Shown here one piece after another: positions 1 through 64,000 of a DNA stretch of 64,000 nt. How positions within the stretch are numbered: position 1 is the stretch's first letter; each line of letters begins with the position of its first letter. Where the stretch lies: assembly GCA_963783375.1 (NCBI GenBank), contig CAWANH010000028.1, positions 1,389,670 through 1,453,669 of the forward strand. The letters run 5' to 3'. The stretch comes from Candidatus Eiseniibacteriota bacterium. Lineage in GTDB: Bacteria > Eisenbacteria > RBG-16-71-46 > JABDJR01. The notes under the pieces were generated by a model. The model made no database searches. It saw nothing but the letters and a program-made list of their open reading frames with translations, and was not told the DNA's origin. A program made the position numbers and the translations under genes.

Positions 1-566
1 TTCCCGTCGTCGTCGATCCCGTTCCCGGGGATCTCGCCGGGGTTGGTCCAGATGTTGGCGGCGAGGTCGGGATGGGTGTAGTCCACGCCGGTGTCGATGA
101 CCCCGACCAGCACCGAATCCGACCCGGTGAAGACGTCCCATGCGTTGGTGGCGTGGATGTCCGCTCCCGCGGTGCCCCCGGTCTGTCCGGTGTTCTGCAT
201 GCCCCAGAGCTGCGGGAACATGGGGTCGTCGGGCACCTCATCGGCGGTGAGGACGTAGTTCGGTTCCGCGTACTCGACCTTGGGGTTTCCCTGGAGGCGG
301 GCGATGGCCTCTTCCACCGTCATCCCGTCCTCGAGGTGGTTGAGTTCCGAGCGGATCCGGCCCCATGCTTTCATCTTCTGGCCGTGGATCTCGCCGCGGA
401 TCTGGTCCTTTTCGGCATGGGTGGTGTTCACCTTGTACTTGACGATGATTTCGTTCGATGCGTGCGGGATGCCTCCCTGGTCCGCGGGCACCGGCGTCGC
501 CGGTATGATCGCGGCGACCACGAGGAGGGCTAGCATCAGGGAAAAGAAGATCCCCAGCCTGGACAT
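1..566 (-). CDS. S8 family subtilisin-like serine peptidase (N-terminal part; runs off the window start)
   Basis: The reverse-strand translation starts MSRLGIFFSLMLALLVVAA (signal peptide). It continues through an I9-like propeptide and the Asp catalytic motif VGVIDTGVDYTHPDLA...GNGIDDDGNG. ATG at 566 with a GGAGG RBS 7 nt upstream. Absent from the ORF track because it runs off the window start. Confidence 0.8.
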   Translation of the reverse strand, partial: MSRLGIFFSLMLALLVVAAIIPATPVPADQGGIPHASNEIIVKYKVNTTHAEKDQIRGEIHGQKMKAWGRIRSELNHLEDGMTVEEAIARLQGNPKVEYAEPNYVLTADEVPDDPMFPQLWGMQNTGQTGGTAGADIHATNAWDVFTGSDSVLVGVIDTGVDYTHPDLAANIWTNPGEIPGNGIDDDG

Positions 567-969
567 GGTTCTACCTCCGACTGGAATTGAGGGGATGCCG
601 CAACAGGAATGCACCGATCCCGTGCAGGCAAGCACGTGGCATCACGACGACCCCCCCGGTGGGTCCTTGTTCGACGAACAGGTCGGGAGGCGGTTCAGGG
701 GTCGGAGGCCGTTTCCGTACGGGACCGGGGAGGGCTATCCAAGTTGCCGGTCCCGGAGGTGAGGGCCCAAGCTTCGGGATCCGAAGCGCCTGACCAAACT
801 CCCCAGCGTAGCCCATTCTTACTACTTTCAGGCTTGAACTGGCAATGATTTTTACAATCAGTACATACTTTGTCACCACCCCGCAGGAGCGAAGTCAATT
901 TCAGCGCAGTTTCCGGCAGCGGAAGGAGTTCCCCGGCCGGGAGGCCGGCGCCGGACCGCCTGTCTCCGT

Positions 970-2049
970 TCAAAACAGGGTGAGCTGGGGGCCGGGAGGG
1001 CGCCGAAAGGCTTCGGTGGAGAGCTCCACCCGGGCCGAGTCCAGGCCGGCTCGCTTCCGGGCCAGGTCGAACAGGGTCCGGATTTCCCGGGCGTAGACCC
1101 CTTCCCCCTCCATGCGCGCCCCGAATCGGGGGTCGTTGAGCTTCCCGCCCCGCAGGGCCCGGATCCGGTTCAGCACCTTGTCCCGGCGGGCGGGAAAATG
1201 GGTCTCGAGCCAGCGCTCGAAGAGCGGCGCCACCGCGTGGGGAAGCCGGAGCACGGTGTAGGAGACCCCGCTCGCGCCGGCCTCGGCGGCGGCGGACACC
1301 AGGGCGGGGATCTCCGGCTCGGTCAGCCCCGGGATCACCGGCGCCACCATCACCCCGACCGGGATCCCCGCCTCCGCGAGCGCGCGCACCGCGTCCAGCC
1401 GGCGACGGGGGCTCGAGGTCCGGGGCTCCATCACGCTCCGCAACGCGTCGTCGAGGGTGGTGATGGACACCGACACCGAGACCGCCCGGTGGCGGGCCAG
1501 CTCGGCCAGAAGATCCACGTCCCGGGTCACCAGGTGGTTCTTGGTGATGACCGCGACGGGATTCCGGAATTCCGCCAGGACCTCCAGGCAGCGCCGGGTG
1601 AGCCCGAGTCGTTTTTCCACCGGCTGGTAGGGATCGGTGACCCCGCTCAAGGCCAGCGTCCTGGGTTCCCATCGGGGCGAGGCGAGCGCCTTCCGCAGGA
1701 GTTCCGGCGCGTCCTCCTTCACCATGATCCGGGTCTCGAAGTCGAGCCCGGCGGAGAGGCCGAAGTACTCGTGGGTGGGCCGGGCGTAGCAGTAGATGCA
1801 GCCGTGCTCGCACCCGCGGTAGGGATTGAGGCTGGCGTCGAATCCCACGTCGGGGCTCGTGTTGGTGGCGATCACCGACCGGCCGCGGTCACGGTAGAAG
1901 CGGGTGGGCACCCCCGCGCTCATCTCGTGCTCGGTCTCGGGGTCCGGGACGACCCCGATCTCCTCGAACCGATTGGGCGGGTTGGCCCCCGCCCCCCGGC
2001 CGCGGACGCGGGGGGGCGGCCCCGCGGATTCCTGGAGTTCTTCGTGCAT
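970..2049 (-). CDS. radical SAM protein (PA0069 / SPL-like family)
   Basis: CEHGCIYC CxxxCxxC motif, preceded by NPYRGC. The track ORF 970..2433 has an Arg-rich N-terminal extension that is unlikely to be coding; start assigned to the internal ATG at 2049. Confidence 0.75.
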   Translation of the reverse strand: MHEELQESAGPPPRVRGRGAGANPPNRFEEIGVVPDPETEHEMSAGVPTRFYRDRGRSVIATNTSPDVGFDASLNPYRGCEHGCIYCYARPTHEYFGLSAGLDFETRIMVKEDAPELLRKALASPRWEPRTLALSGVTDPYQPVEKRLGLTRRCLEVLAEFRNPVAVITKNHLVTRDVDLLAELARHRAVSVSVSITTLDDALRSVMEPRTSSPRRRLDAVRALAEAGIPVGVMVAPVIPGLTEPEIPALVSAAAEAGASGVSYTVLRLPHAVAPLFERWLETHFPARRDKVLNRIRALRGGKLNDPRFGARMEGEGVYAREIRTLFDLARKRAGLDSARVELSTEAFRRPPGPQLTLF

Positions 2050-2407
2050 GGTTCTCTTTCCGGGGGAAAGCCGGCGAGTCGGCGCGCTCCGGGTCAGGGT
2101 AGCAGGGACCTCCGAAAAAGCCAAGCATGCGTTTAGTATTCCGCCGCCTCCCGCACCGCCCGCCGAGGCCTCGGCGGGGCGGACACCGCCGTTTGGGGTC
2201 GGGAAGGAATCGGAGCAACTTCTCCCGCGCTTCCCGCGTCTAGAACGAAGTCGAAGGAGAAGGTGCGCCGGCCGGCGGCGCCGGCGGAGGAGCCGGCGAC
2301 GGCCGCCCGAAGGGCCGACGATCGCCGCCGGGCCGGGACGCGTTACCATCCCGACTTCCCGTCTACCCGGCCCAAGCCGCGTCGCCAACCGGAGAGAAGA
2401 GGTCGTC

Positions 2408-3322
2408 ATGCTCGAGATCCGCGATCTGGTCAAGGTCTACCCCGGCCCCGTGGTCGCCCTCCAGGACGTGAGGCTGGACATCCCCACCGGCATGTTCGGG
2501 CTCCTGGGCCCGAACGGCGCGGGAAAGACCACCCTGATGCGCATCCTGGCCGGGCTCCTCGAACCCACCTCGGGATCGGTCACCCTGGACGGCGATCCGA
2601 TCCTGGAGAACCCGAAGCGGCTCTGGGAGCGTCTCGGCTACCTCCCCCAGGACTTCGGGTTCTATCCGCACCTGACCGGGGACGCCATGCTCGCCTATCT
2701 CCTGAACCTGAAGGGGGTGCGGGGGAACGGCAGCTCCAAGGCGCTCCGCGCCGAGCTCCTGGAGCGGGTGAACCTGACCTTCGCCGCCAAGCGCAAGGTG
2801 AAGTCCTACTCGGGGGGGATGCGCCAGCGCCTGGGGATCGCCCAGGCGGTGGCCGGCGACCCGCGGCTGATCATCGTGGACGAGCCGACCGCCGGGCTCG
2901 ATCCCGAGGAGCGCATCCGCTTCTACCGCATCCTGGCCGAGCTGGCCGAGAACCGCACGGTGATCCTCTCCACCCACATCGTGGAGGACGTGGCCGTCCT
3001 CTGCCCCCGCTTCGCGGTCATTCGCGAGGGGCGGGTGATCGCGCGCACCACCCCCACCGCGGCCCGCGAGGCCATCGAGGGGGCGGTGTTCGAGGGCCGG
3101 GTCGCCGGCGGCGACCTGGAGGAACTCGGCCGGAAGCACGTGGTGACCCAGGCCATCCTGGTGGAGGGGAAGAACCGGGTGCGGATCTACTCTCCCGACG
3201 CACCCCCGCCCGCGGGCTTCGATCCGGTCCCCGCCACCCTCGAGGACGCCTACCTGGTCCTCATGCGGACGGGTAACGCGGGCCTGGCCGAGACCCTGGC
3301 CGCGGCGGGAGCGGAATCATGA
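2408..3322 (+). CDS. ABC transporter ATP-binding protein
   Basis: Walker [13 protein letters not shown] signature SGGMRQRLGIAQ, Walker B IIVDEPTAGLD. ATG at 2408. Its stop overlaps the next start in an ATGA. Confidence 0.9.
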   Translation: MLEIRDLVKVYPGPVVALQDVRLDIPTGMFGLLGPNGAGKTTLMRILAGLLEPTSGSVTLDGDPILENPKRLWERLGYLPQDFGFYPHLTGDAMLAYLLNLKGVRGNGSSKALRAELLERVNLTFAAKRKVKSYSGGMRQRLGIAQAVAGDPRLIIVDEPTAGLDPEERIRFYRILAELAENRTVILSTHIVEDVAVLCPRFAVIREGRVIARTTPTAAREAIEGAVFEGRVAGGDLEELGRKHVVTQAILVEGKNRVRIYSPDAPPPAGFDPVPATLEDAYLVLMRTGNAGLAETLAAAGAES

Positions 3323-6300
3323 ACCTCCGCCGGATCCGCCAGGAATTCGGGATGGAGTTCGCCCATGACCTGAAGCGCCCCCTGTTCTGGGTGCTGATCG
3401 TCATCCTGGGGCTCACCGCCTGGGGCCTCTCCTCGGGGCAGATGCGCATCTCCTCCGGGGATTCCACCGTGGGGGGCACCAAGGCCTGGATCACCTCGAT
3501 GTACGCGGTGAGCCAGATGATCTCCATGGTGGTGATGATGTTCTACGCCTTCTTCGTGGCGGTGGCCGCGGGGATGACGGTGATTCGCGACGATGAGCTC
3601 AAGGTGGGCGAACTCCTCCATGCGACCCCCCTCACCCCCGGCGAGTACGTCTGGGGGCGCTTCGCCGGGGTGACGGCCACGTTCCTGGTCGCCCTGGCTC
3701 TCCAGATGCTCCTGATGATCTTCTTCGCCTACGTCTTTCCCCACCCCGGCAAGGAGGAGATGTTCGGCCCCTTCACGGCGGTCCACTACGCGGTCCCCGC
3801 CCTGGTGTTCGCGCTCCCCACCATCCTCTTCTTCGCCGGGGTCGCCTTCGCCCTCGGAATCTTCACCCGGAAACCCATCCTGGTCTTCATGTTCCCCCTG
3901 GCCGCGCTTCTCATCGTGGCCTTCTTCATGTGGGATTGGTCTCCGACCTGGCTTGCCCTCCGGTGGAACCGGCTCCTCATGGTGCTGGATCCGTCCGGGT
4001 TCCGCTGGTTGAACGAGACCTGGCTCAAGGTCGACCGCGGGGTGGACTTCTACAACACCGCCCCCGTCCGCTACGACGTCTACTTCCTGGTGAACCGGCT
4101 GCTCTGTCTGGTTCTGGGGTTCGCGGCGGTGGCGCTGGCCGGGTGGCGCTTTGCCCGTACCCTCCGAGGCTCCGCCGCGCCCCGGGGCCGGCGTTTCGGC
4201 CTCGGGCGGGCGCACACCGGCCCGTGGGGCGTCTCCGAGACCGGGGGCGCGGCCGAACCCGCGACCCTCCCCACGGTCCGCCGTCCCCTGAGCGAGCTGG
4301 GGATGCGGGGCTCCGCTCCGGGTTTTCTCCGGGGAACCTGGGAAGTGCTGCGGGTGGAACTTCGCGAGCTTCGGAGCCAGCCCGGGCTCTACCTCTTCGT
4401 GCCGATCATCCTCCTCCAGGTGATCGGGACGGCCCTGGTGGCCAACGGGGCGTTCTCGACCCCGCTCCTCCACACCCCCGGCACCCTGGCGGTGCGGAGC
4501 ATGAACACCCTGACCCTGTTGATCGTGCTCCTGGTGCTCTTCTACACCGTGGAGTCCCTGGAACGGGAGCGGAACACCGGCTTCGGATCGATCTTCCACG
4601 CCGCCCCGCTTCGCACCGGTTCGATCCTCCTGGGGAAGACCCTGGCCAACAGCGTGGTGGGGCTGGTGGTGGTGCTGGCCACCTTCGTGGCCTGCGCGAT
4701 CGTGCTGATCATCCAGGGGCGGATCGCCTTCGATCTCCGCCCGTTCCTTCTCGTCTGGGGGGCGCTCCTCATCCCCACCGTGGTGGCCTGGACCGCCTTC
4801 ACCGCCGCGCTCTGGGCGATCACCCGGAACCGGTTCACCACCTACGCCCTGGGTCTGGGCGTGCTGATCCTGACCGGCTACCTCCAGACCATCGGGAAGA
4901 TGAACTGGGCGGGGAACTGGGACATCTGGTCGGCGCTCCGCTGGAGCGACATGGGGACCTTCGAGCTGGACCGGACCGCCATCCTCCTCAACCGGATCGA
5001 GGTCCTGGCCCTGGCCGCGTTCTTCCTGGGGCTCACGGTGAAGCTCTTCCCGCGCCGGGACCTCGACCCGATACGGACCCTGGGGCGGCTCCGGCCCGGC
5101 GCGCTCCTCCGGGGATCCCTTCCGCTCCTGCCGGCCCTGGCGGTGGCGGGGATCGCCGCCGGCATGCTGATCCACGACGTGAACGCGGGATTCCAGGGGG
5201 GCGCGGCCAAGAAGCTGGCCAAGGACTACTGGCGGAAGAACATCGCCACCTACAAGGACTACCCGCTCCCCTCGTTCACCCACGTGGACCTCAAGGTGGA
5301 CCTCACGCCCCGGAGTCGCGGCCTGGCGGTCGAGGGCGCCTACCACTTCGTGAACCGGGACCGGAAGACCCTGGATCGGGTGCCGCTCACCGGCGGGCTC
5401 CACTGGAAGGATCTGGAGTGGACGATGAACGGGGAGAAGGCGACTCCCGAGGACCGCTCCCACCTCTACGTGTTCACCCCGCCCGCGCCCCTGGCCCCCG
5501 GGGACTCGCTCATCATCGGGTTCCGGTTCCACGGCCGCTATCCGGACGGCATCACCAAGAACGGCGGCGGGAACGATGAGTTCATCCTTCCGTCGGGGGT
5601 GGTGCTCACCAGCTTCCGGCCCACCATGGCGCCGCTCCTGGGCTTCCAGGAGGGGGTCGGGGTGGACAAGGACAACTCCTACGACTCCAAGGAATATCCG
5701 GACGATTTCTACGTGGGACGAACCAAGAGCGCCTTCGGAGTCGACCGGCCCTTCACCACCCACATCGAGGTCTCGGGGCCGGCCGGGTACACCCTGAACT
5801 CGGTGGGGACCCTGGTGAGCGACACCGCGGACGGCGACCGGCACACCGCGGTGTGGGTGAGCGACCGCCCGGTGACGTTCTTCAACGTGGTGGCCGGACG
5901 ATGGGACGTCCGCGACGGCGAGGGGACCCGGATCTTCTACCACCCCGCCCACCGCGTGAACGTCGAGGAGATGGGTGAGGCTCTGGACGCGGCCCGGAAA
6001 TACTACTCGGAGTGGTTCATGCCCTTCCCCTGGAAGGAGCTGAAGCTGAGCGAGTTTCCGGACATGGCCCGCTACGCCCAGGGATTTCCCACCGACATCA
6101 CCTTTTCCGAGGGAATCGGGTTCCTGACCAAGAGCGATCCCAAGACCAATCTCGCCTCCATGGTCACCGCCCACGAGTCGGCCCACCAGTGGTGGGGAAA
6201 CATCCTGAACCCGGGGGAGGGACCGGGGGGGAACATCCTCTCCGAGGGCATGGCGCACTACTCCACCGCCCTCCTCCTGGAGCAGATGAAGGGGGAACGG

Positions 6301-6963
6301 GGGCGGATGGAATTCCTGAAACGAATCGAGGAGATCTACGGGGACAACCGGCAGGCCGACTCCGAGCGCCCGCTGGTCAAGACCGACGGCAGCCGGGCCG
6401 GCGACAACGCCGTCGTCTACAACAAGGGCGGCTGGGTGTTCTGGATGCTGTTGAACCACCTCGGACGGGAGCGCGACCTGGCCGGGGTGCGCGACTTCAT
6501 CACCACCTACGCGGACAACCCGGACCACCCGGTGCTCCAGGACTTCGTGGCGGTGATGCGGAAGCAGTCGGCCGACACCACGGCCTACGACGCCTTCGTC
6601 CACCAGTGGTTCTTCGAGAAGGTCGTTCCCGAGTACCGGATCTCCGGGGTCAAGCGCGCCGAACTGAACGCGGTGGCCGACGCCTCGGGGGCGGCGGGAG
6701 CGTCCTGGGAAGTCACCGCCACCGTGGAGAACGCGGGAACGGGAACGATGCCGGTCGAGGTGGCGGCCACGACCGGGAAGCGGTTCGACAAGGAGGGAAA
6801 GCCCGGGACGGACTATCGCGACGCGCGGACCACGGTGACTCTGGCCGCGGGGGAGAAGCAGGACGTGACCATCCGGTGCGGGTTCAAGCCCGAGAAGCTG
6901 GTGGTGGATCCGGACGTGATGGTGCTGCAGCTGGAGCGGAAGCACGCGGAAGCGGGGCTGTAG
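3319..6963 (+). CDS. ABC-2 type permease fused to an M1 family aminopeptidase domain
   Basis: About 550 aa of N-terminal multi-TM permease is followed by an M1 peptidase core: the HEXXH region VTAHESAHQWWGN and the downstream LSEGMAHY glutamate motif. Translationally coupled to the ATPase. Confidence 0.85.
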   Translation: MNLRRIRQEFGMEFAHDLKRPLFWVLIVILGLTAWGLSSGQMRISSGDSTVGGTKAWITSMYAVSQMISMVVMMFYAFFVAVAAGMTVIRDDELKVGELLHATPLTPGEYVWGRFAGVTATFLVALALQMLLMIFFAYVFPHPGKEEMFGPFTAVHYAVPALVFALPTILFFAGVAFALGIFTRKPILVFMFPLAALLIVAFFMWDWSPTWLALRWNRLLMVLDPSGFRWLNETWLKVDRGVDFYNTAPVRYDVYFLVNRLLCLVLGFAAVALAGWRFARTLRGSAAPRGRRFGLGRAHTGPWGVSETGGAAEPATLPTVRRPLSELGMRGSAPGFLRGTWEVLRVELRELRSQPGLYLFVPIILLQVIGTALVANGAFSTPLLHTPGTLAVRSMNTLTLLIVLLVLFYTVESLERERNTGFGSIFHAAPLRTGSILLGKTLANSVVGLVVVLATFVACAIVLIIQGRIAFDLRPFLLVWGALLIPTVVAWTAFTAALWAITRNRFTTYALGLGVLILTGYLQTIGKMNWAGNWDIWSALRWSDMGTFELDRTAILLNRIEVLALAAFFLGLTVKLFPRRDLDPIRTLGRLRPGALLRGSLPLLPALAVAGIAAGMLIHDVNAGFQGGAAKKLAKDYWRKNIATYKDYPLPSFTHVDLKVDLTPRSRGLAVEGAYHFVNRDRKTLDRVPLTGGLHWKDLEWTMNGEKATPEDRSHLYVFTPPAPLAPGDSLIIGFRFHGRYPDGITKNGGGNDEFILPSGVVLTSFRPTMAPLLGFQEGVGVDKDNSYDSKEYPDDFYVGRTKSAFGVDRPFTTHIEVSGPAGYTLNSVGTLVSDTADGDRHTAVWVSDRPVTFFNVVAGRWDVRDGEGTRIFYHPAHRVNVEEMGEALDAARKYYSEWFMPFPWKELKLSEFPDMARYAQGFPTDITFSEGIGFLTKSDPKTNLASMVTAHESAHQWWGNILNPGEGPGGNILSEGMAHYSTALLLEQMKGERGRMEFLKRIEEIYGDNRQADSERPLVKTDGSRAGDNAVVYNKGGWVFWMLLNHLGRERDLAGVRDFITTYADNPDHPVLQDFVAVMRKQSADTTAYDAFVHQWFFEKVVPEYRISGVKRAELNAVADASGAAGASWEVTATVENAGTGTMPVEVAATTGKRFDKEGKPGTDYRDARTTVTLAAGEKQDVTIRCGFKPEKLVVDPDVMVLQLERKHAEAGL

Positions 6964-7262
6964 CCCGGGAGCGGATCAGCGAAGCCGCACGAGCTTCAGC
7001 GCCCCCGCGTCGAGGCCTCGGAGGCGCGCGTAGAAGACCCCGGAGGGAAGCGCCCGGCCGCGGGGGTCGTGGCCGTCCCGGCTCACCCGCCGCGATCCGG
7101 CGGAAACCGGGAGCAGCGCCACCGGGATCGTGAGGGTTCAAGTCGGCGTCCATTCCAGGCACGGCGCGAGGGACGATCGAAGGCGTGACTTGAGAATTGT
7201 ACCAGGGAGTGGGATCTTGTGTCCCGATCCGTTCCCGGCCGCGCACAGAGGAAGGACACGCC

Positions 7263-8606
7263 GTGAGACGCTGGACCGCATGGACCCTCGTTCTAGCCGG
7301 TGGGTTGCTCCTGGGAACCGCGGCGCCGGCTCGCGCCCAGGAGCGCGCCGATTCGGTGTCCGTCCCCGGCCCGGGCGGCACCCCCGGGCTCACCTGGCCG
7401 CTCGCCGCCCCCGCCTCCCCCGCCGCCGCCCGGCTGGTGCTGGAGGCCCGGAACCCCACCCTCCTCGCCCATTTCTACCGCGACGGCCTGCGCCTTCGCG
7501 TTCTCGCCGAAGACCGGGTCTCCGGGCGGACGGTCCTCGCTGCCGGCGGAACCCAGCTCGTGATCATCCGGGGCGCCGGTGATCGCGATCCCGGCGTCAC
7601 GCGTCTTCTTCTTCCCTCCGCCGACCTCGAGGCCTCGGCGCGTCTTCTCGCCGGACTGGAGCGCCCCTACCGGGAGATCCGCACCGTCGAAGGGGAACTG
7701 GTCGCGCTCCACTTCCGGGATCCCGAGGGAAACCCCGCGGGCTACGTGCTGGGATCGCTTCCCGCCCGCGCCTGGCTGGCGCCGTTCGAGGCGCCAAGCG
7801 GCGGCCGGGGGCACGACCGGAGCGGGCGGGTCGGTCTCATGGTCTACGGCGGGATCTACGGCACCTGGCTCGGGGTGGCGGTCCCGGTCGGGCTCGGTTC
7901 GGAAGACGCGTCGGTGATCGGCCTGTCCATCATCGCCGGAGGTCCCCTGGGCGTCCTGGCCGCCGACCGCTTCGCCCGGGGCCGTGATCTGAGCAAGGGA
8001 CGCACCGGAACCATGACCCTGGCCGGGAACTTCGCAACCTGGCAGGGGATCGGTTGGTCGACGGTGGCCGACGCCGATGCCAGGGACGCGGTGCTGGTGG
8101 GCGCGACGACCGGGCTCGGGAGTCTCCTGGCCGCGGGGCTTCTCACCGAGCGCGTTTCGGTTTCCGAGGGCCAGAGCATCGTCATGCACGGGTCGGCCTC
8201 CTGGGGAGCGTGGTACGGGCTGGTGGGGGCGGAGCTGGGGGATCCCTCCGGAGACGGCGTCGTCACCACCATGCTCCTGGCCAGCTCGGCCGGATTGGCC
8301 GCGGGAACCCTGTGGGGACTCGGGCACGACATGAGCCCGACCCGGGCCAGCCTCATCAACCTGGGGGGGATCCTCGGCACCGCCCTCGGCTTCGGACTCG
8401 ATCTCGTGTTCCGGATCGACAACGCCCCCGCCGTCTTCACCGTGGCCGGGCTGGGAACGGCGGCCGGGTTCACCGGAGCCACCCTGATGACCCGGGATCG
8501 CCCGGATGACGATCGAAGCGAGGGCTTCCGCCTCACCACCCCCGCGCGGTTCGCCCTGGGTCCCGACGGCGCCCCCCGGGTGGAGCTCCTGAGCGCGTCG
8601 TTCTGA
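7263..8606 (+). CDS. hypothetical exported/membrane protein with a Gly-rich multi-TM C-terminal half
   Basis: GTG start giving VRRWTAWTLVLAGGLLLGTAAPARAQE (signal peptide). The C-terminal half has repeated glycine-zipper-like hydrophobic segments. No recognisable family. Confidence 0.5.
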   Translation: MRRWTAWTLVLAGGLLLGTAAPARAQERADSVSVPGPGGTPGLTWPLAAPASPAAARLVLEARNPTLLAHFYRDGLRLRVLAEDRVSGRTVLAAGGTQLVIIRGAGDRDPGVTRLLLPSADLEASARLLAGLERPYREIRTVEGELVALHFRDPEGNPAGYVLGSLPARAWLAPFEAPSGGRGHDRSGRVGLMVYGGIYGTWLGVAVPVGLGSEDASVIGLSIIAGGPLGVLAADRFARGRDLSKGRTGTMTLAGNFATWQGIGWSTVADADARDAVLVGATTGLGSLLAAGLLTERVSVSEGQSIVMHGSASWGAWYGLVGAELGDPSGDGVVTTMLLASSAGLAAGTLWGLGHDMSPTRASLINLGGILGTALGFGLDLVFRIDNAPAVFTVAGLGTAAGFTGATLMTRDRPDDDRSEGFRLTTPARFALGPDGAPRVELLSASF

Positions 8607-8836
8607 TCGCTTTGACGGAGCATCCATCCGCCTGCTAAGTTCAAGTTCACATTGGTCATTGCCTCGAATGTCTTGATCGCCGCTCCAAAGGCGGCCGCGC
8701 GCGCCTCCCGGCGCGAATCGAGGGCCACTTGCCGGCCCCTGCGAGCCCGGGTCCCTTCCGACCCCTCGCTCTCGAGGCGGACTGGAGGCCCGGCCGGAAC
8801 CCGTTTTCGGCCCGGGGGCCTCCGGGAGCGTTGTTG

Positions 8837-10825
<1,989 letters not shown>

Positions 10826-10844
10826 TCGGGCGGCCGGGAAGGAG

Positions 10845-13800
10845 ATGCTAGGCATGGCGAAAAAGGATTCAGTCCCGGTGCCGGACGATCCCCAGTGGTA
10901 CAAGGACGCGATCATCTACGAGGTCCACGTCCGGGCGTTCTGCGATGCCGACGGGGACGGAGTGGGCGACTTCCAGGGCCTGACCGAGAAGCTCGATTAC
11001 CTACAGGATCTCGGGGTGACCGCGATCTGGATCCTCCCGTTCTACCCCTCGCCCCTCAAGGACGACGGCTACGACATCGCCGACTACACCGCGGTCAACC
11101 CGACCTACGGCACGCTCCGGGACTTCAATACCTTCCTCCGGGAGGCCCATAAGCGGGGACTCCGGGTGATCACCGAGTTGGTCCTGAACCACAGCTCGGA
11201 CCAGCATCCCTGGTTCCAGCGGGCCCGGCGGGCCAAGCCGGGGAGCCGGCTCCGCGACTACTACGTGTGGAGCGACACCCCGGAGAAGTACAAGGAAGCC
11301 CGGGTCATATTCAAGGACTTCGAGGCCTCGAACTGGACCTGGGACTCCAAGGCCGGCGCCTACTACTGGCACCGTTTCTACTCGCACCAGCCGGACCTCA
11401 ACTTCGACAACGCCGAGGTGCGCCGGACGCTGCTCCGGATCCTCGACTTCTGGCTCTCGCGGGGGGTGGACGGGCTCCGACTCGACGCCATCCCCTACCT
11501 CTACGAACGGGAAGGGACGAACTGCGAGAACGTGTCCGAGACCCACGGCTTTCTCCGGGACCTCCGGAAGCACGTGGACCGGAACCACGGGGACCGGATG
11601 CTCCTGGCCGAGGCCAACCAGTGGCCGGAGGACGCCATCGCCTACTTCGGGGAGGGGGACGAGTGCCACATGGCCTTCCACTTCCCGGTCATGCCGCGGC
11701 TCTTCATGGCGATCCGCATGGAGAACCGGTTCCCGATCATCGACATCCTCCAGCAGACCCCGACCATTCCCGAGAACTGCCAGTGGGCGATCTTCCTCCG
11801 GAACCACGACGAGCTGACCCTGGAGATGGTGACCGACGAAGAGCGCGACTACATGTACCGGATGTTCGCCCACGACTCGAAGATGCGGATCAACCTGGGC
11901 ATACGGCGCCGGCTGGCCCCGCTCCTGGGCAACGACCGCAAGCGGATCGAGCTCATGAACAGCCTGCTTTTCTCGCTCCCCGGGACCCCGGTGCTCTACT
12001 ACGGGGACGAGATCGGGATGGGCGACAACTTCTACCTCGGCGACCGGAACGGGGTCCGCACCCCCATGCAGTGGAGCGCGGACCGGAACGCCGGATTCTC
12101 CCGGGCCCTTCCCCATCAGCTCTACCTTCCCATCATCATCGATCCCGAATACCACTACGAAGCGATCAACGTGGAGACCCAGCAGCAGAACCCGCACTCC
12201 CTCCTGTGGTGGATGAAGCGGCTCATCGGGCTTCGCCGGCGTTTCCAGGCCTTCAGCCGGGGGGAGATCGAGTTCCTCCAGCCCGAGAACTACAAGGTGC
12301 TGGTCTTCACCCGCACCTTCGAGGACGAGAAGATCCTGGTGGTGGCCAACCTCTCGCGGTTCGCCCAGGCGGTCGAGCTGGAGTTGGAGGAGTACAAGGG
12401 GCTGGTGCCGGTGGAGCTTTTCGGGGGCACCCGTTTCCCTCCCATCGGGGACCTGCCCTATTTCCTCACCCTGGGGGCCCACTCGTTCTACTGGTTCTCC
12501 CTGGAAAGCCAGCCGGGGGAGGAGATCGTCCGGGAGAAGCATCCGGACGAACGGCGGCTGTTGACGGTTTCGCGATCGTGGACCGAGGCGCTCCGGGGCC
12601 GGGGTCGGAGCGCCCTGGAGAACCTGCTCCCCGAATACCTCTCCGCCCGGCGCTGGTTCGGGGGGAAAGCGCGCCGCATCCGCGGGGTGGAGATCCTGGA
12701 CACGGTTCCGGTGTCCACGGTAGGGGAGGCAGCCAAGACGTTCATCACCGTGCTGGAGGTGGAATACGCCGAGGGCGAGCCGGAGAGCTACGTGCTCCCT
12801 CTCACCTACGCGACGGGGAAGACCGCGGTCCACGTCAAGCGGACCGCTCCCGAGGCGGTGGTGGCGCGGCTCCAGGTGAAGGGGGAGCCGGAGGTCGGGA
12901 TCCTCTACGACGCGCTCCACGACCCGAAGCTGGCCGCGTCGCTCCTCGAAGCGGTGGGCAAACGCCGCCGTTCCAAGGGAATCCGGGGAGAGATCCAGAG
13001 CTGGCCCACCGCCGCCTATCGCACCCTTCGCCGGGAGGCGAAGAAGGACCTCGAGCCCCACGTGATGCGGGGAGAGCAGTCCAACACCTCGATCGTCTAC
13101 GGCGAGCAGTTCGTGTTCAAGCTCTTCCGGCGCCTGGGCGAGGGTCAGAACCCCGATCTGGAGGTGGGCCGGTTCCTCACCGAAAAGACCCGGTTCGAAC
13201 ACATCGCGCGGGTGGCCGGGGCCCTGGAATACCGGCGGCCCAAGCAGGATGCGCTCACCCTGGGCATTCTCCAGGCCTACGTCCCCAACCAGGGCGACGC
13301 CTGGAACTACACCCTCGATTCCCTGGGGCGGTTCTTCGACCGGGTGAAGACCTGGCGGCCGGACGGGGACGCCGACGAGATGCCCCTGCCCGCGGATTCC
13401 CTGGAAGAGGCGGCGCGGGAGGAGGTGCCGAAGGAGGCCCACGAATTCCTGGGGACCTACGAGGAGAGCGCGGCGCTCCTGGGGCGGCGGACCGGGGAGC
13501 TCCACCTGGCTCTGGCCTCGGAAACCGAGGATCCGGCCTTCGCCCCCGAGCCCTTCTCCGCCCTCTACCAGCGTTCGCTCTACCAGTCCATGCGAAACGC
13601 GGCGCGGAAGACCTTCCAGCTCATGCGGGGACGCCGGGCCTCGCTCCCGGAGGAGCTGGAGGACCGGGCGCGGAAGATCGCCGATCGAGAAGAGGACGTG
13701 CTCAAGCGCTTCCGGGCGGTGGTGGACCGCAAGCTCAGCCCCACCCGGCTCCGGGTCCACGGGGACTACCACCTGGGTCAGGTGCTCTTCACCGGGAAGG

Positions 13801-14216
13801 ATTTCGTGATCATCGACTTCGAGGGGGAGCCGGCGCGATCCCTGACCGAGCGGCGGCTGAAGCGGTCACCCCTCGTGGACGTGGCGGGGATGCTCCGCTC
13901 CTTCCATTACGCGGCCTACGCGGGACTCCGGAGCGGATTGGAGTCGGGCCTCGTCCCCCGGGACCAGGAAACCCGGTTCGAGGCCTGGGCGGACTTCTGG
14001 TACCAGTGGGTGAGCGCGGTGTTCCTCCGGGGGTACCTCGACGCGGCGGGCGACGCCGCCTTTCTCCCCCCCGACCCGGAGGACCGGGACCTCCTTCTGG
14101 AGGCCTTTCTCCTGGAAAAGGCGGTCTACGAGCTCGGATATGAGCTTAACAATCGACCCGAATGGGTCAGGATCCCGCTCCAGGCGGTCAGCCGCCTCCT
14201 GAGGATCAGGATCTGA
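10845..14216 (+). CDS. treS: trehalose synthase TreS fused to maltokinase (Mak/Pep2)
   Basis: N-terminal GH13 TreS signature ([43 protein letters not shown]). The C-terminal ~450 aa is a maltokinase-like aminoglycoside-phosphotransferase fold. 1123 aa fusion. Confidence 0.85.
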
Positions 14217-14246
14217 CGATCAAGACGCAGGCAAAGGATGGAATCA

Positions 14247-16209
<1,963 letters not shown>

Positions 16210-16213
<4 letters not shown>

Positions 16214-16941
16214 TCCGGGAGCACCTGCGGGACCCGGCGGGCCACGGCGTAGGAGATCCCGATCAGCCCCGCGTCCGCGCAGTTGCTGTTGTAGTCGACC
16301 GCCTGGGCGGTGAAGCAGTGGACCACCCACGGATCGAGATCGGCGCTCTCTCCCTGGTACACGGTCACCGAATCCGAGCCGTGGACCACATGGAAAGGGG
16401 CGTTCCGGATCGAGTCGTAGCACTTGTTGTGGGGACGGCTCTCGCAGGTGGCGGGAAGCAGGGTCAGGGTGAACCCCGGAACGCCGCCGGTGAGCACGGT
16501 CGTCCCCGGCCGCTGTTCCGAGGCCGCGGCGAAGAGCAGTCCCACCTCGTCGACGACCAGGATCCCCTGAGCGGTCGGAAACCCGCCGACGTGATCCAGG
16601 GTGACGGTCACCACGTCTCCGACCCGAAGGGGGAGGGGAGGCGCGTCGGTGGAAGGAGGAGCGCCGTAGGCCAGGGTGTCCGTCTCCGCGCTCGCGGTGT
16701 CCCGGACCACCACGGTTTGCATGCCGCTCCCGTCGAATCCGGAGATGGAGAGCACCCGGACCGTGGCCTGGAAGTGCATGATCTCCGGGTGGGCGACCAC
16801 ATAGGTCGTGATGCTTCCGGTGGGCTCGACCCCGCAGGCGGGGTCCGCGTCCTCGCAGGAACTGGGACCGCTGGCGGCAGCCATGGCTCCCAGTCCCAGC
16901 GCCAGCCCGGCGAACCAAGGCCTTCGAAGCAGGTGGGTCAT
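16210..16941 (-). CDS. hypothetical exported Cys-containing protein
   Basis: [23 protein letters not shown] signal peptide. Start assigned at the internal ATG at 16941. Overlaps the glgB stop convergently by 4 nt. Confidence 0.5.
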
Positions 16942-16991
16942 GATTGTTTCAACTCCCGCGGCCGGGTGATGGTGATTTCCCCGCACATCCG

Positions 16992-17072
16992 ATCCTAGCA
17001 GGATACCCGGGGTTCGGTCCCGGGTTCCCTCCCAACCCTCCCGACCCGCGTCTCACCGCCTCCTGCTAGGAT
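16992..17072. promoter_or_regulatory. pair of inverted ATCCT-N3-AGGAT sites in a divergent intergenic region
   Basis: ATCCTAGCAGGAT at 16992-17004 and its reverse-complement-like copy TCCTGCTAGGAT at 17061-17072. They lie between the minus-strand hypothetical gene and the TrmH-family gene. Confidence 0.3.
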
Positions 17073-17149
17073 AGCCGGGCTGCGGGACCCCGGGATACGG
17101 CCCGGACACCGTCGCGGCGCACCGGGGAGCGAAGGACGGCGGGGGTGTC

Positions 17150-17944
17150 ATGGACCAGGATGTGCGGAACATCGAAAGCGCGGAGAATCCGGTCTTCAAG
17201 GATCTCCGGAAGCTCCTCGGCGCCCGCGGGATCAAGAAGCAGGGCCGGGCGCTATTGGCCGGCCCCCGGCTCACCGCCGAGGCGCTGGCCCGCCACCCGG
17301 ATCGGTGCCGGGCCTGGCTCGTCCCCGCCGGGAAGGACCCCGAGGCGGCGTCCGGAGCCGGTGCTCCGGTCTACCGCCTCGCCCCCGCCCTCTTCCGGGA
17401 GCTGGACCTCTTCGGCACCCGCGCTCCCATCCTGGTCCTGGAGGTTCCCGGGATTCCACGGTGGGATCCCGCGAAGGGGCTCCCCCCCGGGTCGAGTCTT
17501 CTCGTGCCCTTCCAGGACCCCGAAAACACCGGCGCGGTCATCCGCTCCGCCGTCGCCTTCGGGGTGGACCGGGTGATCCTGCTCGCCGAGTGCGCTCACC
17601 CCTTTCATCCCAAGACGCTCCGAAGCTCGGGCGGCGCGGTGCTCCAGGTCCCGCTCCTCGCCGGACCGTCGCTGGGGGCGCTTCCCCCCGACCCGGCGAT
17701 CGTCCCTCTCTCCGCCGAGGGGACGGACATCGGGACGTTCGCGTTTCCGGAGCGGTTCGGGCTCCTCCCCGGGATCGAGGGGGAGGGGCTCCCTGCGCCC
17801 TGGCGGGAGCGGTCGGTGGCCGTACCCATCCGTTCCGAAGTGGAGTCCCTGAACGCGGCCGCGGCCACCGCGGTGGCCCTCTACGTGTGGTCGCGGGGGA
17901 GAAGCAGGGAGAGATCGTCGACCGAGAGCCGCGGCGGCTCGTGA
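17150..17944 (+). CDS. TrmH/SpoU family RNA 2'-O-methyltransferase
   Basis: SpoU_methylase motifs, including the ESLNAAAATAVALY knot motif. The C-terminal tail overlaps the convergent SDR gene by 64 nt. Confidence 0.75.
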   Translation: MDQDVRNIESAENPVFKDLRKLLGARGIKKQGRALLAGPRLTAEALARHPDRCRAWLVPAGKDPEAASGAGAPVYRLAPALFRELDLFGTRAPILVLEVPGIPRWDPAKGLPPGSSLLVPFQDPENTGAVIRSAVAFGVDRVILLAECAHPFHPKTLRSSGGAVLQVPLLAGPSLGALPPDPAIVPLSAEGTDIGTFAFPERFGLLPGIEGEGLPAPWRERSVAVPIRSEVESLNAAAATAVALYVWSRGRSRERSSTESRGGS

Positions 17945-18729
17945 TCGGGATCGCACCGGTAAGGGGTGAAGTCGGTCCAGCCCCGCTCACGCAGGAAATC
18001 CTCGTCGATGAGCGCCCGCCCGGTGAGCTCCGCCGGCGCCGTGGCGACGATCTCAAGCACCGCGTCGGCCATGATCGCGGGTTTTCGCCAGGAGGCCGGT
18101 GAGCCGAGCCGGTAGTTGATGGTGGCCTGGCTCTCGACCGCGGTGGCCGGCCAGAGCGCGTTCACCGCCACCCCGCGGCCCCGAAGCTCCCCGGCCAGGC
18201 CCAGGGCCAGCATGGTCATTCCGAACTTGCTGATCAGGTAGGCGGTCTTTCCCGGCAGGGCGGCCGGTTCGACCGGGGGCGAGATCATGACCACGTGTCC
18301 GCCGCCCCCCTCCAGCATCGGCTCCAGGGCGGCCCGGGTGAGCGCGAAGGGCCCCCGGAGGTTGACCGCCATCACCAGGTCGAAGCGCTTCATGGGGGTG
18401 TCGAGCACCGGGGTCCACCACAGCGCCCCGGCGTTGTTGACCAGGACGTCGATCCGCCCGTACTCGTGCATGACGGTCCGGACCAGGCTCTCGATGTCGG
18501 CATCGATTCGAAGATCCAGCCGGACCGGAAGCGCCTCGCCCCCGGCGTCCTGGATCTCCTCGGCCACCGAGTGAATGGAGCCGGGGAGCTTCTCGCGGGA
18601 GCGCTCGCTCTTGGCCGCCACGACCACCCGCGCCCCTTCCCGGGCCAGGGTGAGGGCCACCGCCCGGCCGATGCCCCGGCTCGCTCCGGTCACCACCGCC
18701 ACCTGGCCGTCCAGTCGTCGGGTGCTCAC
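17881..18729 (-). CDS. SDR family NAD(P)-dependent oxidoreductase
   Basis: TGASRGIGRA Rossmann motif, NNAG motif, and a YxxxK-type catalytic region (AYLISKFG). Confidence 0.85.
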   Translation of the reverse strand: MSTRRLDGQVAVVTGASRGIGRAVALTLAREGARVVVAAKSERSREKLPGSIHSVAEEIQDAGGEALPVRLDLRIDADIESLVRTVMHEYGRIDVLVNNAGALWWTPVLDTPMKRFDLVMAVNLRGPFALTRAALEPMLEGGGGHVVMISPPVEPAALPGKTAYLISKFGMTMLALGLAGELRGRGVAVNALWPATAVESQATINYRLGSPASWRKPAIMADAVLEIVATAPAELTGRALIDEDFLRERGWTDFTPYRCDPDHEPPRLSVDDLSLLLPRDHT

Positions 18730-18757
18730 GGGATCTCCTCCGGGCCGGCGGGTCTTC

Positions 18758-20023
18758 CTACCGCTTCCGCGGCTTTCGTCCGAAGGTGGGGCGCGCAGGC
18801 TTGGCCCCCGGCTCCACCCGCTCGGTCTTCTCCGGTCGCGGGGTGTAGAGGGAGAGGATGACCGGCGCGCCGTCGTATTCCTTGCGGGGCAGGCGATGGC
18901 CCACCGCGATCTCGATCTTCTCCAGGGCGGAGTGATCGGTGGGGCACGCGAAGGTGATGGCGTCCCCCTCGGCGTCGGCCCGTGCGGTGCGGCCGATCCG
19001 GTGGAGGTAGTCGTCGGCGCTGGGGGGAATGTCGTAGTTGATGATGTGGGATACGCCCTCGATGTCGAGACCCCGGGCGGCGATGTCGGTGGCCACCAGG
19101 ATCTTGAACTCCCCGTTCCGGAACCCGTCCAACGCTTCTTCGCGCTGGATCTGGGAGCGATCCCCGTGGATCTCGCCCACGCTGTAGTTCGCCTTGTGCA
19201 GGGCGCGGGCCAGCCGCTCGGTGCGGATCCGGGTATGGAGGAAGATCACCGCGGAGTGGATCTCCTCCTCCTCCAGGATCTTGAACAGGAGGGTCATCTT
19301 GTCTTCCGGACGGACCGGATAGAGGATCTGGTGGACGCTGTCCACCGGCTTCCTCACGTGGCCCACTCGAACCCGGACCGGGTCCTTGAGCATGCGGTCG
19401 GCCAGGTAGGCGATCTCCTCGGGGAAAGTGGCCGAGAACATCAGGGTCTGCCGCATCTTGGGGAGCTTCCGCATGATGCGCTGGATGTCGGGGAGGAAGC
19501 CCATGTCGAGCATCCGGTCCGCCTCGTCCAGGACCAGGATCATGAGGTTCTCGAAGCGGATGTTCCCCCGGCCCATGTGGTCCAGGAGCCGTCCGGGGGT
19601 GGCCACGGTCACCGCGCGGCCCTGCTTCAGGGCCTGCTTCTGCTTGTCGAGGCTCACCCCGCCGTAGACCGCGACGCTACCGATCCCCAGAGGTCTTCCG
19701 ACCTCCTCGATCACCCGCTCCACCTGGACCGCCAGCTCGCGGGTGGGGACCAGGACCAGCATGGAGTTTCTCTGAATACTTCCTTGGGCCAGCCGGGAGA
19801 GGCTCGGGAGGACATAGGCCAGGGTTTTCCCGGTCCCGGTCTGGGCCAGACCGATCACGTCGGTTCCTTCCAGGGCATGGGGGATGGCCTGCTCCTGGAT
19901 CGGGGTGGGGGTGGTGATTCCCATCTGTTCGATGACCTGCAGCTGGCGCGGGTCCAATCCAAAGGAATCAAAGGACATAGAGGGACCTTGGGACTCTCTC
20001 TGGGAGAGCGTGGTTTCTGACAT
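18758..20023 (-). CDS. DEAD-box ATP-dependent RNA helicase
   Basis: Q-motif, AQTGTGKT, DEAD (LDEADRMLDMGF), SAT, HRIGRTARA, and an Arg-rich C-terminal tail. The start could instead be MSFDSFGLD at 19978. Confidence 0.9.
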   Translation of the reverse strand: MSETTLSQRESQGPSMSFDSFGLDPRQLQVIEQMGITTPTPIQEQAIPHALEGTDVIGLAQTGTGKTLAYVLPSLSRLAQGSIQRNSMLVLVPTRELAVQVERVIEEVGRPLGIGSVAVYGGVSLDKQKQALKQGRAVTVATPGRLLDHMGRGNIRFENLMILVLDEADRMLDMGFLPDIQRIMRKLPKMRQTLMFSATFPEEIAYLADRMLKDPVRVRVGHVRKPVDSVHQILYPVRPEDKMTLLFKILEEEEIHSAVIFLHTRIRTERLARALHKANYSVGEIHGDRSQIQREEALDGFRNGEFKILVATDIAARGLDIEGVSHIINYDIPPSADDYLHRIGRTARADAEGDAITFACPTDHSALEKIEIAVGHRLPRKEYDGAPVILSLYTPRPEKTERVEPGAKPARPTFGRKPRKR

Positions 20024-20196
20024 GTTGTTTGATTTCAGTGTTGGTACTCAAGGGGATCAGGATGACGGATAACGGGGTCTCGAGGACGTTCCTCGGGTTC
20101 CGAGATTGCCGATATGACGCGATAGAGTTTACGCCTTCGGAACCCCTTGTGCAATGGCCACTTCCCCTATTGGAAAACCGCCTTCAGAATAGCCCC

Positions 20197-21120
20197 ATGG
20201 CCGAATCCTCCCGAAAAGCGGTACTCGCGGCGATCGTGTCCAACCTCGCCATCGCGGTGACCAAGTTCGTGGCCGCCGGGATGACCGGAAGCTCGGCCAT
20301 GCTCTCCGAAGGGATCCACTCGGTGGTGGACACCGGAAACGGCGCGCTGCTCCTTCTGGGCATGCGGCGGAGCCGGAAGCGTCCGGATGATCTCCACCCC
20401 TTCGGCTACGGCCAGGAGCTCTACTTCTGGACCCTGGTGGTGGCCATCCTCATCTTCGCCCTCGGCGGCGGGATGTCGGCCTACGAAGGCATCAAGCACC
20501 TCCACGAGACCGGCGCGGAGATGCGGGACCCCCGGGTGAACTACATCGTCCTCGGCCTCTCGTTTCTCTTCGAAGGTGTCTCGTGGGTGGTGGCGGTCCG
20601 GGGGTTCCTCAGGGTCAAGGGCCGGCGGACGATCTGGCGGGAGGTGCGCGCGAGCAAGGACCCGACCACCTTCGCCGTGGTCTTCGAGGATTCGGCCGCC
20701 CTCCTGGGGCTCATCGTGGCCTTCCTCGGCATCTTCCTCAGCCACCGGCTCGACGCGCCGTATCTGGACGGCTGCGCCTCGATCGTGATCGGGCTGATCC
20801 TGGCGGTGGTGGCGGTGGTGCTGGCGGTGGAGTCCAAGGGTCTCCTGGTGGGGGAGAGCGCGGACCTCGAGGTCGTGGCCTCGATCCGGCGGATCGCCTC
20901 CGGCCACGACGGCGTGGAGCGGGTGCTGGAAGTGCTGACCCTCCACCTCGGGCCGGAAGACGTGCTCCTGAACCTCGACGTGCAATTCCGGCGGGGACTG
21001 GCCGCCTCGGACGTGGAGCGGGTGGTGGACGAGCTCGAGGAGGCGGTGCGGGCGGCCCACCCCGAGGTCCGGCGCATCTTCATCGAGGCCCAGGCCATCG
21101 CGCGGCGGGAGGGCAGATAG
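20197..21120 (+). CDS. cation diffusion facilitator (CDF) family transporter
   Basis: Six TM segments with HSVVDTGNG-type and HxxxD motifs, plus a C-terminal cytoplasmic domain. Start assigned at MAESSRKAVLAAIV (20197). Confidence 0.85.
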   Translation: MAESSRKAVLAAIVSNLAIAVTKFVAAGMTGSSAMLSEGIHSVVDTGNGALLLLGMRRSRKRPDDLHPFGYGQELYFWTLVVAILIFALGGGMSAYEGIKHLHETGAEMRDPRVNYIVLGLSFLFEGVSWVVAVRGFLRVKGRRTIWREVRASKDPTTFAVVFEDSAALLGLIVAFLGIFLSHRLDAPYLDGCASIVIGLILAVVAVVLAVESKGLLVGESADLEVVASIRRIASGHDGVERVLEVLTLHLGPEDVLLNLDVQFRRGLAASDVERVVDELEEAVRAAHPEVRRIFIEAQAIARREGR

Positions 21121-21189
21121 GGGTCGAGCCCCGGAACTCCTTCCGGCCGCGACCGTTCTCCGCGGCGACCGGCCGGTGATCGACGCGGC

Positions 21190-22869
<1,680 letters not shown>

Positions 22870-22926
22870 GGTTGAAGCTCCGTGTGGGTTGAAGAGGAGC
22901 GAAGGAGAATACCGGACGCGCGGGCT

Positions 22927-23838
22927 TCAGTCCACCCAGGGGGAGGTCGGGGGGGTGAGGAGCCACGCCAGCACCGCACCGAACGCCACCCCGGCCAGCT
23001 CCGCCCGCCAGGCGAGGCCTCGGCGGGCGCCCGCCGGGGCGGGGCCCTGGTGAAGGAGGGTGACGGCCACCCCCGCGGCGCCCCCGATCGCCGTCCCCGC
23101 CGCCACGTCGGTGGGGAAGTGGACCTCGGAATCCACCCGGAGGATGGAGGTGGCGGTGGCGAGCCCGCCTCCCACCGCTCCCGCCGCGAAGTGGACCGGC
23201 CAGGGCAACTCCGGCCGCCGGGTGGCCAGGAACCCCACGCCGGTCATCGCCGAGGCCCAGGCCGCGGCGGCGTGTCCGGAGGGAAAGGAGCGGAAGGCGT
23301 CCTCGGCCCCGACCTGGTAGGCGGCGCTCCCGGGGCGCCGGTCGGCCGGAAGGTAGGTGTAGGGCCGCGGCCGGGACACCGCGTTCTTGAGGATCAACGT
23401 CGCTCCCCCGGCCAGAAGCCCCGCCTCCAGGTGGTTCCGCGCCACCTCGGACTCGTTCTCCCAGAACCCGCGGCCGCAGTTCAGGGCCAGGGCGGCGGCT
23501 TCGGGATAGACCAGGGAGCCGGCGAGAAACGCGTCGGCGCCGGTGACCGCGCGGGTGGAAGGGCGCCGGAGGGCCCGGCGGTCCCAGCCGATCCCGATGT
23601 CCGCCCGGTCAAGACCGGCGGGGGGAACGTCCCTCAGCCGCGGGGAAAGCAGGAACTCCCCGGTCGCCGTGGCCGCCCCTCCGAGGCCGGCCAGCACCCA
23701 GTCCCGCCGCTCCACCAGGGAGCGGGCGGTGTCGGGGGAAGCGGGCGCCGCCGCCCGCGCCGGCGCGGCGAGGACCAGCGCAATCAGGATGAGGACGAGC
23801 GCGGAGATCGAGGAGCGGTTCAAGCGAGGGGCCTCCAC
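22927..23838 (-). CDS. PAP2 superfamily phosphatase
   Basis: Signal/TM N-terminus. PAP2 motifs KNAVSRPRP, PSGH and SRVDSEVHFPTDV. Confidence 0.8.
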   Translation of the reverse strand: MEAPRLNRSSISALVLILIALVLAAPARAAAPASPDTARSLVERRDWVLAGLGGAATATGEFLLSPRLRDVPPAGLDRADIGIGWDRRALRRPSTRAVTGADAFLAGSLVYPEAAALALNCGRGFWENESEVARNHLEAGLLAGGATLILKNAVSRPRPYTYLPADRRPGSAAYQVGAEDAFRSFPSGHAAAAWASAMTGVGFLATRRPELPWPVHFAAGAVGGGLATATSILRVDSEVHFPTDVAAGTAIGGAAGVAVTLLHQGPAPAGARRGLAWRAELAGVAFGAVLAWLLTPPTSPWVD

Positions 23839-24040
23839 AGCCGGTGGTTAGAGGACGAGCGATCATAGCCCACGCTCCGAGGGCCCGCCCACCTCCGGCC
23901 GACGACCGGTCGTGCGCGGGAGCGGGCGCACGCTTCGCCACACCCCGGACGGCGTCGCGGGACCCTGGATTCGCGACGGGGGTCGGATGGTAGTACCCTT
24001 CAGGGGGAGGGCGGCAAACAATCGACAAGGAGAGACAATC

Positions 24041-24811
24041 ATGACGCGGCACCTCAAGACTTCACTCATCCTTCTGGCCGGAGCGGCCCTCGTGGTCCCC
24101 GGAACGGCGGCGCGGGCCCAGAGCCCCAAGCTCGAGCAGCAACAACAGGACTTCGAACCGTCCACCCAGCGCGACCGGGACACCTTCAACGGTGGGTTCA
24201 TGACCCTCGACCAGGGGCTCTGGGAAGCGCTCTCCGACAAGCCCCAGGACGAGTTCCGGAACGCTCTCGACGACTTCGCCGCCGGGAAGAGCCACGAGAT
24301 GGCGGGAAGCATCTACAACGCGGCCGCGGTCACCCGACTGGCCGCCACGCGCGCCCTTCCCGAGCCGAAGAAGCGCCTGGTGGCCTCGCTCTTCGAGCTC
24401 AAGGACCTGGCCGAGCGGGCGGAGAAGGGAAAGATCGACTCCCGGGACCAGCTGATCCATCCCTTCGGCCGGACCCTGGCCGCCCTCTCCCAGTACTACG
24501 CGGCCCGGGCCGAGGAGGAGTGGACCCAGGGGAAGGCGGGAGACGCCGGGAAGTCGCTGGCCTCGGGGGTCAAGGATCTCGAACACGCTTTCGCCTGGGC
24601 GGGGTACCAGCCGGACCCCGATGAATCCAGCCAGGTCGAGGCCGCCCGCACCACCGCCACCCGGCTCAGCACCACCAAGGACTACGATCGAACCCAGGTA
24701 AACCACGCCCTGGCCGCGTTCACCGGGTTCGTCCGCGACTACACCGACGGCATCTGGAAAGGGGTTCCGGACCTGACCCCGGCCGAGACGGGGAAGCCGA
24801 AGCAATCCTAG
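24041..24811 (+). CDS. hypothetical exported protein
   Basis: RBS AAGGAGAG precedes the ATG at 24041. MTRHLKTSLILLAGAALVVPGTAARAQ signal peptide. No family recognised. Confidence 0.5.
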   Translation: MTRHLKTSLILLAGAALVVPGTAARAQSPKLEQQQQDFEPSTQRDRDTFNGGFMTLDQGLWEALSDKPQDEFRNALDDFAAGKSHEMAGSIYNAAAVTRLAATRALPEPKKRLVASLFELKDLAERAEKGKIDSRDQLIHPFGRTLAALSQYYAARAEEEWTQGKAGDAGKSLASGVKDLEHAFAWAGYQPDPDESSQVEAARTTATRLSTTKDYDRTQVNHALAAFTGFVRDYTDGIWKGVPDLTPAETGKPKQS

Positions 24812-24829
24812 AACACTGGAGGAGGACGG

Positions 24830-25870
24830 ATGCGATACCGGATCCTGGGACGAAGCGGGCTTCGGGTGTCGGAGCTGGCGTTGGGGACCATGACCTTCGG
24901 GGAGGATTGGGGATGGGGGGCCTCCCGCGAGGAGTCCCGCCTCATCTTCGACGCCTTCGCCGAGGCCGGCGGGAACTTCATCGACACCGCGATCAACTAC
25001 ACCAACGGGACCTCGGAACGGTTCGTGGGAGAGTTCCTGGCCTCGGACCGGGACCACTTCGTCCTGGCCACCAAGTTCACCCTCTCCACCCGGCCCGACG
25101 ACCTGAATTTCAGCGGTAACCACCGGAAGAACCTCCGGCGGTCGGTGGAGCGGAGCCTGGACAGCCTTCGCACCGACTACATCGATCTTCTATGGCTCCA
25201 CATGTGGGACTACACCACCCCGATCGAGGAGATCATGCGGGGGCTCGACGACCTGGTGCGCTCGGGGAAGGTGCTTCACGTCGGGGTGTCGGATACCCCG
25301 GCCTGGGTGATCGCCCGGGCCAACACCCAGGCCGAGCTTCGGGGCTGGTCTCCCTTCTGTGCGGTCCAGGTCCCTTACAGCCTGGCCCGCCGCGACGTGG
25401 AGCGGGAGATCCTCCCGGTGGCCAAGGCCTTCGACATGGCCGTCACTCCCTGGGGGCTCCTGGGGGGCGGGGTCCTGACCGGGAAGTACAACCGCGGCGG
25501 CGACGAGCCCAAACGGAGGGACCCGGCGGGGATTCCCGAGGCGCAGCTGAAGCTGGCCGAGGAGGTGGTCCGGGTGGCCGGGGAAATCGACCGCTCCCCG
25601 GCCCAGGTCGCGGTCGACTGGGTGCGCCAGCAACAGGAGCGGGCCCCGATCGTCCCGATCCTGGGCGCCCGGAGCGTGAGCCAGCTCAAGGACAACCTGG
25701 GCTGCCTGGAGTTCGAGCTGGGCCCGGCCGAGCTGGAGCGCCTGGAGGCGGCCTCGGGGTTCGAGCCGGGATTCCCCCACGACTTCCTGGAATCCGAGAA
25801 CATCCGGAAGCTCATCTACGGGGAGAACTTCGCGCTTCTGGACGATCCCCGGCGGGGGGAGCGGACCTAG
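24830..25870 (+). CDS. aldo/keto reductase
   Basis: MRYRILGRSGLRVSELALGTMTFG plus the AKR family fold throughout. Confidence 0.85.
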   Translation: MRYRILGRSGLRVSELALGTMTFGEDWGWGASREESRLIFDAFAEAGGNFIDTAINYTNGTSERFVGEFLASDRDHFVLATKFTLSTRPDDLNFSGNHRKNLRRSVERSLDSLRTDYIDLLWLHMWDYTTPIEEIMRGLDDLVRSGKVLHVGVSDTPAWVIARANTQAELRGWSPFCAVQVPYSLARRDVEREILPVAKAFDMAVTPWGLLGGGVLTGKYNRGGDEPKRRDPAGIPEAQLKLAEEVVRVAGEIDRSPAQVAVDWVRQQQERAPIVPILGARSVSQLKDNLGCLEFELGPAELERLEAASGFEPGFPHDFLESENIRKLIYGENFALLDDPRRGERT

Positions 25871-25984
25871 GCGCGCGCGGTCCGGGGACCGCCCCGGTCG
25901 CCTTTCCAAAAGCGAGAAGCGGTTTATCAGCGGTTTGTCGGTCGCCCCCGGCCCCGCTACACTCTGCGGCCGGAGGAAGCAACC

Positions 25985-27364
25985 ATGAGCGAACTCGGAA
26001 CCGCCGCCCGGCCCCTGCGCGTGGCCGTGGTCGGAAGCGGTCCTGCCGGCTTCTACGCCGCCGAAGCCCTGTTCAAGTCGGAGAAGGTCGTGCACGTGGA
26101 CATGTTCGACCGGCTCCCCACCCCTTTCGGGCTGGTGCGCGGAGGCGTGGCCCCCGACCATCAGAAGATCAAGAACGTCATCAAGGTCTACGATCGCATC
26201 GCCGCCGCCGACGGCTTCGCCTTCTTCGGGAACGTCATGGTGGGACGGGACGTGGACGTCGAGACCTTGAAGCGCCACTACGACGCGATCATCTTCTCGA
26301 GCGGCGCCGAGACCGACCGGCGCCTGGGCATTCCCGGCGAGGATCTCCCGGGAAGCCACACCGCCACCGAGTTCGTGGGGTGGTACAACGGGCACCCCGA
26401 CTTCCGGAACCGAGAGTTCGACCTCTCCGCCGAGGTCGCCATGGTGATCGGCCAGGGGAACGTGGCCATGGACGTGAGCCGCATCCTGGCCAAGACGGTG
26501 AAGGAGCTCGAGGACTCCGACATCGCCGGCCACGCCCTGGAGGCCCTCTCGCGGAGCAAGGTGAAGCACGTGCACATGGTCGGGCGGCGCGGCCCCGCCC
26601 AGGCCAAGTTCACCCCGCCCGAGATCAAGGAAATCGGCGAGCTGGCGGACTGCGATCCGGTGGTGGACCCGGCCGACCTGGACCTCGACCCGGCCAGCCG
26701 CGCGGAGCTGGAGCTTCCCGACGCCAAGCTCAACCGGAAGAACGTGGAAACGCTCCAGGAGTACGCCGCCCGCCCCGCTCCCACCAAGAGCCGCCGCTAT
26801 CACATCCGCTTCTTCCTGAGCCCGGTGGAGCTTAGGGGCGACGGTCGGGTGGAAGAGGTGGTGTTCGAGCGGAACGCGCTCAAGGGCGAGCCGGGGAACC
26901 TCTGGGCCGAGGGGACCGGCGAGCGCTTCGCCGAGCCCTGCGGCATCTTCTTCCGGAGCGTGGGGTATCGCGGGGTGGCGATCCCCGGCCTCCCCTTCAA
27001 CGAGCGGAAGGGCATCATCCCGAGCCGCGAGAGCCGGGTGGTCGAGGGAGAGGTGGTGCTTCCCGGGATCTACGTGGCGGGTTGGATCAAGCGGGGCCCC
27101 TCCGGGGTGATCGGGACCAACAAGCCGTGCAGCTACGAGACGGTGGCCTCGCTTCTCGAAGACCTCCCCAGGCTCGAGCCCTGCCCGGTCCCCGACTCCG
27201 ACGCGCTCCGCGGTCTCCTGGAGGCGGGCGGGGCGCATGTGGTGAGCTTCGACGACTGGCGGAAGCTGGACGCGGCCGAGATCGCCCGCGGAAAGGAGCG
27301 GGGGAAACCCCGGGAGAAGTTCGTGACCATCGAGGAGATGCTGGCCCACCTCGCCCAAGGCTGA
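25985..27364 (+). CDS. FprA-like NADPH:ferredoxin/adrenodoxin reductase family flavoprotein
   Basis: [18 protein letters not shown] motif and the second dinucleotide motif [13 protein letters not shown]. About 459 aa, as for mycobacterial FprA. Confidence 0.8.
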
Positions 27365-27425
27365 TCGCCGCGGTCCGGCTCCGACCCCTTCACGCCCTGG
27401 CGATCCCCACGGGCAGGATGTCTCC

Positions 27426-28509
27426 ATGAGCGAACCGGTCTCCATCGAGCTGATCGAACGGGTGCGGGAGGCCGTTTCCCGCCACACCCGGCGGACGCGT
27501 GGAGAGAGGTTGCTATCATCCCGCATGTCGAACCAAGCGCCGACGCTCCCACCTCGCCTGGTGAGAAGGTGCGGCCGACCGTCGACGCGGCGCCCGGCGC
27601 ACCCCGCTCCTGCACAGTGAATGGCTCTCGGCGCTGGTCGGCGGGGAAGTTCGCCTGAAGTGCGAGAACCTCCAGGTGACGGGGTCCTTCAAGATCCGGG
27701 GCGCGATCGCGGCCCTGGCCGGGATGTCGCCGGAGGAACGCGCGCGGGGGGTGGTGGCCGCATCCGCCGGAAACCACGGCCTGGGGCTGGCCCGCGCGGC
27801 CTCGATCTTCGGCGTCCCCCTGACGGTGGTGGTCCCCCGCGGCGCCCCCCGGGTGAAGGCGGAGGGGATCGCCGATCTCGGCGCCCGCGTGCTCCGATCC
27901 CCTCACGACGGCTACGACGCGACCCATGCCTGGACCCTGGAACGCCTGGAGGAGTGGGGGGGCCGGTTCGTGTCGGCCTTCGAGGACCCGCCGATCATGG
28001 CCGGAAACGGCGGCACCACGTTCCTGGAGGTGCTGGAGGAGTTTCCCGACCCGGACGTGGTGATCGCTCCCTGCGGGGGGGGCGGGCTCTCGATCGGGAT
28101 GGGGGTCGCGGCGCGCGCGCGAAGTCCCCGCACCCGGATCGTGGGGGTGAACACCGACGCCTCGCCGGGGATGTGGCTCTCCCGCCGGGACGGCCGCGCC
28201 TACCTGGAGGTCGAGAGCCGGCCGACCATCGCCGAGGGCCTGGAGGGCGGGGTGGGGGAGCGGAGCTTCGCTCTGGGCCGGACCTACATCGACGACGTGA
28301 TCCAGGTCCCCGAGGCCACGATTCGTCGCGCGGTGGTGGACGTCCTCCGTCACGAGCACGTGCTGGTGGAGGGCTCCGGCGCGGCCGGGGTCGCGGCGAT
28401 CCTGGACGGCGCGGTGGATCTGGCCGGCCGGCGGGCGGTGGTGATCCTGAGCGGTGGGAACATCGATCCGCCGCTTCTCACGCAACTCCTCGCCGAGGCC
28501 TCGGAGTAG
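27426..28509 (+). pseudogene. threonine/serine dehydratase-like PLP enzyme interrupted by a ~106-nt out-of-frame insertion
   Basis: N-terminal exon-like ORF MSEPVSIELIERVREAVSRHTRRT reads in frame 0. The rest, TPLLHSEWLSALVGGEVRLKCENLQVTGSFKIRGA... (PLP-Lys motif SFKIRGA), reads in frame +1 and contains no ATG; its first start-type codon is the GTG at 27676, inside the conserved core. Joining RHTRRT to PLLHSEW would restore a canonical N-terminus. The ~106-nt insert (27498-27603) is flanked by imperfect direct repeats (CCCGGCGgAC / CCCGGCGcAC). Confidence 0.65.
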
Positions 28510-28584
28510 CGGGCGCGGACGCCGCGGACCGGCGTTCCACCGGGGGGTCCGCTGGGACGTCCCCGCCCGCCATGAACCCTGCCC

Positions 28585-28625
28585 CCATGAAGAAGCGGGC
28601 CGCGGGATGAACCCGCGGCCCGCCG
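28585..28625. terminator. bidirectional hairpin terminator between convergent genes
   Basis: Perfect 12-bp GC stem GCGGGCCGCGGG-atgaa-CCCGCGGCCCGC, followed by cgttcgttcaa. Confidence 0.5.
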
Positions 28626-28677
28626 TTCGTTCAACGCATCCGGTCCGGGCACGCTCCGGCGTCCCCGGCCCCGGAGT

Positions 28678-31239
28678 CTATTGGGTGAGCACCAGCTTCT
28701 GCACCGTGGTCTCCGAGCCGGCCTCGAGCCGGACCACGTAGAAGCCCGCGGCGGCCCGGCCGCCGGAGTCCAGACGACCGTTCCAGGTCGCGGTATGCGA
28801 TCCCGCGCCCTGGATCTCGTCCACCAGCGTCGCCACCTTCCGGCCCTGGGCGTCGAAGATCGAGAGACGCACCGGGCTCGCCCCGGGGAGGCCGTAGGCG
28901 ATGGAGGTGGAGAAGGTGAACGGGTTCGGCCGGCCCGGCGCCATGGTGAGCGCGCCCGGAACGGCCGAGGCCGCCTGGAGGGTGAGGGGGCCGTGCCACT
29001 CGATGCCGCCGGCGCGGCTGATCTCGGCCAGCCAGTAATCCACCCGGGCGGTGGGCGCGGAGGCGTCCACGAACTCGTAGTGGGTCTGCCCGGAGAGGAG
29101 GCCGGTGGAGATCATCTCCCGAGCGGCTCCGGGAAGCTGGCGGTAGACCTGGAACCCGGCATGGTCGACGGCTTCCGCCACCTCCCAGCTCAGCACCGCG
29201 CCGCGCGCGTCGCGCTGGACGGAGAACGCGGAGAGCTTGACCGGAACCGGGCACTCCACGGTGATCACCGCGGCGCAGGTATCCGAGCGCCCGCAGGCGT
29301 CGGTGGCGATCAGGAGCACGTTCGTGTTCCCGAGGGCGTAGGGCCCGGGGGGAATGAGGCTGAGGGTGAACGGGTCGCCGTCGGGATCGTAGCTCCCGTC
29401 ATCCACGTCGGACGCGGTCACGTAGCGGGCGATGCAGGAGACGGTGGAGTCCCCCATCACCACCACGTTCTTGCACAGGGCCACCGGCGGCGCGTTCAAC
29501 TGGAACGCGCCCCAGCGGGTTCCCCACCGGCCGTATTCCCGCAGGGTGTCGGGAGGAGACGTGGTGATGCAGGCGGTGGGAGTGCCGCGGTTCAGGGCGT
29601 ACTCGTTGAACACCCAGAACGTGCTCTGGTCGGCGGGATCCAGGGAGATGCCGCTGTAGTCCCCCCAACGGTTCCGCGACCCGCAGAAGGTCCGCCGGTA
29701 GCAGTCGGCGCCGGCGGCCAGGATTCCGCTGGACTGGACGGTGCCGGCGGCGTCGGTGACCCGGCGGCCGGTGTAGTAGGCGCCGGGGTGGATGGTCTGG
29801 TTCGATGCGGCGAACCCGAAGGCGAGGTTCCCGCACACGTCCACGTCCACCGACGGGAAGAAGGTCATCATGCCGGCGTCGATGTCCTCACCCCCGATGC
29901 TCCCCTGGTCGCTCAAGGCGATCGCCGCCAGGACCTGGGTGTTCATGTTCCACCAGTGCGCGGTGGCCTGGGCGGCGTCCACGCCCGCCGCGGGGCGGAT
30001 GATGCTGGCCGCGTAGAGGTGGTTGTTCCTCCACACCACCGAGTAGGCCCGGCGGTCCCCGGTGTCCACCGGTGCGCTGGGGGGGAGCTCCTTGGGGTGG
30101 ACGAGGCTGCAGCCCATCTGAGGGGCATCCGGCACGCCGATCCGGGCGTCCTCGATGTTCCCCACGAACACGAACTGCTGGCTGAAGCTCGGAGCGCCGA
30201 GGGGATTGTCCACCCGGGTGACGCTCACCGCCTCCTGGCCGGCGCCGGACCCGAGACCGAAGTCCTGGGACCAGCCCGCGCTCACCAGGAAGATGCCGTT
30301 TCCGGCCGGGTTGGGGCCGTACATGCGGCTGGGCATCTGGGTGAACTCGCCGGCGATGACCGACGGGTCGTAAACGTTCACCGAGGCCGCTCCGCCGGCG
30401 TAGAGGGGGTTCTTGTCGATGATCCAGAGGCGGGTGTCGGCGAAGTACCCCCGGTTCAATCCGCCCGGATCCTCCGAGGCGAAGTTGAACATGTTGGCGG
30501 TGATGTAGATGGCCTCGTCGTCCACCGCCAGGCCCGGATAGTCCGCCCAGTGGAGGAGGGGGACGCCGAAGGCGGTGCTGGTGATGGTCACCGCGCTGTT
30601 GACGGAGGTGTAGTACCACGTTCCGTTGGGGTCGCTGTCGTCGGAGACCGCCACCAGGATGTGCGAGGTGTTCGCGGCCGCCCCGAACGCGGTCTCGGTC
30701 TGGTCCAGGGCGATCGCCACGAAGCGGCCGCTGTACTGGTCGTAGATCACCTTGGGATCGAAGCAGGCGGTGAGGGGGCTCACCGGGGCGAAGAAGCTCG
30801 CCAGGTCGGTCCGGAACTGCTCGGTCCCGCCCTTGTCGAACGCCTGGATGATCGTGTTGACGATGTTGACCACGTGGCCCGGCCCCGCGGCTCCGTTCGG
30901 ATCCGGGGGGATGAAGATGTAGCCGTTGAGCGGAATACTGGAGTCGAAGTTCACCCCCTCGATGGTGGTGAGGAGCGAGGGGGCGCCGGCCGGCGGCGCG
31001 GGAGGGGCGAGGTTGGGGATCTGGACCTCAACCGCCCCCACCTCGGACTGGGCCGGGGGCGACGCGGCGAAGGCCTCCGGGTCGATCGAGGGGACGGGGG
31101 TCACCGAGGGCGCGGGATCGAGGGCGAAGGCCGGGGCCGCCGTGACGACCGCGAATACGAGGACCGCGAGGAGCCCGATCGCGACACGCGGTCGTGGGCC
31201 GGATCTGTGAGAGATTGGCAAGGCTAACCGGATCGACAT
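28678..31239 (-). CDS. large secreted protein with a T9SS/FlgD-Ig-type C-terminal sorting domain
   Basis: N-terminal signal peptide. Internal Cys-rich Ig/HYR-like module. C-terminus PNPFTFSTSIAYGLPGASPVRLSIFDAQGRKVATLVDEIQGAGSHTATWNGRLDSGGRAAAGFYVVRLEAG matches the T9SS type-A/FlgD-Ig sorting domain pattern. Confidence 0.75.
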   Translation of the reverse strand: MSIRLALPISHRSGPRPRVAIGLLAVLVFAVVTAAPAFALDPAPSVTPVPSIDPEAFAASPPAQSEVGAVEVQIPNLAPPAPPAGAPSLLTTIEGVNFDSSIPLNGYIFIPPDPNGAAGPGHVVNIVNTIIQAFDKGGTEQFRTDLASFFAPVSPLTACFDPKVIYDQYSGRFVAIALDQTETAFGAAANTSHILVAVSDDSDPNGTWYYTSVNSAVTITSTAFGVPLLHWADYPGLAVDDEAIYITANMFNFASEDPGGLNRGYFADTRLWIIDKNPLYAGGAASVNVYDPSVIAGEFTQMPSRMYGPNPAGNGIFLVSAGWSQDFGLGSGAGQEAVSVTRVDNPLGAPSFSQQFVFVGNIEDARIGVPDAPQMGCSLVHPKELPPSAPVDTGDRRAYSVVWRNNHLYAASIIRPAAGVDAAQATAHWWNMNTQVLAAIALSDQGSIGGEDIDAGMMTFFPSVDVDVCGNLAFGFAASNQTIHPGAYYTGRRVTDAAGTVQSSGILAAGADCYRRTFCGSRNRWGDYSGISLDPADQSTFWVFNEYALNRGTPTACITTSPPDTLREYGRWGTRWGAFQLNAPPVALCKNVVVMGDSTVSCIARYVTASDVDDGSYDPDGDPFTLSLIPPGPYALGNTNVLLIATDACGRSDTCAAVITVECPVPVKLSAFSVQRDARGAVLSWEVAEAVDHAGFQVYRQLPGAAREMISTGLLSGQTHYEFVDASAPTARVDYWLAEISRAGGIEWHGPLTLQAASAVPGALTMAPGRPNPFTFSTSIAYGLPGASPVRLSIFDAQGRKVATLVDEIQGAGSHTATWNGRLDSGGRAAAGFYVVRLEAGSETTVQKLVLTQ

Positions 31240-31478
31240 GGTGTCTCTCCTTCCCGATGTGCGAACGATGGATGGATGTGCGGGCCGCCGGGGCCGGGGA
31301 CGTGGCGCCGACGCTAGGAACAGATACGAAGATGTTCATACCATGGATCGCGCCTGCATAATATTACATTTTTGTAATGCATTGAAAAAACAACGGTTAC
31401 GCAAGCCGGTCCGCCTGCGGGCGAGGTCGTCTTTGGAAGACCGCCTGAAAGATTTCCGACACTTCGCAACTCTTGTCC

Positions 31479-31512
31479 TTGACCTTGCGTATGTATCAAT
31501 ATGATATCATAT
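31479..31512 (+). promoter_or_regulatory. sigma70-like promoter with an overlapping perfect 14-bp palindrome operator
   Basis: -35 TTGACC (31479-84), then a 17-nt spacer and -10 TGATAT. The perfect palindrome ATATGATATCATAT (31499-31512) overlaps the -10 and is flanked by GTATCA direct repeats. Lies in an AT-rich island upstream of the SPFH gene. Confidence 0.4.
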
Positions 31513-31567
31513 CGGTATCAAGCATCGGCGGTGCGTCTCCGCGACCGCCGTACATGGGAGGTGTGAG

Positions 31568-32434
31568 ATGGTTCGTGAACGTGAGGTCAAGTACAGCTCG
31601 GGTTACTTCGCGATCCTGGTGGGGTTCGCGCTCGGCGCCCTCGCCGTGACGATGTTCATCCACTCCATCAACCGGAGCGTACCCGAGCTCTTCGGCTCGT
31701 TCGGGGTGCTCTTGGTGGCGATCCTGGTGTTCGTGGGGCTCTTCCTGGTGAACCCGAACGAGGCCAAGGTGCTCCAGCTCTTCGGCAAGTACGTGGGGAC
31801 GGCCCGGCAACCGGGGCTTCGCTGGGCCAACCCGTTCTTCTCCAAGACCAAGATCTCCGCCCGGGTCCGGAACTTCGAGACCGGCAAGCTCAAGGTGAAC
31901 GACAACACCGGAAACCCCATCGAGATCGCCTCGGTGGTGGTATGGCGGGTGGTGGACACCGCGGAAGCCATGTTCAACGTGAACGACTTCGAGGACTTCG
32001 TGCACGTCCAGAGCGAGGCGGCGCTTCGGAACCTGGCCACCGGTTACGCCTACGTCTCCCACGAGGAGGAGAGCCAGTCGCTGAGCGGCCACACCGCCGA
32101 GGTCTCGGAAAAGCTCAAGGTGGAGATTCAGGACCGGCTGGCCCAGGCGGGGGTCGAGGTCCTCGAGGCGCGGATCAGCCACCTGGCCTACGCCCAGGAG
32201 ATCGCCGCGGCCATGCTCCAGCGCCAGCAGGCCAGCGCGGTGGTGGCCGCCCGCCAGAAGATCGTCGAGGGCGCGGTGGGGATGGTGGAGACCGCCCTGG
32301 AGATGCTCTCCGAGAAGAAGGTCATCCACCTGGACGAGGAACGGAAGGCAACCATGGTCAGTAACCTCCTGGTCGTCCTGTGCAGCGACCGGCACACCCA
32401 ACCCGTGATCAACACCGGCAGCCTCTACCAGTAG
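31568..32434 (+). CDS. SPFH/band-7 (stomatin/prohibitin-like) domain membrane protein
   Basis: N-terminal TM helices followed by an SPFH domain. RBS GGGAGG upstream of the start. Confidence 0.85.
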
Positions 32435-32440
32435 GGCGTG

Positions 32441-32629
32441 ATGGCCGAGCGCAAGTCCTTTCCCCTCCGGGTGAGCCCGGAGATCTATGAGGCGCTCCGG
32501 GTGTGGGCGAACGACGAGCTGCGCAGCGTGAACGCGCAGATCGAGTTTCTCCTCACCCGGGCGATTCGGGACGCCGGGCGGATGCCGGGACGGCGGGGGC
32601 CCCGGTCGGGGGATGCGCGGAAGGAGTGA
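32441..32629 (+). CDS. Arc/MetJ-type ribbon-helix-helix DNA-binding protein
   Basis: SFPLRVSPEIYEALRVWANDELRSVNAQIEFLLTRAI fits the Arc RHH fold (beta strand plus two helices). Starts 7 nt after the SPFH stop. Confidence 0.6.
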   Translation: MAERKSFPLRVSPEIYEALRVWANDELRSVNAQIEFLLTRAIRDAGRMPGRRGPRSGDARKE

Positions 32630-32790
32630 GGAGGGACGGCGGCACGCCGCTGCCCTGGGGGGGTGGCGGCGGGGTGCGCCGGGACCCGGCGGACACGCGA
32701 AACGAGGCGCCTCGGTGGCGCCTCGTCTCGGAGCACGGATCGGATCACCAGCTCGCGCGCTGGAGTCGTCGTTCGATGTCCTTCAGGTTC

Positions 32791-33465
32791 TCAATGCTTG
32801 AAGCGGCGCCGGCTTCCCCACGCGGCAAGGAGTCCTCCCCCCAGGAGGAGCAGGGTCGAGGGTTCCGGGACCTCGGGGACGGAGCTCTCGTTGGGCCGCT
32901 GGGCCACGAGGAAAGGCTGGTTGAAGCCGCCGTTGTCGCGGAGCCCGTAGCTCAGCACGTTCGTGCCGCCGTCTCCGGCCACGTACCCGCCGTAGAAGTC
33001 CAGGAAGTCCCGCTGGTCGGTGAGCTCGTCCGCCAGGCAGCTCTGAAACGCCGTCGAGGTGCGGGGGATGTTGAACGCCTGGGCGAAACTCAAGCCGTCC
33101 TGGTCGTTGGAGGTGGTGAACCCCGACGGGACCCAGGCCGGCTGGGGGCTGGGGTCGTAGCGGTCGAAGTAGTCGCCCATAGGATCCAGCAGTTCGTTGG
33201 CGAAGCGGCCCCAGCCGACTCCGGTGAGATTGGTCAGGTGCTTGTTGAGGGTGTAGTCCACGCCGGCGGCAAGGCCTGTGAACTCGAGGAAGCCGTAGCC
33301 CTGGGCCCCCCAGGTTTCGTAGACGTCGATGGTGTTGCCGCTCACCGAGTACGTCATGCTGGTGATGCCGACGTTGCTCGAATAGAGCGTCACGGTCACG
33401 GCCTGGGCGGGAACCGCCCCCAGAATTACCAGGGCGGCGCCCAAGACCAGAATCCTGGTTCGCAT
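32791..33465 (-). CDS. PEP-CTERM sorting domain-containing secreted protein
   Basis: Signal peptide MRTRILVLGAALVILGAVPAQA. C-terminal VPEPSTLLLLGGGLLAAWGSRRRFKH equals the PEP motif plus a TM helix plus a basic tail. RBS AAGGAG 9 nt upstream of the ATG at 33465. Confidence 0.75.
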   Translation of the reverse strand: MRTRILVLGAALVILGAVPAQAVTVTLYSSNVGITSMTYSVSGNTIDVYETWGAQGYGFLEFTGLAAGVDYTLNKHLTNLTGVGWGRFANELLDPMGDYFDRYDPSPQPAWVPSGFTTSNDQDGLSFAQAFNIPRTSTAFQSCLADELTDQRDFLDFYGGYVAGDGGTNVLSYGLRDNGGFNQPFLVAQRPNESSVPEVPEPSTLLLLGGGLLAAWGSRRRFKH

Positions 33466-34313
33466 GACGATCATCTCCTTGCGCGAGGATGGGTAATCCG
33501 CCCTGACAGCGCACGTGCCCGCTGGCTGATATTGCAATCCGCGGGCCATCGGAGCAGAAAAGGTGCAGCTCTAACCCGATTCTGAACAACCGCTTAGGAA
33601 TTGGTAGTAAATCAATCACTACAGTCTCCCTGAAAGTTGTAATCAATCTCGACAATGCGGGTCGATCAGGGCAAGTTCTTGAGCCAGCTAAATACTTAAC
33701 GCTATGATTGTATGCGTGTTACTGGTGTTCTGGGTTCAGCATCGTTCCCATCTAAATTCGTAAACTTTGGAGACGGCTCGAATCCCCTAGGTAACCCGTG
33801 TTGCCGATGTGGGTTGTGGGCTCCCTGGTCCGGGGTAGGGTCCGGGGCCCCAGAGGGGAAGCACCCTAGGCTGCGGGTTGACCCCAGTGACCGCTTCCCC
33901 CTCCCGTAAGCACAGCAGATCCGCCCAGAGTGAGGACGCCCCGCGGCCGCGGTTTGGCGCGGCGAAGGGCGACTCACCTACCTCGACATACCGATGCTCG
34001 CCTCTCCGGTTTCCCGGCGTGAACGCTCCCTCTTCATCCAGCATGGAGGTTGCGATCGTGCTTTCGCCCCGGACTCGACTTCGGCCGGCCGGTTTTCGAT
34101 GACTCGAGGTAGACCAGACTCTCCCGGGACCGTGCACGATCAGGCACGCATTCAGGACCATGCAACTCACCTTTCAAGGCGCCGTTTGTTACGAAGCTTT
34201 CGAGCGGACCGGGTAAAATAGCGGGGTAGACCGGGGTCGCGCGGGGGGCTTGTGTCGCCTGAGGCACCCGCAGGGTAGAAGGGATCGCGCTTCGGCGCGC
34301 ACAGGGAGGATGC

Positions 34314-35513
34314 ATGAAGTCGAACAACCTGGGATTTACTTCCAAGCTCGTTCACGCGGGAACCGAAAAGGACCCGATGGGAAGCGTGGTCACGCCGATC
34401 TACCAGACGTCCACCTTCGCGTTCGAGAACACGCAGCAGGGAGCGGATCGATTTGCGGGCCGGGATGACGGTTTCATCTACACCCGGATCGGAAACCCCA
34501 CCATCCGCGCTCTCGAGGACTGCGTGGCCGCGCTGGAGGAGGGGGTCGGGGGAGTGGCCACCAGTTCGGGGATGGGGGCGGTGAACACCGTGTGCATGGC
34601 CCTTCTCGAGACCGGCTCCCACGTGGTCAGCACCGCCTCGGTCTACGGTCCCTCGCGGACGTTGATGGAGAAGCATCTGCGGAAGTTCGGAATCTCGGCC
34701 ACGTTCGTGGATACCTCGGATCTTCAGGCCGTCCGCGACTCCCTCCGGCCGGAGACCCGCCTGGTGTACGTGGAGACGCCGTCCAACCCGATGATGCAGG
34801 TCACGGACATCGAGGCGATGGCCGCGCTCGCCCACGAGCACGGCGCGCTCCTGGCCGTGGACAGCACCTTCGCCTCGCCCTACCTCCAGAAGCCGTTGCT
34901 CCTGGGCGCGGACGTCGTCCTGCATTCGGTGACCAAGTTCATCAACGGGCACGCCGATGTGGTGGGGGGGATCCTGGTGGCTCGTGACGAAGCCGTGCTC
35001 CGGCAGCTGCGGAACGTGATGGTGCTCACCGGGTGCAACATGGACCCGCACCAGGCGTACCTCGTCCACCGCGGAATCAAGACGCTGTCGCTGAGGATCG
35101 AGCGGTCCCAGGCCAACGCGGGGACGATCGCCCGGTGGCTCGAATCCCGCCCGGAGATCTCCTGGGTCCGCTACGGCGGCCTTCCCTCGCATCCCCAGTA
35201 CGATCTGGGCCGGCGGCAGATGAAGGGCCCGGGCTCGATGATCAGCTTCGAATTGAAAGGCGGGCTGGAGGCCGGTATCCAGCTCATGAACAACGTGCAT
35301 CTGGCCGCCCTGGCCGTCTCCCTGGGCGGGGTGGAGAGCCTGATCGAGCATCCGGCGTCCATGACCCACGCCGGCGTTCCCCGGGCCGACCGGGTGGAAG
35401 CCGGGATCACCGACGGCCTGGTGCGCTACTCGGTGGGCATCGAGGAACCCGTCGATCTCATCGCGGACCTCGAGCAGGCCCTGGAAGCCGTGCTCGAGCC
35501 CGCGGAGACCTAG
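34314..35513 (+). CDS. Cys/Met-metabolism PLP-dependent enzyme (methionine gamma-lyase / cystathionine gamma-synthase family)
   Basis: VHAGTEKDPMGSVVTPIYQTSTFAF and the PLP-Lys region SVTKFINGHADVVGG. RBS AGGGAGGA upstream of the start. Confidence 0.85.
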   Translation: MKSNNLGFTSKLVHAGTEKDPMGSVVTPIYQTSTFAFENTQQGADRFAGRDDGFIYTRIGNPTIRALEDCVAALEEGVGGVATSSGMGAVNTVCMALLETGSHVVSTASVYGPSRTLMEKHLRKFGISATFVDTSDLQAVRDSLRPETRLVYVETPSNPMMQVTDIEAMAALAHEHGALLAVDSTFASPYLQKPLLLGADVVLHSVTKFINGHADVVGGILVARDEAVLRQLRNVMVLTGCNMDPHQAYLVHRGIKTLSLRIERSQANAGTIARWLESRPEISWVRYGGLPSHPQYDLGRRQMKGPGSMISFELKGGLEAGIQLMNNVHLAALAVSLGGVESLIEHPASMTHAGVPRADRVEAGITDGLVRYSVGIEEPVDLIADLEQALEAVLEPAET

Positions 35514-35730
35514 ACGAGGGTCCGGACGGCGCTCTTGGGAACCCGCCGGATGGCGGAGGGGGACGCCGCCGGCGCAGCGAAGACCGCCTTCACCCCTGGC
35601 GCCCGGCCACGCGGTTCGTGGTCGGGCAGACGTGCCGATGCAGGGACCGCTCATCCGGGCCGCCGGATGGCGCCACCTCGCCGCGCACGGTCACCAACCA
35701 GAATCGAGCCCGTAGCTTGGAAACCCCCAG

Positions 35731-36611
35731 ATGAAGGCGCTTGTCGTGTTGAACCGGGCGGCCGGGCAGGAAGCCCACCAATCGGTGCGGGTGGCGCTCG
35801 GCCGGCGGTTCGGGGCCTCCCCGATCCGGTACGTGGTCCACGAGACCGTGAAGGACGAGAAGACCGGTGAGATCGTGCGGGCCCGCCTGGGGGATGGCTT
35901 CGATCTGGTCGTGGCCGCGGGGGGGACGGGACGGTTTCCGACGTCATCGATGGACTGGTGGGAACCACGGTCCCGCTCGGAATCATCCCGACCGGGACCG
36001 GGAACCTGATTGCCCGCGAGCTCGGTATTCCAACCGACGTCGACGATGCGGTCGCCCTCATCACCGCCCCCCACCGGTCGAGAAGCATCGACGCGATGCG
36101 GATCGGCGAGCGTGTGTTCATCCTGAACGTCAGTGTCGGGGTCAGCGCATCCGTCATCGGAGGCACGACGCCCAAGTACAAGAGCCGCTTCGGCCGCGTC
36201 GCCTATACCTGGACCGTCATTTCGAAGCTCTTCACGTTGAGGCCTCGGCGCCTCACCGTCGCGGTAGACGGTACCGCCCATGAGTATCACGCGTTCGAGG
36301 TGGCGGTCATGAACTGCGGGATCCTCGCCAAGATGCTGTATCCGAAGGGGCCCGAGATCAGCATCGACGACGGTCGTCTGGACGTTCTGGTCCTCGGGAT
36401 CAGGACCATTCGCGACTATCCCCGCTACGTTCTCGGTGTCGTCTCGGGCCGGAGGCCGGACATCGTGTCGCGTTTCCTCACCGCGGAAAGAAGCGTCACC
36501 ATCCGGAGCGCCCAGCCGGTGCCGGTGCAGGCCGACGGGGACATGATCGGTAGCAGCCCGATCGAGATCGAACTATTGAGGGGTGCGGTCAGCGTGCTCG
36601 TACCGCTTTGA
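35731..36611 (+). pseudogene. DAGK/YegS/sphingosine-kinase-like lipid kinase with a -1 frameshift in a G7 run
   Basis: N-terminal ORF MKALVVLNRAAGQ...VVAAGG in frame +1. The rest, DGTVSDVIDGLVGTTVPLGIIPTGTGN..., reads in frame 0. The break is at G7 (35913-35919); a G8 would restore a canonical VVAAGGDGT motif. Either a sequencing error or a real frameshift. Confidence 0.65.
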
Positions 36612-36724
36612 AAGCGGGCGCGGGTGCCCTCCGACCCGCGCCCGGCACTTCCCTTGCACCGCCCGGCCGCGCCGTCACGTGATTTCCGGCACCCTCATGG
36701 CCGCGACGTGAACGGCCTTGTCGC

Positions 36725-37084
36725 CTAGGACGGCTTGCCCTTCAGGGCGAGAATCGTCGGGGCCACCAGGCCGATGAGGACGCCGGCCCCGACTGCGATC
36801 CCCAGGGCCATGAGCGGGTGGCTCACAACCCGGCTACGGAAAGCCGTGGTCGCGAGCCTGTCGTGCGCCCTCGCCGTCCGGATCGTGATCCGTCCGGTTT
36901 CCTTGACCGCGGCCGCTCCGGAGTCGGCCACCTGGCGTGCATCCTTGGCCATTCTGACGAAGTCGCTCTGCAGCCGTCCGAAATCCATGCCGAGTGTCTG
37001 CATGTTGCTCGGGGGTTGTGTTGCGCTGGTGGGTCCGCCGTCGGTCCCCGGCTCGCTCGTGGTCAAAGTACTCGCCTTCGGCAA
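36725..37084 (-). CDS. DUF883/ElaB-YqjD-like membrane-anchored stress protein
   Basis: Helical N-region with a single C-terminal TM segment PLMALGIAVGAGVLIGLV. The start may be the internal MQTLG. Confidence 0.5.
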   Translation of the reverse strand: MPKASTLTTSEPGTDGGPTSATQPPSNMQTLGMDFGRLQSDFVRMAKDARQVADSGAAAVKETGRITIRTARAHDRLATTAFRSRVVSHPLMALGIAVGAGVLIGLVAPTILALKGKPS

Positions 37085-37213
37085 GGAGTGCCTCTTCGTT
37101 CCGCGCGTTCATGGGCCGAGCACGCTGTCTACCGTCTCCTGGGGCACCCGCGACTGCCCCCCGCTCCCTCGACGCAGCCCTCTCCGCGTCGGCGGTGACC
37201 GACGAACGGCCGC

Positions 37214-38242
37214 CTACGGCTTGACCGGGTTTTCAAGGACGATTTCGACTCGCCGGTTGTTGGCCCGCCCCTCGCTGGTGGCGTTGCTGGCAATCGGGTG
37301 TTCCTCGCCCATTCCGTTCGCCTGCACGCGACCCGACGGATAGCCCTTGTGAATGAAGTAGTTGCGAACGGCGTCCGCGCGCCGCTGCGACAGCTCTTGA
37401 TTGTATTGATCGGACCCCTGGGAATCGGTGTAGCCCTCTACCACGATGTTGCGATCGGGGATCGAGACCAGGGCGGCGACGACCTGATCGAGCTTCGACT
37501 CAGCGCCGGGCATGAGCCGGGCCTCACCCGAGCGGAAGAGCACGGTTCCCGAAAGGGTGATGATCATCCCGCGGGCCTCTTCCCTGACCGCGGCGAGCTT
37601 TGCGAGCGCGGCCTGGGCATCGGCCGCCTGCTTCTCGGCCTGGGCCCGGGCGCTCTGCTCCGCTTCGAGTTGAGCCTGAGTCGCCTGGCCGCTCTGTTCC
37701 GAGAGCGCCAACGCGGTCCGGGTCTGGTTCAGATCCTGCGCCACCCCTTGGGTCCGCATGCGTTCCGCCGCGGCCTTGTCATCCGCGACCGCCCGGGCCC
37801 TCTTCTCGGCCGCGAGTTGCGTCGCCGTCTCCTGGCGGTTCTGCTCCGACGCCGCGAGTGCGGTCTGCGTCCGGTTCAGGTCTTCGGTCTTCTCCTGGAG
37901 AAGATTCCCTTGAGTGGCCTGATAGGCCTTGTCCGCCTGCGCCGTGCGCGCCTGCTCGATGGCGATGGATGCCTGCGCCTCGGCGATCTCGGCCTTCCGC
38001 TGGGCTACATAAGCGAGGTCGCGGGTACGGTACGACTTGGCGTCCTTGGAGAAGGATGCCTCGGCCTGGGCCAGCGCCTTCTCCGCGGTGTGCAGGTCCG
38101 CGGGGGCCATCTGGGCCGCCGGTCCCTCGCTGGCATGAGCGTAAGCCAGGCGCGCACTGGTGAGTTCGCTGGGGACGGTGGCGGCACAGCCGAAGAAGGA
38201 GGCTGCACACGCGATGGCGATCAATGCTCCGGTGATTCTCAT
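37214..38242 (-). CDS. OmpA family lipoprotein with a coiled-coil linker
   Basis: Lipobox AASFFGC. Long Ala/Gln/Glu coiled coil. C-terminal OmpA domain (ITLSGTVLFRSGEARL...NRRVEIVL). Confidence 0.8.
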   Translation of the reverse strand: MRITGALIAIACAASFFGCAATVPSELTSARLAYAHASEGPAAQMAPADLHTAEKALAQAEASFSKDAKSYRTRDLAYVAQRKAEIAEAQASIAIEQARTAQADKAYQATQGNLLQEKTEDLNRTQTALAASEQNRQETATQLAAEKRARAVADDKAAAERMRTQGVAQDLNQTRTALALSEQSGQATQAQLEAEQSARAQAEKQAADAQAALAKLAAVREEARGMIITLSGTVLFRSGEARLMPGAESKLDQVVAALVSIPDRNIVVEGYTDSQGSDQYNQELSQRRADAVRNYFIHKGYPSGRVQANGMGEEHPIASNATSEGRANNRRVEIVLENPVKP

Positions 38243-38262
38243 GAGATGCCCCTTCCGGGTGG

Positions 38263-38616
38263 TCATCGGTTATCGTTCTGAAGCTGGCGCACCCGCGCCA
38301 TGGCCTCGGCGGCCGCCGTCTGCTCGGTCTGCTCCTTGGAGAGCAGGGCGGCCAGTTCCGCGTCAGCCTCGGCCCGCAGCAGCATCGAGTCAGCCTTGTC
38401 CTTGTCGCCCTTGTCCGCCAGGCTCTTGGCCTGAGCCAGCTCTTCCCTTGCAAGCTGCAAGTGGAGTGCGGCCTGGGGAACGTCCTTGGCTCCGACCGCC
38501 TCCGCCGTGCTTATGGCCGACGTGGACGACTCGGTTTGCAGGGGAGGATCACTGCCCGCGCAGCCGGCGGCGACGAATGCGAAGAGAAGAGCTCCGTACG
38601 TCAATCTGAATCTCAT
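38263..38616 (-). CDS. DUF4398-like lipoprotein
   Basis: Lipobox VAAGCAG and a helical body. Overlaps the OmpA-family start by 4 nt, a typical pairing. Confidence 0.6.
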   Translation of the reverse strand: MRFRLTYGALLFAFVAAGCAGSDPPLQTESSTSAISTAEAVGAKDVPQAALHLQLAREELAQAKSLADKGDKDKADSMLLRAEADAELAALLSKEQTEQTAAAEAMARVRQLQNDNR

Positions 38617-38648
38617 TCGGATTTCCTTCCTTACCGCCCATGGTGGCG

Positions 38649-39305
38649 TCAGAAGTTGTAGCCCAGCGCCAGCGTGGTGGTGAAACCGTTCAACTCGAAT
38701 CCGTTCAGGGTGTATTCGGTATCGTTCAGCTTGATCTTCTGATCGCCGAACGACGGGTTGGCCCAGACGTAACGCCCTTCAACTCCCACGAAGAATGCGG
38801 GGCTTACGTTGACGTTGAGACCGACTCCGGTATGAAGCCCGAAGGTCGTGCTTCCGTTGAACGTGTTGAGATTGTTGCTGACATCGACCTTCGTGAAATA
38901 GGCGCCGATGCCCAGCTCACCGTAGGGGTCGACCGGTCCCGCCGGCATGAAGGCCTTGGCCGAAACCAGGACCGGAACCACGTCGAAGTCGACCTGATCA
39001 CTGGTTGCGAGCGGGCCCGTTCCCGCGACGGAGCCCGTACCCCGGAAGTATCCGATGCCCAGCTCGAGGGCGAAGGTGGGAAGGAAGAAGTGCCCGATGG
39101 CGAGTTCCCCGTCCACGCCGGTTCTGGTATTGCTGTCGAAGGTGGTCTCGACGTTGACATTCGAGAGATTGAAGGACTTGCTGGGCGAGTAGATGCCGCC
39201 TTTGAGGGCAACATAGCTGCCGAGCCGGCCGGCCTCGGAAGCCCGGGGCGCAAGACCGATCACGCTGAAGATGATCAACAAGGCCAAAGAGGATTTCGTC
39301 CTCAT
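38649..39305 (-). CDS. outer-membrane beta-barrel (OmpW/OmpA-like porin) protein
   Basis: Signal peptide MRTKSSLALLIIFSVIGLAPRASEA. Alternating amphipathic beta-strands and a C-terminal aromatic LALGYNF. Confidence 0.65.
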   Translation of the reverse strand: MRTKSSLALLIIFSVIGLAPRASEAGRLGSYVALKGGIYSPSKSFNLSNVNVETTFDSNTRTGVDGELAIGHFFLPTFALELGIGYFRGTGSVAGTGPLATSDQVDFDVVPVLVSAKAFMPAGPVDPYGELGIGAYFTKVDVSNNLNTFNGSTTFGLHTGVGLNVNVSPAFFVGVEGRYVWANPSFGDQKIKLNDTEYTLNGFELNGFTTTLALGYNF

Positions 39306-39927
39306 GGTCGCTCCTTTTGAGGCAACGCGTGAGTTGCGTCGCCGGGGGCTCCATTCAGGAGCCCTTCGCGGGGGGGATGCCGTGAGGTCAGCGCCGCCTG
39401 TTCTCAATCGCAGGCTTGGCGTGCCGCGCTCCATTCTCCCCGCACGCAGCATTCGTTGAGCAATTCGCGTGCCGGGTGGGAGACCGCATAAGAATCAATA
39501 CGGCAACCACTTGGAAACGAGGGGGTCCGGCTTGGTCCATCAAAACGATGGGGTGAGCATCATTGTGATGCGGGTCGGGATGCCGCGGTGGGGCGGAAAC
39601 CTGATCCCGAACGGCACGAACAACGGGTGGTCCGGCGGTCGACCGGGGGCCTGGTCGCGGGCAGTTCGGCGATGGCAAAGCCGGTTCACTCCTTGAGGTT
39701 GACCCTCATCCGGCGTCGTCGGGATGCTTCAGGCGTCCGGGGTTGGGGGTTGCGTTCCAACGAGTGGATTACGGGGCAAGGCCGTCCCGGCACACTGGTT
39801 GCAGTACCGGATGGTGATCCAATCACGAAGGGCGCCGGTTCAAGGAGGACCGGGGCGCCCCGCCCGAAAGCATGCCGGGGTCGCTCCCGGACAAGGCTTC
39901 GGCCCAACCAAGAAATTGGAGCATCTC

Positions 39928-40329
39928 ATGAGAATGTACCAAAGGGTCACGTTGGCCTTCATTACCGCCGGGGTGGTTGCGGTCGGCGCCGCAGGGTCCT
40001 GCCTTGCGGGAGAGCCGCAACGCAACGTCGTCGGCGACCAGGAGATCCAGGCCACGATCGACCAGCAAGTCGGCCAGGCCGACGCCGACCGGCTGGCGAT
40101 TCAGGTCCTGTTGCAACGGGAGGATGTCAGCCGGATCGCCGGGTCGGCCGGATTGGATCTGGAGCGGGCCAGCGCCGCCGCCGCCGGCCTGTCGGGACCC
40201 GACCTGGAAAGGCTGGCGGCTCAGGCCAGAGGGATCAATGAAGGGTTTGCGGGCGGAGACGGCACCGTCGTGCTTTCCACGACCGCGATCATCATCATTC
40301 TGCTGATTCTGATTCTTCTCCTGAACTGA
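39928..40329 (+). CDS. small exported protein with a C-terminal poly-Ile/Leu tail
   Basis: Signal peptide MRMYQRVTLAFITAGVVAVGAAGSCLAG. Ends in GGDGTVVLSTTAIIIILLILILLLN, a C-terminal sorting-signal-like hydrophobic tail with no basic cluster. Confidence 0.45.
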   Translation: MRMYQRVTLAFITAGVVAVGAAGSCLAGEPQRNVVGDQEIQATIDQQVGQADADRLAIQVLLQREDVSRIAGSAGLDLERASAAAAGLSGPDLERLAAQARGINEGFAGGDGTVVLSTTAIIIILLILILLLN

Positions 40330-40340
40330 ACTCTTCGATC

Positions 40341-41087
40341 GTGAAATCGTGGCGGACAGCCGGCGTTTGCGTGGCGACGGCCGCTCTGGCCTGGCTCACT
40401 CCCGCCAGCGCCGAAGCGAAGTCGGTTCGGAAGAGCGCTCCGGAGACGGTGGAGCTTCTCGACGTACCGTACGTCCCCCAGAGCGGAGAGCTGTGTGGCG
40501 GAGCGGCACTCGCCATGGTTCTGCGCTACTGGGGGAAATCCGGCGTCCTGGCGGAGGATTTCGCCCCGCTTGCGGAGCCGGGAGCGGGCGGTATCCGTAC
40601 CGGCGCACTGGTGAGGTGGGTCGAGGCCCATGGGTGGTCCGCGCTCCGCTTGCCGGGAGCCCCGGCGGAGGTCGAGAGTCATCTTGCCCGGGGCCGCCCG
40701 GTCATCGCTCTGATCCGGACCGGTTCGGGCTCCTACCACTACGTGGTACTCGTGGCCTGGGCCAACGGGTGGGTGATCCTCCATGACCCCAACGTGGGGC
40801 CGTTCCGAACCGTTCGGGAAGGGGAGTTCGAGACCGCCTGGTCGGGAAGCGACGACTGGGCACTCCTGGTCCTGCCGCCTCCCGCGCCTCGGGAGCCGGT
40901 CCTGCCGGATTCCGGAGGCGCCGACCTCCCTCCCCGCGTCATCCCCGATGGATGCGGCGCCTTGGTGGACGCGGGGGTCCTCTTGGCCCGGGAAGGAGAC
41001 ATCGCGGAAGCGGAGCTCAAGCTTCGTGGCGGCTCAGTCCCTTTGCCCCGAGTCCGCCGTCCCCGCTTCGGGAACGGGCAGGGTTGA
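40341..41087 (+). CDS. peptidase C39-like (papain-fold) domain protein with a signal peptide
   Basis: GTG start and a signal peptide. VPYVPQSGELCGGAALAMVLRYWG matches the Peptidase_C39_2 Gln/Cys region. The C-terminal 20 aa look like out-of-frame read-through. Confidence 0.6.
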   Translation: MKSWRTAGVCVATAALAWLTPASAEAKSVRKSAPETVELLDVPYVPQSGELCGGAALAMVLRYWGKSGVLAEDFAPLAEPGAGGIRTGALVRWVEAHGWSALRLPGAPAEVESHLARGRPVIALIRTGSGSYHYVVLVAWANGWVILHDPNVGPFRTVREGEFETAWSGSDDWALLVLPPPAPREPVLPDSGGADLPPRVIPDGCGALVDAGVLLAREGDIAEAELKLRGGSVPLPRVRRPRFGNGQG

Positions 41088-42417
41088 GATTTCGTGCCGA
41101 GGACTGGGAGGGGGCGGCCGGCTCGCGGAGGAGGCGCTGGCTCTGGATCCGGGCGATGCCCACTCCTGGCGGCTTCTGGCCGGAAGCCGCTTCCTGGCCG
41201 GGGACGTGGAAGGGGCGCTCACGGCCTGGAATCACCTGTCCGAACCCAGGATCGACCTGACCCACATCGACGGCCTGAATCGCATCCGCTACTCCGCGGT
41301 GGCCGGCCAGCTCGCCTTGCCTCCCGGGCGGCTCCTCACGCCTCAGGCCTTCCTCCAGGCGCGCCGTCGTCTGGCCGAATTGCCCTCCCAGTCCGATTTC
41401 CGGCTGAGCTTGCGGCCCTTGCCGGACGGAAGGGCTCAAGTGGATGTGTCCGTGCTGGAGCGCCCTCCGCTGTTCGGCGGTTTCTGGGACGCCGGAAACC
41501 TGGGCATCCGGGCGCTCCTGGACCGGGAGATCACCCTCGACGTCGTGAGCCCCACCGGGAACGGGGAACTATGGAATGCCGGATGGCGGTGGCAGAGGCA
41601 ACGGCCGCGCGTCGCCCTGGACCTGGCGGTGCCGGGGGCCGGAGGCCGGCCCGGAATCTGGCATGTGGCCGGATTCTGGGAACGACAGACCTATGCCTAT
41701 CCGGGGTTCGCCGGCTCGGGTGGCGCGACTCGTTCCCGGTCGATCCAGGAAGAGCGCCGGCGCACCGCCCTGTCCATTTCCGATTGGATCGGCCCGAATT
41801 TCCGGCTCGAGGTCGGGAGCGCCCTGGACGAGTGGGTGGGTCGGGGATCCCATCTTTCACTGGAGGGTAGCGTCGAGACCCGATGGGCACGAGACCGCCT
41901 GGCATTGGGGGCAAGGGGAGCAAGGTGGATGAGCCTCGCGGACGGCGCCCCGTTCGGCGCCGGCGGCCTCTCGCTCACCTGGTGCTCGGATGGTCTCGAG
42001 AGGCGCGAGGGGTGGCAGGGCGGTCTGGAAGTATCCGCCGCTACCCGGGAGGCTCCACTGGCTCTCTGGTCCGGAGCCGGAACCGGGTCCGGGCGTACCC
42101 CGCTCCTCAGGGCTCACCCGCTGCTGAACGGGGGGGTTCTGGAAGGGCGGGTGTTCGGGCGGGCGCTTGCTCACGGGACGATCGAGAGGCAGGTGTGGTC
42201 GCACAGCCTCGGTCCCTTCCGTCTCGGCTGGGCGGTCTTCGTCGACGGGGCCAAGCCATGGGACCTGGGGCGCCCGGGCCGGGTCCCGTGGCAGGTGGAC
42301 GGCGGAACGGGGCTCCGGGTTCACGGTCCGGGAATGAAGGGGAAACTCAGGGTCGACGCCGCCCGCGGGCTTCTCGACGGGAGCTCGGCGGTATCCGTCG
42401 GTTGGAGCATTCCCTGA
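41026..42417 (+). CDS. TPR plus POTRA plus beta-barrel (Omp85/TpsB-like) protein, probably the 3' part of the C39 gene across a frameshift
   Basis: Frame +1 encodes TPR-like LAEEALALDPGDAHSWRLLAGSRFLAGDVEGALTAWN. It then encodes a POTRA-like segment (IDGLNRIRYSAVAGQLALPPGRLLTPQAFLQARRRLAELPSQSDFRLSLRPLPDGRAQVDVSVLE) and a beta-rich C-terminus. This frame has no signal peptide or RBS of its own. Deleting one nucleotide near 41023-41028 joins it to the C39 ORF. Confidence 0.5.
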   Translation: MAAQSLCPESAVPASGTGRVEISCRGLGGGGRLAEEALALDPGDAHSWRLLAGSRFLAGDVEGALTAWNHLSEPRIDLTHIDGLNRIRYSAVAGQLALPPGRLLTPQAFLQARRRLAELPSQSDFRLSLRPLPDGRAQVDVSVLERPPLFGGFWDAGNLGIRALLDREITLDVVSPTGNGELWNAGWRWQRQRPRVALDLAVPGAGGRPGIWHVAGFWERQTYAYPGFAGSGGATRSRSIQEERRRTALSISDWIGPNFRLEVGSALDEWVGRGSHLSLEGSVETRWARDRLALGARGARWMSLADGAPFGAGGLSLTWCSDGLERREGWQGGLEVSAATREAPLALWSGAGTGSGRTPLLRAHPLLNGGVLEGRVFGRALAHGTIERQVWSHSLGPFRLGWAVFVDGAKPWDLGRPGRVPWQVDGGTGLRVHGPGMKGKLRVDAARGLLDGSSAVSVGWSIP

Positions 42418-42503
42418 GCGGGGGCACCCTTCTCGATCTCGCCCAGAGCCTTCACGGGGCTGGCGACAATGCTGCTCCGCACACCTCCTGACCAGAGTCT
42501 CTC

Positions 42504-43667
42504 CTATCGCAGAAGTACAACTCTCCCCCGGGCAAGCGCCACGCCGCGGCGGGAGGCCTCGAGGAAGTAGACACCCTCCGCGAGACGCCGCCCCACACTG
42601 TCCCGTCCGTCCCAGGCAATCCCGTGGTCCATGTCAACGCCGGCAATCGCTAGCCGACGAACGAAGTGGCCAACCGAGTCGTACACCACCAGCGCATCCA
42701 GGTTGCCATTCACGCCGGACACTCGAATCAGCGTGTGTCCGCGGAACGGATTGGGCCGGGCAGTCATCAGCATCGGCTGGGTAGGAGGTGCCAGATCCGC
42801 ACCCAGCGTGGGAAGGGACAAGTCGGTCATCACCCAGATGCCACCGGGACCCGCAAACGCGATCGCCGTTCCATCCGGGGACCAGCATGGCTCCCGGGCG
42901 AGGTCCTCGCTCGAGGCCTTGATTTGGACGGGATCTCCTCCGGACGCAGGAATGGTCCAGAGGGTGTAGCGCTCATTGAGTCCGGGCTGGTGGAATCGAA
43001 TCGCATAGAGGATCCATGACCCGTCCGGGGACCAGTCCGGATCGCGAACTGTGTAGCGATTGTCGGGATGAGAGTAGAGCCCGGTTGGGGCGGCGCTGCC
43101 GTCGGCGGGGACCGTAAACAGAGTGCCGCTGCTGGTGTTGTTCACAAAGGCGATCTTCGAGCCATCCGGTGACCAGGACGGTGCCGTCGACTGGTTGCCG
43201 ATTCCCTCGATCGGGACACGCGCGGCATAGCCACCGGGGGTGGCGGGGCAGACGAATACGCGGGAGTTGACCGTGAATGCGAGCTGATCGCCGAGCGGCG
43301 ACCAACTCAAGTAGTTCGTGTTGCCCCCGAGGCCGGTTCGCAGCGTGTCCCCGGCCTCTACTCCCGGGCAGATCACTGTCCCGCCCGGGGACTCGAAGGC
43401 AACGCTGCTGCCGCCGGGGGACCAGGTGGGGAACCACGCGATCGAGCCAGCGAGATCATAGGTGACCTCCACCGGCGCTCCGCCGGAGCTGGGGACGATC
43501 ATGATGTGATAGCCACGCGTATAGACGATTCGATTGGATCCGTCCCGTGACCACTGAGGGTCATAGCCGCTGTCGAAGGTGATCTGGGTAAACGTGGCGG
43601 CGGTGGCGGGGCCGCTGACGAAACCGAGTGCGGCAAAGAGGAGAAAGAAGAAGGGCAAAGCACGCAT
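42504..43667 (-). CDS. TolB-like WD40/PD40 beta-propeller protein with a T9SS/FlgD-Ig-type C-terminal sorting domain
   Basis: Signal peptide and repeated WSPDGS PD40 motifs. C-terminal PNPFRGHTLIRVSGVNGNLDALVVYDSVGHFVRRLA...GVYFLEA sorting domain. Confidence 0.75.
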   Translation of the reverse strand: MRALPFFFLLFAALGFVSGPATAATFTQITFDSGYDPQWSRDGSNRIVYTRGYHIMIVPSSGGAPVEVTYDLAGSIAWFPTWSPGGSSVAFESPGGTVICPGVEAGDTLRTGLGGNTNYLSWSPLGDQLAFTVNSRVFVCPATPGGYAARVPIEGIGNQSTAPSWSPDGSKIAFVNNTSSGTLFTVPADGSAAPTGLYSHPDNRYTVRDPDWSPDGSWILYAIRFHQPGLNERYTLWTIPASGGDPVQIKASSEDLAREPCWSPDGTAIAFAGPGGIWVMTDLSLPTLGADLAPPTQPMLMTARPNPFRGHTLIRVSGVNGNLDALVVYDSVGHFVRRLAIAGVDMDHGIAWDGRDSVGRRLAEGVYFLEASRRGVALARGRVVLLR

Positions 43668-44287
43668 CCAGACCTCCTCGAATCAACGCGATCTTGGGAT
43701 CGCAACCCCGAGAGTGCGGAACCGCCAAGAATTTATCATATCAAAGATGCGCAGGGGCACGATTGGAGACGTTCGAGCCTCGCGGGTCCGGATACCGAGA
43801 TCTCTTCGGGCGGTCAAGACCGGGGCGATTGAGCCCAATTCCCTCCGGGGATGGCGCACCGGCGGGTTCCCGTCCAGAAGGGCCTCACTCCCGGCAATTC
43901 CGCGACTCCGGAGCTGCCAAGTTACTGGCCAGCCCCGAGTTCAGGCCCTATGGGAGCATCTTGAGGAGAGAGAGTATTTCCCAGACAGTTGGAATCCTGG
44001 CACCCGATCCTCAATCTCCAGACCTCCCGCCATCAGCCGACCGAGCCAGGGGTACCCTCCAATCAGCTTCGGCTAGCGAGCCCGCTTTCCCCGTCAAGAA
44101 ACTGTCGAGCTTCAAACTGCTCCCTGGGCCAGCCTCGGCCCCGGTGAACGCCATGATGACGTGGAGGGTCGAAGACCGGATGCACGATCAGAATGCGAAT
44201 CCCGTTGCGAAGCAGCCTTCCTCTGACTCGTCTTACACCAACTCCATGCGACGAGGTCGGCCGTCTCGGTGAGGCCATCGTGCGATT

Positions 44288-44785
44288 GTGCCGATGCCTG
44301 CGGAGACCGCGGGAGCGACGAACCTCGACCCCCTGAAGATCGACTCTCGCCCCTGTACGAGATGCAAGCGCCGGATCGGTTGCGACGATGACCACCGTCC
44401 GGAGTGGGCCAATCAGAGGCTCTCGGAACTCCAGCACGAGAAGGCGGCACTGGAGCCCCAGGAGCCGGCCTTGAAGAAGCCGCCGAAACTAACGGCCGGA
44501 GACGTGACCGAGTACACCCGGAACCTGTCCGGGCTGCTGGGCCACGCTAACCAACGGGAAAGAAAGGAGTTGGTGGGTATGATCGTGGAGAAAATCAAAC
44601 TGGCCCCGGAGCGTCGGGAGGTAGAACTCGTCTACCGCGCTCCGGAGCCAGTCATGAATAGGTTGGTAGCGGGGGTGCGTTACGGGGCCCGACAGAGGAA
44701 TCTCGGAGGCGAATTCGAGGTCATCGAGCTGGCGTTCGAGCCCCGGGGGAACACGTTGGTCCTGGTGGGGGCGGCCGGCGGGTAG
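44288..44785 (+). pseudogene. C-terminal fragment of a large serine recombinase (zinc-ribbon plus coiled-coil tail); the catalytic domain is absent
   Basis: CTRCKRRIGC partial zinc ribbon. Then a coiled coil and a tail (ERKELVGMIVEKIKLAPERREVELVYRAP) typical of large serine recombinase C-termini. No resolvase catalytic domain is found upstream in any frame. Confidence 0.35.
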
Positions 44786-44799
44786 GAGAGCGGGTTCGC

Positions 44800-44870
44800 C
44801 GGGACGTCCTTGACGTCTCGCGATGGCCCGGATAGAATCACCAGCAGATTCGCATAACCGCTGGTATTTC
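44800..44870 (+). promoter_or_regulatory. inverted and direct repeats upstream of abiEi (candidate autoregulatory operator)
   Basis: GACGTCcttGACGTC (44802-16). Inverted repeat ACCAGC...GCTGGT (44840-45 / 44860-65), flanked by the GATAGAAT / ATTTCTATTC arms. Confidence 0.35.
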
Positions 44871-44875
44871 TATTC

Positions 44876-45502
44876 ATGAAGACAGAACATAACTCAAATC
44901 AGGACAGCACGTTTGCCAGGGCGGTGGCCGTCTTCCGCGACCACGGAGGGGTGCTCAGGACAATGGAGGCGGTCCGGCTCGGCGTCCACCCGCGAACGCT
45001 CTATGCCATGCGGGATGCCGGGGTGCTGGAGCAACTCGGGCGGGGGCTCTACCGGCTGGCGAACCTGCCGCCACTCGGGAACCCCGACCTGGTGGCGGTA
45101 GGCCTCCGCGTTCCGGAGGGGGTCCTCTGCCTGATCTCGGCGCTGGCGGTTCACGAGATCACGACCCAGATCCCTCATGAGGTCCATCTGGCTCTCAAGC
45201 GTGGCGCCGAACCACCACGGCTGGATCACCCCCCGGTTCGGGTGTTCTGGTTCTCGGGAAAGGCTTTCACGGAAGGGATCGAAACCCACGAGCTGGACGG
45301 GATCGAAATCCGCGTCTACGGGGCGGCGAAGACCGTGGCGGACTGCTTCAAGTACAGAAACAAGCTCGGACTGGATGTGGCCCTCGAGGCGCTGGGACTC
45401 TACCTGCGAGAGAAGCACGGACCCCCCGACGATCTCGTGCACTTCGCTCGCGTATGTCGTGTCGAAAAGGTGATGCGCCCCTACATCGAGGCCCTCCTGT
45501 GA
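44876..45502 (+). CDS. abiEi: AbiEi-family antitoxin / transcriptional regulator (type IV TA)
   Basis: AbiEi_4-like N-terminal winged-HTH (VAVFRDHGGVLRTMEAVRLGVHPRTLYAMRDAGVLEQLGRGLYRL). Its stop overlaps the GTG start of the downstream nucleotidyltransferase gene. Confidence 0.7.
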   Translation: MKTEHNSNQDSTFARAVAVFRDHGGVLRTMEAVRLGVHPRTLYAMRDAGVLEQLGRGLYRLANLPPLGNPDLVAVGLRVPEGVLCLISALAVHEITTQIPHEVHLALKRGAEPPRLDHPPVRVFWFSGKAFTEGIETHELDGIEIRVYGAAKTVADCFKYRNKLGLDVALEALGLYLREKHGPPDDLVHFARVCRVEKVMRPYIEALL

Positions 45503-46419
45503 AGCGCCGGCAGGTGGGAAACGTGGCGGTCTCCGTTCATCAGCGCCTGCTCAACGAGGCGCGTGCGTCCGGCCGGCCATTCAATGAGCTACTCCAGTAC
45601 TTCGCCATGGAGCGATTCCTATTCCGGCTGTCCGCGTCGCCATACGCCGAGAGGTTTGTTCTGAAGGGGGCGCTCATGCTCGCGACGTGGGAGATCTCCC
45701 TCACGCGTCCCACCAAGGACATCGACCTACTGGGCAACGTGACCAACGACGTCGATCACATCGTGGCGATCGTGAAGGAAGTGTGCCGTCAAGAGGTCAC
45801 GCCGGACGGCCTGGACTTCGACCCGGAGAGGGTGCGTGGGGAGCAAATCGCCGAGGAAGCCGAGTACAACGGGGTGCGTGTCCGCTTTCAGGGGCGCCTC
45901 GGTACGGCGCGGATTTCCATGCAGATCGACATAGGCTTTGGTGACGCCGTGGTACCAGGCCCGGTGGCGGTCGAGTATCCCACGATGCTGGACCTTCCAG
46001 CTCCACGGATTCGCGCCTACACACAAGAGAGCGTGATCGCTGAGAAGTTCCACACCATGGTTCGCCGGGGACTCCTCAACAGCCGAATGAGGGATTTCTT
46101 CGATGTCTGGGCCCTATCGCGGCAGTTCGACTTCGATGGGCCGGTTCTGGCGGCAGCAATCCGCGAGACGTTCTCGCGGCGAGGGCAAGGCTTTGCTCCA
46201 CACCCCGTGGCGCTGACAAAGGAGTTCGCGGAGGATAGGTCGAAGGTGGCGCAGTGGCGGGGTCTTCTACGGAAGAGCCGCCTGCAGGGCGCGCCGGGCG
46301 AGCTGGCGGATGTGGTTGACGCCATTGCCGTCTTCCTCGGCCCGGTTGCAGAGGCCCTCTATGAGGATCGGGAGTTCCGAGGCCGTTGGGATGCGCCCGG
46401 TCCCTGGACGTTGGCGTGA
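45499..46419 (+). CDS. abiEii: AbiEii/AbiGii-family nucleotidyltransferase toxin
   Basis: DUF1814-type fold, with LLQYFAMERFLFRLSAS...KGALML and a nucleotidyltransferase-fold core. The GTGA overlap with abiEi is typical operon coupling. Confidence 0.75.
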   Translation: MKRRQVGNVAVSVHQRLLNEARASGRPFNELLQYFAMERFLFRLSASPYAERFVLKGALMLATWEISLTRPTKDIDLLGNVTNDVDHIVAIVKEVCRQEVTPDGLDFDPERVRGEQIAEEAEYNGVRVRFQGRLGTARISMQIDIGFGDAVVPGPVAVEYPTMLDLPAPRIRAYTQESVIAEKFHTMVRRGLLNSRMRDFFDVWALSRQFDFDGPVLAAAIRETFSRRGQGFAPHPVALTKEFAEDRSKVAQWRGLLRKSRLQGAPGELADVVDAIAVFLGPVAEALYEDREFRGRWDAPGPWTLA

Positions 46420-46572
46420 AGTCCGGTTCTCCCGCGGGAAGCGGGCGCCCATCTTCCCGGACGGGGGGACGACGCCGATGGGGTCATCCGGGGCGCAGAG
46501 CCAGCCCAGAAGGCAGCGGTTCCTTTCGGGCCCAGTTTCTCGCGGGTGCCGGCGACCTCGGCTTTCGTGGCG

Positions 46573-47164
46573 TGGGAGAGCCGTGAAACAAGTTCCCATC
46601 CGTACCACCGGTGCCGGGAAACGCCCTGCCGAACTGGTCTCCCTGCGTGAATACGCCCGCCGGCGGAGCATCTCCCACGTCGCGGTGATCCGTGCCATCC
46701 GCTCGGGCCGGATCTCGACCGTTGGCGGGAAGATCGACCCGAAAGTGGCCGACCGGGAATGGCGGGAGAACACCGACCCGTCGAAACCCCGAAGCCGGAT
46801 CACCGGCAGGCCGAATCACCGGCGACGACCCGGGGAACCGTCCACCCCGATGAACCTCGACGGCTACGGGGCCAGCGACACCACAGCGGCCGGTTACGCG
46901 AGGGCCCGCGCGGCGCGCGAGCTTTACCGGGCCCAGCTCCCGAAACTCGAGCTCGATTGCCGACGCGGAATCCTCGTCCGGGCCGACGAGGTCCGGCTCG
47001 GCGCCTTCAACGTGGCCCGGAAGGCCCGGGACCAGCTGATCGCTCTCCCGGGCCGTATGTCGGCCCGTATCGCGGCGGCCGGGGACCCGGTCGAGATTCG
47101 GCGGATCCTCAAGGAGGAAATCGAGCGGATCTGCCGGGAGATCGTGGACACAGGACCGCCGTGA
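46573..47164 (+). CDS. phage Nu1-like terminase small subunit / HTH DNA-packaging protein (orphan)
   Basis: N-terminal HTH AELVSLREYARRRSISHVAVIRAIRSGRISTVGGKIDPKVADREWREN resembles lambda Nu1. The C-terminal region is coiled. No large terminase nearby. Confidence 0.4.
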
Positions 47165-47286
47165 GGTCGGCGAGGCGGCCCGCTGCCCCGACGGGGGAAA
47201 TGGACCCAGGGGAGGGAGTACCCTCCGAGGCAGGGGCCGGCTCGGGTCACTATTGGGCGGACTTCCCCATCGAGCTGGTGTTCGTG

Positions 47287-47874
47287 CTACTGCGACGCTC
47301 TTGCCGACCGGAAGTAGAAGTCCAGCATGGCGCTCAGCGGGGCGGCATCCCGCTTCAGCCGGCTTCGAAGCGCCGCACCCTCCCAGCAGTCGACCAGTAG
47401 GCCCGCCATCTGCCGGGGATCGGAGCCGGCCGGGATGTCCCCGTTCCGGCGGGCCTCCTCCAGGCAGGCGGCCAGCCGCTCGGCGATCCCGGAGAAGCAC
47501 TCCTCGATCCTGGCCCGGAATGCGTCGCTGACCCCCGAGAGTTCCTGGCCGAGACCGCCGAGCAGGCAGCCCATGTAGCCCTCCTTCCGGTAGTGCTCCC
47601 GGGTCATCTCGAAGAAGTGACGCACCCGCTCAAGCGGGGGGCGGCGCGTGTCACCCAGGCAGGCATCCAGGCCGGCGTGCACCTCGCGCATGTACCGGTC
47701 GACGACCTGGAGCGCGAAGTCCTCCTTGTCCCTGAAGTGGTGGTAGAAGGAGCCCTTCGGGATCCCCGTGGCCTCCAGCAGGACCTGGACACCCAGCCCG
47801 TTGTACCCGTGCTCCAGGAGCATGGCCAACCCGGCGGTGAGCAGGCGATCCTTGGTCGGGTGCGTCGACTCCAT
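47287..47874 (-). CDS. TetR/AcrR family transcriptional regulator
   Basis: N-terminal HTH LLTAGLAMLLEHGYNGLGVQVLLEATGIPKGSFYHHFRDKE. Start assigned at the internal ATG at 47874. Confidence 0.8.
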   Translation of the reverse strand: MESTHPTKDRLLTAGLAMLLEHGYNGLGVQVLLEATGIPKGSFYHHFRDKEDFALQVVDRYMREVHAGLDACLGDTRRPPLERVRHFFEMTREHYRKEGYMGCLLGGLGQELSGVSDAFRARIEECFSGIAERLAACLEEARRNGDIPAGSDPRQMAGLLVDCWEGAALRSRLKRDAAPLSAMLDFYFRSARASQ

Positions 47875-47888
47875 TCTCGTGCGCGTTC

Positions 47889-48275
47889 CTACTTCTTGAC
47901 CTTCTCGATCATGTGGTTGATGACGTGGGTGTGTTCGGACTGGGGGCTGAACATCACGATCTCGGCATCGGCCTCGACGCGGACGTTGTGCCCGGGAGGC
48001 CAGTAGAAGAGGTCGTTCGCGTTGACCGACTCCTCCGCGCCGCTCGCGTCGATCGTGGTGATCCGGCCCCGGAGGACGTAGCCCCAGTGGGGGCACTGGC
48101 AGAGGTTCCCCTCCAGCCCTTCGAAGAGGGGGGTGGTATCGACACCCGCCGACAGGGTGAAGTACTCACCGCTGATCGCGCCGAACCCGCTCGCGTCTCC
48201 GAACCCCTTCTGCTGGCGGACCACGGCGCCGGGGATCTCCATCTGGACCTCGACATTGTCTTTCGCTATTCGCAT
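47889..48275 (-). CDS. cupin domain protein
   Basis: 128 aa from MRIAKDNVEVQM, with a conserved cupin barrel (GEYFTLSAG...HWGYVLRGR). RBS AAGGAG 8 nt upstream. First gene of an operon with the TetR gene. Confidence 0.7.
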   Translation of the reverse strand: MRIAKDNVEVQMEIPGAVVRQQKGFGDASGFGAISGEYFTLSAGVDTTPLFEGLEGNLCQCPHWGYVLRGRITTIDASGAEESVNANDLFYWPPGHNVRVEADAEIVMFSPQSEHTHVINHMIEKVKK

Positions 48276-48307
48276 GCCGGACTCTCCTTCAACTGGTTGT
48301 GGGGGCC

Positions 48308-48330
48308 TGACTAGACCGATCAGTCTAGTG
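48308..48330. promoter_or_regulatory. 7-bp-arm palindrome upstream of the cupin-TetR operon (candidate TetR operator)
   Basis: TGACTAGACcgatcaGTCTAGTG, with arms ACTAGAC / GTCTAGT. Confidence 0.4.
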
Positions 48331-48547
48331 GGGAAGGGTACACCACGCTCTGGCCGTGTCAAGGAAGATGCGGGGTGACCCGGCGGACCCGGGCGGGGAT
48401 GCACGCAGCTCCGATGGCCGCCGGTGCGATCCAGTATCCTCCACCGGTAAAGAGGGTTACGAGGTCGGGATGGCCGGATGACCGGGTGGCAATTGGCGAG
48501 CGCCGGCTCTCTCCGGGTGGAATACAAAGGTGCACGGGTGTACGTCG

Positions 48548-49516
48548 TCAACCCAAATGAGACAGCTCCGGTTCTGGGTTAAGAGAGACTTCGGTTCGGT
48601 AGAGCGCCGGCAGGATCCGTTCCTCCGGCGTGACCGACAGGCCCTGGTTCAGGCGGCACCGACGGCGTAGGGTCTGCCGCTTGAACTTCTCCCGGGCGGT
48701 CTCGATGTCCCGTCCCCGCCCGTAGTAGACATCCGCCGGCGTCAGGTTGTTCAGCGACTCGTGCACGCGCTCGTGGTTGTAGTACCTCACGAACCGCTCC
48801 AGCTCCGCCTCCAACTCCCACGGCAGGTAGTAGTTCTGGAGCTTCACCACGTTCTTCATCGTCCGGTGGTACCGCTCGATCTTCCCCTGGGTCATCGGGT
48901 GATAGGGCTTTCCCCGGGTGTGGGTCATGCCATGGCTCTGGAGGTACTCGGCCAGCTCCTTCGAGATGAAGCACGGACCGTAGTCGCTCAGGAGCCGGGG
49001 TCGGTGCCGGACCTCCACCCGGCGGACTCCGGTCCGCTCCAGGGCCACGTCCAGGACCTCGGTCACATCCTCGCTCGACATCCCGGTGAAGAGCTTCCAG
49101 GCCAGGATGTAGCGGCTGTAGTCGTCCAGCACCGTGAGCACGTAGTACCAGCCCCAGCCTACCACCTTGAAGTACGTGAAGTCGGTCTGCCAGAGCTCGT
49201 GGACCCGCCGGGTCGGCTGGTCGAACTGGTCCTTGGCCGAGATCAGCACGTAGGCCGGGCTCGTCACCAGGTCGTAGCTCTTCAGGATCCGGTAGACGCT
49301 GGACTCCGAAATGAAGAACCCGCCCCGGTCGGTGATCCGCCAGGCCAGCTCCCGCGGGGACAGATCCGGCTCCGCCAGCGCCTCTTCCACAACCTTCTCC
49401 CGCTCCACCTCTGGGATCCGGTTCCAGAACGGCCGGGGCCCGGCGGCTTCGGCTCCAGCCCCGCCGGGCCGCCGTCCACGTACGCCCCGTCCGGCGGATC
49501 GGCGAAAAGGGGACAT
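48548..49516 (-). CDS. IS3-family transposase OrfB (DDE integrase core)
   Basis: rve-type core from WQTDFTYFKV through LSDYGPCFISKE to the C-terminal ERVHESLNNLTPADVY. Its stop codon is supplied by flanking DNA 8 nt outside the IS end. Confidence 0.75.
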   Translation of the reverse strand: MSPFRRSAGRGVRGRRPGGAGAEAAGPRPFWNRIPEVEREKVVEEALAEPDLSPRELAWRITDRGGFFISESSVYRILKSYDLVTSPAYVLISAKDQFDQPTRRVHELWQTDFTYFKVVGWGWYYVLTVLDDYSRYILAWKLFTGMSSEDVTEVLDVALERTGVRRVEVRHRPRLLSDYGPCFISKELAEYLQSHGMTHTRGKPYHPMTQGKIERYHRTMKNVVKLQNYYLPWELEAELERFVRYYNHERVHESLNNLTPADVYYGRGRDIETAREKFKRQTLRRRCRLNQGLSVTPEERILPALYRTEVSLNPEPELSHLG

Positions 49517-50050
49517 TTCAGTTCGGCGAAATCGGGACAGCCGGGACCGGCGTTGACACCTCCACCAGGCGGATCGTCTACATCCGCTCCGCCGCCGTCG
49601 CCCTCACCGCGCCCCCAGGTCCTCGGGGTCCTCCCCCAACCCGGCTAAGTTTCTTTTTAACAGCTGGTTCCGCAGCGATAGGTCCGCCACCAGGTGCTTC
49701 AGCCGCCCGTTCTCCCGGCGCAACTCCGTCACGTCCCCGCTCGAGGCTTCCCGCTTGGTGTCGCCCATCAGCCGGCGCTTGCGCGCCTCCAGGAACTCCT
49801 TGCTCCAGTTGTAGTAGAGGTTCGGGCTGATCCCTTCCCGGCGGCAGAGCTCCGCGATGCTCTCCTCGCCCTTCAACCCCTCCAGCACGATCCGGATCTT
49901 GTCCTCGGCGGATTACCGGCGGCGGGTCTTCCGGCGGATCTGACGAACTCGAGCCTCTGGATCGGTTTGCTTCTCGGCCATGAAACACTCCTTTCGTGGC
50001 ACCAATGTACCGCAGAAGTGTCTCTTAACTCAGGCCCTGACTCTGTCCCA
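48558..50050 (-). mobile_element. IS3-family insertion sequence (1493 bp) with TG-initiated imperfect terminal inverted repeats; orfA is inactivated
   Basis: Left end TGAGACAGCTCCGGTTCTGGGTTAAGAGAGACTTCGG. Reverse complement of the right end TGGGACAGAGTCAGGGCCTGAGTTAAGAGACACTTCTG. orfA and orfB are internal. No clean target-site duplication. Confidence 0.7.
49604..49981 (-). pseudogene. IS3-family OrfA (HTH) with an in-frame TAA at codon 23
   Basis: From the ATG at 49981, MAEKQTDPEARVRQIRRKTRRR then TAA (49913-15), where a Tyr codon TAC is expected. This is followed by SAEDKIRIVLEGLKGEESIAELCRREGISPNLYYNWSKEF. The TTAAAAAGA slippery-like site near the 3' end leads into a -1 frame that terminates after 27 codons, not into orfB. 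Confidence 0.6.
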
Positions 50051-50203
50051 CTTAGTCTGACGCCGAACAAGGGAAGAAAGCTCCTGCCTGACACTGTGCC
50101 GCCCCCCCGCCTATCCGCTACAATCCGGTGTCCGCGCCATCCGTAGACGCGAGCTTCCGTACGTCCGAAGACTCATCGTTTCCTTCTTGGAGACCAGCAG
50201 GCC

Positions 50204-50920
50204 GTGAATGTGTATACGGTCCTCTCAGCTCTGCCAGCTGTCCTGGCCTTGGCTGGATTCCTTGCATACCAATTGCTACGGTACACCCATGCTGGTGATA
50301 ATATCACCAGGGACATTGTTGCGAAATTGCGACGAGAGCAACCCGAGATCGCAGACCGCTACGCACGCCTTTCACCCTCTCAGCTTCACAATCAACTCAA
50401 AGCAGATAGAGCATTACAACAAAAGATTAGCCAAATTGACTTCGAGCTTCTTAGGCAAGCACTGAGGCAACGGTTTCTTGAGTCTCTCTCAGTGTACGGC
50501 GCAACGCTCATTCTCTTCACTGTCGGCATTGTCGCGTTTGTCCGCACGATCTCGGCACGCCCTCTTCGTCTATCCGATTTCCACATCGAGAGCATAGATG
50601 ACCACGCGAAGGGTCTTGCTGTCGACACCGACACCTTGAGGGTTACCTGGAGGTCAGAAGGAACGTCCGCAGATGTGAGTTGCTATTTGCAAAATCTTCA
50701 GACTGGACGACGGTCGGACATTGAGCGCACTTCAGCAACCGAGCAAAATCTACTCTTTTCACCGACCTCCTACGTTGCTGTCCTTGATGCTCGGACCCGC
50801 GGATCATTCAATCGTATCCGGGCGGTTTTCACAGCCAGCAACAGTACATTTCAGTCTGAGGAATTCAAGCTGTACGTTGGGTTAACAATTCTCGCTTTCT
50901 ATGATTCCACAGACAATTAG
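50204..50920 (+). CDS. hypothetical 2-TM membrane protein in a low-GC (~50%) segment
   Basis: GTG start. TM at 8-25 (SALPAVLALAGFLAYQLL) and at ~100-120. No family recognised. Composition is atypical for this genome. Confidence 0.45.
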   Translation: MNVYTVLSALPAVLALAGFLAYQLLRYTHAGDNITRDIVAKLRREQPEIADRYARLSPSQLHNQLKADRALQQKISQIDFELLRQALRQRFLESLSVYGATLILFTVGIVAFVRTISARPLRLSDFHIESIDDHAKGLAVDTDTLRVTWRSEGTSADVSCYLQNLQTGRRSDIERTSATEQNLLFSPTSYVAVLDARTRGSFNRIRAVFTASNSTFQSEEFKLYVGLTILAFYDSTDN

Positions 50921-51207
50921 CTATGTGCCGCAGCACTGATTGATAACGCTTCGATTCCGTGGTACCACTTTCGTGCCAAACTGATAGTACAAAGGATTGG
51001 ACCTACCTTGGATTGGATTGGCTTTGGGGACTCGATGGCAAGCCCCAAGACCTGCTATCACGTGGCGTCGCCTGACTCCTTGGAGTGGTCAACCCTCGCT
51101 GTTGCATACTTTGGACCGGATGATGATCGCCTGGTTCGTTCTGAGATTTTGGTCGGTGACACAACCCCCGGTGTATCACCTGATTGAACTTTCATCCCGG
51201 ATCGTCG

Positions 51208-51420
51208 CTACATAGACCTTCTCGGCATCCCGGGCCACCCGGCTCTCCATGTCACCGCAAAGACGTAGGCCTGCTCATAGACCTTCTGCGGGTTCCCGGC
51301 GAAGTTGGTAACGACGAACCGGGGGTTGTCCTTGGGCCTTTTGCCGGGGGGCCAGTAGCCGCTCCGCCTTGTAGTCCACCGGGCGGCAGCGAGGCCAGGC
51401 TTGGGGTTAGTTGCTAGGTC
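51208..51420 (-). pseudogene. IS4-like DDE transposase C-terminal fragment
   Basis: KRPKDNPRFVVTNFAGNPQKVYEQAY resembles the IS4-family ...PKD..RFVVTNL...ELY..RW.IE (YREK) region and then degenerates. Lies in a low-GC intergenic stretch. Confidence 0.4.
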
Positions 51421-51485
51421 TGGCCGTGATAGCGTTGCGGCAGGTCCTTGCCTGAGGTTGAGGGCTTGTAATTGCCGATGACACA

Positions 51486-52025
51486 ATGAAGTCGAGGATT
51501 TGTGTAATCCTCTTGGTAGATGACGAGCGAGCCCGGGCGGGCAGGGGGGGGGTGCCACCCAGCCCCTTGGCAAAGGCACCCGTCCTGAGCGACACTCCCC
51601 ACGCAGACATTGAGCCTCTGTCAGCGGAGGTAAGCGTGGCGCGCAAATCGGCAGTAAAGAAGCGGATCAGCTCGGAACAGATTGGCCGAGCCTTTGAGAC
51701 GCTCAACGGTGATTCGGAGACTCGTCTCAAACGCCTCATGGACGAGACGGGTTTGGAGGCTGCGAAGCTCATCAAGATCCTGGTCACATATAGGGCGCGG
51801 CACTGGGTCCAGCAGGAGTTCCCCGGCTACGCCAGTGCAGGCGAAGGCCGGAAGCCGGCGAAGGACAAAGTCACAGTGTTGGCCGCACTCAACAAGGCTG
51901 GTTCCATCGTCCAAGCCGCGAAGCTGCTCAAGACCACCCCGATCACGCTCAACCGTTGGATCGGCTACTACAAGCTGAAGCAAATCATCGAGTACGGGGG
52001 CGAGAAGAAAATCTCCTGGAAGTAG
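51486..52025 (+). CDS. hypothetical protein with a C-terminal Fis-type HTH
   Basis: C-terminal VTVLAALNKAGSIVQAAKLLKTTPITLNRWIGYYKL resembles the NtrC/Fis HTH_8. Contains a G9 homopolymer (51544-51552) in its coding sequence. Confidence 0.45.
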   Translation: MKSRICVILLVDDERARAGRGGVPPSPLAKAPVLSDTPHADIEPLSAEVSVARKSAVKKRISSEQIGRAFETLNGDSETRLKRLMDETGLEAAKLIKILVTYRARHWVQQEFPGYASAGEGRKPAKDKVTVLAALNKAGSIVQAAKLLKTTPITLNRWIGYYKLKQIIEYGGEKKISWK

Positions 52026-52030
52026 GGCGG

Positions 52031-52282
52031 TCAGTCGTCCTCGTTCTCGAAATTGAGTTCGATATCCTCCGGTTGCAACCTGGGCAACGACCGATCAGGG
52101 AACGTCTCGCGTGCCCAGTTCTCGGCGTAGCGCACAGCCACGGCACGAATCACGGCCCGCCCCGGGAGCCCCGTGTGCTCCACGATCCGGGCGAGACGGC
52201 GCTCCGAGGGACCTTTCAGACTGAAGTACAGATCCGCCAACTCCCTACCGGTGAACGTCTTCGAGGCGTCGATCGGTAACAT
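52031..52282 (-). CDS. small hypothetical protein (83 aa)
   Basis: MLPIDASKTFTGRELADLYFSLKGPSERRLARIVEHTGLPGRAVIRAV... No family recognised. Convergent with the previous gene. Confidence 0.35.
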   Translation of the reverse strand: MLPIDASKTFTGRELADLYFSLKGPSERRLARIVEHTGLPGRAVIRAVAVRYAENWARETFPDRSLPRLQPEDIELNFENEDD

Positions 52283-52377
52283 CGTACCCCCAGTCGTTGA
52301 TCGCCCACCCCACCTCTCTGAAAACGACTGGGGAGACACGATTCGGAAAGAGACGTGTGGGCAGGTACAGAGAGTGT

Positions 52378-53202
52378 CTAGCGAGGAGCAGCGAGAACCG
52401 CTTCAAACCCGGATGGGGTCCGGTAGGTCACGGCGAGGAAGGTCCGCCCGGACGTTTCGCTGCCGACGGGCGTTCGAATCTGGAACCGGTCGCCCTCGGC
52501 TGGCAGTTCGCCCCAGGAAAGCGTTAACGCTGGCAACCTGAGGATCGCCAGCCGACAGTCCGAGGCCTCAGGAGGGATGGATGCCTGATAGGTGCCGCCT
52601 CCCTCGGTCCGGAACGAGACCGTGCGTCCGCCCTGGGTGGTAGCGGGCGGGACCGGCTCCCCCTCGACGACGATTCCCCCCTCAGTCCATCGGAGTCTCT
52701 GGCGGAAGGCCAAGAGAGCGGCTTCTCGGAAGTCTTGAGGTGGTCGTGTCTGGGTCGCCTTGGACCCACGAACCGCGTCCACTTGGAACTGCTCACCGTA
52801 GTAGGGCGTATCCGCCACGAAACTAAGGGCTTCCCCGGATGGGTGCCGGACGCCACGAGCCAGGCCAATGGCGACGGCCAGCACGGCCGCCAGGCCCATC
52901 AGGAGTTGGATCGTCCGGGAGGGCCTGCGCTTGCGCCGCCGTTTGGGCACCACGGGGCGCGGCAGGGTCTGGAACTTCAGGGTGCCGCGCGCGATGGCGG
53001 CCAGGCCGACAAGCTCCTCCCGGAGCTCTCCGGATTGCGCGAGGAGCTGTGTGATGCGCTCCCGGTCCTCGGGAGTTACCGTTCCGTCAAGATAGTCCTC
53101 CAAGAGCTCGAGATCCACCTCCTCCGGGGACGACCGGAGGGCGAGGGATCGGAGGGCCGCTGAGAGTTCGGTGTCCGTCATGTGCTTCGCTTCACGCGCC
53201 AT
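52378..53202 (-). CDS. putative membrane-anchored anti-sigma factor
   Basis: Cytoplasmic N-domain, a basic stretch, then a single TM helix IQLLMGLAAVLAVAIGLA. Periplasmic beta-rich C-domain. Starts 13 nt after the ECF sigma gene. Confidence 0.5.
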   Translation of the reverse strand: MAREAKHMTDTELSAALRSLALRSSPEEVDLELLEDYLDGTVTPEDRERITQLLAQSGELREELVGLAAIARGTLKFQTLPRPVVPKRRRKRRPSRTIQLLMGLAAVLAVAIGLARGVRHPSGEALSFVADTPYYGEQFQVDAVRGSKATQTRPPQDFREAALLAFRQRLRWTEGGIVVEGEPVPPATTQGGRTVSFRTEGGGTYQASIPPEASDCRLAILRLPALTLSWGELPAEGDRFQIRTPVGSETSGRTFLAVTYRTPSGFEAVLAAPR

Positions 53203-53214
53203 CGGTCATACCCT

Positions 53215-53856
53215 CTACCGTCCGAGTTCCACGGAGATCCCCGTCCGCTCCAGTTGCTCGGTGAGCTTCCTCCGGCAATAGCGAACCTGGTCCGAGAGCT
53301 TCTTGTTCTCACTTGGCCCGGCTCCCAGGAGAATCTGAAGCTCTTGGGGTGTGTAGCCCTCGGCCGCGGCCTTGAGGAGGAGCTGACACTGTGGCGAGAG
53401 ATGCTCCAAGGCCACCTCGACCTGCCGGAGGAGCTCCGCGAGTTCGGCTTGAACCTCGGGATCTGGCTCGGAGCTCTCAAGGGCCTCCAAGAGCTCACTT
53501 AGATCTTCGTGCCGGCGGTGCTGCTCGTATTTCATGCAATCCCGCGTGCGATTGCGAAGCACCGTCCAAAACCAGGAGGCGAAGGCCCGCCCCTTGTTTT
53601 CGTAGCTCCGCAACCGCCGGAAGTCATCCTCTCGAAGATCGAACAGAAGTTTTTGAAAGAGGTCAGCTTGATCCTCTTCGGACAGAGAACGAAAGATGGC
53701 TGGAGGTCGGAGCTGAACCAGCCGCCACGCATAGACATAAAGCTCTTCCCACGCCTTCTCGGGATTGGCGTCGAGCCAGTCCATGAAGGACGGCCAAGGA
53801 TCAGCGAGGATGGAAAAGGCGACAGGGTCCGTCCGGCCTGTCTCGACCTGAGACAT
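53215..53856 (-). CDS. ECF (sigma-70 family) RNA polymerase sigma factor with an N-terminal extension
   Basis: Region 2 DLFQKLLFDLREDDFRRLRSYENKGRAFASWFWTVLRNRTRDC. Region 4 CQLLLKAAAEGYTPQELQILLG...SDQVRYCRRKL. Start assigned at MSQVETGR (53856). Confidence 0.75.
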   Translation of the reverse strand: MSQVETGRTDPVAFSILADPWPSFMDWLDANPEKAWEELYVYAWRLVQLRPPAIFRSLSEEDQADLFQKLLFDLREDDFRRLRSYENKGRAFASWFWTVLRNRTRDCMKYEQHRRHEDLSELLEALESSEPDPEVQAELAELLRQVEVALEHLSPQCQLLLKAAAEGYTPQELQILLGAGPSENKKLSDQVRYCRRKLTEQLERTGISVELGR

Positions 53857-53938
53857 GCGCCAGACTGTAGTGACACTCGGCACCTCACTGCAATGCACAA
53901 TGCTGAGCCTCGCCTGTTTCCCCCATCGAGATAACGTT

Positions 53939-54973
53939 TCAGGCGGCGGATTTCGGAATAGAAACCGCCAAATGTGCTGCTTTGAGAGAGTTCCAGGGGC
54001 AGCCCAAGTCCTCCGCCTGCCCCGTGGCCACCCCCTGTAGCCACGGGGCCAATCTACCGGGATCGAGGACAAGGGTTCCGTCGGGGTTGATCCGGCCGAC
54101 CCGGTTCCGGGAGTCGGTAAGGGCGACCGTGCACTTGTTGAGGTCTCCGTTCGCCCGGATGACCCAGGATGTGGCCATGGCCGCGTAGCAGATTGGAGGC
54201 GGTGGTGGGGCGGCATAGAGCCCAAGTTCCTCTGCTCTGTGCCGCAAGACCGCGATCGTCTCGTGCCCGTTGTGCCCGTCTAGTACGGGCAAGATCGGAT
54301 CGTTCACTCCCCCGAGTCGCTCCAACGGCCGGATGAAAAAGGAGAACCGTGCGTCGTGCGCGAACGCCTGGGCACACTCCGTGAGGAGCTCTGGCAAGCG
54401 TTCGGCATTGGCCCGGGTGACATGGATCCGGACGATCACAGAGAAGGGCAAGCGCTGGTCCTTTAGCGCGACGAGGCTCTCCCAGACTTGGGCGAACGTC
54501 CCCCTGCCGTTGGGGCGCTTCCTCACCGCATCATGGTCGGGCTCAACCCCATCGAGGGTGATCTGGTAGTGCATGACACCGAGCCGAATGAGCTCCTCGG
54601 CGGTTCCGGGGGAGAGAAGGTCGCCGTTTGTGGTCATGTCCGAATCGACTTGGACCGCGGGATGCCGAGTGCGCAAATCTTGGACGTGGGCCATGATCTC
54701 ACGCACGACGTCAAGGGCGACGAGCGGTTCCCCACCGAACCAGGACAGATCGAGCCGGCAGAGGTCGGGCACGCGAACATCGAGCAACCGTTTGATCCCC
54801 TGCACCACGGGCGGAGGCATGCGGGACAGCCGGAAGTCCTCGTAGCAGTAGTGGCAGCGGAAGTTACAGCGCTCGGTCGAAAAGAGGACGAGATGGAGCC
54901 GTCGGGACGAGAGGGCCTTCCCGTACCCCGAAGCTCCGCTCTGCTTGGTGGGTCTCACTTGGCGCGTCAGCAC
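53939..54973 (-). CDS. radical SAM / SPASM-domain peptide-modifying enzyme
   Basis: CNFRCHYC radical SAM motif, plus C-terminal SPASM cysteines (ICYAAMATSWVIRANGDLNKCTV...C). The track ORF extends to a GTG at 55204, but that extension has only ~52% GC3. Start reassigned to the GTG at 54973 (alternative 54958). Confidence 0.8.
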   Translation of the reverse strand: MLTRQVRPTKQSGASGYGKALSSRRLHLVLFSTERCNFRCHYCYEDFRLSRMPPPVVQGIKRLLDVRVPDLCRLDLSWFGGEPLVALDVVREIMAHVQDLRTRHPAVQVDSDMTTNGDLLSPGTAEELIRLGVMHYQITLDGVEPDHDAVRKRPNGRGTFAQVWESLVALKDQRLPFSVIVRIHVTRANAERLPELLTECAQAFAHDARFSFFIRPLERLGGVNDPILPVLDGHNGHETIAVLRHRAEELGLYAAPPPPPICYAAMATSWVIRANGDLNKCTVALTDSRNRVGRINPDGTLVLDPGRLAPWLQGVATGQAEDLGCPWNSLKAAHLAVSIPKSAA

Positions 54974-55170
54974 TTGTAGTTCGGAAGGATCGGCGGCCAG
55001 TCGTCTCCGTTGGGCTCCTGTAACGATGTGGTAAGCGTGGACACCACGCGGCCATGCGCGTCGAATTGGAGTTCGTGGCGGACAGGCATCTGGGCGTGCG
55101 CGGGCCGAGTTCCGAGGAGAAGGGTGACAAGCATGGCGCCTTGGAGCGTATACGTCGCAGATCGTTCCAC
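54967..55170 (-). CDS. small exported Cys-terminal peptide (67 aa), a candidate precursor/substrate of the adjacent rSAM-SPASM enzyme
   Basis: GTG at 55170 with a GGAGG RBS 6 nt upstream. VERSATYTLQGAMLVTLLLGTRPAHAQ (signal-like, AHA-Q) is followed by MPVRHELQFDAHGRVVSTLTTSLQEPNGDDWPPILPNYKC. GC3 in this frame is ~73% versus ~52% in the overlapping rSAM-extension frame. Its stop overlaps the rSAM GTG. Confidence 0.45.
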   Translation of the reverse strand: MERSATYTLQGAMLVTLLLGTRPAHAQMPVRHELQFDAHGRVVSTLTTSLQEPNGDDWPPILPNYKC

Positions 55171-55215
55171 AGCAGACCTCCGGTCGAAACGGACACCGCC
55201 CCACGGCGGAGGTCG

Positions 55216-58188
55216 CTAGTCTCCGACCGCGAGGAAACAGGCCCAGTAGTAGGGATGAGTTGGTCTACCCGTAGAACGCCTGATCTGGAGAGTTTCGGAC
55301 GAGGTATAGAAAGCCGCAACACTTGCCGAGCCGTCACGGTCCAGGAAGTGATCGTAGAAGCGCAGGCACCAGTCCCGACTCGGGTGATCTCCGATGTCCC
55401 AGATGGAAAGGATCGCGCTGTGTGCACCGGCGAGACGGAACGCGCGGTAAAGGCCAGCCACGCGCTCGCCCGGGAGCGCCGTTCCCTCGGATGACCGACA
55501 GCTAGAGAGGAAGACCAGCTCGACCGAGGAGAAGTCCTCCAAGGCGATCTCCCGTTCGCCCCAGACTCCGTCAAAGCCGCTCGAGTCAGCTAGCGGCCTG
55601 ACTAGTCGCAAGCCGGCGCACGGCTCTCCGGTGAGCGGATCGGTCCAGTCGACGCCGTGGGCCGCAAGGTGCACAACGCGGGAGCCCGGGATGCGGCGAG
55701 GAAGGACACTCTCCCGCGCGGACGTCCCGGTGAGCAATGTCACTGGTTCACCCGGTCGGCGCTTCTTCCAAAGGGTAACGACTTGCTCCGCCTCATCGAG
55801 CGAGGCGGGGAGCTCAGCCGGGGCTCCTGACCCCCATGCGGAGTAGTCAACACCACCGACGGCCAGAAGCCCCTTCCCGGTGGCCTCGCTCGCGGGCGAG
55901 ATGAGCTCCCGCTCGCTCTCGGCGAGCCGGAAGCTTCCGAGCTCTTCCACGAGGTACGAGGTACGACCACGGGGGAGGGCAAGGACATTCACGTTCCACA
56001 GCGGCCCCGTCGGGATCAGCACGAGATCTTTGGGGAGGTTGCCGCCGAAGATGGGGTCCAACAACAGGTGGCGGAGGGCGGCGCCGAGGGATCGGTACGC
56101 CGCTTCTGCCCCGTCGGGGTCCAAGATGAGTTCCTCGGGGGCTTGCTCCATGAGGGTCTGTTGGCTGGTGACGAGGGTGTCAATCCGGCTGGCGGCCCCC
56201 AGATCCTGGAAGCGGACGTCCTTCTCAGGCTCCATGAGAAAGGCTCCGTAGTGAGGGGCGTTGCCTTTGCCGTACTGGACGTAGGCGATGAGCGTTGTCT
56301 CCGGGGGGAGCCCTTTGCGGAGGGCCTGAGTATCCAGGGTCGGACGAGTTGGGGTGATCGGCCGGGAGGCAGCCAAGCGTTCTTCGAACCGCGCGATTTC
56401 GCCGTCCAGCCGCTGAAGCAACTTGGGAGAGACGGGTGCGAGGCCCTCGACCGGGTCCATGGTGAGCAGGTTGGCCAGGTGCCGCTTGAGAGTACGGAGC
56501 GTGTCCGGTTCCGCTCCTAGCTCTCGTCGGCGCGTGAGTTCGTCGAGAAGTGAGCCGCGCGAGCCGATGGCGAGCGTCCATGCCGCCTCGACGAAGCGAC
56601 TTCCCTTGCATGCGTCGTCGCTCAGGAGAGAGAGGAGGAGATCCAGGGAGGAGACCTCCTCCTTCCAGTAGGCGCTGATCTGCTCGGAAGTCATCGCCTG
56701 GAGGTTGAGCTGGTACCGATGGAGAGAGGCGGAGGCGGCATCATAGGCGAGCTCCCAGGCCGCGCGCGGATGACCTTGGGCGGAGCGAAGCTCACCCGCG
56801 GTTTCGTCCACTTTGGACCGAACGATGTGGTCCCGTGGTAGGGCCTTGACGGAGCTCAGAGCCTGAGCCGCCCAGCGCTCAGCCTCGGGCAGCCGGCCCC
56901 GGGCGGATAGGAACCGCACGTAGTCGGCGGCCAGGGAGCCAAACAAGGCCGGCTCTTTGGAGGGGTCCGCGTTCGCAAGACCCTTCTGGAAGAGCGAATC
57001 GGCACGGTTGGTACGACCGAGGCGCACGTCCAAGCGTGCGAGACGGGCCAGGGTGGGAACGGTCAAGGGGGAGTTGGCTCCGTAGATTCCCGTGAAGTAT
57101 TTGAGGCTCGCCCGCAGCGTGTCGACCCCAGCCTGAAAGTGACCCTCCCTCTCCAGGATGTATGCCTGGATGGAGTAGTTCCGATTTCTCGTGCGCTCAT
57201 CGGCGCCGTAGCGCTTGGCCACCTGCCGAAACCGCTCCTCGAGCCGTTTGGTACCCGGGAGGTCTCCCAGGCGGCTTGTGATCTCTGCCGCCGTGACCGT
57301 TGTCCCCGCCGCGAGGGCCTTCTCGAGGTCCGGATGCCGCTCGATCGTCTCACTCACCTCGGTGATGACTTTGAGGGCGTCCCGGAAGTCTCCCTCCGCG
57401 GCGAGGCAAACGGCATATCCCCATCCGGTCTGGCAGAACAAGTGCGGCAAGCGGTTGCGGCGTGCCTCATAGGCCTGACGATAGAGATCCTCTGCCTCCG
57501 GCAAGCGACCCATTCCATGGAGGATCACGGCATAGTCGTTACTCGTCCAGGCGAGATCGAGATCTTGCGGGGAAAGGACACGCTTCCTCACCTCGTAGAC
57601 ATGGGCGATGTGCTGGAGAGCCTCGGCGCGTCGCTTGAAGTGATCCAGGGTCTGTGCAAGCCCATGCTCGGCCCACAGGGTCTCGCGGTCGTCCGGTCCC
57701 AGGGTCTTGACGAGGATCTGCCAGGATTTGAGGAAGTCCCGATGGGCGGCTTCGAAGTTCCCAGTTGACAGATTCCAGCGAGCGTACCGCTCCAGGGTTA
57801 TGTCGTAGCCGGCGGAGGAGTCGCCGGCGACCGCGGCCCAGTCCGTCAGGGCGCGAGAGAGGTACTTGCCGGCCTCCTCAGTGCTGTCACCCCGGGCCAG
57901 GGCCCAGCCGTAGTCTCGGTGGAAGCGGGCGGAGAGGGAATCGGGTGGGCCCGAGGAGTCTAAACACCCGAGAAGCCGAGTGTAGGCAATGAGCGCCTCG
58001 GGGAAACGGCGGTTGGCGAGCAGGCTGTCCGCCACCGTAAGTTCTTGACGTATAACGGATTTGCTGCATGGCCACGACACCTCCTGGCAGAGACCGGGTA
58101 CAGAGGTGATGCAGGGGGACAGGGCCAAGGCCACCACGGCGATGCAGCGGGCTGGCCACGTGGCTGGAGAGGCTGTTTTGGGGTTCAC
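55216..58188 (-). CDS. TPR-repeat / CHAT-domain (caspase-like) protease
   Basis: N-terminal hydrophobic segment, ~700 aa of TPR-like helical repeats, then a C-terminal CHAT domain (VVHLAAHGV...ELVFLSSCRS...HPYYWACFLAVGD). Ends 12 nt before the upstream end of the rSAM ORF. Confidence 0.8.
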   Translation of the reverse strand: MNPKTASPATWPARCIAVVALALSPCITSVPGLCQEVSWPCSKSVIRQELTVADSLLANRRFPEALIAYTRLLGCLDSSGPPDSLSARFHRDYGWALARGDSTEEAGKYLSRALTDWAAVAGDSSAGYDITLERYARWNLSTGNFEAAHRDFLKSWQILVKTLGPDDRETLWAEHGLAQTLDHFKRRAEALQHIAHVYEVRKRVLSPQDLDLAWTSNDYAVILHGMGRLPEAEDLYRQAYEARRNRLPHLFCQTGWGYAVCLAAEGDFRDALKVITEVSETIERHPDLEKALAAGTTVTAAEITSRLGDLPGTKRLEERFRQVAKRYGADERTRNRNYSIQAYILEREGHFQAGVDTLRASLKYFTGIYGANSPLTVPTLARLARLDVRLGRTNRADSLFQKGLANADPSKEPALFGSLAADYVRFLSARGRLPEAERWAAQALSSVKALPRDHIVRSKVDETAGELRSAQGHPRAAWELAYDAASASLHRYQLNLQAMTSEQISAYWKEEVSSLDLLLSLLSDDACKGSRFVEAAWTLAIGSRGSLLDELTRRRELGAEPDTLRTLKRHLANLLTMDPVEGLAPVSPKLLQRLDGEIARFEERLAASRPITPTRPTLDTQALRKGLPPETTLIAYVQYGKGNAPHYGAFLMEPEKDVRFQDLGAASRIDTLVTSQQTLMEQAPEELILDPDGAEAAYRSLGAALRHLLLDPIFGGNLPKDLVLIPTGPLWNVNVLALPRGRTSYLVEELGSFRLAESERELISPASEATGKGLLAVGGVDYSAWGSGAPAELPASLDEAEQVVTLWKKRRPGEPVTLLTGTSARESVLPRRIPGSRVVHLAAHGVDWTDPLTGEPCAGLRLVRPLADSSGFDGVWGEREIALEDFSSVELVFLSSCRSSEGTALPGERVAGLYRAFRLAGAHSAILSIWDIGDHPSRDWCLRFYDHFLDRDGSASVAAFYTSSETLQIRRSTGRPTHPYYWACFLAVGD

Positions 58189-58342
58189 AGGATCCGGTTG
58201 TGAAAAGATTCCGAAAATGGTCCCTCTCAGTCGTTACAAAAGAGGTGGGCCGGTCCAGCTCGGTAGTCACTCGCCGAGCGGTGGGGCCACGGCCCAGAGA
58301 GGATATCACGTGGTGCCGGCCCCCAGTCGATGGTGGAGAAAC

Positions 58343-58405
58343 GGGGGAAACTAGGCTTCTTCACGACCGTGGGGGAAGTTCTAGGTTTCTTCACTGCGGG
58401 GGCTG
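58343..58405. repeat. tandem ~28-bp direct repeats (2.3 copies) in the CHAT operon upstream region
   Basis: GGGGGAAACTAGGCTTCTTCACGACCGT / GGGGGAAGTTCTAGGTTTCTTCACTGCG / GGGGCTGG. Confidence 0.5.
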
Positions 58406-58794
58406 GCGCCATCTCCCGCAATCGGATCCTGCCCGGGAAATGGAAGCGGCTCTGTGACGCGTCGAGGGGGGAGTCATTGCCTAAGGAAGGCCAGAAGAGC
58501 GTGGCAAGCAAAGGGGTCAGGCCGGAGTACGGCACCCGATCAACGGGCGAACCCGAAAACACCCGGGTGCTAACAAATCCCGTGCGGCGCATGACCATAG
58601 GGAGCCCGCTCTTGATCGTTACTCGGACGGGCTCCTAGGTCAGAGAAGGACGCCAAGCCCCCTATTCGGCCACTTCTCTGGGGGCATGTAACTCCGCCAG
58701 TCTACTGCCAGCGGAACAGCAGGCGCAGTTGCGAACACGGACAGTTTGGAGACTTGAGTCCCGAGGCTTACCCTCGCACTCGCGCCCCAGAGAA

Positions 58795-58830
58795 TACGAA
58801 AGCCCCCATCCCGCAAGGGGATAGGGGCTT
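58795..58830 (-). terminator. hairpin downstream of the tRNA-Met 3' end
   Basis: On the minus strand, GCCCCTATCCCcttgcGGGATGGGGGC followed by TTTCGTATTCT. Confidence 0.4.
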
Positions 58831-58838
58831 CCTAAAAT

Positions 58839-58915
<77 letters not shown>

Positions 58916-59064
58916 ACCTTCAAACTCTTGGTGGGCAAAAGAGAGTACTCAATCGCCCGGGGGGCGTCAAGCCCCATCCGGATCCGGACCACGCCCCGGC
59001 AAGCTCCACCGGCCCACCGGCATCCGGCCGCTCGCCGGAGCGCTTCACCCCGGCCCCGATTCGG

Positions 59065-59619
59065 CTAGGGGGCCTCGGGCGGCGGCGCGTCCCCCGGCAG
59101 GGGAGCGTCGGCCCCGCCCGCCGGGTCCCCGTCCCCGCCGGCGTCCCCCTCCACCTTCCCGGAAGCCGACACGTCCGGGGCCACCCCGTCGTCCTGAAAG
59201 CGGTAGATGATCTCGTCGGGGCCGATCATCCAGTACTTCTCGCGCGCCACCTTCTCCAGGCTGAAGGGGTCGTCCTCCTTGAGCTTCACCTCCTGGACCA
59301 GGCGCTCCTGCTCCAGGCGCATGCGGACGTTCTCCGCGGTCACCTGCTGGAGTTCCTTCCGGAGCTGGATACGGCGGACGATGCCGCGGTCGCCGCCCAC
59401 GAAGTTGGCGACGTAGACGGCCAGGGCGAGCGCCACCAGCGCCCAGCGAAAACGCCGGGACGAGGCGAGCCCTTTCCCCTGATATACCGTGCGCAGGTAG
59501 CGGTAACGGATCGGCTCGATCCGTTTACGATGCGGAACCAACCGGGTGCCCTCCTGAGTTGGTCCAACCAAACTGAATGCGGTGGAAGGCACTATAGGCC
59601 CGACGGAACCCGGAATCAA
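59065..59619 (-). CDS. ftsB: cell division protein FtsB/DivIC (septum formation initiator) family
   Basis: TM RFRWALVALALAVYVANFV followed by a coiled coil (IQLRKELQQVTAENVRMRLEQERLVQEVKLKEDDPFSLEKVAREKYWM). A likely shorter start is the TTG at 59541, which has an AGGAGG RBS. Lies downstream of eno, the usual arrangement. Confidence 0.6.
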   Translation of the reverse strand: MIPGSVGPIVPSTAFSLVGPTQEGTRLVPHRKRIEPIRYRYLRTVYQGKGLASSRRFRWALVALALAVYVANFVGGDRGIVRRIQLRKELQQVTAENVRMRLEQERLVQEVKLKEDDPFSLEKVAREKYWMIGPDEIIYRFQDDGVAPDVSASGKVEGDAGGDGDPAGGADAPLPGDAPPPEAP

Positions 59620-59647
59620 GCGGCGGCGCGAAAACCCCCGCCGAGCT

Positions 59648-61333
<1,686 letters not shown>

Positions 61334-61459
61334 CTAGTTTGGCCCGCGGTCCGCGGACGGCGGGGGGGAGCCCCCGAACCCGCCTCGTTCCTGCAACCCG
61401 GCCGGCCTGGAGTCCGTAAATCCAGGCGAGAGCGGAGGACGCGCGAGTTGACGCCCGAG

Positions 61460-62044
61460 GTGAACGAAGATCGGGAGCTGGTCCTCCGGTGCCTGAAGAA
61501 CGATCAGGCCGCCTTCGAGCGGCTCCTGGAGAAATACCGGCGTCCGGTCTACGGGATCGTCCGCCGGATGGTCCGTACCGACGAAGACGCCCAGGACCTG
61601 GCCCAGGAAGCGTTCATTCGGGCATTCAAGAACCTGAAGCAGTTCGACCCGGACCGGAGGTTTTCGAGTTGGCTCTTTCGTATCGCCAACAACCTGTGCA
61701 TCGATCACTATCGGCGGCGGAAGCTCAGCACGGTGCCGATGGTGCGATCGCCGGACGGGGAGAGCGAGGAGACGTGGGAGTTCCCCGACGACTCGCCCGA
61801 CCCCGCGGAAGCCTTTTCGGATCGCGAGCGGAGCCGGCGGCTTCTGGCCGCGGTGGAATCGCTGCCCCCGACCTACCGGGCGGTGATCCTGCTCCGCCAT
61901 CAACAGGGTCTGGCCTACGAGGAGATCGCGGAGACCCTCGACGCTCCGCTGGGCACGATCAAGGCCCGTATCCATCGGGCCCACCGGTTGCTCAAGGAGA
62001 AGCTCGTGCGACAGGGACTGGACTGGCTCCCCGAGGAGCACTGA
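61460..62044 (+). CDS. ECF sigma factor (RpoE-like)
   Basis: Starts at GTG (VNEDRELVLRCLKNDQAAFERLL). Region 2.2 has DLAQEAFIRAFK and region 4 has LPPTYRAVILLRHQQGLAYEEIAETLDAPLGTIKARIHRA. Alternative TTG start at 61448. Confidence 0.8.
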   Translation: MNEDRELVLRCLKNDQAAFERLLEKYRRPVYGIVRRMVRTDEDAQDLAQEAFIRAFKNLKQFDPDRRFSSWLFRIANNLCIDHYRRRKLSTVPMVRSPDGESEETWEFPDDSPDPAEAFSDRERSRRLLAAVESLPPTYRAVILLRHQQGLAYEEIAETLDAPLGTIKARIHRAHRLLKEKLVRQGLDWLPEEH

Positions 62045-62051
62045 GGCGGTC

Positions 62052-62687
62052 ATGAACCACGACATCCACGAAACCCATCTTCCGCCCCGGATCCTGGAGC
62101 GGTACGTGGACGGCGATCTCGCCGCCGGGCCGCTGGCCCGGGCGGAGTCGCACCTGGCCGCCTGCGCCGCCTGCCGCCGGGAGACCGGCCGCTTCCGCGC
62201 CCTCTTCGCCGATCTCGACCGCCTTCCCATCCCCGAGCCGCCGCTCGGTTTCGACGTCCGCATCCTGAACGCGGTGATCCGGCGTCCCAGCGAGGAGGCC
62301 ATCCTCCTCCGCCTGGCCGGCCGGGCCTACGCGGTGCTCGCCGCCGTTCTCTTCGCCCTGGCCGCGGGCATCTTCCTGGTCGAGGGCCCCGCTCCCTTCG
62401 AGAACGCCTTCGCTTCCGCGGTGGCCAGCGGAGTCAACCGCGGGATCGAGGCCGTCCGGTTCATCGGGGTGAGCTTCCTCGATCTCATGAAAACCGCGCT
62501 CCATCTCATCACCCTGGCCGACGCGGCCGGCGCCCTCGGCCGCGGCCTCGAAGCCGCCGCCACCTCGCTGGCCCCCCAGGTGGTTCTTCTCACGGTGCTG
62601 ACCCTGTCCCTGGCGACCCTGGTCCTGGTCTGGGCCCTGTCGCCCGCCCGCGAAAGGGGTGTTCCCCATGTCTCCCTCTCTCTCTAG
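62052..62687 (+). CDS. zinc-binding (ZAS, HxxxCxxC) anti-sigma factor
   Basis: HLAACAACRRE motif and a central TM helix. Starts 8 nt after the sigma gene. Confidence 0.7.
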   Translation: MNHDIHETHLPPRILERYVDGDLAAGPLARAESHLAACAACRRETGRFRALFADLDRLPIPEPPLGFDVRILNAVIRRPSEEAILLRLAGRAYAVLAAVLFALAAGIFLVEGPAPFENAFASAVASGVNRGIEAVRFIGVSFLDLMKTALHLITLADAAGALGRGLEAAATSLAPQVVLLTVLTLSLATLVLVWALSPARERGVPHVSLSL

Positions 62688-64000
62688 GCTCCACCGGATC
62701 CGCGCGGCCCGGGCGCTTCTCATCGGAGGCGCGCTCCTGATCGCTCCGATCTGGGTATTGGGGGCGGCCGCCCAGGGCACCTCGGGGACCGGTGCGGACA
62801 GCGCCGAGGCCTCGGCGCCCAAGCACGAGGGCACCCTCAAGCGGATCCAGTTCCAGGTCGACACCGGCGACTCCTCGCCCACCCGCATCAACATCGACCT
62901 GAACCAGGGACGGGTCACCAAGGCCGCCGACTACGTCCGGTTCGGCGAGAGCATCCACGTGAAGCCGGACGAGCACATCGCCGGCGACGTGGTCTCGATC
63001 GGCGGGAACGTCACCGTCGAGGGAGCGGTGAGCGGCGATTGCGTGGCGGTGGGGGGGCGGATCGAGATGACCCCCGGGGCCACCGTGGCCGGGAACGTGG
63101 TCTCGGTGGGGGGGAGCGTCACCCTCGACGACTCCACCGAAGTGGGCGAGGACGCGGTGAGCGTGTGGGGGAGCCTCGACGTGGCCCCCACCGCCAAGGT
63201 CCACGGGGAGCAGGTGGAGGTGAGCGGCCTGGGGCTGAACTTCCCCTTCGCCGCCATGACGGGAGCGGGGCAGCACGGGTTCGGCCACGACGTCTGGCGG
63301 TTCCTCCGTCGGCTCATCTGGGTGCTGGTCCTGGTCGGGCTCGGCCTTCTGGCCTTCCAGATCTTTCCCGGCCGCATGCGCCGGCTCTCGGATACCGCGG
63401 GGGAGCGCGGTCTGGTCGCGTTCCTGGCCGGCTTCGCCGGGTGGATCCTCTGGCTTCCCGCTTTCCTGATTCTCTGCGTCACCATCATCGGGATCCCGGT
63501 GGCCATCCTGCTCCTATTCCTCACCCCGCTGGTCACCCTGCTTGGCTACATCGCGGTGGCCGAATCGGCGGGACGCCGGATCTCGCACCGCTTCGGAGGC
63601 GCGGTCCCGGGCTCGGCCAAGGCGGTCTTCCTGGGGGTGCTGGGGCTGGAGGGGGCGCTCCTGGTGGCCCGGCTCCTGGCGGTTTTCGGCTCCATCTTCA
63701 GCTTCATCGGCTGGATCCTGGCCATGGTCGGCTACTGCGTGATCTTCATCGCGTTGACCATGGGTTTCGGGGCGTTCCTGATGAGCCGCTTCCGCGCGCC
63801 GGCCACCGAACCGCTGAACGCGATCCCGCCGCCCGCGTCTCCGCCGCCGGAGGGGCCGGGCGCGCCGCTGGTTTCTCCCACGCCGCCGACCCCTCCCGTC
63901 GCGCCGGCTTCGCCGCCGCCGCCACCCGGGCCCTCGGCTCATTCCGCGCCGCCTTCCTCGCCGGGGGCGGGGACCCGTCCCCCGGACCCGCGCCCGGTGG
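62668..64000 (+). CDS. membrane protein with bactofilin/CcmA-like polymer-forming repeats, multi-TM and Pro-rich tail (3' partial)
   Basis: Not in the ORF track, because it runs off the window. ATG at 62668 with an AAAGGGG RBS, giving MSPSLSRLHRIRAARALLIGGALLIAPIWVLGAAAQG. Then repeats IAGDVVSIGGNVTVEGAVSGDCVAVGGRIEMTPGATVAGNVVSVGGSVTLDD. At least four TM helices and a PPPASPPPEGPGAP tail. Overlaps the anti-sigma 3' end by 20 nt. Confidence 0.6.
   Translation, partial: MSPSLSRLHRIRAARALLIGGALLIAPIWVLGAAAQGTSGTGADSAEASAPKHEGTLKRIQFQVDTGDSSPTRINIDLNQGRVTKAADYVRFGESIHVKPDEHIAGDVVSIGGNVTVEGAVSGDCVAVGGRIEMTPGATVAGNVVSVGGSVTLDDSTEVGEDAVSVWGSLDVAPTAKVHGEQVEVSGLGLNFPFAAMTGAGQHGFGHDVWRFLRRLIWVLVLVGLGLLAFQIFPGRMRRLSDTAGERGLVAFLAGFAGWILWLPAFLILCVTIIGIPVAILLLFLTPLVTLLGYIAVAESAGRRISHRFGGAVPGSAKAVFLGVLGLEGALLVARLLAVFGSIFSFIGWILAMVGYCVIFIALTMGFGAFLMSRFRAPATEPLNAIPPPASPPPEGPGAPLVSPTPPTPPVAPASPPPPPGPSAHSAPPSSPGAGTRPPDPRPV

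Follow-up and report, generated by a model that had tools for sequence, protein, structure and literature searches.

How did a gene for a threonine-dehydratase-like enzyme come to be split by about 106 extra nucleotides flanked by apparent direct repeats, and what are those nucleotides? The gene lies in a 64,000-nucleotide stretch of a Candidatus Eiseniibacteriota contig (the window, whose positions are used throughout). A first-pass annotation had described a gene that begins in frame 0 and continues in frame 1, with ~106 nt carrying a stop in between, and had offered a tiny insertion element, a replication-slippage duplication, a pseudogene, or an assembly artefact as explanations. Our reading of the open reading frames agrees with this description (Table 1), and the conserved core TPLLHSEWLS...SFKIRGA indeed lies in frame 1, where it begins at 27601/27604 and reaches the stop at 28509. 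As written, the gene is broken and non-functional, consisting of a 64-residue peptide followed by a PLP-enzyme core that has no start; the term pseudogene is accurate for the sequence in this form, for which the assembly calls only a 277-residue remnant (P0121). Because no ATG, GTG, or TTG precedes the GTG at 27676 in the core frame, this remnant is the sole callable product. No σ70-like site able to drive the remnant ORF was found in a promoter scan, and the exact 64-residue peptide was absent from the protein collection that we searched. P0121 is deposited at both NCBI and ENA on a contig of 2,040,326 bp, and the insertion thus belongs to a deposited assembly.

Removal of the extra bases restored a complete enzyme. 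The first-pass annotation had proposed that deleting 27498-27603 would regenerate the N-terminus, and we found that any 106-nt deletion from 27487-27592 through 27499-27604 does so, giving ...RHTRRTPLLHSEW... in each case. The rebuilt protein has 325 residues and is 100% identical over its full length to P0001 of the protein collection, which is encoded on contig_24514 (2.39 Mb) of ENA assembly ERZ25039549, hereafter L001. As the exact rebuilt protein exists on another assembly, the split-gene pattern is not a product of chance. Deletion of 27498-27603 or of 27499-27604 reproduced the L001 junction base for base; upstream, positions 17426-27498 of the window matched L001 with 99.94% identity and 0 gaps over 10,073 nt, and downstream 905/906 nucleotides of the core were identical, with no gaps and a single synonymous difference. 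An orthologue with 84% amino-acid identity (P0002, encoded at L004) has the same neighbors, a Pyr_redox_2 gene upstream and a FlgD_ig gene downstream, and a contiguous 5′ end of the same type as that of L001. Alignment showed the 106-nt segment to be missing as extra sequence from both L001 and L004. The earlier suggestion that orthologues might share the insertion in frame found no counterpart in these loci or in a third one described below (L003), all of which are contiguous, or in the ~40 homologue sequences that we read among 120 listed, each of which had an uninterrupted ...RRTPL... N-terminus. Only four proteins make up the 90%-identity cluster, and among them we found no second assembly with the insertion. 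The organism probably carries the intact 325-residue enzyme.

Several features place the rebuilt protein within its superfamily. P0001 has a precomputed PF00291 domain, the Schiff-base lysine motif S-F-K-x-R-G is present, and the closest relative of solved structure is the catabolic threonine dehydratase TdcB (PDB 2gn0; E = 1.9e-55 over rebuilt residues 4-319). No C-terminal ACT-like regulatory domain was found in the rebuilt protein. By predicted fold and motif, the gene product is a single-domain fold-type II PLP enzyme of the threonine/serine dehydratase branch, and we name it at the family level only. The NCBIfam threonine ammonia-lyase models (TIGR01127, NF005600, and others) all scored below their cut-offs, the best at 278.2 bits against 378.75, and "threonine-dehydratase-like" is therefore the right level of naming.

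The identity of the extra bases became apparent from a sister allele. The first-pass annotation had seen no resemblance between the 106 nt and the protein, but their third frame, EPSADAPT...KVRPTVDAA, corresponds to the N-terminus (MPEPSSDAPTLDLIQKVRPAVDAGARRTPLL) of P0123, a 329-residue member of the same 90% cluster whose N-terminus, MPEPSSDAPTLDLIQKVRPAVDAGARRTPLLHSEW, differs from that of P0001. P0123 is encoded on a 1,145-nt JGI contig (L003) whose two sides are both syntenic with the window. We refer to the 5′ end that opens the gene in the window, and that is shared with L001, as A-type, to that of L003 as B-type, and to the extra bases as the B′ copy. In a blastn alignment, the insert matched L003 87-195 with 87.2% identity over 109 columns (8 mismatches, 6 gaps, E = 7e-28) and was colinear with the leader, the ATG, and the first 28 codons of L003. 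Its identity to the B-type allele of the other strain is thus 86-87%, compared with ~58% to the adjacent A-type copy. The locus accordingly reads as an A-type leader and 24 codons, the B′ copy (26 nt of leader, the ATG at 27525, and ~26 codons), and the common core. The N-terminal type of the A-type copy also occurs in the 84% orthologue (P0002/L004), and its leader (27365..27425) is strongly diverged from the B-type leader of L003 in alignment. Between the two allele types, the 5′ ends with their leaders are ~58% identical and the gene bodies 96% identical; the core of the window matches L003 at 872/906 positions without gaps. The insert ends exactly where this hyper-divergent block gives way to near-identical sequence, both flanks are A-type right up to it, and the diagnostic site at 27609, 5 nt beyond its edge, is also A-type. 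Both copies are alleles of a single locus, the insert resembling syntenic L003 (B) and its neighbor being that of L001 (A). Hence, the 106 nt almost certainly repeat the start of the gene in tandem: they give its 5′ end a second time, in the B-type version of a sister strain, behind the 24 A-type codons.

Table 1. Features of the split gene, with positions in the window.
Feature	Position	Strand	Description
A-type intergenic leader	27365..27425	+	Follows the Pyr_redox_2 gene (stop 27364) and precedes the A-type start; same as L001
A-type 5′ coding end	27426..27498	+	ATG and 24 codons, MSEPVSIELIERVREAVSRHTRRT, frame 0; same as L001 10001-10073
64-residue ORF	27426..27620	+	From the A-type start across the insert to TGA 27618-27620
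Left "repeat" CCCGGCGGACGC	27487..27498	+	(T)RRT codons closing the A-type copy
Extra bases (B′ copy)	27499..27604	+	106 nt; B-type leader 27499-27524, ATG 27525-27527, ~26 damaged codons
TGA in core frame	27562..27564	+	Within the insert; no ATG/GTG/TTG from there to 27676
Right "repeat" CCCGGCGCACCC	27593..27604	+	(A)RRT codons closing the B′ copy; 10/12 against CCCGGCGGACGC
PALP core (fold-type II PLP enzyme)	27604..28509	+	Frame 1, from P25 to the stop
277-residue remnant ORF	27676..28509	+	First usable start is GTG; lacks residues 1-48
SFKIRG lysine codon	27691-27693	+	Residues 52-57 are SFKIRG in the rebuilt protein
Junction 20-mer GGCGGACGCGTGGAGAGAGG			k-mer of the tandem arrangement

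The identity of the insert also accounts for the imperfect direct repeats at its flanks. The two 10-mers reported earlier, CCCGGCGGAC at 27487-27496 and CCCGGCGCAC at 27593-27602, are present and extend to 12-mers with 10/12 identical positions, but they are homologous coding stretches of the two copies and not a target-site duplication. The codons are ACC-CGG-CGG-ACG (TRRT) in one and GCC-CGG-CGC-ACC (ARRT) in the other, and the two differences between the 12-mers fall at synonymous third positions (CGG/CGC and ACG/ACC) because the repeats are homologous allele codons. The right repeat consists of the B allele's own codons and differs from the empty site at 2/12 positions, compared with 1 difference in the surrounding 906 nt. 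A repeat search likewise paired the VREAV and VRPTV stretches (GGTGCGGGAGGCCGT and GGTGCGGCCGACCGT) at a spacing of 107 and the RRT codons at a spacing of 106.

These observations bear on several less probable readings of the extra bases. A local tandem duplication of the 5′ end, by replication slippage or unequal exchange, followed by divergence of the second copy, would explain why the copies are colinear and homologous at a spacing of 106-107 and why the score of the A/B′ alignment beats 497/500 shuffles. It would not explain why the insert is ~58% identical to its neighbor and so much closer to another strain's allele, including the distinct leader of that allele, and divergence on this scale is impossible while the flanks remain 99.9% identical to an insert-free genome; we therefore rejected the slippage origin proposed earlier as very improbable. 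A search of the window for other diverged local tandem duplications returned only an internal repeat in an ABC-F gene, with a test whose sensitivity did not suffice even for the A/B′ pair. More improbable still is the insertion of an element of MITE-like or IS-derived kind that duplicated 10-12 bp of its target site. An insertion of ~100 nt between imperfect direct repeats has the outline of such an element, but the insert ends carry no terminal inverted repeats, the segment has no further copy in the 64-kb window, its sequence is fully explained as the 5′ end of a homologous allele, and the differences within the supposed target-site duplication are synonymous differences between alleles. The recommended search for MITE-like copies elsewhere was empty: exact-pattern scans of GTDB species genomes and JGI metagenomes gave 0 matches for a 23-mer of the insert and 0 for a pattern shared by B′ and L003, although these are weak negatives, as the second pattern did not recover even L003, whose contig is therefore missing from the scanned collection. 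The proposal of a tiny insertion element was dropped on these grounds. A self-splicing intron, an intein, or a known structured RNA was also considered and rejected, as nothing matched Rfam above noise and 106 is not divisible by 3. The Rfam search of 27000-28000 at E ≤ 10 returned noise only (best E-value 0.29, a snoRNA model), that of the whole window at gathering thresholds returned one tRNA-Met besides noise, and a tRNA/tmRNA scan found nothing at the locus. Least probable of all the readings is that the tandem is real and the full enzyme is nevertheless made by programmed recoding, either through a 106-nt hop that leaves from CGG 27489, lands on CGG 27595, and would give the intact 325-residue protein, or through a +1 frameshift at the rare AGA-AGG codons of 27564-27569. 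The take-off CGG in frame 0 does match the landing CGG in frame 1, the product of the hop would be P0001, and frame 0 stays open through the insert to 27618. However, no stop follows the take-off codon (the next codons are CGG ACG CGT), no Rfam recoding element rose above noise, and the region folds into no stable or unusual structure (27480-27625, z = +0.42, with 126/200 shuffles folding as well). Moreover, no insertion of this segment occurs in the strain with 99.9% identity or in any orthologue that we examined (L001, L003, and L004), and the ordinary coding sequence of the B allele is the source of both AGAAGG and the matching codons.

Single-base deletions in the insert narrow the remaining choices. 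Compared with L003, the insert contains 6 single-base gaps, all of them deletions on the window side, and the 906-nt body contains 0. The B-type reading frame is broken twice by the six deletions. When these gaps alone were filled, the result was MLEPSADAPTLDLVEKVRPTVDAGARRTPLL, a conserved-looking N-terminus with five mostly conservative changes, whose BLOSUM sum of 135 lies above the 120.5 ± 8.9 obtained with random substitutions and is reached by 5.6% of the random sets. These results suggest a functional allele behind B′, with deletions of technical origin on top. Natural decay is impossible within 0.1% genome divergence; damage by deletions only, in a genome 99.9% identical to one without the insert, instead fits a poorly supported patch of consensus sequence.

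Judging from the assembled sequence, we conclude that the insertion is, on balance, probably a false allelic ("heterotype") duplication that arose when a long-read metagenome assembly mixed strains. The sampled population would contain both A-type and B-type strains. The draft may have switched between the reads of the two strains inside a block too divergent to anchor, so that both versions of the 5′ end were laid down in series; polishing by the majority A-type reads would then have reset the flanks to A-type and merely nibbled single bases from the unsupported extra segment. False heterotype duplications are a documented class of assembly error and are reported to concentrate at boundaries between divergent and near-identical sequence (PMC9516828), and assemblers of long-read metagenomes collapse strains or mix them (PMC13087279). 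The sample behind the intact allele does contain related strains side by side: in ERZ25039549, window 47297-58798 is represented by two versions, of which one is noisy (98.0% identity, 75 gap openings). Indel noise is evident in these assemblies. The position at the boundary, the confinement of raw-read-like deletions to the insert, the co-occurrence of strains, and the known error class together favor an artefact, which emerges as the likeliest of the four origins first put forward. A simpler version of this mechanism, in which B reads were polished onto an A draft, was discarded: when the B allele was aligned to the A allele with minimap2-like gap costs, the alignment ran straight through the block and the simulation produced no 106-nt insertion. 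The artefact would therefore have to arise at the layout stage, a step that we infer. Other observations also weigh against it. The FlgD_ig gene encodes 853 residues in the window and in L004 compared with 701 in L001, so the window is elsewhere cleaner than L001 and a raw-quality patch is unusual for this assembly. In addition, several structural variants separate the window from contig_24514, so that a real strain-specific variant is plausible.

The main competitor to a false duplication is a real scar of illegitimate recombination, homology-facilitated or double, in which DNA of a co-existing B-type strain was integrated to create a very recent, strain-specific pseudogene; we regard this as unlikely, although well short of negligible. 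The right end would have been anchored in the near-identical gene body and the left end joined at a GC-rich microhomology inside the divergent block, so that the B leader and N-terminal codons were added behind the 24 codons of A instead of replacing them. If the deletions were consensus errors, the gene would now start at the B-type ATG. The anatomy is of the expected kind, with >900 nt of homology on one side (906 nt, 96-99.9%), a related allele as donor, and, at the left joint, the GC-rich microhomology CGC (6/7 in CGGACGC/CGGTCGC). Short GC-rich microhomology is typical of real illegitimate-recombination joints. The right edge of the insert also coincides with a natural A/B mosaic boundary, which implies earlier recombination at this site, and the insertion stands in the deposited 2.04-Mb contig of a genome that differs from L001 by the other structural variants already mentioned. 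Homology-facilitated illegitimate recombination (HFIR) with joins at microhomologies of 3-10 bp is documented in transformable bacteria (de Vries & Wackernagel 2002; Prudhomme et al. [quoted passage not shown] Against a scar, a fresh insertion from a working allele is expected to be clean and an old one to sit in a decayed gene, whereas here six single-base deletions relative to a functional B allele, with none in the 906-nt body, occur in a genome 99.9% identical to the intact strain. Furthermore, the supposed anchor contains no donor-type SNPs, its first diagnostic site (27609) being recipient-type, and the insertion recurs in no second assembly of the four-member 90% cluster. The insert is not a faithful copy of L003, but that comparison is a weak one, as L003 is the sole B-type reference and may not be the true donor; a search for a closer "B2" donor allele with the 68-residue repaired query matched only short, unrelated PALP fragments, and with just four proteins in the 90% cluster none closer is recorded.

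Whichever of these two origins applies, the practical message concerns annotation. An apparent tiny insertion element with a target-site duplication proved to consist of one 5′ end in two successive versions, each the allele of a different strain, and the same pattern awaits anyone who mines long-read MAGs for MITEs, recoding sites, or pseudogenes. Comparing the "insert" with alleles of the same gene is a quick test for such patterns. Here, the public 277-residue remnant probably misrepresents an intact 325-residue PLP enzyme. Were the tandem arrangement true, it would illustrate in a modest way how co-existing strains recombine naturally through microhomology, at a 5′ end that is already a recombination mosaic. 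The locus would then offer a natural snapshot, which we consider a lesser possibility, of illegitimate recombination at work in an uncultivated bacterium, with 5′-end "cassettes" exchanged between its co-existing strains.

The finding is ordinary and falls within known kinds, as comparison with established systems makes clear. Like members of the TdcB, serine racemase, and threonine-serine dehydratase branch, the rebuilt enzyme has the SFKIRG lysine motif, ~325 residues, and a single domain; unlike them, it falls under every NCBIfam equivalog cut-off and matches at the family level only. The insert shares with MITEs and small IS-derived insertions a length of ~100 nt, short direct repeats, and a location inside a gene, but it has no inverted termini, is single-copy, and is homologous to the 5′ end of the very gene that it interrupts. 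Translational bypassing is exemplified by gene 60 of phage T4, in which a gap of 50 nt is skipped. The resemblance to that system lies in a non-coding gap within an ORF, matching codons at its edges, and a protein that is restored by skipping, whereas the present locus has no stop after the take-off codon, no take-off hairpin, and no conservation, and its gap is >2x that of gene 60 and is missing from a near-identical strain. HFIR and SPDIR events likewise combine a one-sided homologous anchor, a joint at a short GC-rich microhomology, and a net insertion of related but non-identical DNA; the insert here differs from them in being riddled with single-base deletions beside an anchor without donor SNPs, and is known from sequence alone. 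False heterotype duplications (Ko et al. 2022, PMC9516828) were described in diploid vertebrates, usually at kilobase scale and with gaps or drops in read depth, whereas the putative case here, recognized from an assembly, spans 106 nt and its "haplotypes" would be co-existing bacterial strains. With that class it shares diverged alleles lying side by side at the edge of a divergent block and, if the duplication is false, the spurious gene structure that results.

Two versions of window 47297-58798 are present in sample ERZ25039549, which also holds the contig with the intact allele of the threonine-dehydratase-like gene. One version, within the 2.39-Mb contig_24514 (stretch L006), matches the window at 99.3-99.5%, whereas identity falls to 98.0% for the other, on the separate 11.5-kb contig_114591 (L005), whose alignment contains 139 mismatches and opens 75 gaps. 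These two versions are direct evidence both that related strains co-occur in the sample holding the intact-allele contig and that the consensus is noisy at low coverage.

An error or frameshift on the side of the comparison contig is seen in the FlgD_ig gene. The encoded protein is 853 residues long in the window and in L004, the contig carrying an 84%-identical orthologue of the split gene, but is called as 701 residues in L001, another stretch of contig_24514; the cause is a single additional G at 30804 of the window. The difference is an indel error or frameshift in L001, and the window is not at fault.

Features of the window and their coordinates
Feature	Window position	Strand	Length	Remarks
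FlgD_ig-domain protein	28678-31239	-	853 aa	Counterpart at L001 11147-13252
IS3-type transposase pair	about 48548-49900	-		rve integrase-core ORF and HTH_Tnp_1 ORF
rve integrase-core ORF	48548-49516	-	322 aa	Preceded by HTH_Tnp_1 ORF
tRNA-Met	58839-58915	-		Adjoins region with radical-SAM and CHAT/TPR genes

Several other differences from contig_24514 involve length or local divergence. Relative to window 33870-34075, L001 (16350-19218) contains ~2.9 kb of extra sequence with additional DUF7901 genes, reflecting either a tandem gene repeat that was collapsed in the window or a real difference in copy number. Within the interval 35714-52147, which includes the IS3-type transposase pair, the window is longer than contig_24514 by ~4.4 kb. 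Mismatches and indels are dense in two short patches (31360-31476 and 33514-33870) whose surroundings are 99.9% identical to L001; both are intergenic and are either strain-variable or poorly resolved. Immediately after the enolase stop codon, an intergenic indel of ~86 nt (window about 59639-59643; L006 7497-7580) corresponds to a GC-rich, hairpin-like segment that is found in contig_24514 and not in the window. At one end of L003, the 1,145-nt JGI contig bearing a B-type allele of the split gene, nucleotides 1-28 (TTGTATACTAATCTGACCGTGTTTCTCC) are AT-rich, differ from the remainder of the contig, and are probably contig-end junk.

Finally, GC content drops to 0.557 at window 50001-52000, compared to 0.67 overall, and the region containing this low-GC sequence, the tRNA-Met gene, and the radical-SAM and CHAT/TPR genes may be an integrated island.

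Follow-up and report, generated by a model that had tools for sequence, protein, structure and literature searches.

Characterised large serine integrases mostly target protein-coding genes. Those of phiC31, Bxb1, A118 and SPbeta (SprA) consist of Resolvase, Recombinase and zinc-ribbon domains followed by a coiled coil and a terminal segment. SSV1-type archaeal tyrosine integrases have attP inside the int gene, target tRNA genes, and have their integrase ORF altered by integration. Other described systems that resemble parts of the locus analysed here are the AbiE type IV toxin-antitoxin/abortive infection systems, in which the genes of a wHTH antitoxin and a DUF1814 nucleotidyltransferase toxin overlap, and the phage-inducible chromosomal islands and other satellites, in which defence genes accompany a small terminase gene that has no large-subunit partner. 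In a survey from 2020, no more than 14 of 297 serine-integrase islands used a t(m)RNA gene as target; the survey called this previously unreported and also listed it as needing proof (Mageeney et al. 2020, PMC7192596).

In the window, the 64-kb stretch of DNA that was analysed, the initial annotation had described a single old, decayed integrated element or prophage. Every feature it had listed (integrase tail, AbiE pair, orphan TerS, TetR-cupin genes and dead IS3) is present. We consider it likely that at least three pieces, acquired independently and none of them self-mobile, make up a mosaic here, and that the integrase stub derives from a tRNA-Met-targeting family. The remnant mosaic is ordinary genome decay and the tRNA-targeting integrase family alone is unusual. 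For the source genome itself the locus is of little importance, but it illustrates how a variable site gathers and erodes foreign DNA while the AbiE pair and a cupin-TetR cassette persist.

Composition of the locus and comparison with a sister genome

The first features needed are the strain-specific segment and the genes beside its right junction.

42431-47295, no strand: strain-specific 4.87-kb segment, with 437 unrelated bp in its place in the sister genome L110
42504-43667, minus strand: intact PD40 beta-propeller gene with a FlgD_ig C-terminal domain (Pfam PD40 1e-12, FlgD_ig 1e-5), within the indel
47287-47877, minus strand: full-length TetR-family regulator, 196 aa, TetR_N HTH plus TetR C-terminal domain
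47889-48275, minus strand: full-length cupin, 128 aa, upstream of TetR in the same operon

L110 was 98.4% identical to the window. Its positions 1-10980 aligned to window 58282-47296 and its positions 11418-19616 to window 42430-34242, both at 98.2-98.5% identity, and it shares with the window the TetR-cupin genes, the IS3 and the rest up to 58.3 kb. Part of the region is thus missing from this close relative while the remainder is common to both genomes, so that these are separate units. What stood of the earlier description is that the region is non-autonomous mobile-element debris whose partner genes are absent from the 64 kb; a single element did not stand, as L110 splits it. The borders given before (43668 and 50050) also had to be moved, as the strain-variable segment begins at 42431 and the IS ends at 50069. 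The segment contains the beta-propeller gene, the integrase stub, the AbiE genes, TerS and a TerL vestige of ~11 codons. The beta-propeller gene had been left out of the initial annotation.

In our proposed history, piece A would be the strain-variable 42431-47295, bringing the beta-propeller gene, the 3'-terminal ~400 bp of a gene for a large serine integrase, AbiEi/AbiEii, a late-operon leader with terS, and the terL vestige; the catalytic part of the integrase and terL would have been lost from it by deletion. Piece B (47296-48538) would be a conserved cupin-TetR two-gene operon that occurs in several genomic contexts, and piece C (48539-50069) an IS3-family element that would have inserted and become frame-damaged before the window genome and the sister genome split.

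The TetR-cupin genes had been taken for surviving intact cargo of the same element. Both are full length. The indel breakpoint lies 3 codons ahead of the TetR stop, and the cassette (47296-48538) was present in three other contigs. It is common to L110, adjoins an RND efflux operon in L111 and has a third context in L112, and therefore is not cargo of the AbiE-bearing element.

The supposed old age is doubtful for the 4.87-kb segment. Metagenome contig L001 covers exactly 42411-47296, and contig L113 crosses the right junction without a gap. Across AbiEii and TerS, 1395 coding bases were aligned between L113 and the window and 3 of them differed, compared with 33 of 978 in the adjacent TetR-cupin cassette, which fits recent transfer better than long residence. 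It is possible, though we think it doubtful, that the segment is instead ancestral, left over from the distal part of an island array long present downstream of tRNA-Met, and that L110 deleted it; it would then not be a recent gain here. GC3 across 38.6-58.6 kb is below that of core genes, the tRNA locus has been occupied serially in relatives, and L110 bears at the same site what may be a scar, a 437-bp stretch with a degenerate NtrC-like remnant. These 437 bp adjoin TetR in L111 as well, however, so they belong to the cupin-TetR cassette.

The integrase remnant and the initiator tRNA-Met gene

44288-44785, plus strand: 5'-truncated large serine integrase pseudogene, homologous over its last ~120 residues, from ~44384-44405
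44663-44676, plus strand: 14-nt core TTGGTAGCGGGGGT, codons L-V-A-G-V, unrecombined attP type, exactly 2 copies in the window
58838-58915, minus strand: initiator-type tRNA-Met(CAT), an unoccupied attB, with the same 14-nt core at its 3' end followed by a terminator hairpin

No Pfam domain was found on ORF 44288-44785. A HMMER search of this ORF against 1.84 billion representatives returned 132 matches. The long homologues P0016 (572 aa), P0038 (664 aa) and P0079 (589 aa) have the Resolvase, Recombinase and Zn_ribbon_recom domains, and the relatives of the stub thus share the layout of phiC31, Bxb1, A118 and SPbeta SprA, whereas the window stub matches only the terminal part and lacks all catalytic parts. 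Full-length homologues aligned to the stub ORF only through their last ~100-125 residues, with homology starting at residue ~468 of a 567-aa relative, and the stub retains the second coiled-coil helix, the terminal domain and the native tail. A tblastn search with full-length integrases against the 64-kb window (E ≤ 1) found nothing beyond the stub. Because the terminal segment matches the family while the Resolvase, Recombinase and zinc-ribbon domains are missing, the stub is a gene fragment, predicted to be unable to act as an integrase, in line with the earlier reading of a recombinase C-terminus without a catalytic domain.

The core ACCCCCGCTACCA was common to the 3' end of the integrase gene and the 3' end of tRNA-Met, and a 13-nt core was common to all att forms compared. 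DNA homology of the stub to the integrated forms L092, L103, L104 and L108 ended at 44675/44676, while homology to the attP forms L086-L089 ran on to 44696/44697. The C-terminal motif VAG.GFEP..FGL, present in 32 of the 132 homologue representatives, is the reverse-complement translation of the tRNA. The integrase ORF overlaps the tRNA-Met gene in L092 and L104 and a tblastn match overlaps it in L103. The same flanks enclose an empty site in L107 and an occupied site in L108, and relatives bear integrase elements at the same DivIC-tRNA-Met locus. Its states among them range from empty through occupied to multiply occupied, and the tRNA 3' end occurs there in displaced copies. This comparison showed that the family inserts at the 3' end of the gene for initiator tRNA-Met, crossing over in the 13-14-nt core inside its own coding end. 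As judged from the sequence, the stub holds this core in unrecombined attP form and the nearby tRNA-Met is unoccupied; the attP-type core and the empty attB are in direct orientation, 14.2 kb apart. Integration would swap the native C-terminal tail of ~35-40 residues for about 10 residues from the tRNA reverse complement, and the stop codon of the integrated form would be the complement of U33-C34-A35.

These integrases differ from characterised large serine integrases in that the crossover core lies within the 3' coding end of the integrase gene itself and initiator tRNA-Met serves as target. They resemble SSV1-type integrases in having attP within the integrase ORF, a tRNA gene target and an ORF changed on integration, but belong to the serine and not the tyrosine superfamily. 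The SSV1-type int gene is split into two large parts, whereas here only the last ~35-40 codons would be traded for about 10 tRNA-encoded ones. The comparative evidence, from many metagenomes, is for a large serine integrase clade that targets the initiator tRNA gene with an intragenic attP, and such enzymes would give the serine-integrase toolbox a conserved, universally present landing site. A more far-reaching proposal, which we regard as rather unlikely, is that the stub is the relic of an undescribed tRNA-Met-attB clade in which the tail swap reports the integration state and helps set directionality, and that a related integrase, acting in trans, could still use the attP here for deleting or mobilising 44677-58838.

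The stub may mark an inner junction of a tandem array that once stood at the tRNA, or it may be a fragment captured from an element that was not integrated. To our knowledge attP and attR are not an expected substrate pair for serine integrases, and a tandem-junction origin is therefore not mechanistically straightforward. The multiply occupied DivIC-tRNA-Met loci of relatives are reminiscent of the tandem arrays at tRNA genes described by Mageeney et al. (2020, PMC7192596). Such arrays are described mainly for tyrosine integrases, and a second serine-integrase integration beside attR is not canonical.

Extending the initial view, one could take the 14-nt direct repeats at 44663 and 58838 for the borders of a single decayed prophage or island integrated at tRNA-Met. 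We consider this very unlikely. The exact 14-mer does occur only twice in 64 kb, once at a tRNA 3' end, the stretch from about 48 to 58 kb has an atypical composition, and relatives have integrase elements at this very locus. Att-like repeats, which the initial annotation had suggested looking for, are present, but they pair an attP-type core with an empty attB-type tRNA end and are not island borders. Both copies are parental (integrase-upstream, core and native tail at 44.67 kb; terminator, core and tRNA body at 58.84 kb) where a recombinant repeat pair would look different, and no integrase adjoins the tRNA. L110 already contradicts a single island: it has 47296-58282 but not the stub, which shows that the DNA between the repeats does not form one unit.

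The AbiE pair and the orphan small terminase

44810-44838, plus strand: sigma-70-like candidate promoter, TTGACG-17-TAGAAT (a match at 10 of 12 positions), 38 nt ahead of abiEi
44876-45502, plus strand: complete abiEi, 208 aa (Pfam AbiEi_4 4e-12; PADLOC AbiEi 4e-73, 6-197/198)
45499-46419, plus strand: complete abiEii nucleotidyltransferase toxin gene, 306 aa (Pfam AbiEii 3e-47; PADLOC 5e-104, 3-298/299)
46541-47164, plus strand: phage-derived leader with intact terS (46583-47164, 193 aa; phrog_57 5e-26, 9-173/199)
47150-47185, plus strand: terL vestige, first ~11 codons, ATG changed to ACA, phage homology stopping at ~47180

The AbiE pair had been called intact and both genes were full length by PADLOC profile coverage. 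They overlap by 4 nt, as in described AbiE systems, the KDIDLL motif is readable in the AbiEii translation, and the candidate promoter was the sole promoter-like match in 43600-48700. By its predicted features, nothing sets this pair apart from known AbiE systems. The AbiE toxin-antitoxin/abortive-infection pair and the TetR-cupin operon are probably still working, and a working AbiE pair would also stabilise its segment.

The small terminase had been reported to lack its large subunit, and the terS ORF was indeed intact with no TerL anywhere in the 64-kb window. The search for partner genes covered all 64 kb and found neither this protein nor an integrase catalytic domain. The label Nu1-like was dropped, as there was no Pfam match at E ≤ 10 and no PDB relative. 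TerS had 67-69% aa identity to 8 of the 9 IMG/VR viral contigs found (L093-L100) and 37% to the ninth. The viral contigs have a ParB-methyltransferase gene, then terS, then terL; L096, the sole contig with profiled neighbours, encodes a 616-aa TerL directly after terS, and L094 has an ORF of equal length at that position. The leader and the first 4 codons are identical to those in the phage ParB-methyltransferase gene, a gene that the window lacks. The terL vestige was recognised because DNA homology runs on for 16 nt beyond the terS stop and 5 of 11 codons are identical. Since the start and first codons of terL are recognisable yet mutated and truncated, TerS was orphaned by deletion and not by design. 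PHROG scans of neighbouring ORFs found no prophage modules (structural, lysis or replication), leaving terS alone, and TerS was also the sole match when the proteins of L096 were searched against the window by tblastn.

A working phage satellite or defence islet, with the stand-alone TerS hijacking helper-phage packaging and AbiE as defence cargo, is highly improbable. The intact terS ORF (GC3 0.80), the good predicted AbiE promoter and the near identity of the segment in two strains with differing flanks, which suggests recent spread, would suit such an element. The locus nevertheless differs from phage-inducible chromosomal islands and other satellites, as the terL vestige shows deletion, no integrase catalytic domain, primase or other replication gene, or regulator is present, and the arrangement has no relative among the viral contigs searched.

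The inactivated IS3-family element

48539-50069, minus strand: inactivated IS3-family element with TG..CA ends; its terminal inverted repeats are imperfect and about 55-65 nt long

Domains of orfA (HTH) and orfB (rve DDE) were present but not in a productive -1 frameshift arrangement. Lesions were called against ISSsp2 and against the L110 copy. The orfA gene starts at ATG 49981 and has a TAA at 49913-49915 where intact relatives have Y/F, and the slippery run reads A5GA3 in place of A7 through a G inserted at 49653, bearing out the earlier claim of an orfA nonsense codon and a non-productive frameshift window. A TAG lies in orfB at 49578-49580 and further frame breaks are at ~49526 and ~49428. 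Of the OrfB domains, rve is intact and the HTH region is frame-scrambled. A CCC on either side may be the target duplication of 3-4 bp that the IS3 family makes, a weak sign in a genome of 67% GC. L110 has the element at the identical site, already damaged there. The two copies differ at roughly 6% of positions including indels, compared with about 1.5% over shared blocks overall, and since the split from L110 the window copy would have gained two nonsense codons and the spoiled slippery site.

Between the window and L110 there were 34 short indels (1-2 nt), of which 31 involved a single base and several fell in ORFs, and the source assemblies look long-read based from their contig_N names. 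For these reasons some of the IS3 frame breaks could be consensus errors, and no independent short-read contig was found across the IS3. That the apparent pseudogenes as a whole stem from a chimeric join or consensus errors, as these indels and contig names might suggest, is scarcely credible: the segment and both junctions recur in L001, L003, L004 and L113, 100% identical or gap-free, the integrase and terL truncations are kilobase-scale absences and not indels, and the IS3 TAA and TAG are substitutions.

The closest described element, ISSsp2 (IS3 family, Novosphingobium pCAR3), likewise has an HTH_Tnp_1 orfA, an rve DDE orfB and TG..CA inverted repeats, with 53% aa identity over 438 residues. 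Unlike ISSsp2, the window copy is dead, with its two nonsense codons, interrupted A7 and scrambled OrfB HTH region.

Gene content and composition of the interval

The initial annotation had read the interval running from a truncated recombinase gene to an inactivated IS3 element as the debris field of one decayed element. The features that it listed were confirmed. The genes of the interval and the tRNA lie as follows.

42504-43667, minus: PD40 beta-propeller protein with FlgD_ig domain
44288-44785, plus: 165-aa ORF (integrase stub), no Pfam match
44876-45502, plus: AbiEi, PADLOC profile covered end to end
45499-46419, plus: AbiEii, PADLOC profile covered end to end
46583-47164, plus: TerS (phrog_57, 5e-26)
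47287-47877, minus: TetR
47889-48275, minus: cupin, 128 aa
48539-50069, minus: IS3-family element
58839-58915, minus: tRNA-Met(CAT), the only tRNA gene in the window

A single element did not fit, as a sister genome (L110) shares the TetR-cupin pair and the IS but not 42431-47295. The interval rather joins three pieces: strain-variable debris of phages and integrative elements that includes an apparently live AbiE pair, a cupin-TetR operon that travels widely, and an IS that is both old and dead. A check of GC and tetranucleotide skew had also been proposed. Against a window GC of approximately 67%, third-position GC was indeed lowered to 0.72-0.80 in genes at about 38.6-58.6 kb as compared to 0.85-0.93 in core genes, but tetranucleotide usage of the interval was only mildly atypical (r of 0.94-0.96 to the core). 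Strongly atypical usage was confined to 48-58 kb, where r was lowest at 50-54 kb (0.79). A single sigma-70-like promoter match was detected across 43.6-48.7 kb, 38 nt 5' of abiEi. An Rfam scan of the window matched the tRNA alone, and DivIC and enolase come after this gene.

The GC minimum of the window (0.52-0.60) lies at 50070-52400, where ORFs of 238, 179 and 102 aa contain several single-base indels as compared to L110 and gave no Pfam, PHROG or PADLOC family match. A minus-strand cluster at 52378-58188 encodes a TPR-CHAT protein (990 aa), a radical SAM/SPASM peptide-maturase-like protein, an ECF sigma factor and a zf-HC2 anti-sigma-like protein. A weak match (8.5e-4) to the type III-E CRISPR-associated RpoE model was obtained for the sigma factor, and none of the profiled ORFs was recognised as a Cas gene. 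Two tandem copies of a motif of ~22-24 nt (GGGGGAA..CTAGG.TTCTTCAC) sit at 58343-58394, in the spacer that separates the TPR-CHAT gene from the terminator of tRNA-Met.

A strain-variable segment, a mobile operon and a decayed IS

The cupin was 97% identical to its counterpart on the 2.39-Mb contig of L110, which matched the window at 98.2-98.5% identity on both sides. L110 1-10980 corresponds to window 58282-47296 and L110 11418-19616 to window 42430-34242, and between these shared blocks lie 437 bp in L110 versus 4865 bp in the window (42431-47295), the right breakpoint falling three codons ahead of the TetR stop. Comparison with related genomes, proposed initially for delimiting the insertion, set this segment apart and left TetR-cupin, the IS and 50-58.3 kb common to both genomes. 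The metagenome contig L001 (42411-47296) coincides exactly with the strain-specific segment. On the reverse strand the 437 bp of L110 (10981-11417) carry a degenerate Walker A motif and a Fis-type HTH (...ATLYRKLKR); by our reading they would be a degenerate NtrC/Fis-HTH-like (sigma-54-type activator) remnant, a further scar at this location.

L113, an independent contig from JGI, covers 45526-48324 with no gaps. Coding differences from the window amounted to 3 in 1395 aligned bases for AbiEii and TerS and to 33 in 978 for TetR-cupin, and this near-identity beside a diverged operon suggests that the 4.87-kb segment recently moved between strains. Positions 54500-58282 had zero mismatches to L110, as compared to ~1.5% elsewhere in the shared blocks, which may reflect recent recombination or a sweep. 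Between window and L110 there were 34 indels of 1 or 2 nt, of which 31 were single-base and some lay within ORFs. The names of the contigs point to long-read assembly, and single frameshifts may therefore be errors of the consensus; kilobase-scale absences and nonsense substitutions are unaffected by this caveat. At 40341-42417 a C39 peptidase ORF (248 aa) and the next ORF (544 aa) overlap in different frames, and the L110 counterpart is a single 621-aa gene. Indels at 41023, 41059 and 41116 explain the difference, and the split is due either to pseudogenisation or to an error in the consensus.

The claim of a small terminase without its large subunit was borne out, with no TerL found in the window. 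TerS was 67-69% identical in most viral contigs found, and in one of them (L096) a ParB-methyltransferase gene is followed by TerS, its end overlapped by a 616-aa TerL (phrog_15, 6e-247). DNA homology to phage extended 16 nt beyond the terS stop; the first ~11 terL codons were discernible, with ATG changed to ACA and a breakpoint at ~47180-47185. The terS start and its 45-nt leader are those of the phage methyltransferase gene, itself missing in the window. The terL vestige and the missing methyltransferase gene indicate that TerS was orphaned by deletion. AbiE, TetR, cupin and an integrase of the stub's family were all absent from the viral contigs with a TerS relative.

The cupin had thousands of close homologues, and its operon was found in further contexts. 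In L111, cupin-TetR and 389 nt of the 437-bp segment adjoin an RND efflux operon, with homology to the window starting exactly at the IS end (48538), while L112 holds cupin-TetR in a third context. The cupin (128 aa) was unusually conserved and widespread: among 6165 homologues the best 120 were at least 79% identical and came from many different contigs. Related genes also occur on plasmids, at 78% identity in Marinobacter (plasmid of 1,983 bp) and at ~48-60% in haloarchaea.

The IS3-family element, present in one copy in the window, is bounded by imperfect inverted repeats (~55-65 nt; TG..CA ends). Its damage was read from a frameshift-aware alignment to ISSsp2 OrfAB and the L110 copy. The nonsense codon noted initially in orfA was recovered as a TAA where RR[YF]SAE has its conserved Y/F; a TAG lies within EKLEII, and reading-frame breaks fall within the HTH region of OrfB, leaving the rve domain intact. 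Programmed read-through, proposed because two ORFs share one frame, was ruled out by the same alignment. In the L110 copy, which occupies the same site, orfA is intact, the slippery run is A7 and the TAG is missing, but there are four frame breaks, one in common with the window. The copies differed at ~6% of positions including indels, as compared to ~1.5% overall in the shared blocks, a pattern expected from neutral decay of a copy that was probably dead since before the window/L110 split.

An integrase family with a tRNA-Met target

Word-indexed homologue searches, tblastn against plasmids and a PDB search with the 165-aa ORF returned itself or nothing, and only an exhaustive HMMER search succeeded (132 matches). 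Full-length homologues carry Resolvase, Recombinase and zinc-ribbon domains and aligned to the ORF solely by their C-terminal 100-125 residues, in agreement with the recombinase tail lacking a catalytic domain that was initially described. By tblastn, including two full-length relatives found later, homology in the window was limited to ~44384-44405 through 44761, and the rest of the 64 kb gave no match. This makes the ORF an integrase gene truncated at its 5' end. No relatives of the tail were found in the viral contigs searched.

Among representatives of the homologues, 32 of 132 ended in ...VAG.GFEP..FGL, which is the reverse-complement translation of a tRNA-Met gene; the plus-strand reading of the window tRNA is V-A-G-V-G-F-E-P-T-T-F-G-L-stop. 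Another ~55-60, in the attP form, run past VAG into a conserved native tail. The integrase frame overlaps a tRNA-Met(CAT) gene in the integrated loci L092 and L104 (complete in L104, 567 aa), as does the tblastn match in L103, and in L103 and L104 the integrase gene lies downstream of DivIC, the locus of the window tRNA. The flanks of L107 and L108 were 97% identical: in L107 the site is empty and followed by a terminator hairpin, while in L108 the element begins directly after the core, ACCCCCGCTACCA, which is common to all att forms. Integrated copies terminate in tRNA-encoded GFEP..FGL, with the stop codon supplied by the anticodon loop. The window tRNA-Met has three G:C pairs beside the anticodon loop and a 1:72 mismatch; judged by known initiator identity features we take it to be an initiator, presumably resembling E. 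coli tRNA-fMet. Together these sequences indicate a clade of large serine integrases that integrate into the 3' end of initiator tRNA-Met, with the crossover core within the integrase's own last codons.

Use of t(m)RNA genes was found in 14 of 297 serine-integrase islands and noted as previously unreported (Mageeney et al. 2020, PMC7192596). In the literature that we searched, no serine integrase was described that targets an initiator tRNA and has its attP inside its own gene; the nearest analogy is with archaeal SSV1-type tyrosine integrases. The clade is a modestly novel by-product, the finding itself being ordinary.

In the relatives L107 (736-1960) and L108 (738-1960), the complete tRNA-Met is separated from a 37-nt copy of its 3' end by a cassette of 1.1 kb, in which two ORFs overlap on the minus strand. 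By our reading of the translations these ORFs would form a toxin-antitoxin pair of nucleotidyltransferase/HEPN-like type. In L108 the second, 37-nt copy is occupied by the integrase element, whereas in L107 it is empty.

Configuration of the att sites

Att-like direct repeats had been anticipated near 43.7 kb and the tRNA, and the window contains two copies, and no more, of the 14-mer TTGGTAGCGGGGGT, one at 44663 and the other where the tRNA has its 3' end (58838); a search limited to direct repeats of 16 nt or longer had overlooked it. The stub reads ...NRLVAGVRYGARQRNLG..., a native attP-type tail, and its DNA homology ends at 44675/44676 against the integrated forms L092, L103, L104 and L108 and extends to 44696/44697 against the attP forms L086-L089. 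A terminator hairpin precedes the 14-mer at the tRNA, indicating an unoccupied attB. The repeats are therefore attP-type and attB-type sites in direct orientation, and we rejected them as the two ends of one island. A 20-nt repeat (44722/47268) was within chance expectation and was discarded.

Crossover between stub and tRNA would give the junctions CATGAATAGGTTGGTAGCGGGGGTTGGATTTGAACC (stub-core-tRNA) and, reciprocally, CTTCCTAAAATTGGTAGCGGGGGTGCGTTACGGGGCC (terminator-core-tail). The hypothetical recombinant ORF, stub plus tRNA-encoded GFEPTTFGL, was absent from the protein collection, which gives no evidence of the attP-type site in use. In relatives the tRNA locus is serially occupied, and attP-form integrase genes occur distant from the tRNA. 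The stub could come from a former tandem junction at the tRNA, which fits this serial occupation, although recombination of attP with attR is not expected of serine integrases; it could otherwise be a captured fragment of an unintegrated element. A short-read Logan contig (L003, window 42276-44676) breaks off precisely at the final base of the core, which may be a branch point marking an alternative continuation past the core in that population.

Follow-up and report, generated by a model that had tools for sequence, protein, structure and literature searches.

A small gene merged into a radical SAM reading frame of Candidatus Eiseniibacteriota probably encodes the precursor of a thioether RiPP beside a TPR-CHAT and ECF sigma module

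The minus strand of a 64,000-nucleotide stretch of a Candidatus Eiseniibacteriota genome (hereafter, the window) contains a real and conserved gene of 67 amino acids (54967..55170), part of which is folded into the following radical SAM (rSAM) enzyme when the longest ORF is chosen. That choice gives the rSAM ORF a spurious 5′ extension of 77 codons, whereas the small ORF, on its frame, codon statistics and homologues, reads as a precursor peptide of the rSAM enzyme. As a whole, the locus is probably best explained by a true gene whose product is an rSAM substrate, acquires an Asn-Cys ring and is exported. The system would be a variant of the thioether RiPPs, themselves a known kind.

The small ORF opens with a GTG at 55170, preceded by a GGAGG Shine-Dalgarno sequence (55177..55181, minus strand) and a 6-nt spacer (TCTGCT), just as described in the initial annotation, and its TGA stop (54967..54969) overlaps the in-frame rSAM GTG at 54973, also as described. 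GC contents by codon position are 0.66/0.47/0.72 in the small frame and 0.66/0.47/0.78 in the rSAM body, but 0.72/0.66/0.51 over codons 1-79 of the long, 421-aa ORF, so that the third-position figures of ~73% and ~52% given previously are reproduced. In a codon-usage log-odds model trained on 16 long genes of the window, the small frame is only marginally positive (+0.07 bit/codon) and the rSAM body is weak too (0.15 bit/codon), with in-frame control pieces averaging 0.67 (5th percentile -0.03). The extension scores as off-frame, since its -1.00 bit/codon compares with a mean of -1.10 for the off-frame controls. In principle, the 421-aa ORF, which is open from a GTG at 55204, could be the true enzyme with a Cys/Pro/Arg-rich N-terminal domain, leaving the 67-aa ORF as a chance frame: many RiPP rSAM enzymes carry an N-terminal RRE of ~80-100 aa, NCBIfam alignments to the window enzyme begin at about profile position 80, and at 67% GC long ORFs often arise by chance. 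Against this stand the codon score and third-position GC of the extension, its absence from every homologue and public call, a stop codon in the extension frame of the nearest independent relative, and the conservation of the overlapping small frame as a protein, which together make such a reading extremely improbable; an RRE-bearing long form of the enzyme was rejected on the off-frame score, the lack of a homologue and that same stop codon.

Starting from the GTG at 54973 (an alternative in-frame GTG lies at 54958), the rSAM gene (53939..54973, minus strand) encodes a 344-aa protein with 35 residues before the CxxxCxxC motif, slightly more than the ~33 first estimated. This exact form corresponds to a public call (P0001), and the search of public calls did not turn up the 421-aa form, which corrects the description of the extension as annotated. 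A scan of metagenome contigs with the window rSAM protein gave a single, irrelevant locus. A homologue search retrieved 2284 proteins with E <= 0.001, the best 120 of which are mostly 324-376 aa long, with exceptions of 400 aa and 257 aa (frameshifted). In line with the start near CxxxCxxC that had been anticipated, 21 aligned homologues begin ~18-60 residues before the motif and lack the extension, and the stop codon of the nearest independent relative (L091) falls in the rSAM frame within the equivalent region. As for the peptide, its exact 67-aa form was in none of the protein collections searched. A 55-aa version with an ATG start (P0122) is called in Logan/ENA assemblies, NCBI not being among the sources, but the longer start is favoured because neither Met13 nor Met28 of the window peptide is kept in its closest homologue, P0127. 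The peptide gene therefore has no NCBI-sourced call and its Logan/ENA calls are too short, an example of how small RiPP precursors in GC-rich genomes get lost by longest-ORF merging.

The conservation expected for a true small gene was indeed found. P0127, encoded in L091, is also 67 aa long, shares 54% identity and the MERSA N-terminus with the window peptide, and has an ATG in place of the GTG behind the same GGAGG and 6-nt spacer. Ten further clusters show ~30% identity and the same architecture (P0123-P0126, P0133, P0140, P0143, P0151, P0154 and P0225), and all these homologues lie between TPR-CHAT and rSAM genes in independent metagenomes, with purine-rich, Shine-Dalgarno-like sequences before the small-gene start in L083, L085, L088 and L097. 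Substitutions between the window and L091, at 54% identity, are evenly spread over the three codon positions (24/22/29), with no clear signature of synonymous change between the two small ORFs. Three other loci (L001, L089 and L090, and hence P0121 and P0122) were set aside as independent support, since along the aligned part of the small ORF their DNA is essentially the same as that of the window, indels in L001 aside; a match of 93% to the small ORF reflects indel errors in a noisy assembly.

Three parts can be distinguished in the peptide: a hydrophobic N-terminal segment, discussed below, a leader motif and a C-terminal core. The leader motif (residues 33-43, ELQFDAHGRVV; 55042..55074, minus strand) follows the pattern h-x-F/h-D/N-x-x-G-R/K/E-h, with F36, D37, G40 and R41 invariant in the clade, and is presumed to be the recognition element for the rSAM enzyme. 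It also occurs in distant-family precursors (L004, L005, L006, L007, L008, L012, L034 and L088). An 18-residue HMM made from eight distant precursors, with the clade left out, ranked the window ORF first among 1280 six-frame segments, at an E of ~1 that is not significant alone. Hundreds of large repeat proteins matching the clade profile were discarded as homologues, as they align through the FDxxGR region only, which was judged to be a generic beta-hairpin repeat. The core, for its part, comprises the C-terminal residues 56-67 (DDWPPILPNYKC; 54970..55005, minus strand), among which P59, P63, N64 and C67 do not vary across the clade, Cys67 being both the last residue and the sole cysteine of the window peptide. 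The proposed cross-link site is the invariant Asn-x-x-Cys formed by N64-Y-K-C67 (54970..54981, minus strand). This motif is present in 12/12 clade members and in 11 of 14 precursors of the wider family, where 19 motifs were counted against 2.8 expected (none of 5000 shuffles reached 19) and 19 of the 32 tail cysteines have an Asn at position -3.

The window rSAM enzyme matches Pfam Radical_SAM with E = 4.5e-17, and its best NCBIfam matches are RiPP maturases, at 80-112 bits for cut-offs of 340-600. Invariant among 21 sequences are C36/C40/C43 of the CxxxCxxC motif and, beyond it, only three cysteines in a C-x13-G-x4-C...C arrangement (C262-x13-G276-x4-C281 and C325). Pfam SPASM models did not match the protein, and its auxiliary domain is accordingly a reduced, twitch-like version of SPASM. 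An RRE (PqqD-like), which is typical of the class but not obligatory, is neither fused to the enzyme nor encoded by a gene of the module. An AF2 model of the protein (pLDDT 87.9) has as its closest solved folds CteB, anSME, ChlB, SkfB and SuiB, with the epimerase EpeE also among the matches. Searched against PADLOC, four of the five module proteins had no match, and the rSAM enzyme had only viperin matches, which were weak and generic. With more than 2000 matches and no curated model, these short RRE-less rSAM enzymes constitute a large family whose substrates, well beyond the streptococci, seem to be N-x-x-C peptides.

Two features expected of an rSAM-RiPP system are present in the window: the enzyme combines CxxxCxxC with a C-terminal auxiliary Fe-S cysteine motif, and a small precursor ORF adjoins its gene on the same strand, both being conserved together. 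The adjacency is repeated in L083-L085, L088, L091-L097, L002 and many loci of the wider family, with an actual overlap of the two genes in the window and in L097. In many loci, from several bacterial phyla and one archaeal MAG, the neighbour of the rSAM gene is a small ORF that has the leader motif and bears Cys in its C-terminus, and clusters of Calothrix and Pseudoalteromonas, with GG-leader precursors and C39-ABC exporters, show the classical RiPP layout. It is thus very likely that the small peptide is a ribosomal precursor modified by the adjacent rSAM enzyme, a role that the initial annotation did not address. The ORF could otherwise encode a genuine secreted mini-protein, a ligand of the anti-sigma factor or of the CHAT protein, with the rSAM enzyme acting elsewhere, given that the modification of the peptide is predicted from sequence context and that, statistically, its leader motif matches those of distant precursors only weakly. 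Such an explanation is quite improbable in view of the position of the ORF, the same next to the rSAM gene in every relative, and of the leader motif and N-x-x-C core, both of which it shares with precursors of the classical RiPP clusters that belong to this enzyme family.

The kind of modification is suggested by the streptococcal NxxC RaS-RiPPs (Caruso et al. 2019, as presented in PMC9389541 and PMC8326336). The best pairwise match of the window enzyme with an interpretable context is the Streptococcus rSAM of L030 (29% identity, 136 bits, E = 5e-41), which is encoded together with an Rgg-like regulator, a 28-aa peptide ending in FNNLVCGAGC and an ABC transporter. L030 is presumed to be an NxxC-type locus, the window enzyme having been compared with NxxcB itself by description only. 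The peptide NxxcA carries a single thioether between Asn20 and Cys23, introduced by NxxcB from the Asn C-beta to the Cys sulfur, the Cys being a proposed ligand of an auxiliary cluster (PMC9389541, PMC8326336). The window resembles this system in having an Asn-x-x-Cys precursor core beside an rSAM gene, with N64-C67 as the parallel of Asn20-Cys23, and its enzyme has the CYAxxxNS...G...KCTV auxiliary-cluster motif in common with that of L030. On the other hand, the window enzyme is ~90 aa shorter than the NxxC-type enzyme and has no N-terminal RRE; relative to the L030 protein, it lacks the N-terminal ~77 aa and the C-terminal CxxCxxxxxC...C region. Two auxiliary clusters are reported for the SPASM domain of NxxcB (PMC11851443), whereas three invariant auxiliary cysteines rather than a full SPASM domain are found here. 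The differences reach the genomic context, as the window module lacks both an shp/rgg regulator and an ABC exporter; the precursor shows a signal-like N-terminus and a different leader, it is accompanied by a TPR-CHAT protease and by an ECF sigma/anti-sigma pair, and the hosts are environmental lineages of Gram-negative type instead of streptococci. With regard to the NxxC subfamily, therefore, the window has the N-x-x-C core, but neither an NxxcB-type enzyme with an RRE and a full SPASM domain nor the shp/rgg context.

From the enrichment of N-x-x-C and the NxxC-type cluster of streptococci as the closest comparator with a recognisable context, we infer an Asn64-Cys67 thioether ring formed before Sec export. 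The rSAM enzyme would recognise the FDxxGR leader motif without an RRE domain, a less certain step; Cys67 would then complete a three-Cys auxiliary Fe-S cluster as its fourth ligand, a 5′-deoxyadenosyl radical would take a hydrogen from Asn64, and a four-residue Asn64-Cys67 thioether ring would close. Taken jointly, the cluster ligand, the hydrogen abstraction and the ring are slightly favoured. By analogy with NxxcB, the bond would be made to the beta carbon, the alternative being an alpha-carbon bond such as the one made by QmpB. CteB, the solved structure closest to the window enzyme (sequence E = 8e-9; fold E = 2.8e-14, TM 0.64-0.66), and PapB, the freyrasin enzyme among the best NCBIfam matches, are both ranthipeptide synthases that make Cys-to-side-chain thioethers, and the first auxiliary cluster of CteB reportedly leaves one site free for the substrate Cys (Grove et al. 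2017). Nevertheless, the window enzyme stays well below the NCBIfam cut-offs; it has neither the RRE of CteB nor the full SPASM domain of the others, and the CteB (SCIFF) and PapB precursors contain multiple cysteines and no signal peptide, whereas the window precursor has one cysteine and a signal-like N-terminus.

A rather less probable alternative, though one of some weight, is that the peptide is an rSAM substrate for a chemistry other than the Asn C-beta to Cys thioether, be it an alpha-carbon, sactionine-type link as made by QmpB, a Cys oxidation as in anSME, an epimerisation or another cross-link. Regiochemistry is not readable from sequence, anSME and EpeE are among the structural matches of the model, GggB and QmpB make alpha-carbon links despite their resemblance to ranthisynthases (PMC10288494, PMC11851443), and the second auxiliary-cluster motif of NxxcB is absent from the window enzyme (PMC11851443). 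The thioether ring is nonetheless preferred, given that an Asn at -3 of the Cys is the dominant conserved core feature across the family, that the best interpretable pairwise match is the streptococcal NxxC-type locus and that the closest solved fold is a thioether synthase.

The N-terminal segment of the peptide (residues 1-26, MERSATYTLQGAMLVTLLLGTRPAHA; 55093..55170, minus strand) resembles a signal peptide, with a MER.. N-terminus, an AMLVTLLLG core and a putative AHA|Q cleavage site. The Sec-like features pointed out by the initial annotation are seen in all 12 clade members, in which a basic N-terminal region, an uncharged hydrophobic stretch of 14-26 residues and a small-residue cleavage region are kept at low sequence identity, with AxA|Q in the window peptide, P0127, P0143 and P0151; the predicted cleavage would leave 41 residues, instead of the 40 previously given. 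None of 12 other precursors has this architecture, and the hydrophobic maxima are 1.8-2.9 in the 12 clade members versus -1.2 to 1.3 in those others. We interpret residues 1-26, from such features, as a putative Sec-type signal peptide. The peptide would be modified in the cytoplasm before export, and the signal would then be cut after AHA to deliver a 41-residue leader-plus-core peptide to the envelope, a sequence of events that, as a whole, we consider moderately probable. The signal peptide would thereby replace the C39-peptidase ABC exporter of other branches of the family.

Alternatively, the modified peptide could use the hydrophobic segment as a membrane anchor or as an additional leader, and act in the cell or at the inner membrane face. 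The net charge of the N-terminal region of the window peptide is about zero and its hydrophobic core spans only ~10 residues, some clade members have poor signal-peptidase sites at -3/-1 (RPA, YQV), and related CHAT-linked precursors have no hydrophobic segment. However, the clade has kept the succession of basic, hydrophobic and small residues, the uncharged stretches (14-26 residues) mostly fall short of the length that a stable transmembrane helix needs, the modules of the window and its relatives contain no exporter gene while other family branches have C39-ABC exporters, and the partner CHAT and anti-sigma proteins show extracytoplasmic features, all of which renders the anchor or leader unlikely. 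For the favoured order of events, modification followed by Sec export, there is a precedent. The enzyme anSME, a high-ranking structural match to the window rSAM, is an rSAM/SPASM protein that works in the cytoplasm, where it modifies a Cys or Ser in sulfatases that bear a signal peptide and are exported afterwards. Unlike the proposal made here, it produces formylglycine and no cross-link, and its substrates are large enzymes instead of a dedicated 67-aa peptide; the anSME NCBIfam model gives the window enzyme 53 bits against a cut-off of 349. QhpD is an rSAM enzyme that introduces Cys-to-Asp/Glu thioethers into the small and finally periplasmic QhpC, and its model (TIGR03906) weakly matches the window enzyme (47 bits, cut-off 453). 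In contrast to the window peptide, QhpC is the gamma subunit of quinohemoprotein amine dehydrogenase, with several cross-links and a different export route, in a system with neither a CHAT protein nor a sigma factor. If confirmed, the swap of a GG leader and C39-ABC exporter for a Sec-type signal in one branch would be an unusual RiPP route.

The precursor and rSAM genes belong to a larger module on the minus strand. Its first gene (55216..58188) encodes a TPR-CHAT caspase-like protease of ~973-990 aa, with matches to Pfam CHAT (E = 3.7e-32) and TPR_12/TPR_10, a hydrophobic, signal-like N-terminal segment, and a His (HLAxHG; HLAAHG in the window) and Cys (LSxC; LSSC in the window) dyad kept in 8/8 aligned homologues. 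In each of the near relatives examined it immediately precedes the precursor gene, and the ten near-relative groups covered by the analysis all combine TPR-CHAT with precursor and rSAM. Directly 3′ of the rSAM gene, a conserved gene (53215..53856) encodes a 213-aa ECF-type sigma factor (NCBIfam TIGR02937, 52 bits for a cut-off of 42.9), its homology having been checked in L083/84, L085/86, L096 and L097; in the P0002 contigs, this position is known from matching gene size alone (213/227 aa). Next comes the gene for a 274-aa anti-sigma factor (52378..53202), with a zf-HC2-like N-terminus, to which zf-HC2 and anti-sigma models match weakly, and one hydrophobic segment, giving a single TM at about residues 95-120. 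Homologues of it are found 3′ of the sigma gene in L085/86, L096 and L097, while its position is taken in L083 by a one-TM gene of similar size, not matched by the window protein, and is known in the P0002 contigs from a 274-aa gene of matching size alone. From TPR-CHAT through precursor, rSAM and ECF sigma to the one-TM anti-sigma, the gene order holds in 6/6 examined loci with signal-bearing precursors, the window included, and recurs in independent metagenomes. The TPR region of the first protein matches NF040586, but membership of the FxSxx-COOH systems was rejected, with 82 bits for a cut-off of 300 and a peptide that does not end in FxSxx. Neither an Rgg regulator nor an ABC transporter was found in the window module, and the gene tables of the module and of its relatives showed neither CRISPR nor CBASS genes. 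An ECF-type promoter (GAAC-N15-18-CGT) was not found upstream of the CHAT genes, where only a short TTTTCGG-type word is shared, and the Rfam search gave a tRNA as its sole match.

Comparable arrangements are known from two other systems. In Myxococcus xanthus, the periplasmic TPR-CHAT domain of DdvA is fused to an anti-sigma factor that controls the ECF sigma DdvS, and has been proposed to trigger regulated proteolysis of that anti-sigma factor (PMC11506125), whereas in the craspase the TPR-CHAT protein Csx29 is accompanied by Csx30 and RpoE (PMC10028731). As in both, a TPR-CHAT protease stands in the window beside an ECF sigma factor and its inhibitor, their coupling being read here from gene order, and the window sigma factor weakly matches the type III-E RpoE-like family (E = 9e-4). 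The CHAT His/Cys dyad is present too; however, TPR-CHAT is not the periplasmic domain of the anti-sigma factor, as it is in DdvA, but the product of a separate gene, and the anti-sigma protein has only ~150 extracytoplasmic residues and no CHAT match. Unlike either system, the window module adds an rSAM enzyme and its peptide. Full-text searches found no link in the literature between CHAT or TPR-CHAT proteins and radical SAM peptide maturation.

The order of the module suggests, speculatively, a role in envelope signalling. The Sec-exported, cross-linked peptide would be a dedicated ligand or substrate of the secreted TPR-CHAT protein, which would gate proteolysis of the one-TM anti-sigma factor and so turn on the ECF sigma factor. 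That the peptide meets the exported TPR-CHAT in the envelope in this way, and that the pair controls the sigma switch, is doubtful, and it is unlikely, if only a little more so, that the whole module is an undescribed envelope signalling device gated by a cross-linked peptide and a secreted TPR-CHAT. A meeting of CHAT and peptide in the periplasm is not required, because the CHAT-linked precursors of L002, L088 and L092-L094 are without a signal-like segment even though their CHAT proteins look exported. Still, the tie between the signal-bearing branch and a conserved TPR-CHAT and ECF sigma/anti-sigma module points to a regulatory role for the cross-linked peptide. If true, RiPP chemistry would serve here to make a self-produced regulatory signal and not an antibiotic, delivered by Sec instead of a dedicated exporter, and the module offers a testable handle on the activation of periplasmic TPR-CHAT proteases. 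A last ORF of 83 aa (52031..52282, minus strand), located 3′ of the anti-sigma gene, has no Pfam match and no assigned function, but may also belong to the module, an 83-84-aa gene being found at the same place in the P0002 contigs and in L089/L090.

The minus strand carries a 67-codon ORF running from a GTG at 55170 to a TGA at 54967, with a GGAGG motif (55177..55181) placed 6 nt before the start, as the initial annotation had described. Its GC content by codon position (0.66/0.47/0.72) nearly equals that of the rSAM gene body (0.66/0.47/0.78), whereas the 421-aa ORF (53939..55204) has a shifted-frame pattern over its first 79 codons (0.72/0.66/0.51), so that the third-position values first proposed, ~73% and ~52%, are right within rounding. 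Log-odds scoring of codon usage, with 16 long window genes as the training set, also finds the small-ORF frame coding-like (+0.07 bit per codon) and the extension frame off-frame-like (-1.00), the controls being -1.10 ± 0.29 off-frame and 0.67 ± 0.33 in-frame. The rSAM body itself scores only 0.15, and codon bias is therefore weak across the whole module. Profile and exhaustive HMMER searches recovered independent relatives, namely P0127 (67 aa, 54% identity to the window peptide; MERSAKYVLHGAALATLLLGAQSSTAQPVIHHEITFDQYGRVEGVPASLTPEPGDDDWPGSLPNYKC) and ten more clusters of 64-70 aa with ~30% identity (P0123-P0126, P0133, P0140, P0143, P0151, P0154 and P0225), most of them ending in ..GPPN-x-x-CPC, so the peptide is conserved at the protein level with the same architecture, a point on which the original proposal had depended. 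The small ORF is thus almost certainly a real gene. P0121 and P0122 were rejected as independent support, their DNA being essentially identical to the window across the aligned small-ORF region. In L091, the nearest independent relative with readable DNA, an ATG replaces the GTG start behind an identical GGAGG and 6-nt spacer, and Met13 and Met28 of the window are not kept, which makes the 67-aa form the better model; judging from these sequences, the public call P0122, with 55 aa, is probably truncated. Residues M1, R3, L14, L18, A26, F36, D37, G40, R41, P59, P63, N64 and C67 are invariant in the clade of 12 precursors with a signal-like N-terminus, window included.

On the other hand, the 5′ extension of the 421-aa ORF is not real. 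Neither this form nor the exact 67-aa peptide is present in a collection of 15 billion proteins, whereas the 344-aa rSAM product starting at 54973 is an exact public gene call (P0001). The best 120 rSAM homologues listed are mostly 324-376 aa long, 21 aligned homologues start ~18-60 residues ahead of CxxxCxxC, and a stop codon interrupts the rSAM frame of L091 within the region matching the extension. Homologous genes thus begin near CxxxCxxC, and the rival reading, a conserved N-terminal domain colinear with the long form, finds no counterpart in the 21 aligned sequences and meets a broken frame in L091. The small-ORF stop does overlap the in-frame GTG 54973 of the rSAM gene, although the lead to CxxxCxxC is 35 aa, not ~33; the start candidates are this GTG or the in-frame GTG 54958 (both on the minus strand). 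P0275, a 406-aa protein encoded on a 3912-bp ENA contig, falls into one 90%-identity cluster with the 55-aa peptide call and is probably a peptide-rSAM fusion that arose from an indel of a noisy assembly.

Residues 1-26 of the peptide resemble a signal peptide, in that a basic N-terminal region is followed by AMLVTLLLG as hydrophobic core and by a putative AHA↓Q site; the part after AHA has 41 aa, not the 40 first read. An uncharged stretch of 14-26 residues occurs in all 12 clade members, whose 10-residue hydropathy maxima are 1.8-2.9, against -1.2 to 1.3 in 12 precursors from other branches, and several show textbook cleavage sites (ANA↓Q, TSA↓Q, STA↓Q). Export through Sec seems reasonably probable. 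Residues 33-43 (ELQFDAHGRVV) carry the motif h-x-h-D/N-x-x-G-R/K/E-h, which recurs in precursors beside distant members of the rSAM family (VELDDAGRIVL in Streptomyces, IAINEDGELVV in Calothrix, VRIDSSGKVVI, LSFDQNGRVFL); an HMM of this leader motif, built without the clade, gave the window ORF the top rank among 1280 six-frame segments, at an E of only ~1. The peptide-clade profile also matches hundreds of proteins of 400-3000 aa (P0128-P0273, e.g. P0148, P0212, P0263), in the FDxxGR region only and in 3-21 stretches per protein, and repeats of the type SYTxADITVDAQGRITAA occur in the three examples read. The leader motif is thus similar to a generic beta-hairpin repeat, probably without being its homologue. 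The window core ends in P-N64-Y-K-C67-stop, Cys67 being the sole cysteine of the peptide.

The 344-aa protein has a Radical_SAM domain (Pfam) and cysteines invariant in 21 aligned sequences (C36/C40/C43, C262-x13-G-x4-C281 and C325), the last three of which form, by their sequence pattern, a reduced SPASM/twitch signature. Its top NCBIfam matches are RiPP maturases (TIGR04463, geopeptide, Clo7bot, CefB, PapB), all below cut-off (80-112 bits against 340-600), and no curated NCBIfam family covering the enzyme was found. CteB and SkfB are the nearest PDB sequences, and the AF2 model (pLDDT 87.9) best matches CteB (E = 2.8e-14, TM 0.64-0.66), followed by anSME, ChlB bound to its precursor leader, SkfB and SuiB. 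The enzyme family comprises >2000 matches at E <= 0.001 in many phyla, and small ORFs with C-terminal tails rich in N-x-x-C were found adjoining its genes (..DINYKCNPGC, ..DNLWCDSGC, NRACTNDGCGGDNRACSNAGCT, ..NAMCPC, ..VNFGC). In 14 wider-family precursors, Asn lies at -3 for 19 of 32 tail cysteines (2.8 expected; 0 of 5000 shuffles reach 19), and the motif is present in all 12 members of the signal-bearing clade. The peptide is very probably the substrate of the adjacent rSAM enzyme, and the small ORF its precursor gene. Calothrix and Pseudoalteromonas show the arrangement of a classical RiPP, with GG-leader precursors in clusters that encode a C39-peptidase ABC exporter, in some cases together with HlyD. 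In L003 (3415..3798) and L022 (7120..7311) the rSAM gene precedes the precursor; L003 has two leader motifs along with three N-x-x-C motifs, and two tandem precursor genes occur in L054 (5369..5949). Precursor architecture is therefore variable in the family.

The family search also reached a Streptococcus locus (L030) with an Rgg-like regulator, a 28-aa peptide (..FNNLVCGAGC), a 431-aa rSAM and an ABC transporter, a layout that has been published for the NxxC subfamily of RaS-RiPP clusters in streptococci. The two enzymes are 29% identical (136 bits, E = 5e-41) and have in common a CYAxxxNS..G...KCTV segment, whereas the window enzyme lacks the N-terminal ~77 residues and the C-terminal Cys-rich end of its streptococcal relative. 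NxxcB bonds the Asn C-beta to the Cys sulfur (Asn20-Cys23 in NxxcA), this Cys being proposed to bind an auxiliary cluster, and still works when the acceptor is Gln, Asp or Ala (PMC9389541, PMC8326336). From this chemistry and the L030 match we infer that Cys67 would be cross-linked to Asn64. The proposed Asn-Cys thioether is slightly favoured, its alpha- or beta-carbon attachment not being deducible from sequence, as QmpB bonds to the alpha carbon of Asn (PMC11851443). The ..N-x-Q-C-P-C members could conceivably form a second ring, from Gln to the last Cys. The overlooked ORF would be a thioether-type RiPP precursor gene close to the NxxC idea, with a chemistry predicted from sequence and analogy, set apart by a short rSAM enzyme without RRE, a single C-terminal N-x-x-C, a putative Sec-type signal replacing a dedicated exporter, and, as fixed partners, TPR-CHAT plus a sigma/anti-sigma pair of the ECF type.

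The module, all on the minus strand, starts with the TPR-CHAT gene (55216..58188), followed by the precursor, the rSAM enzyme, the ECF sigma (53215..53856), an anti-sigma with one TM segment (52378..53202) and, as a possible further member, a conserved 83-aa ORF (52031..52282), which gave no match in a Pfam search and has an 83-84-aa counterpart at the matching position in a 74%-identity relative. TPR-CHAT, small ORF and rSAM gene occur together in the window and in all ten near-relative groups examined (P0002 contigs, L083/84, L085, L087/88, L002, L092, L093, L094, L095/96, L097), with MAGs labelled Vicinamibacteria, Bacteroidota, Eisenbacteria, Deltaproteobacteria and Acidobacteriota. Sigma and anti-sigma (in the P0002 contigs, genes of matching size; in L083, a one-TM gene of similar size in the anti-sigma position) directly follow the rSAM gene in 6/6 loci with a signal-bearing precursor, window included, versus 0/5 without the signal-like segment; in L094 an ECF sigma lies further downstream, past an S8 peptidase. 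In three CHAT-linked loci whose precursors lack this segment (L002 6927..9725, L094 6050..8593, L087 7338..9744), the place of the pair after the rSAM gene is taken by a subtilase (S8), or by a Ser/Thr kinase together with a trypsin-like protease, which may serve as other partners in processing or signalling. Aligned CHAT homologues keep the His/Cys dyad, and most CHAT N-termini are signal-peptide-like, e.g. MPPHVLLILAAVLLAGAEPA.. in L097. In Myxococcus, the anti-sigma DdvA has a TPR-CHAT as periplasmic domain, proposed to trigger regulated proteolysis that releases the ECF sigma DdvS (PMC11506125), and craspase has a TPR-CHAT protease whose target, Csx30, has a link to an RpoE-like sigma (PMC10028731) and is cleaved by it. 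By analogy, a related mechanism could operate in the window module, where the cross-linked peptide would act on the protease as ligand, substrate or inhibitor, a signalling role that we consider rather unlikely. Full-text literature searches found no paper linking a CHAT domain or TPR-CHAT with a radical SAM enzyme and a precursor peptide or RiPP.

Just upstream of the TPR-CHAT gene lie a tRNA-Met(CAT) gene (58839..58915) and a 15-bp terminator-like hairpin (58798..58832), and ~2 kb past the last module gene an IS3-type transposase pair (HTH_Tnp_1 + rve, 48548..49912), all on the minus strand; together with the weak codon bias, they suggest an acquired island. The regions upstream of the CHAT genes in the window, L083 and L085 showed no canonical ECF -35/-10 pair. 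A word upstream of the CHAT genes, TTTTCGGTGTGGG(G)AA, is common to L083 (~2500..2530) and L085 (~2520..2550), and GTTTTCGGGTTCG lies in the 600-nt leader region of the window (~58500, minus strand); the shared word may be a promoter or operator.
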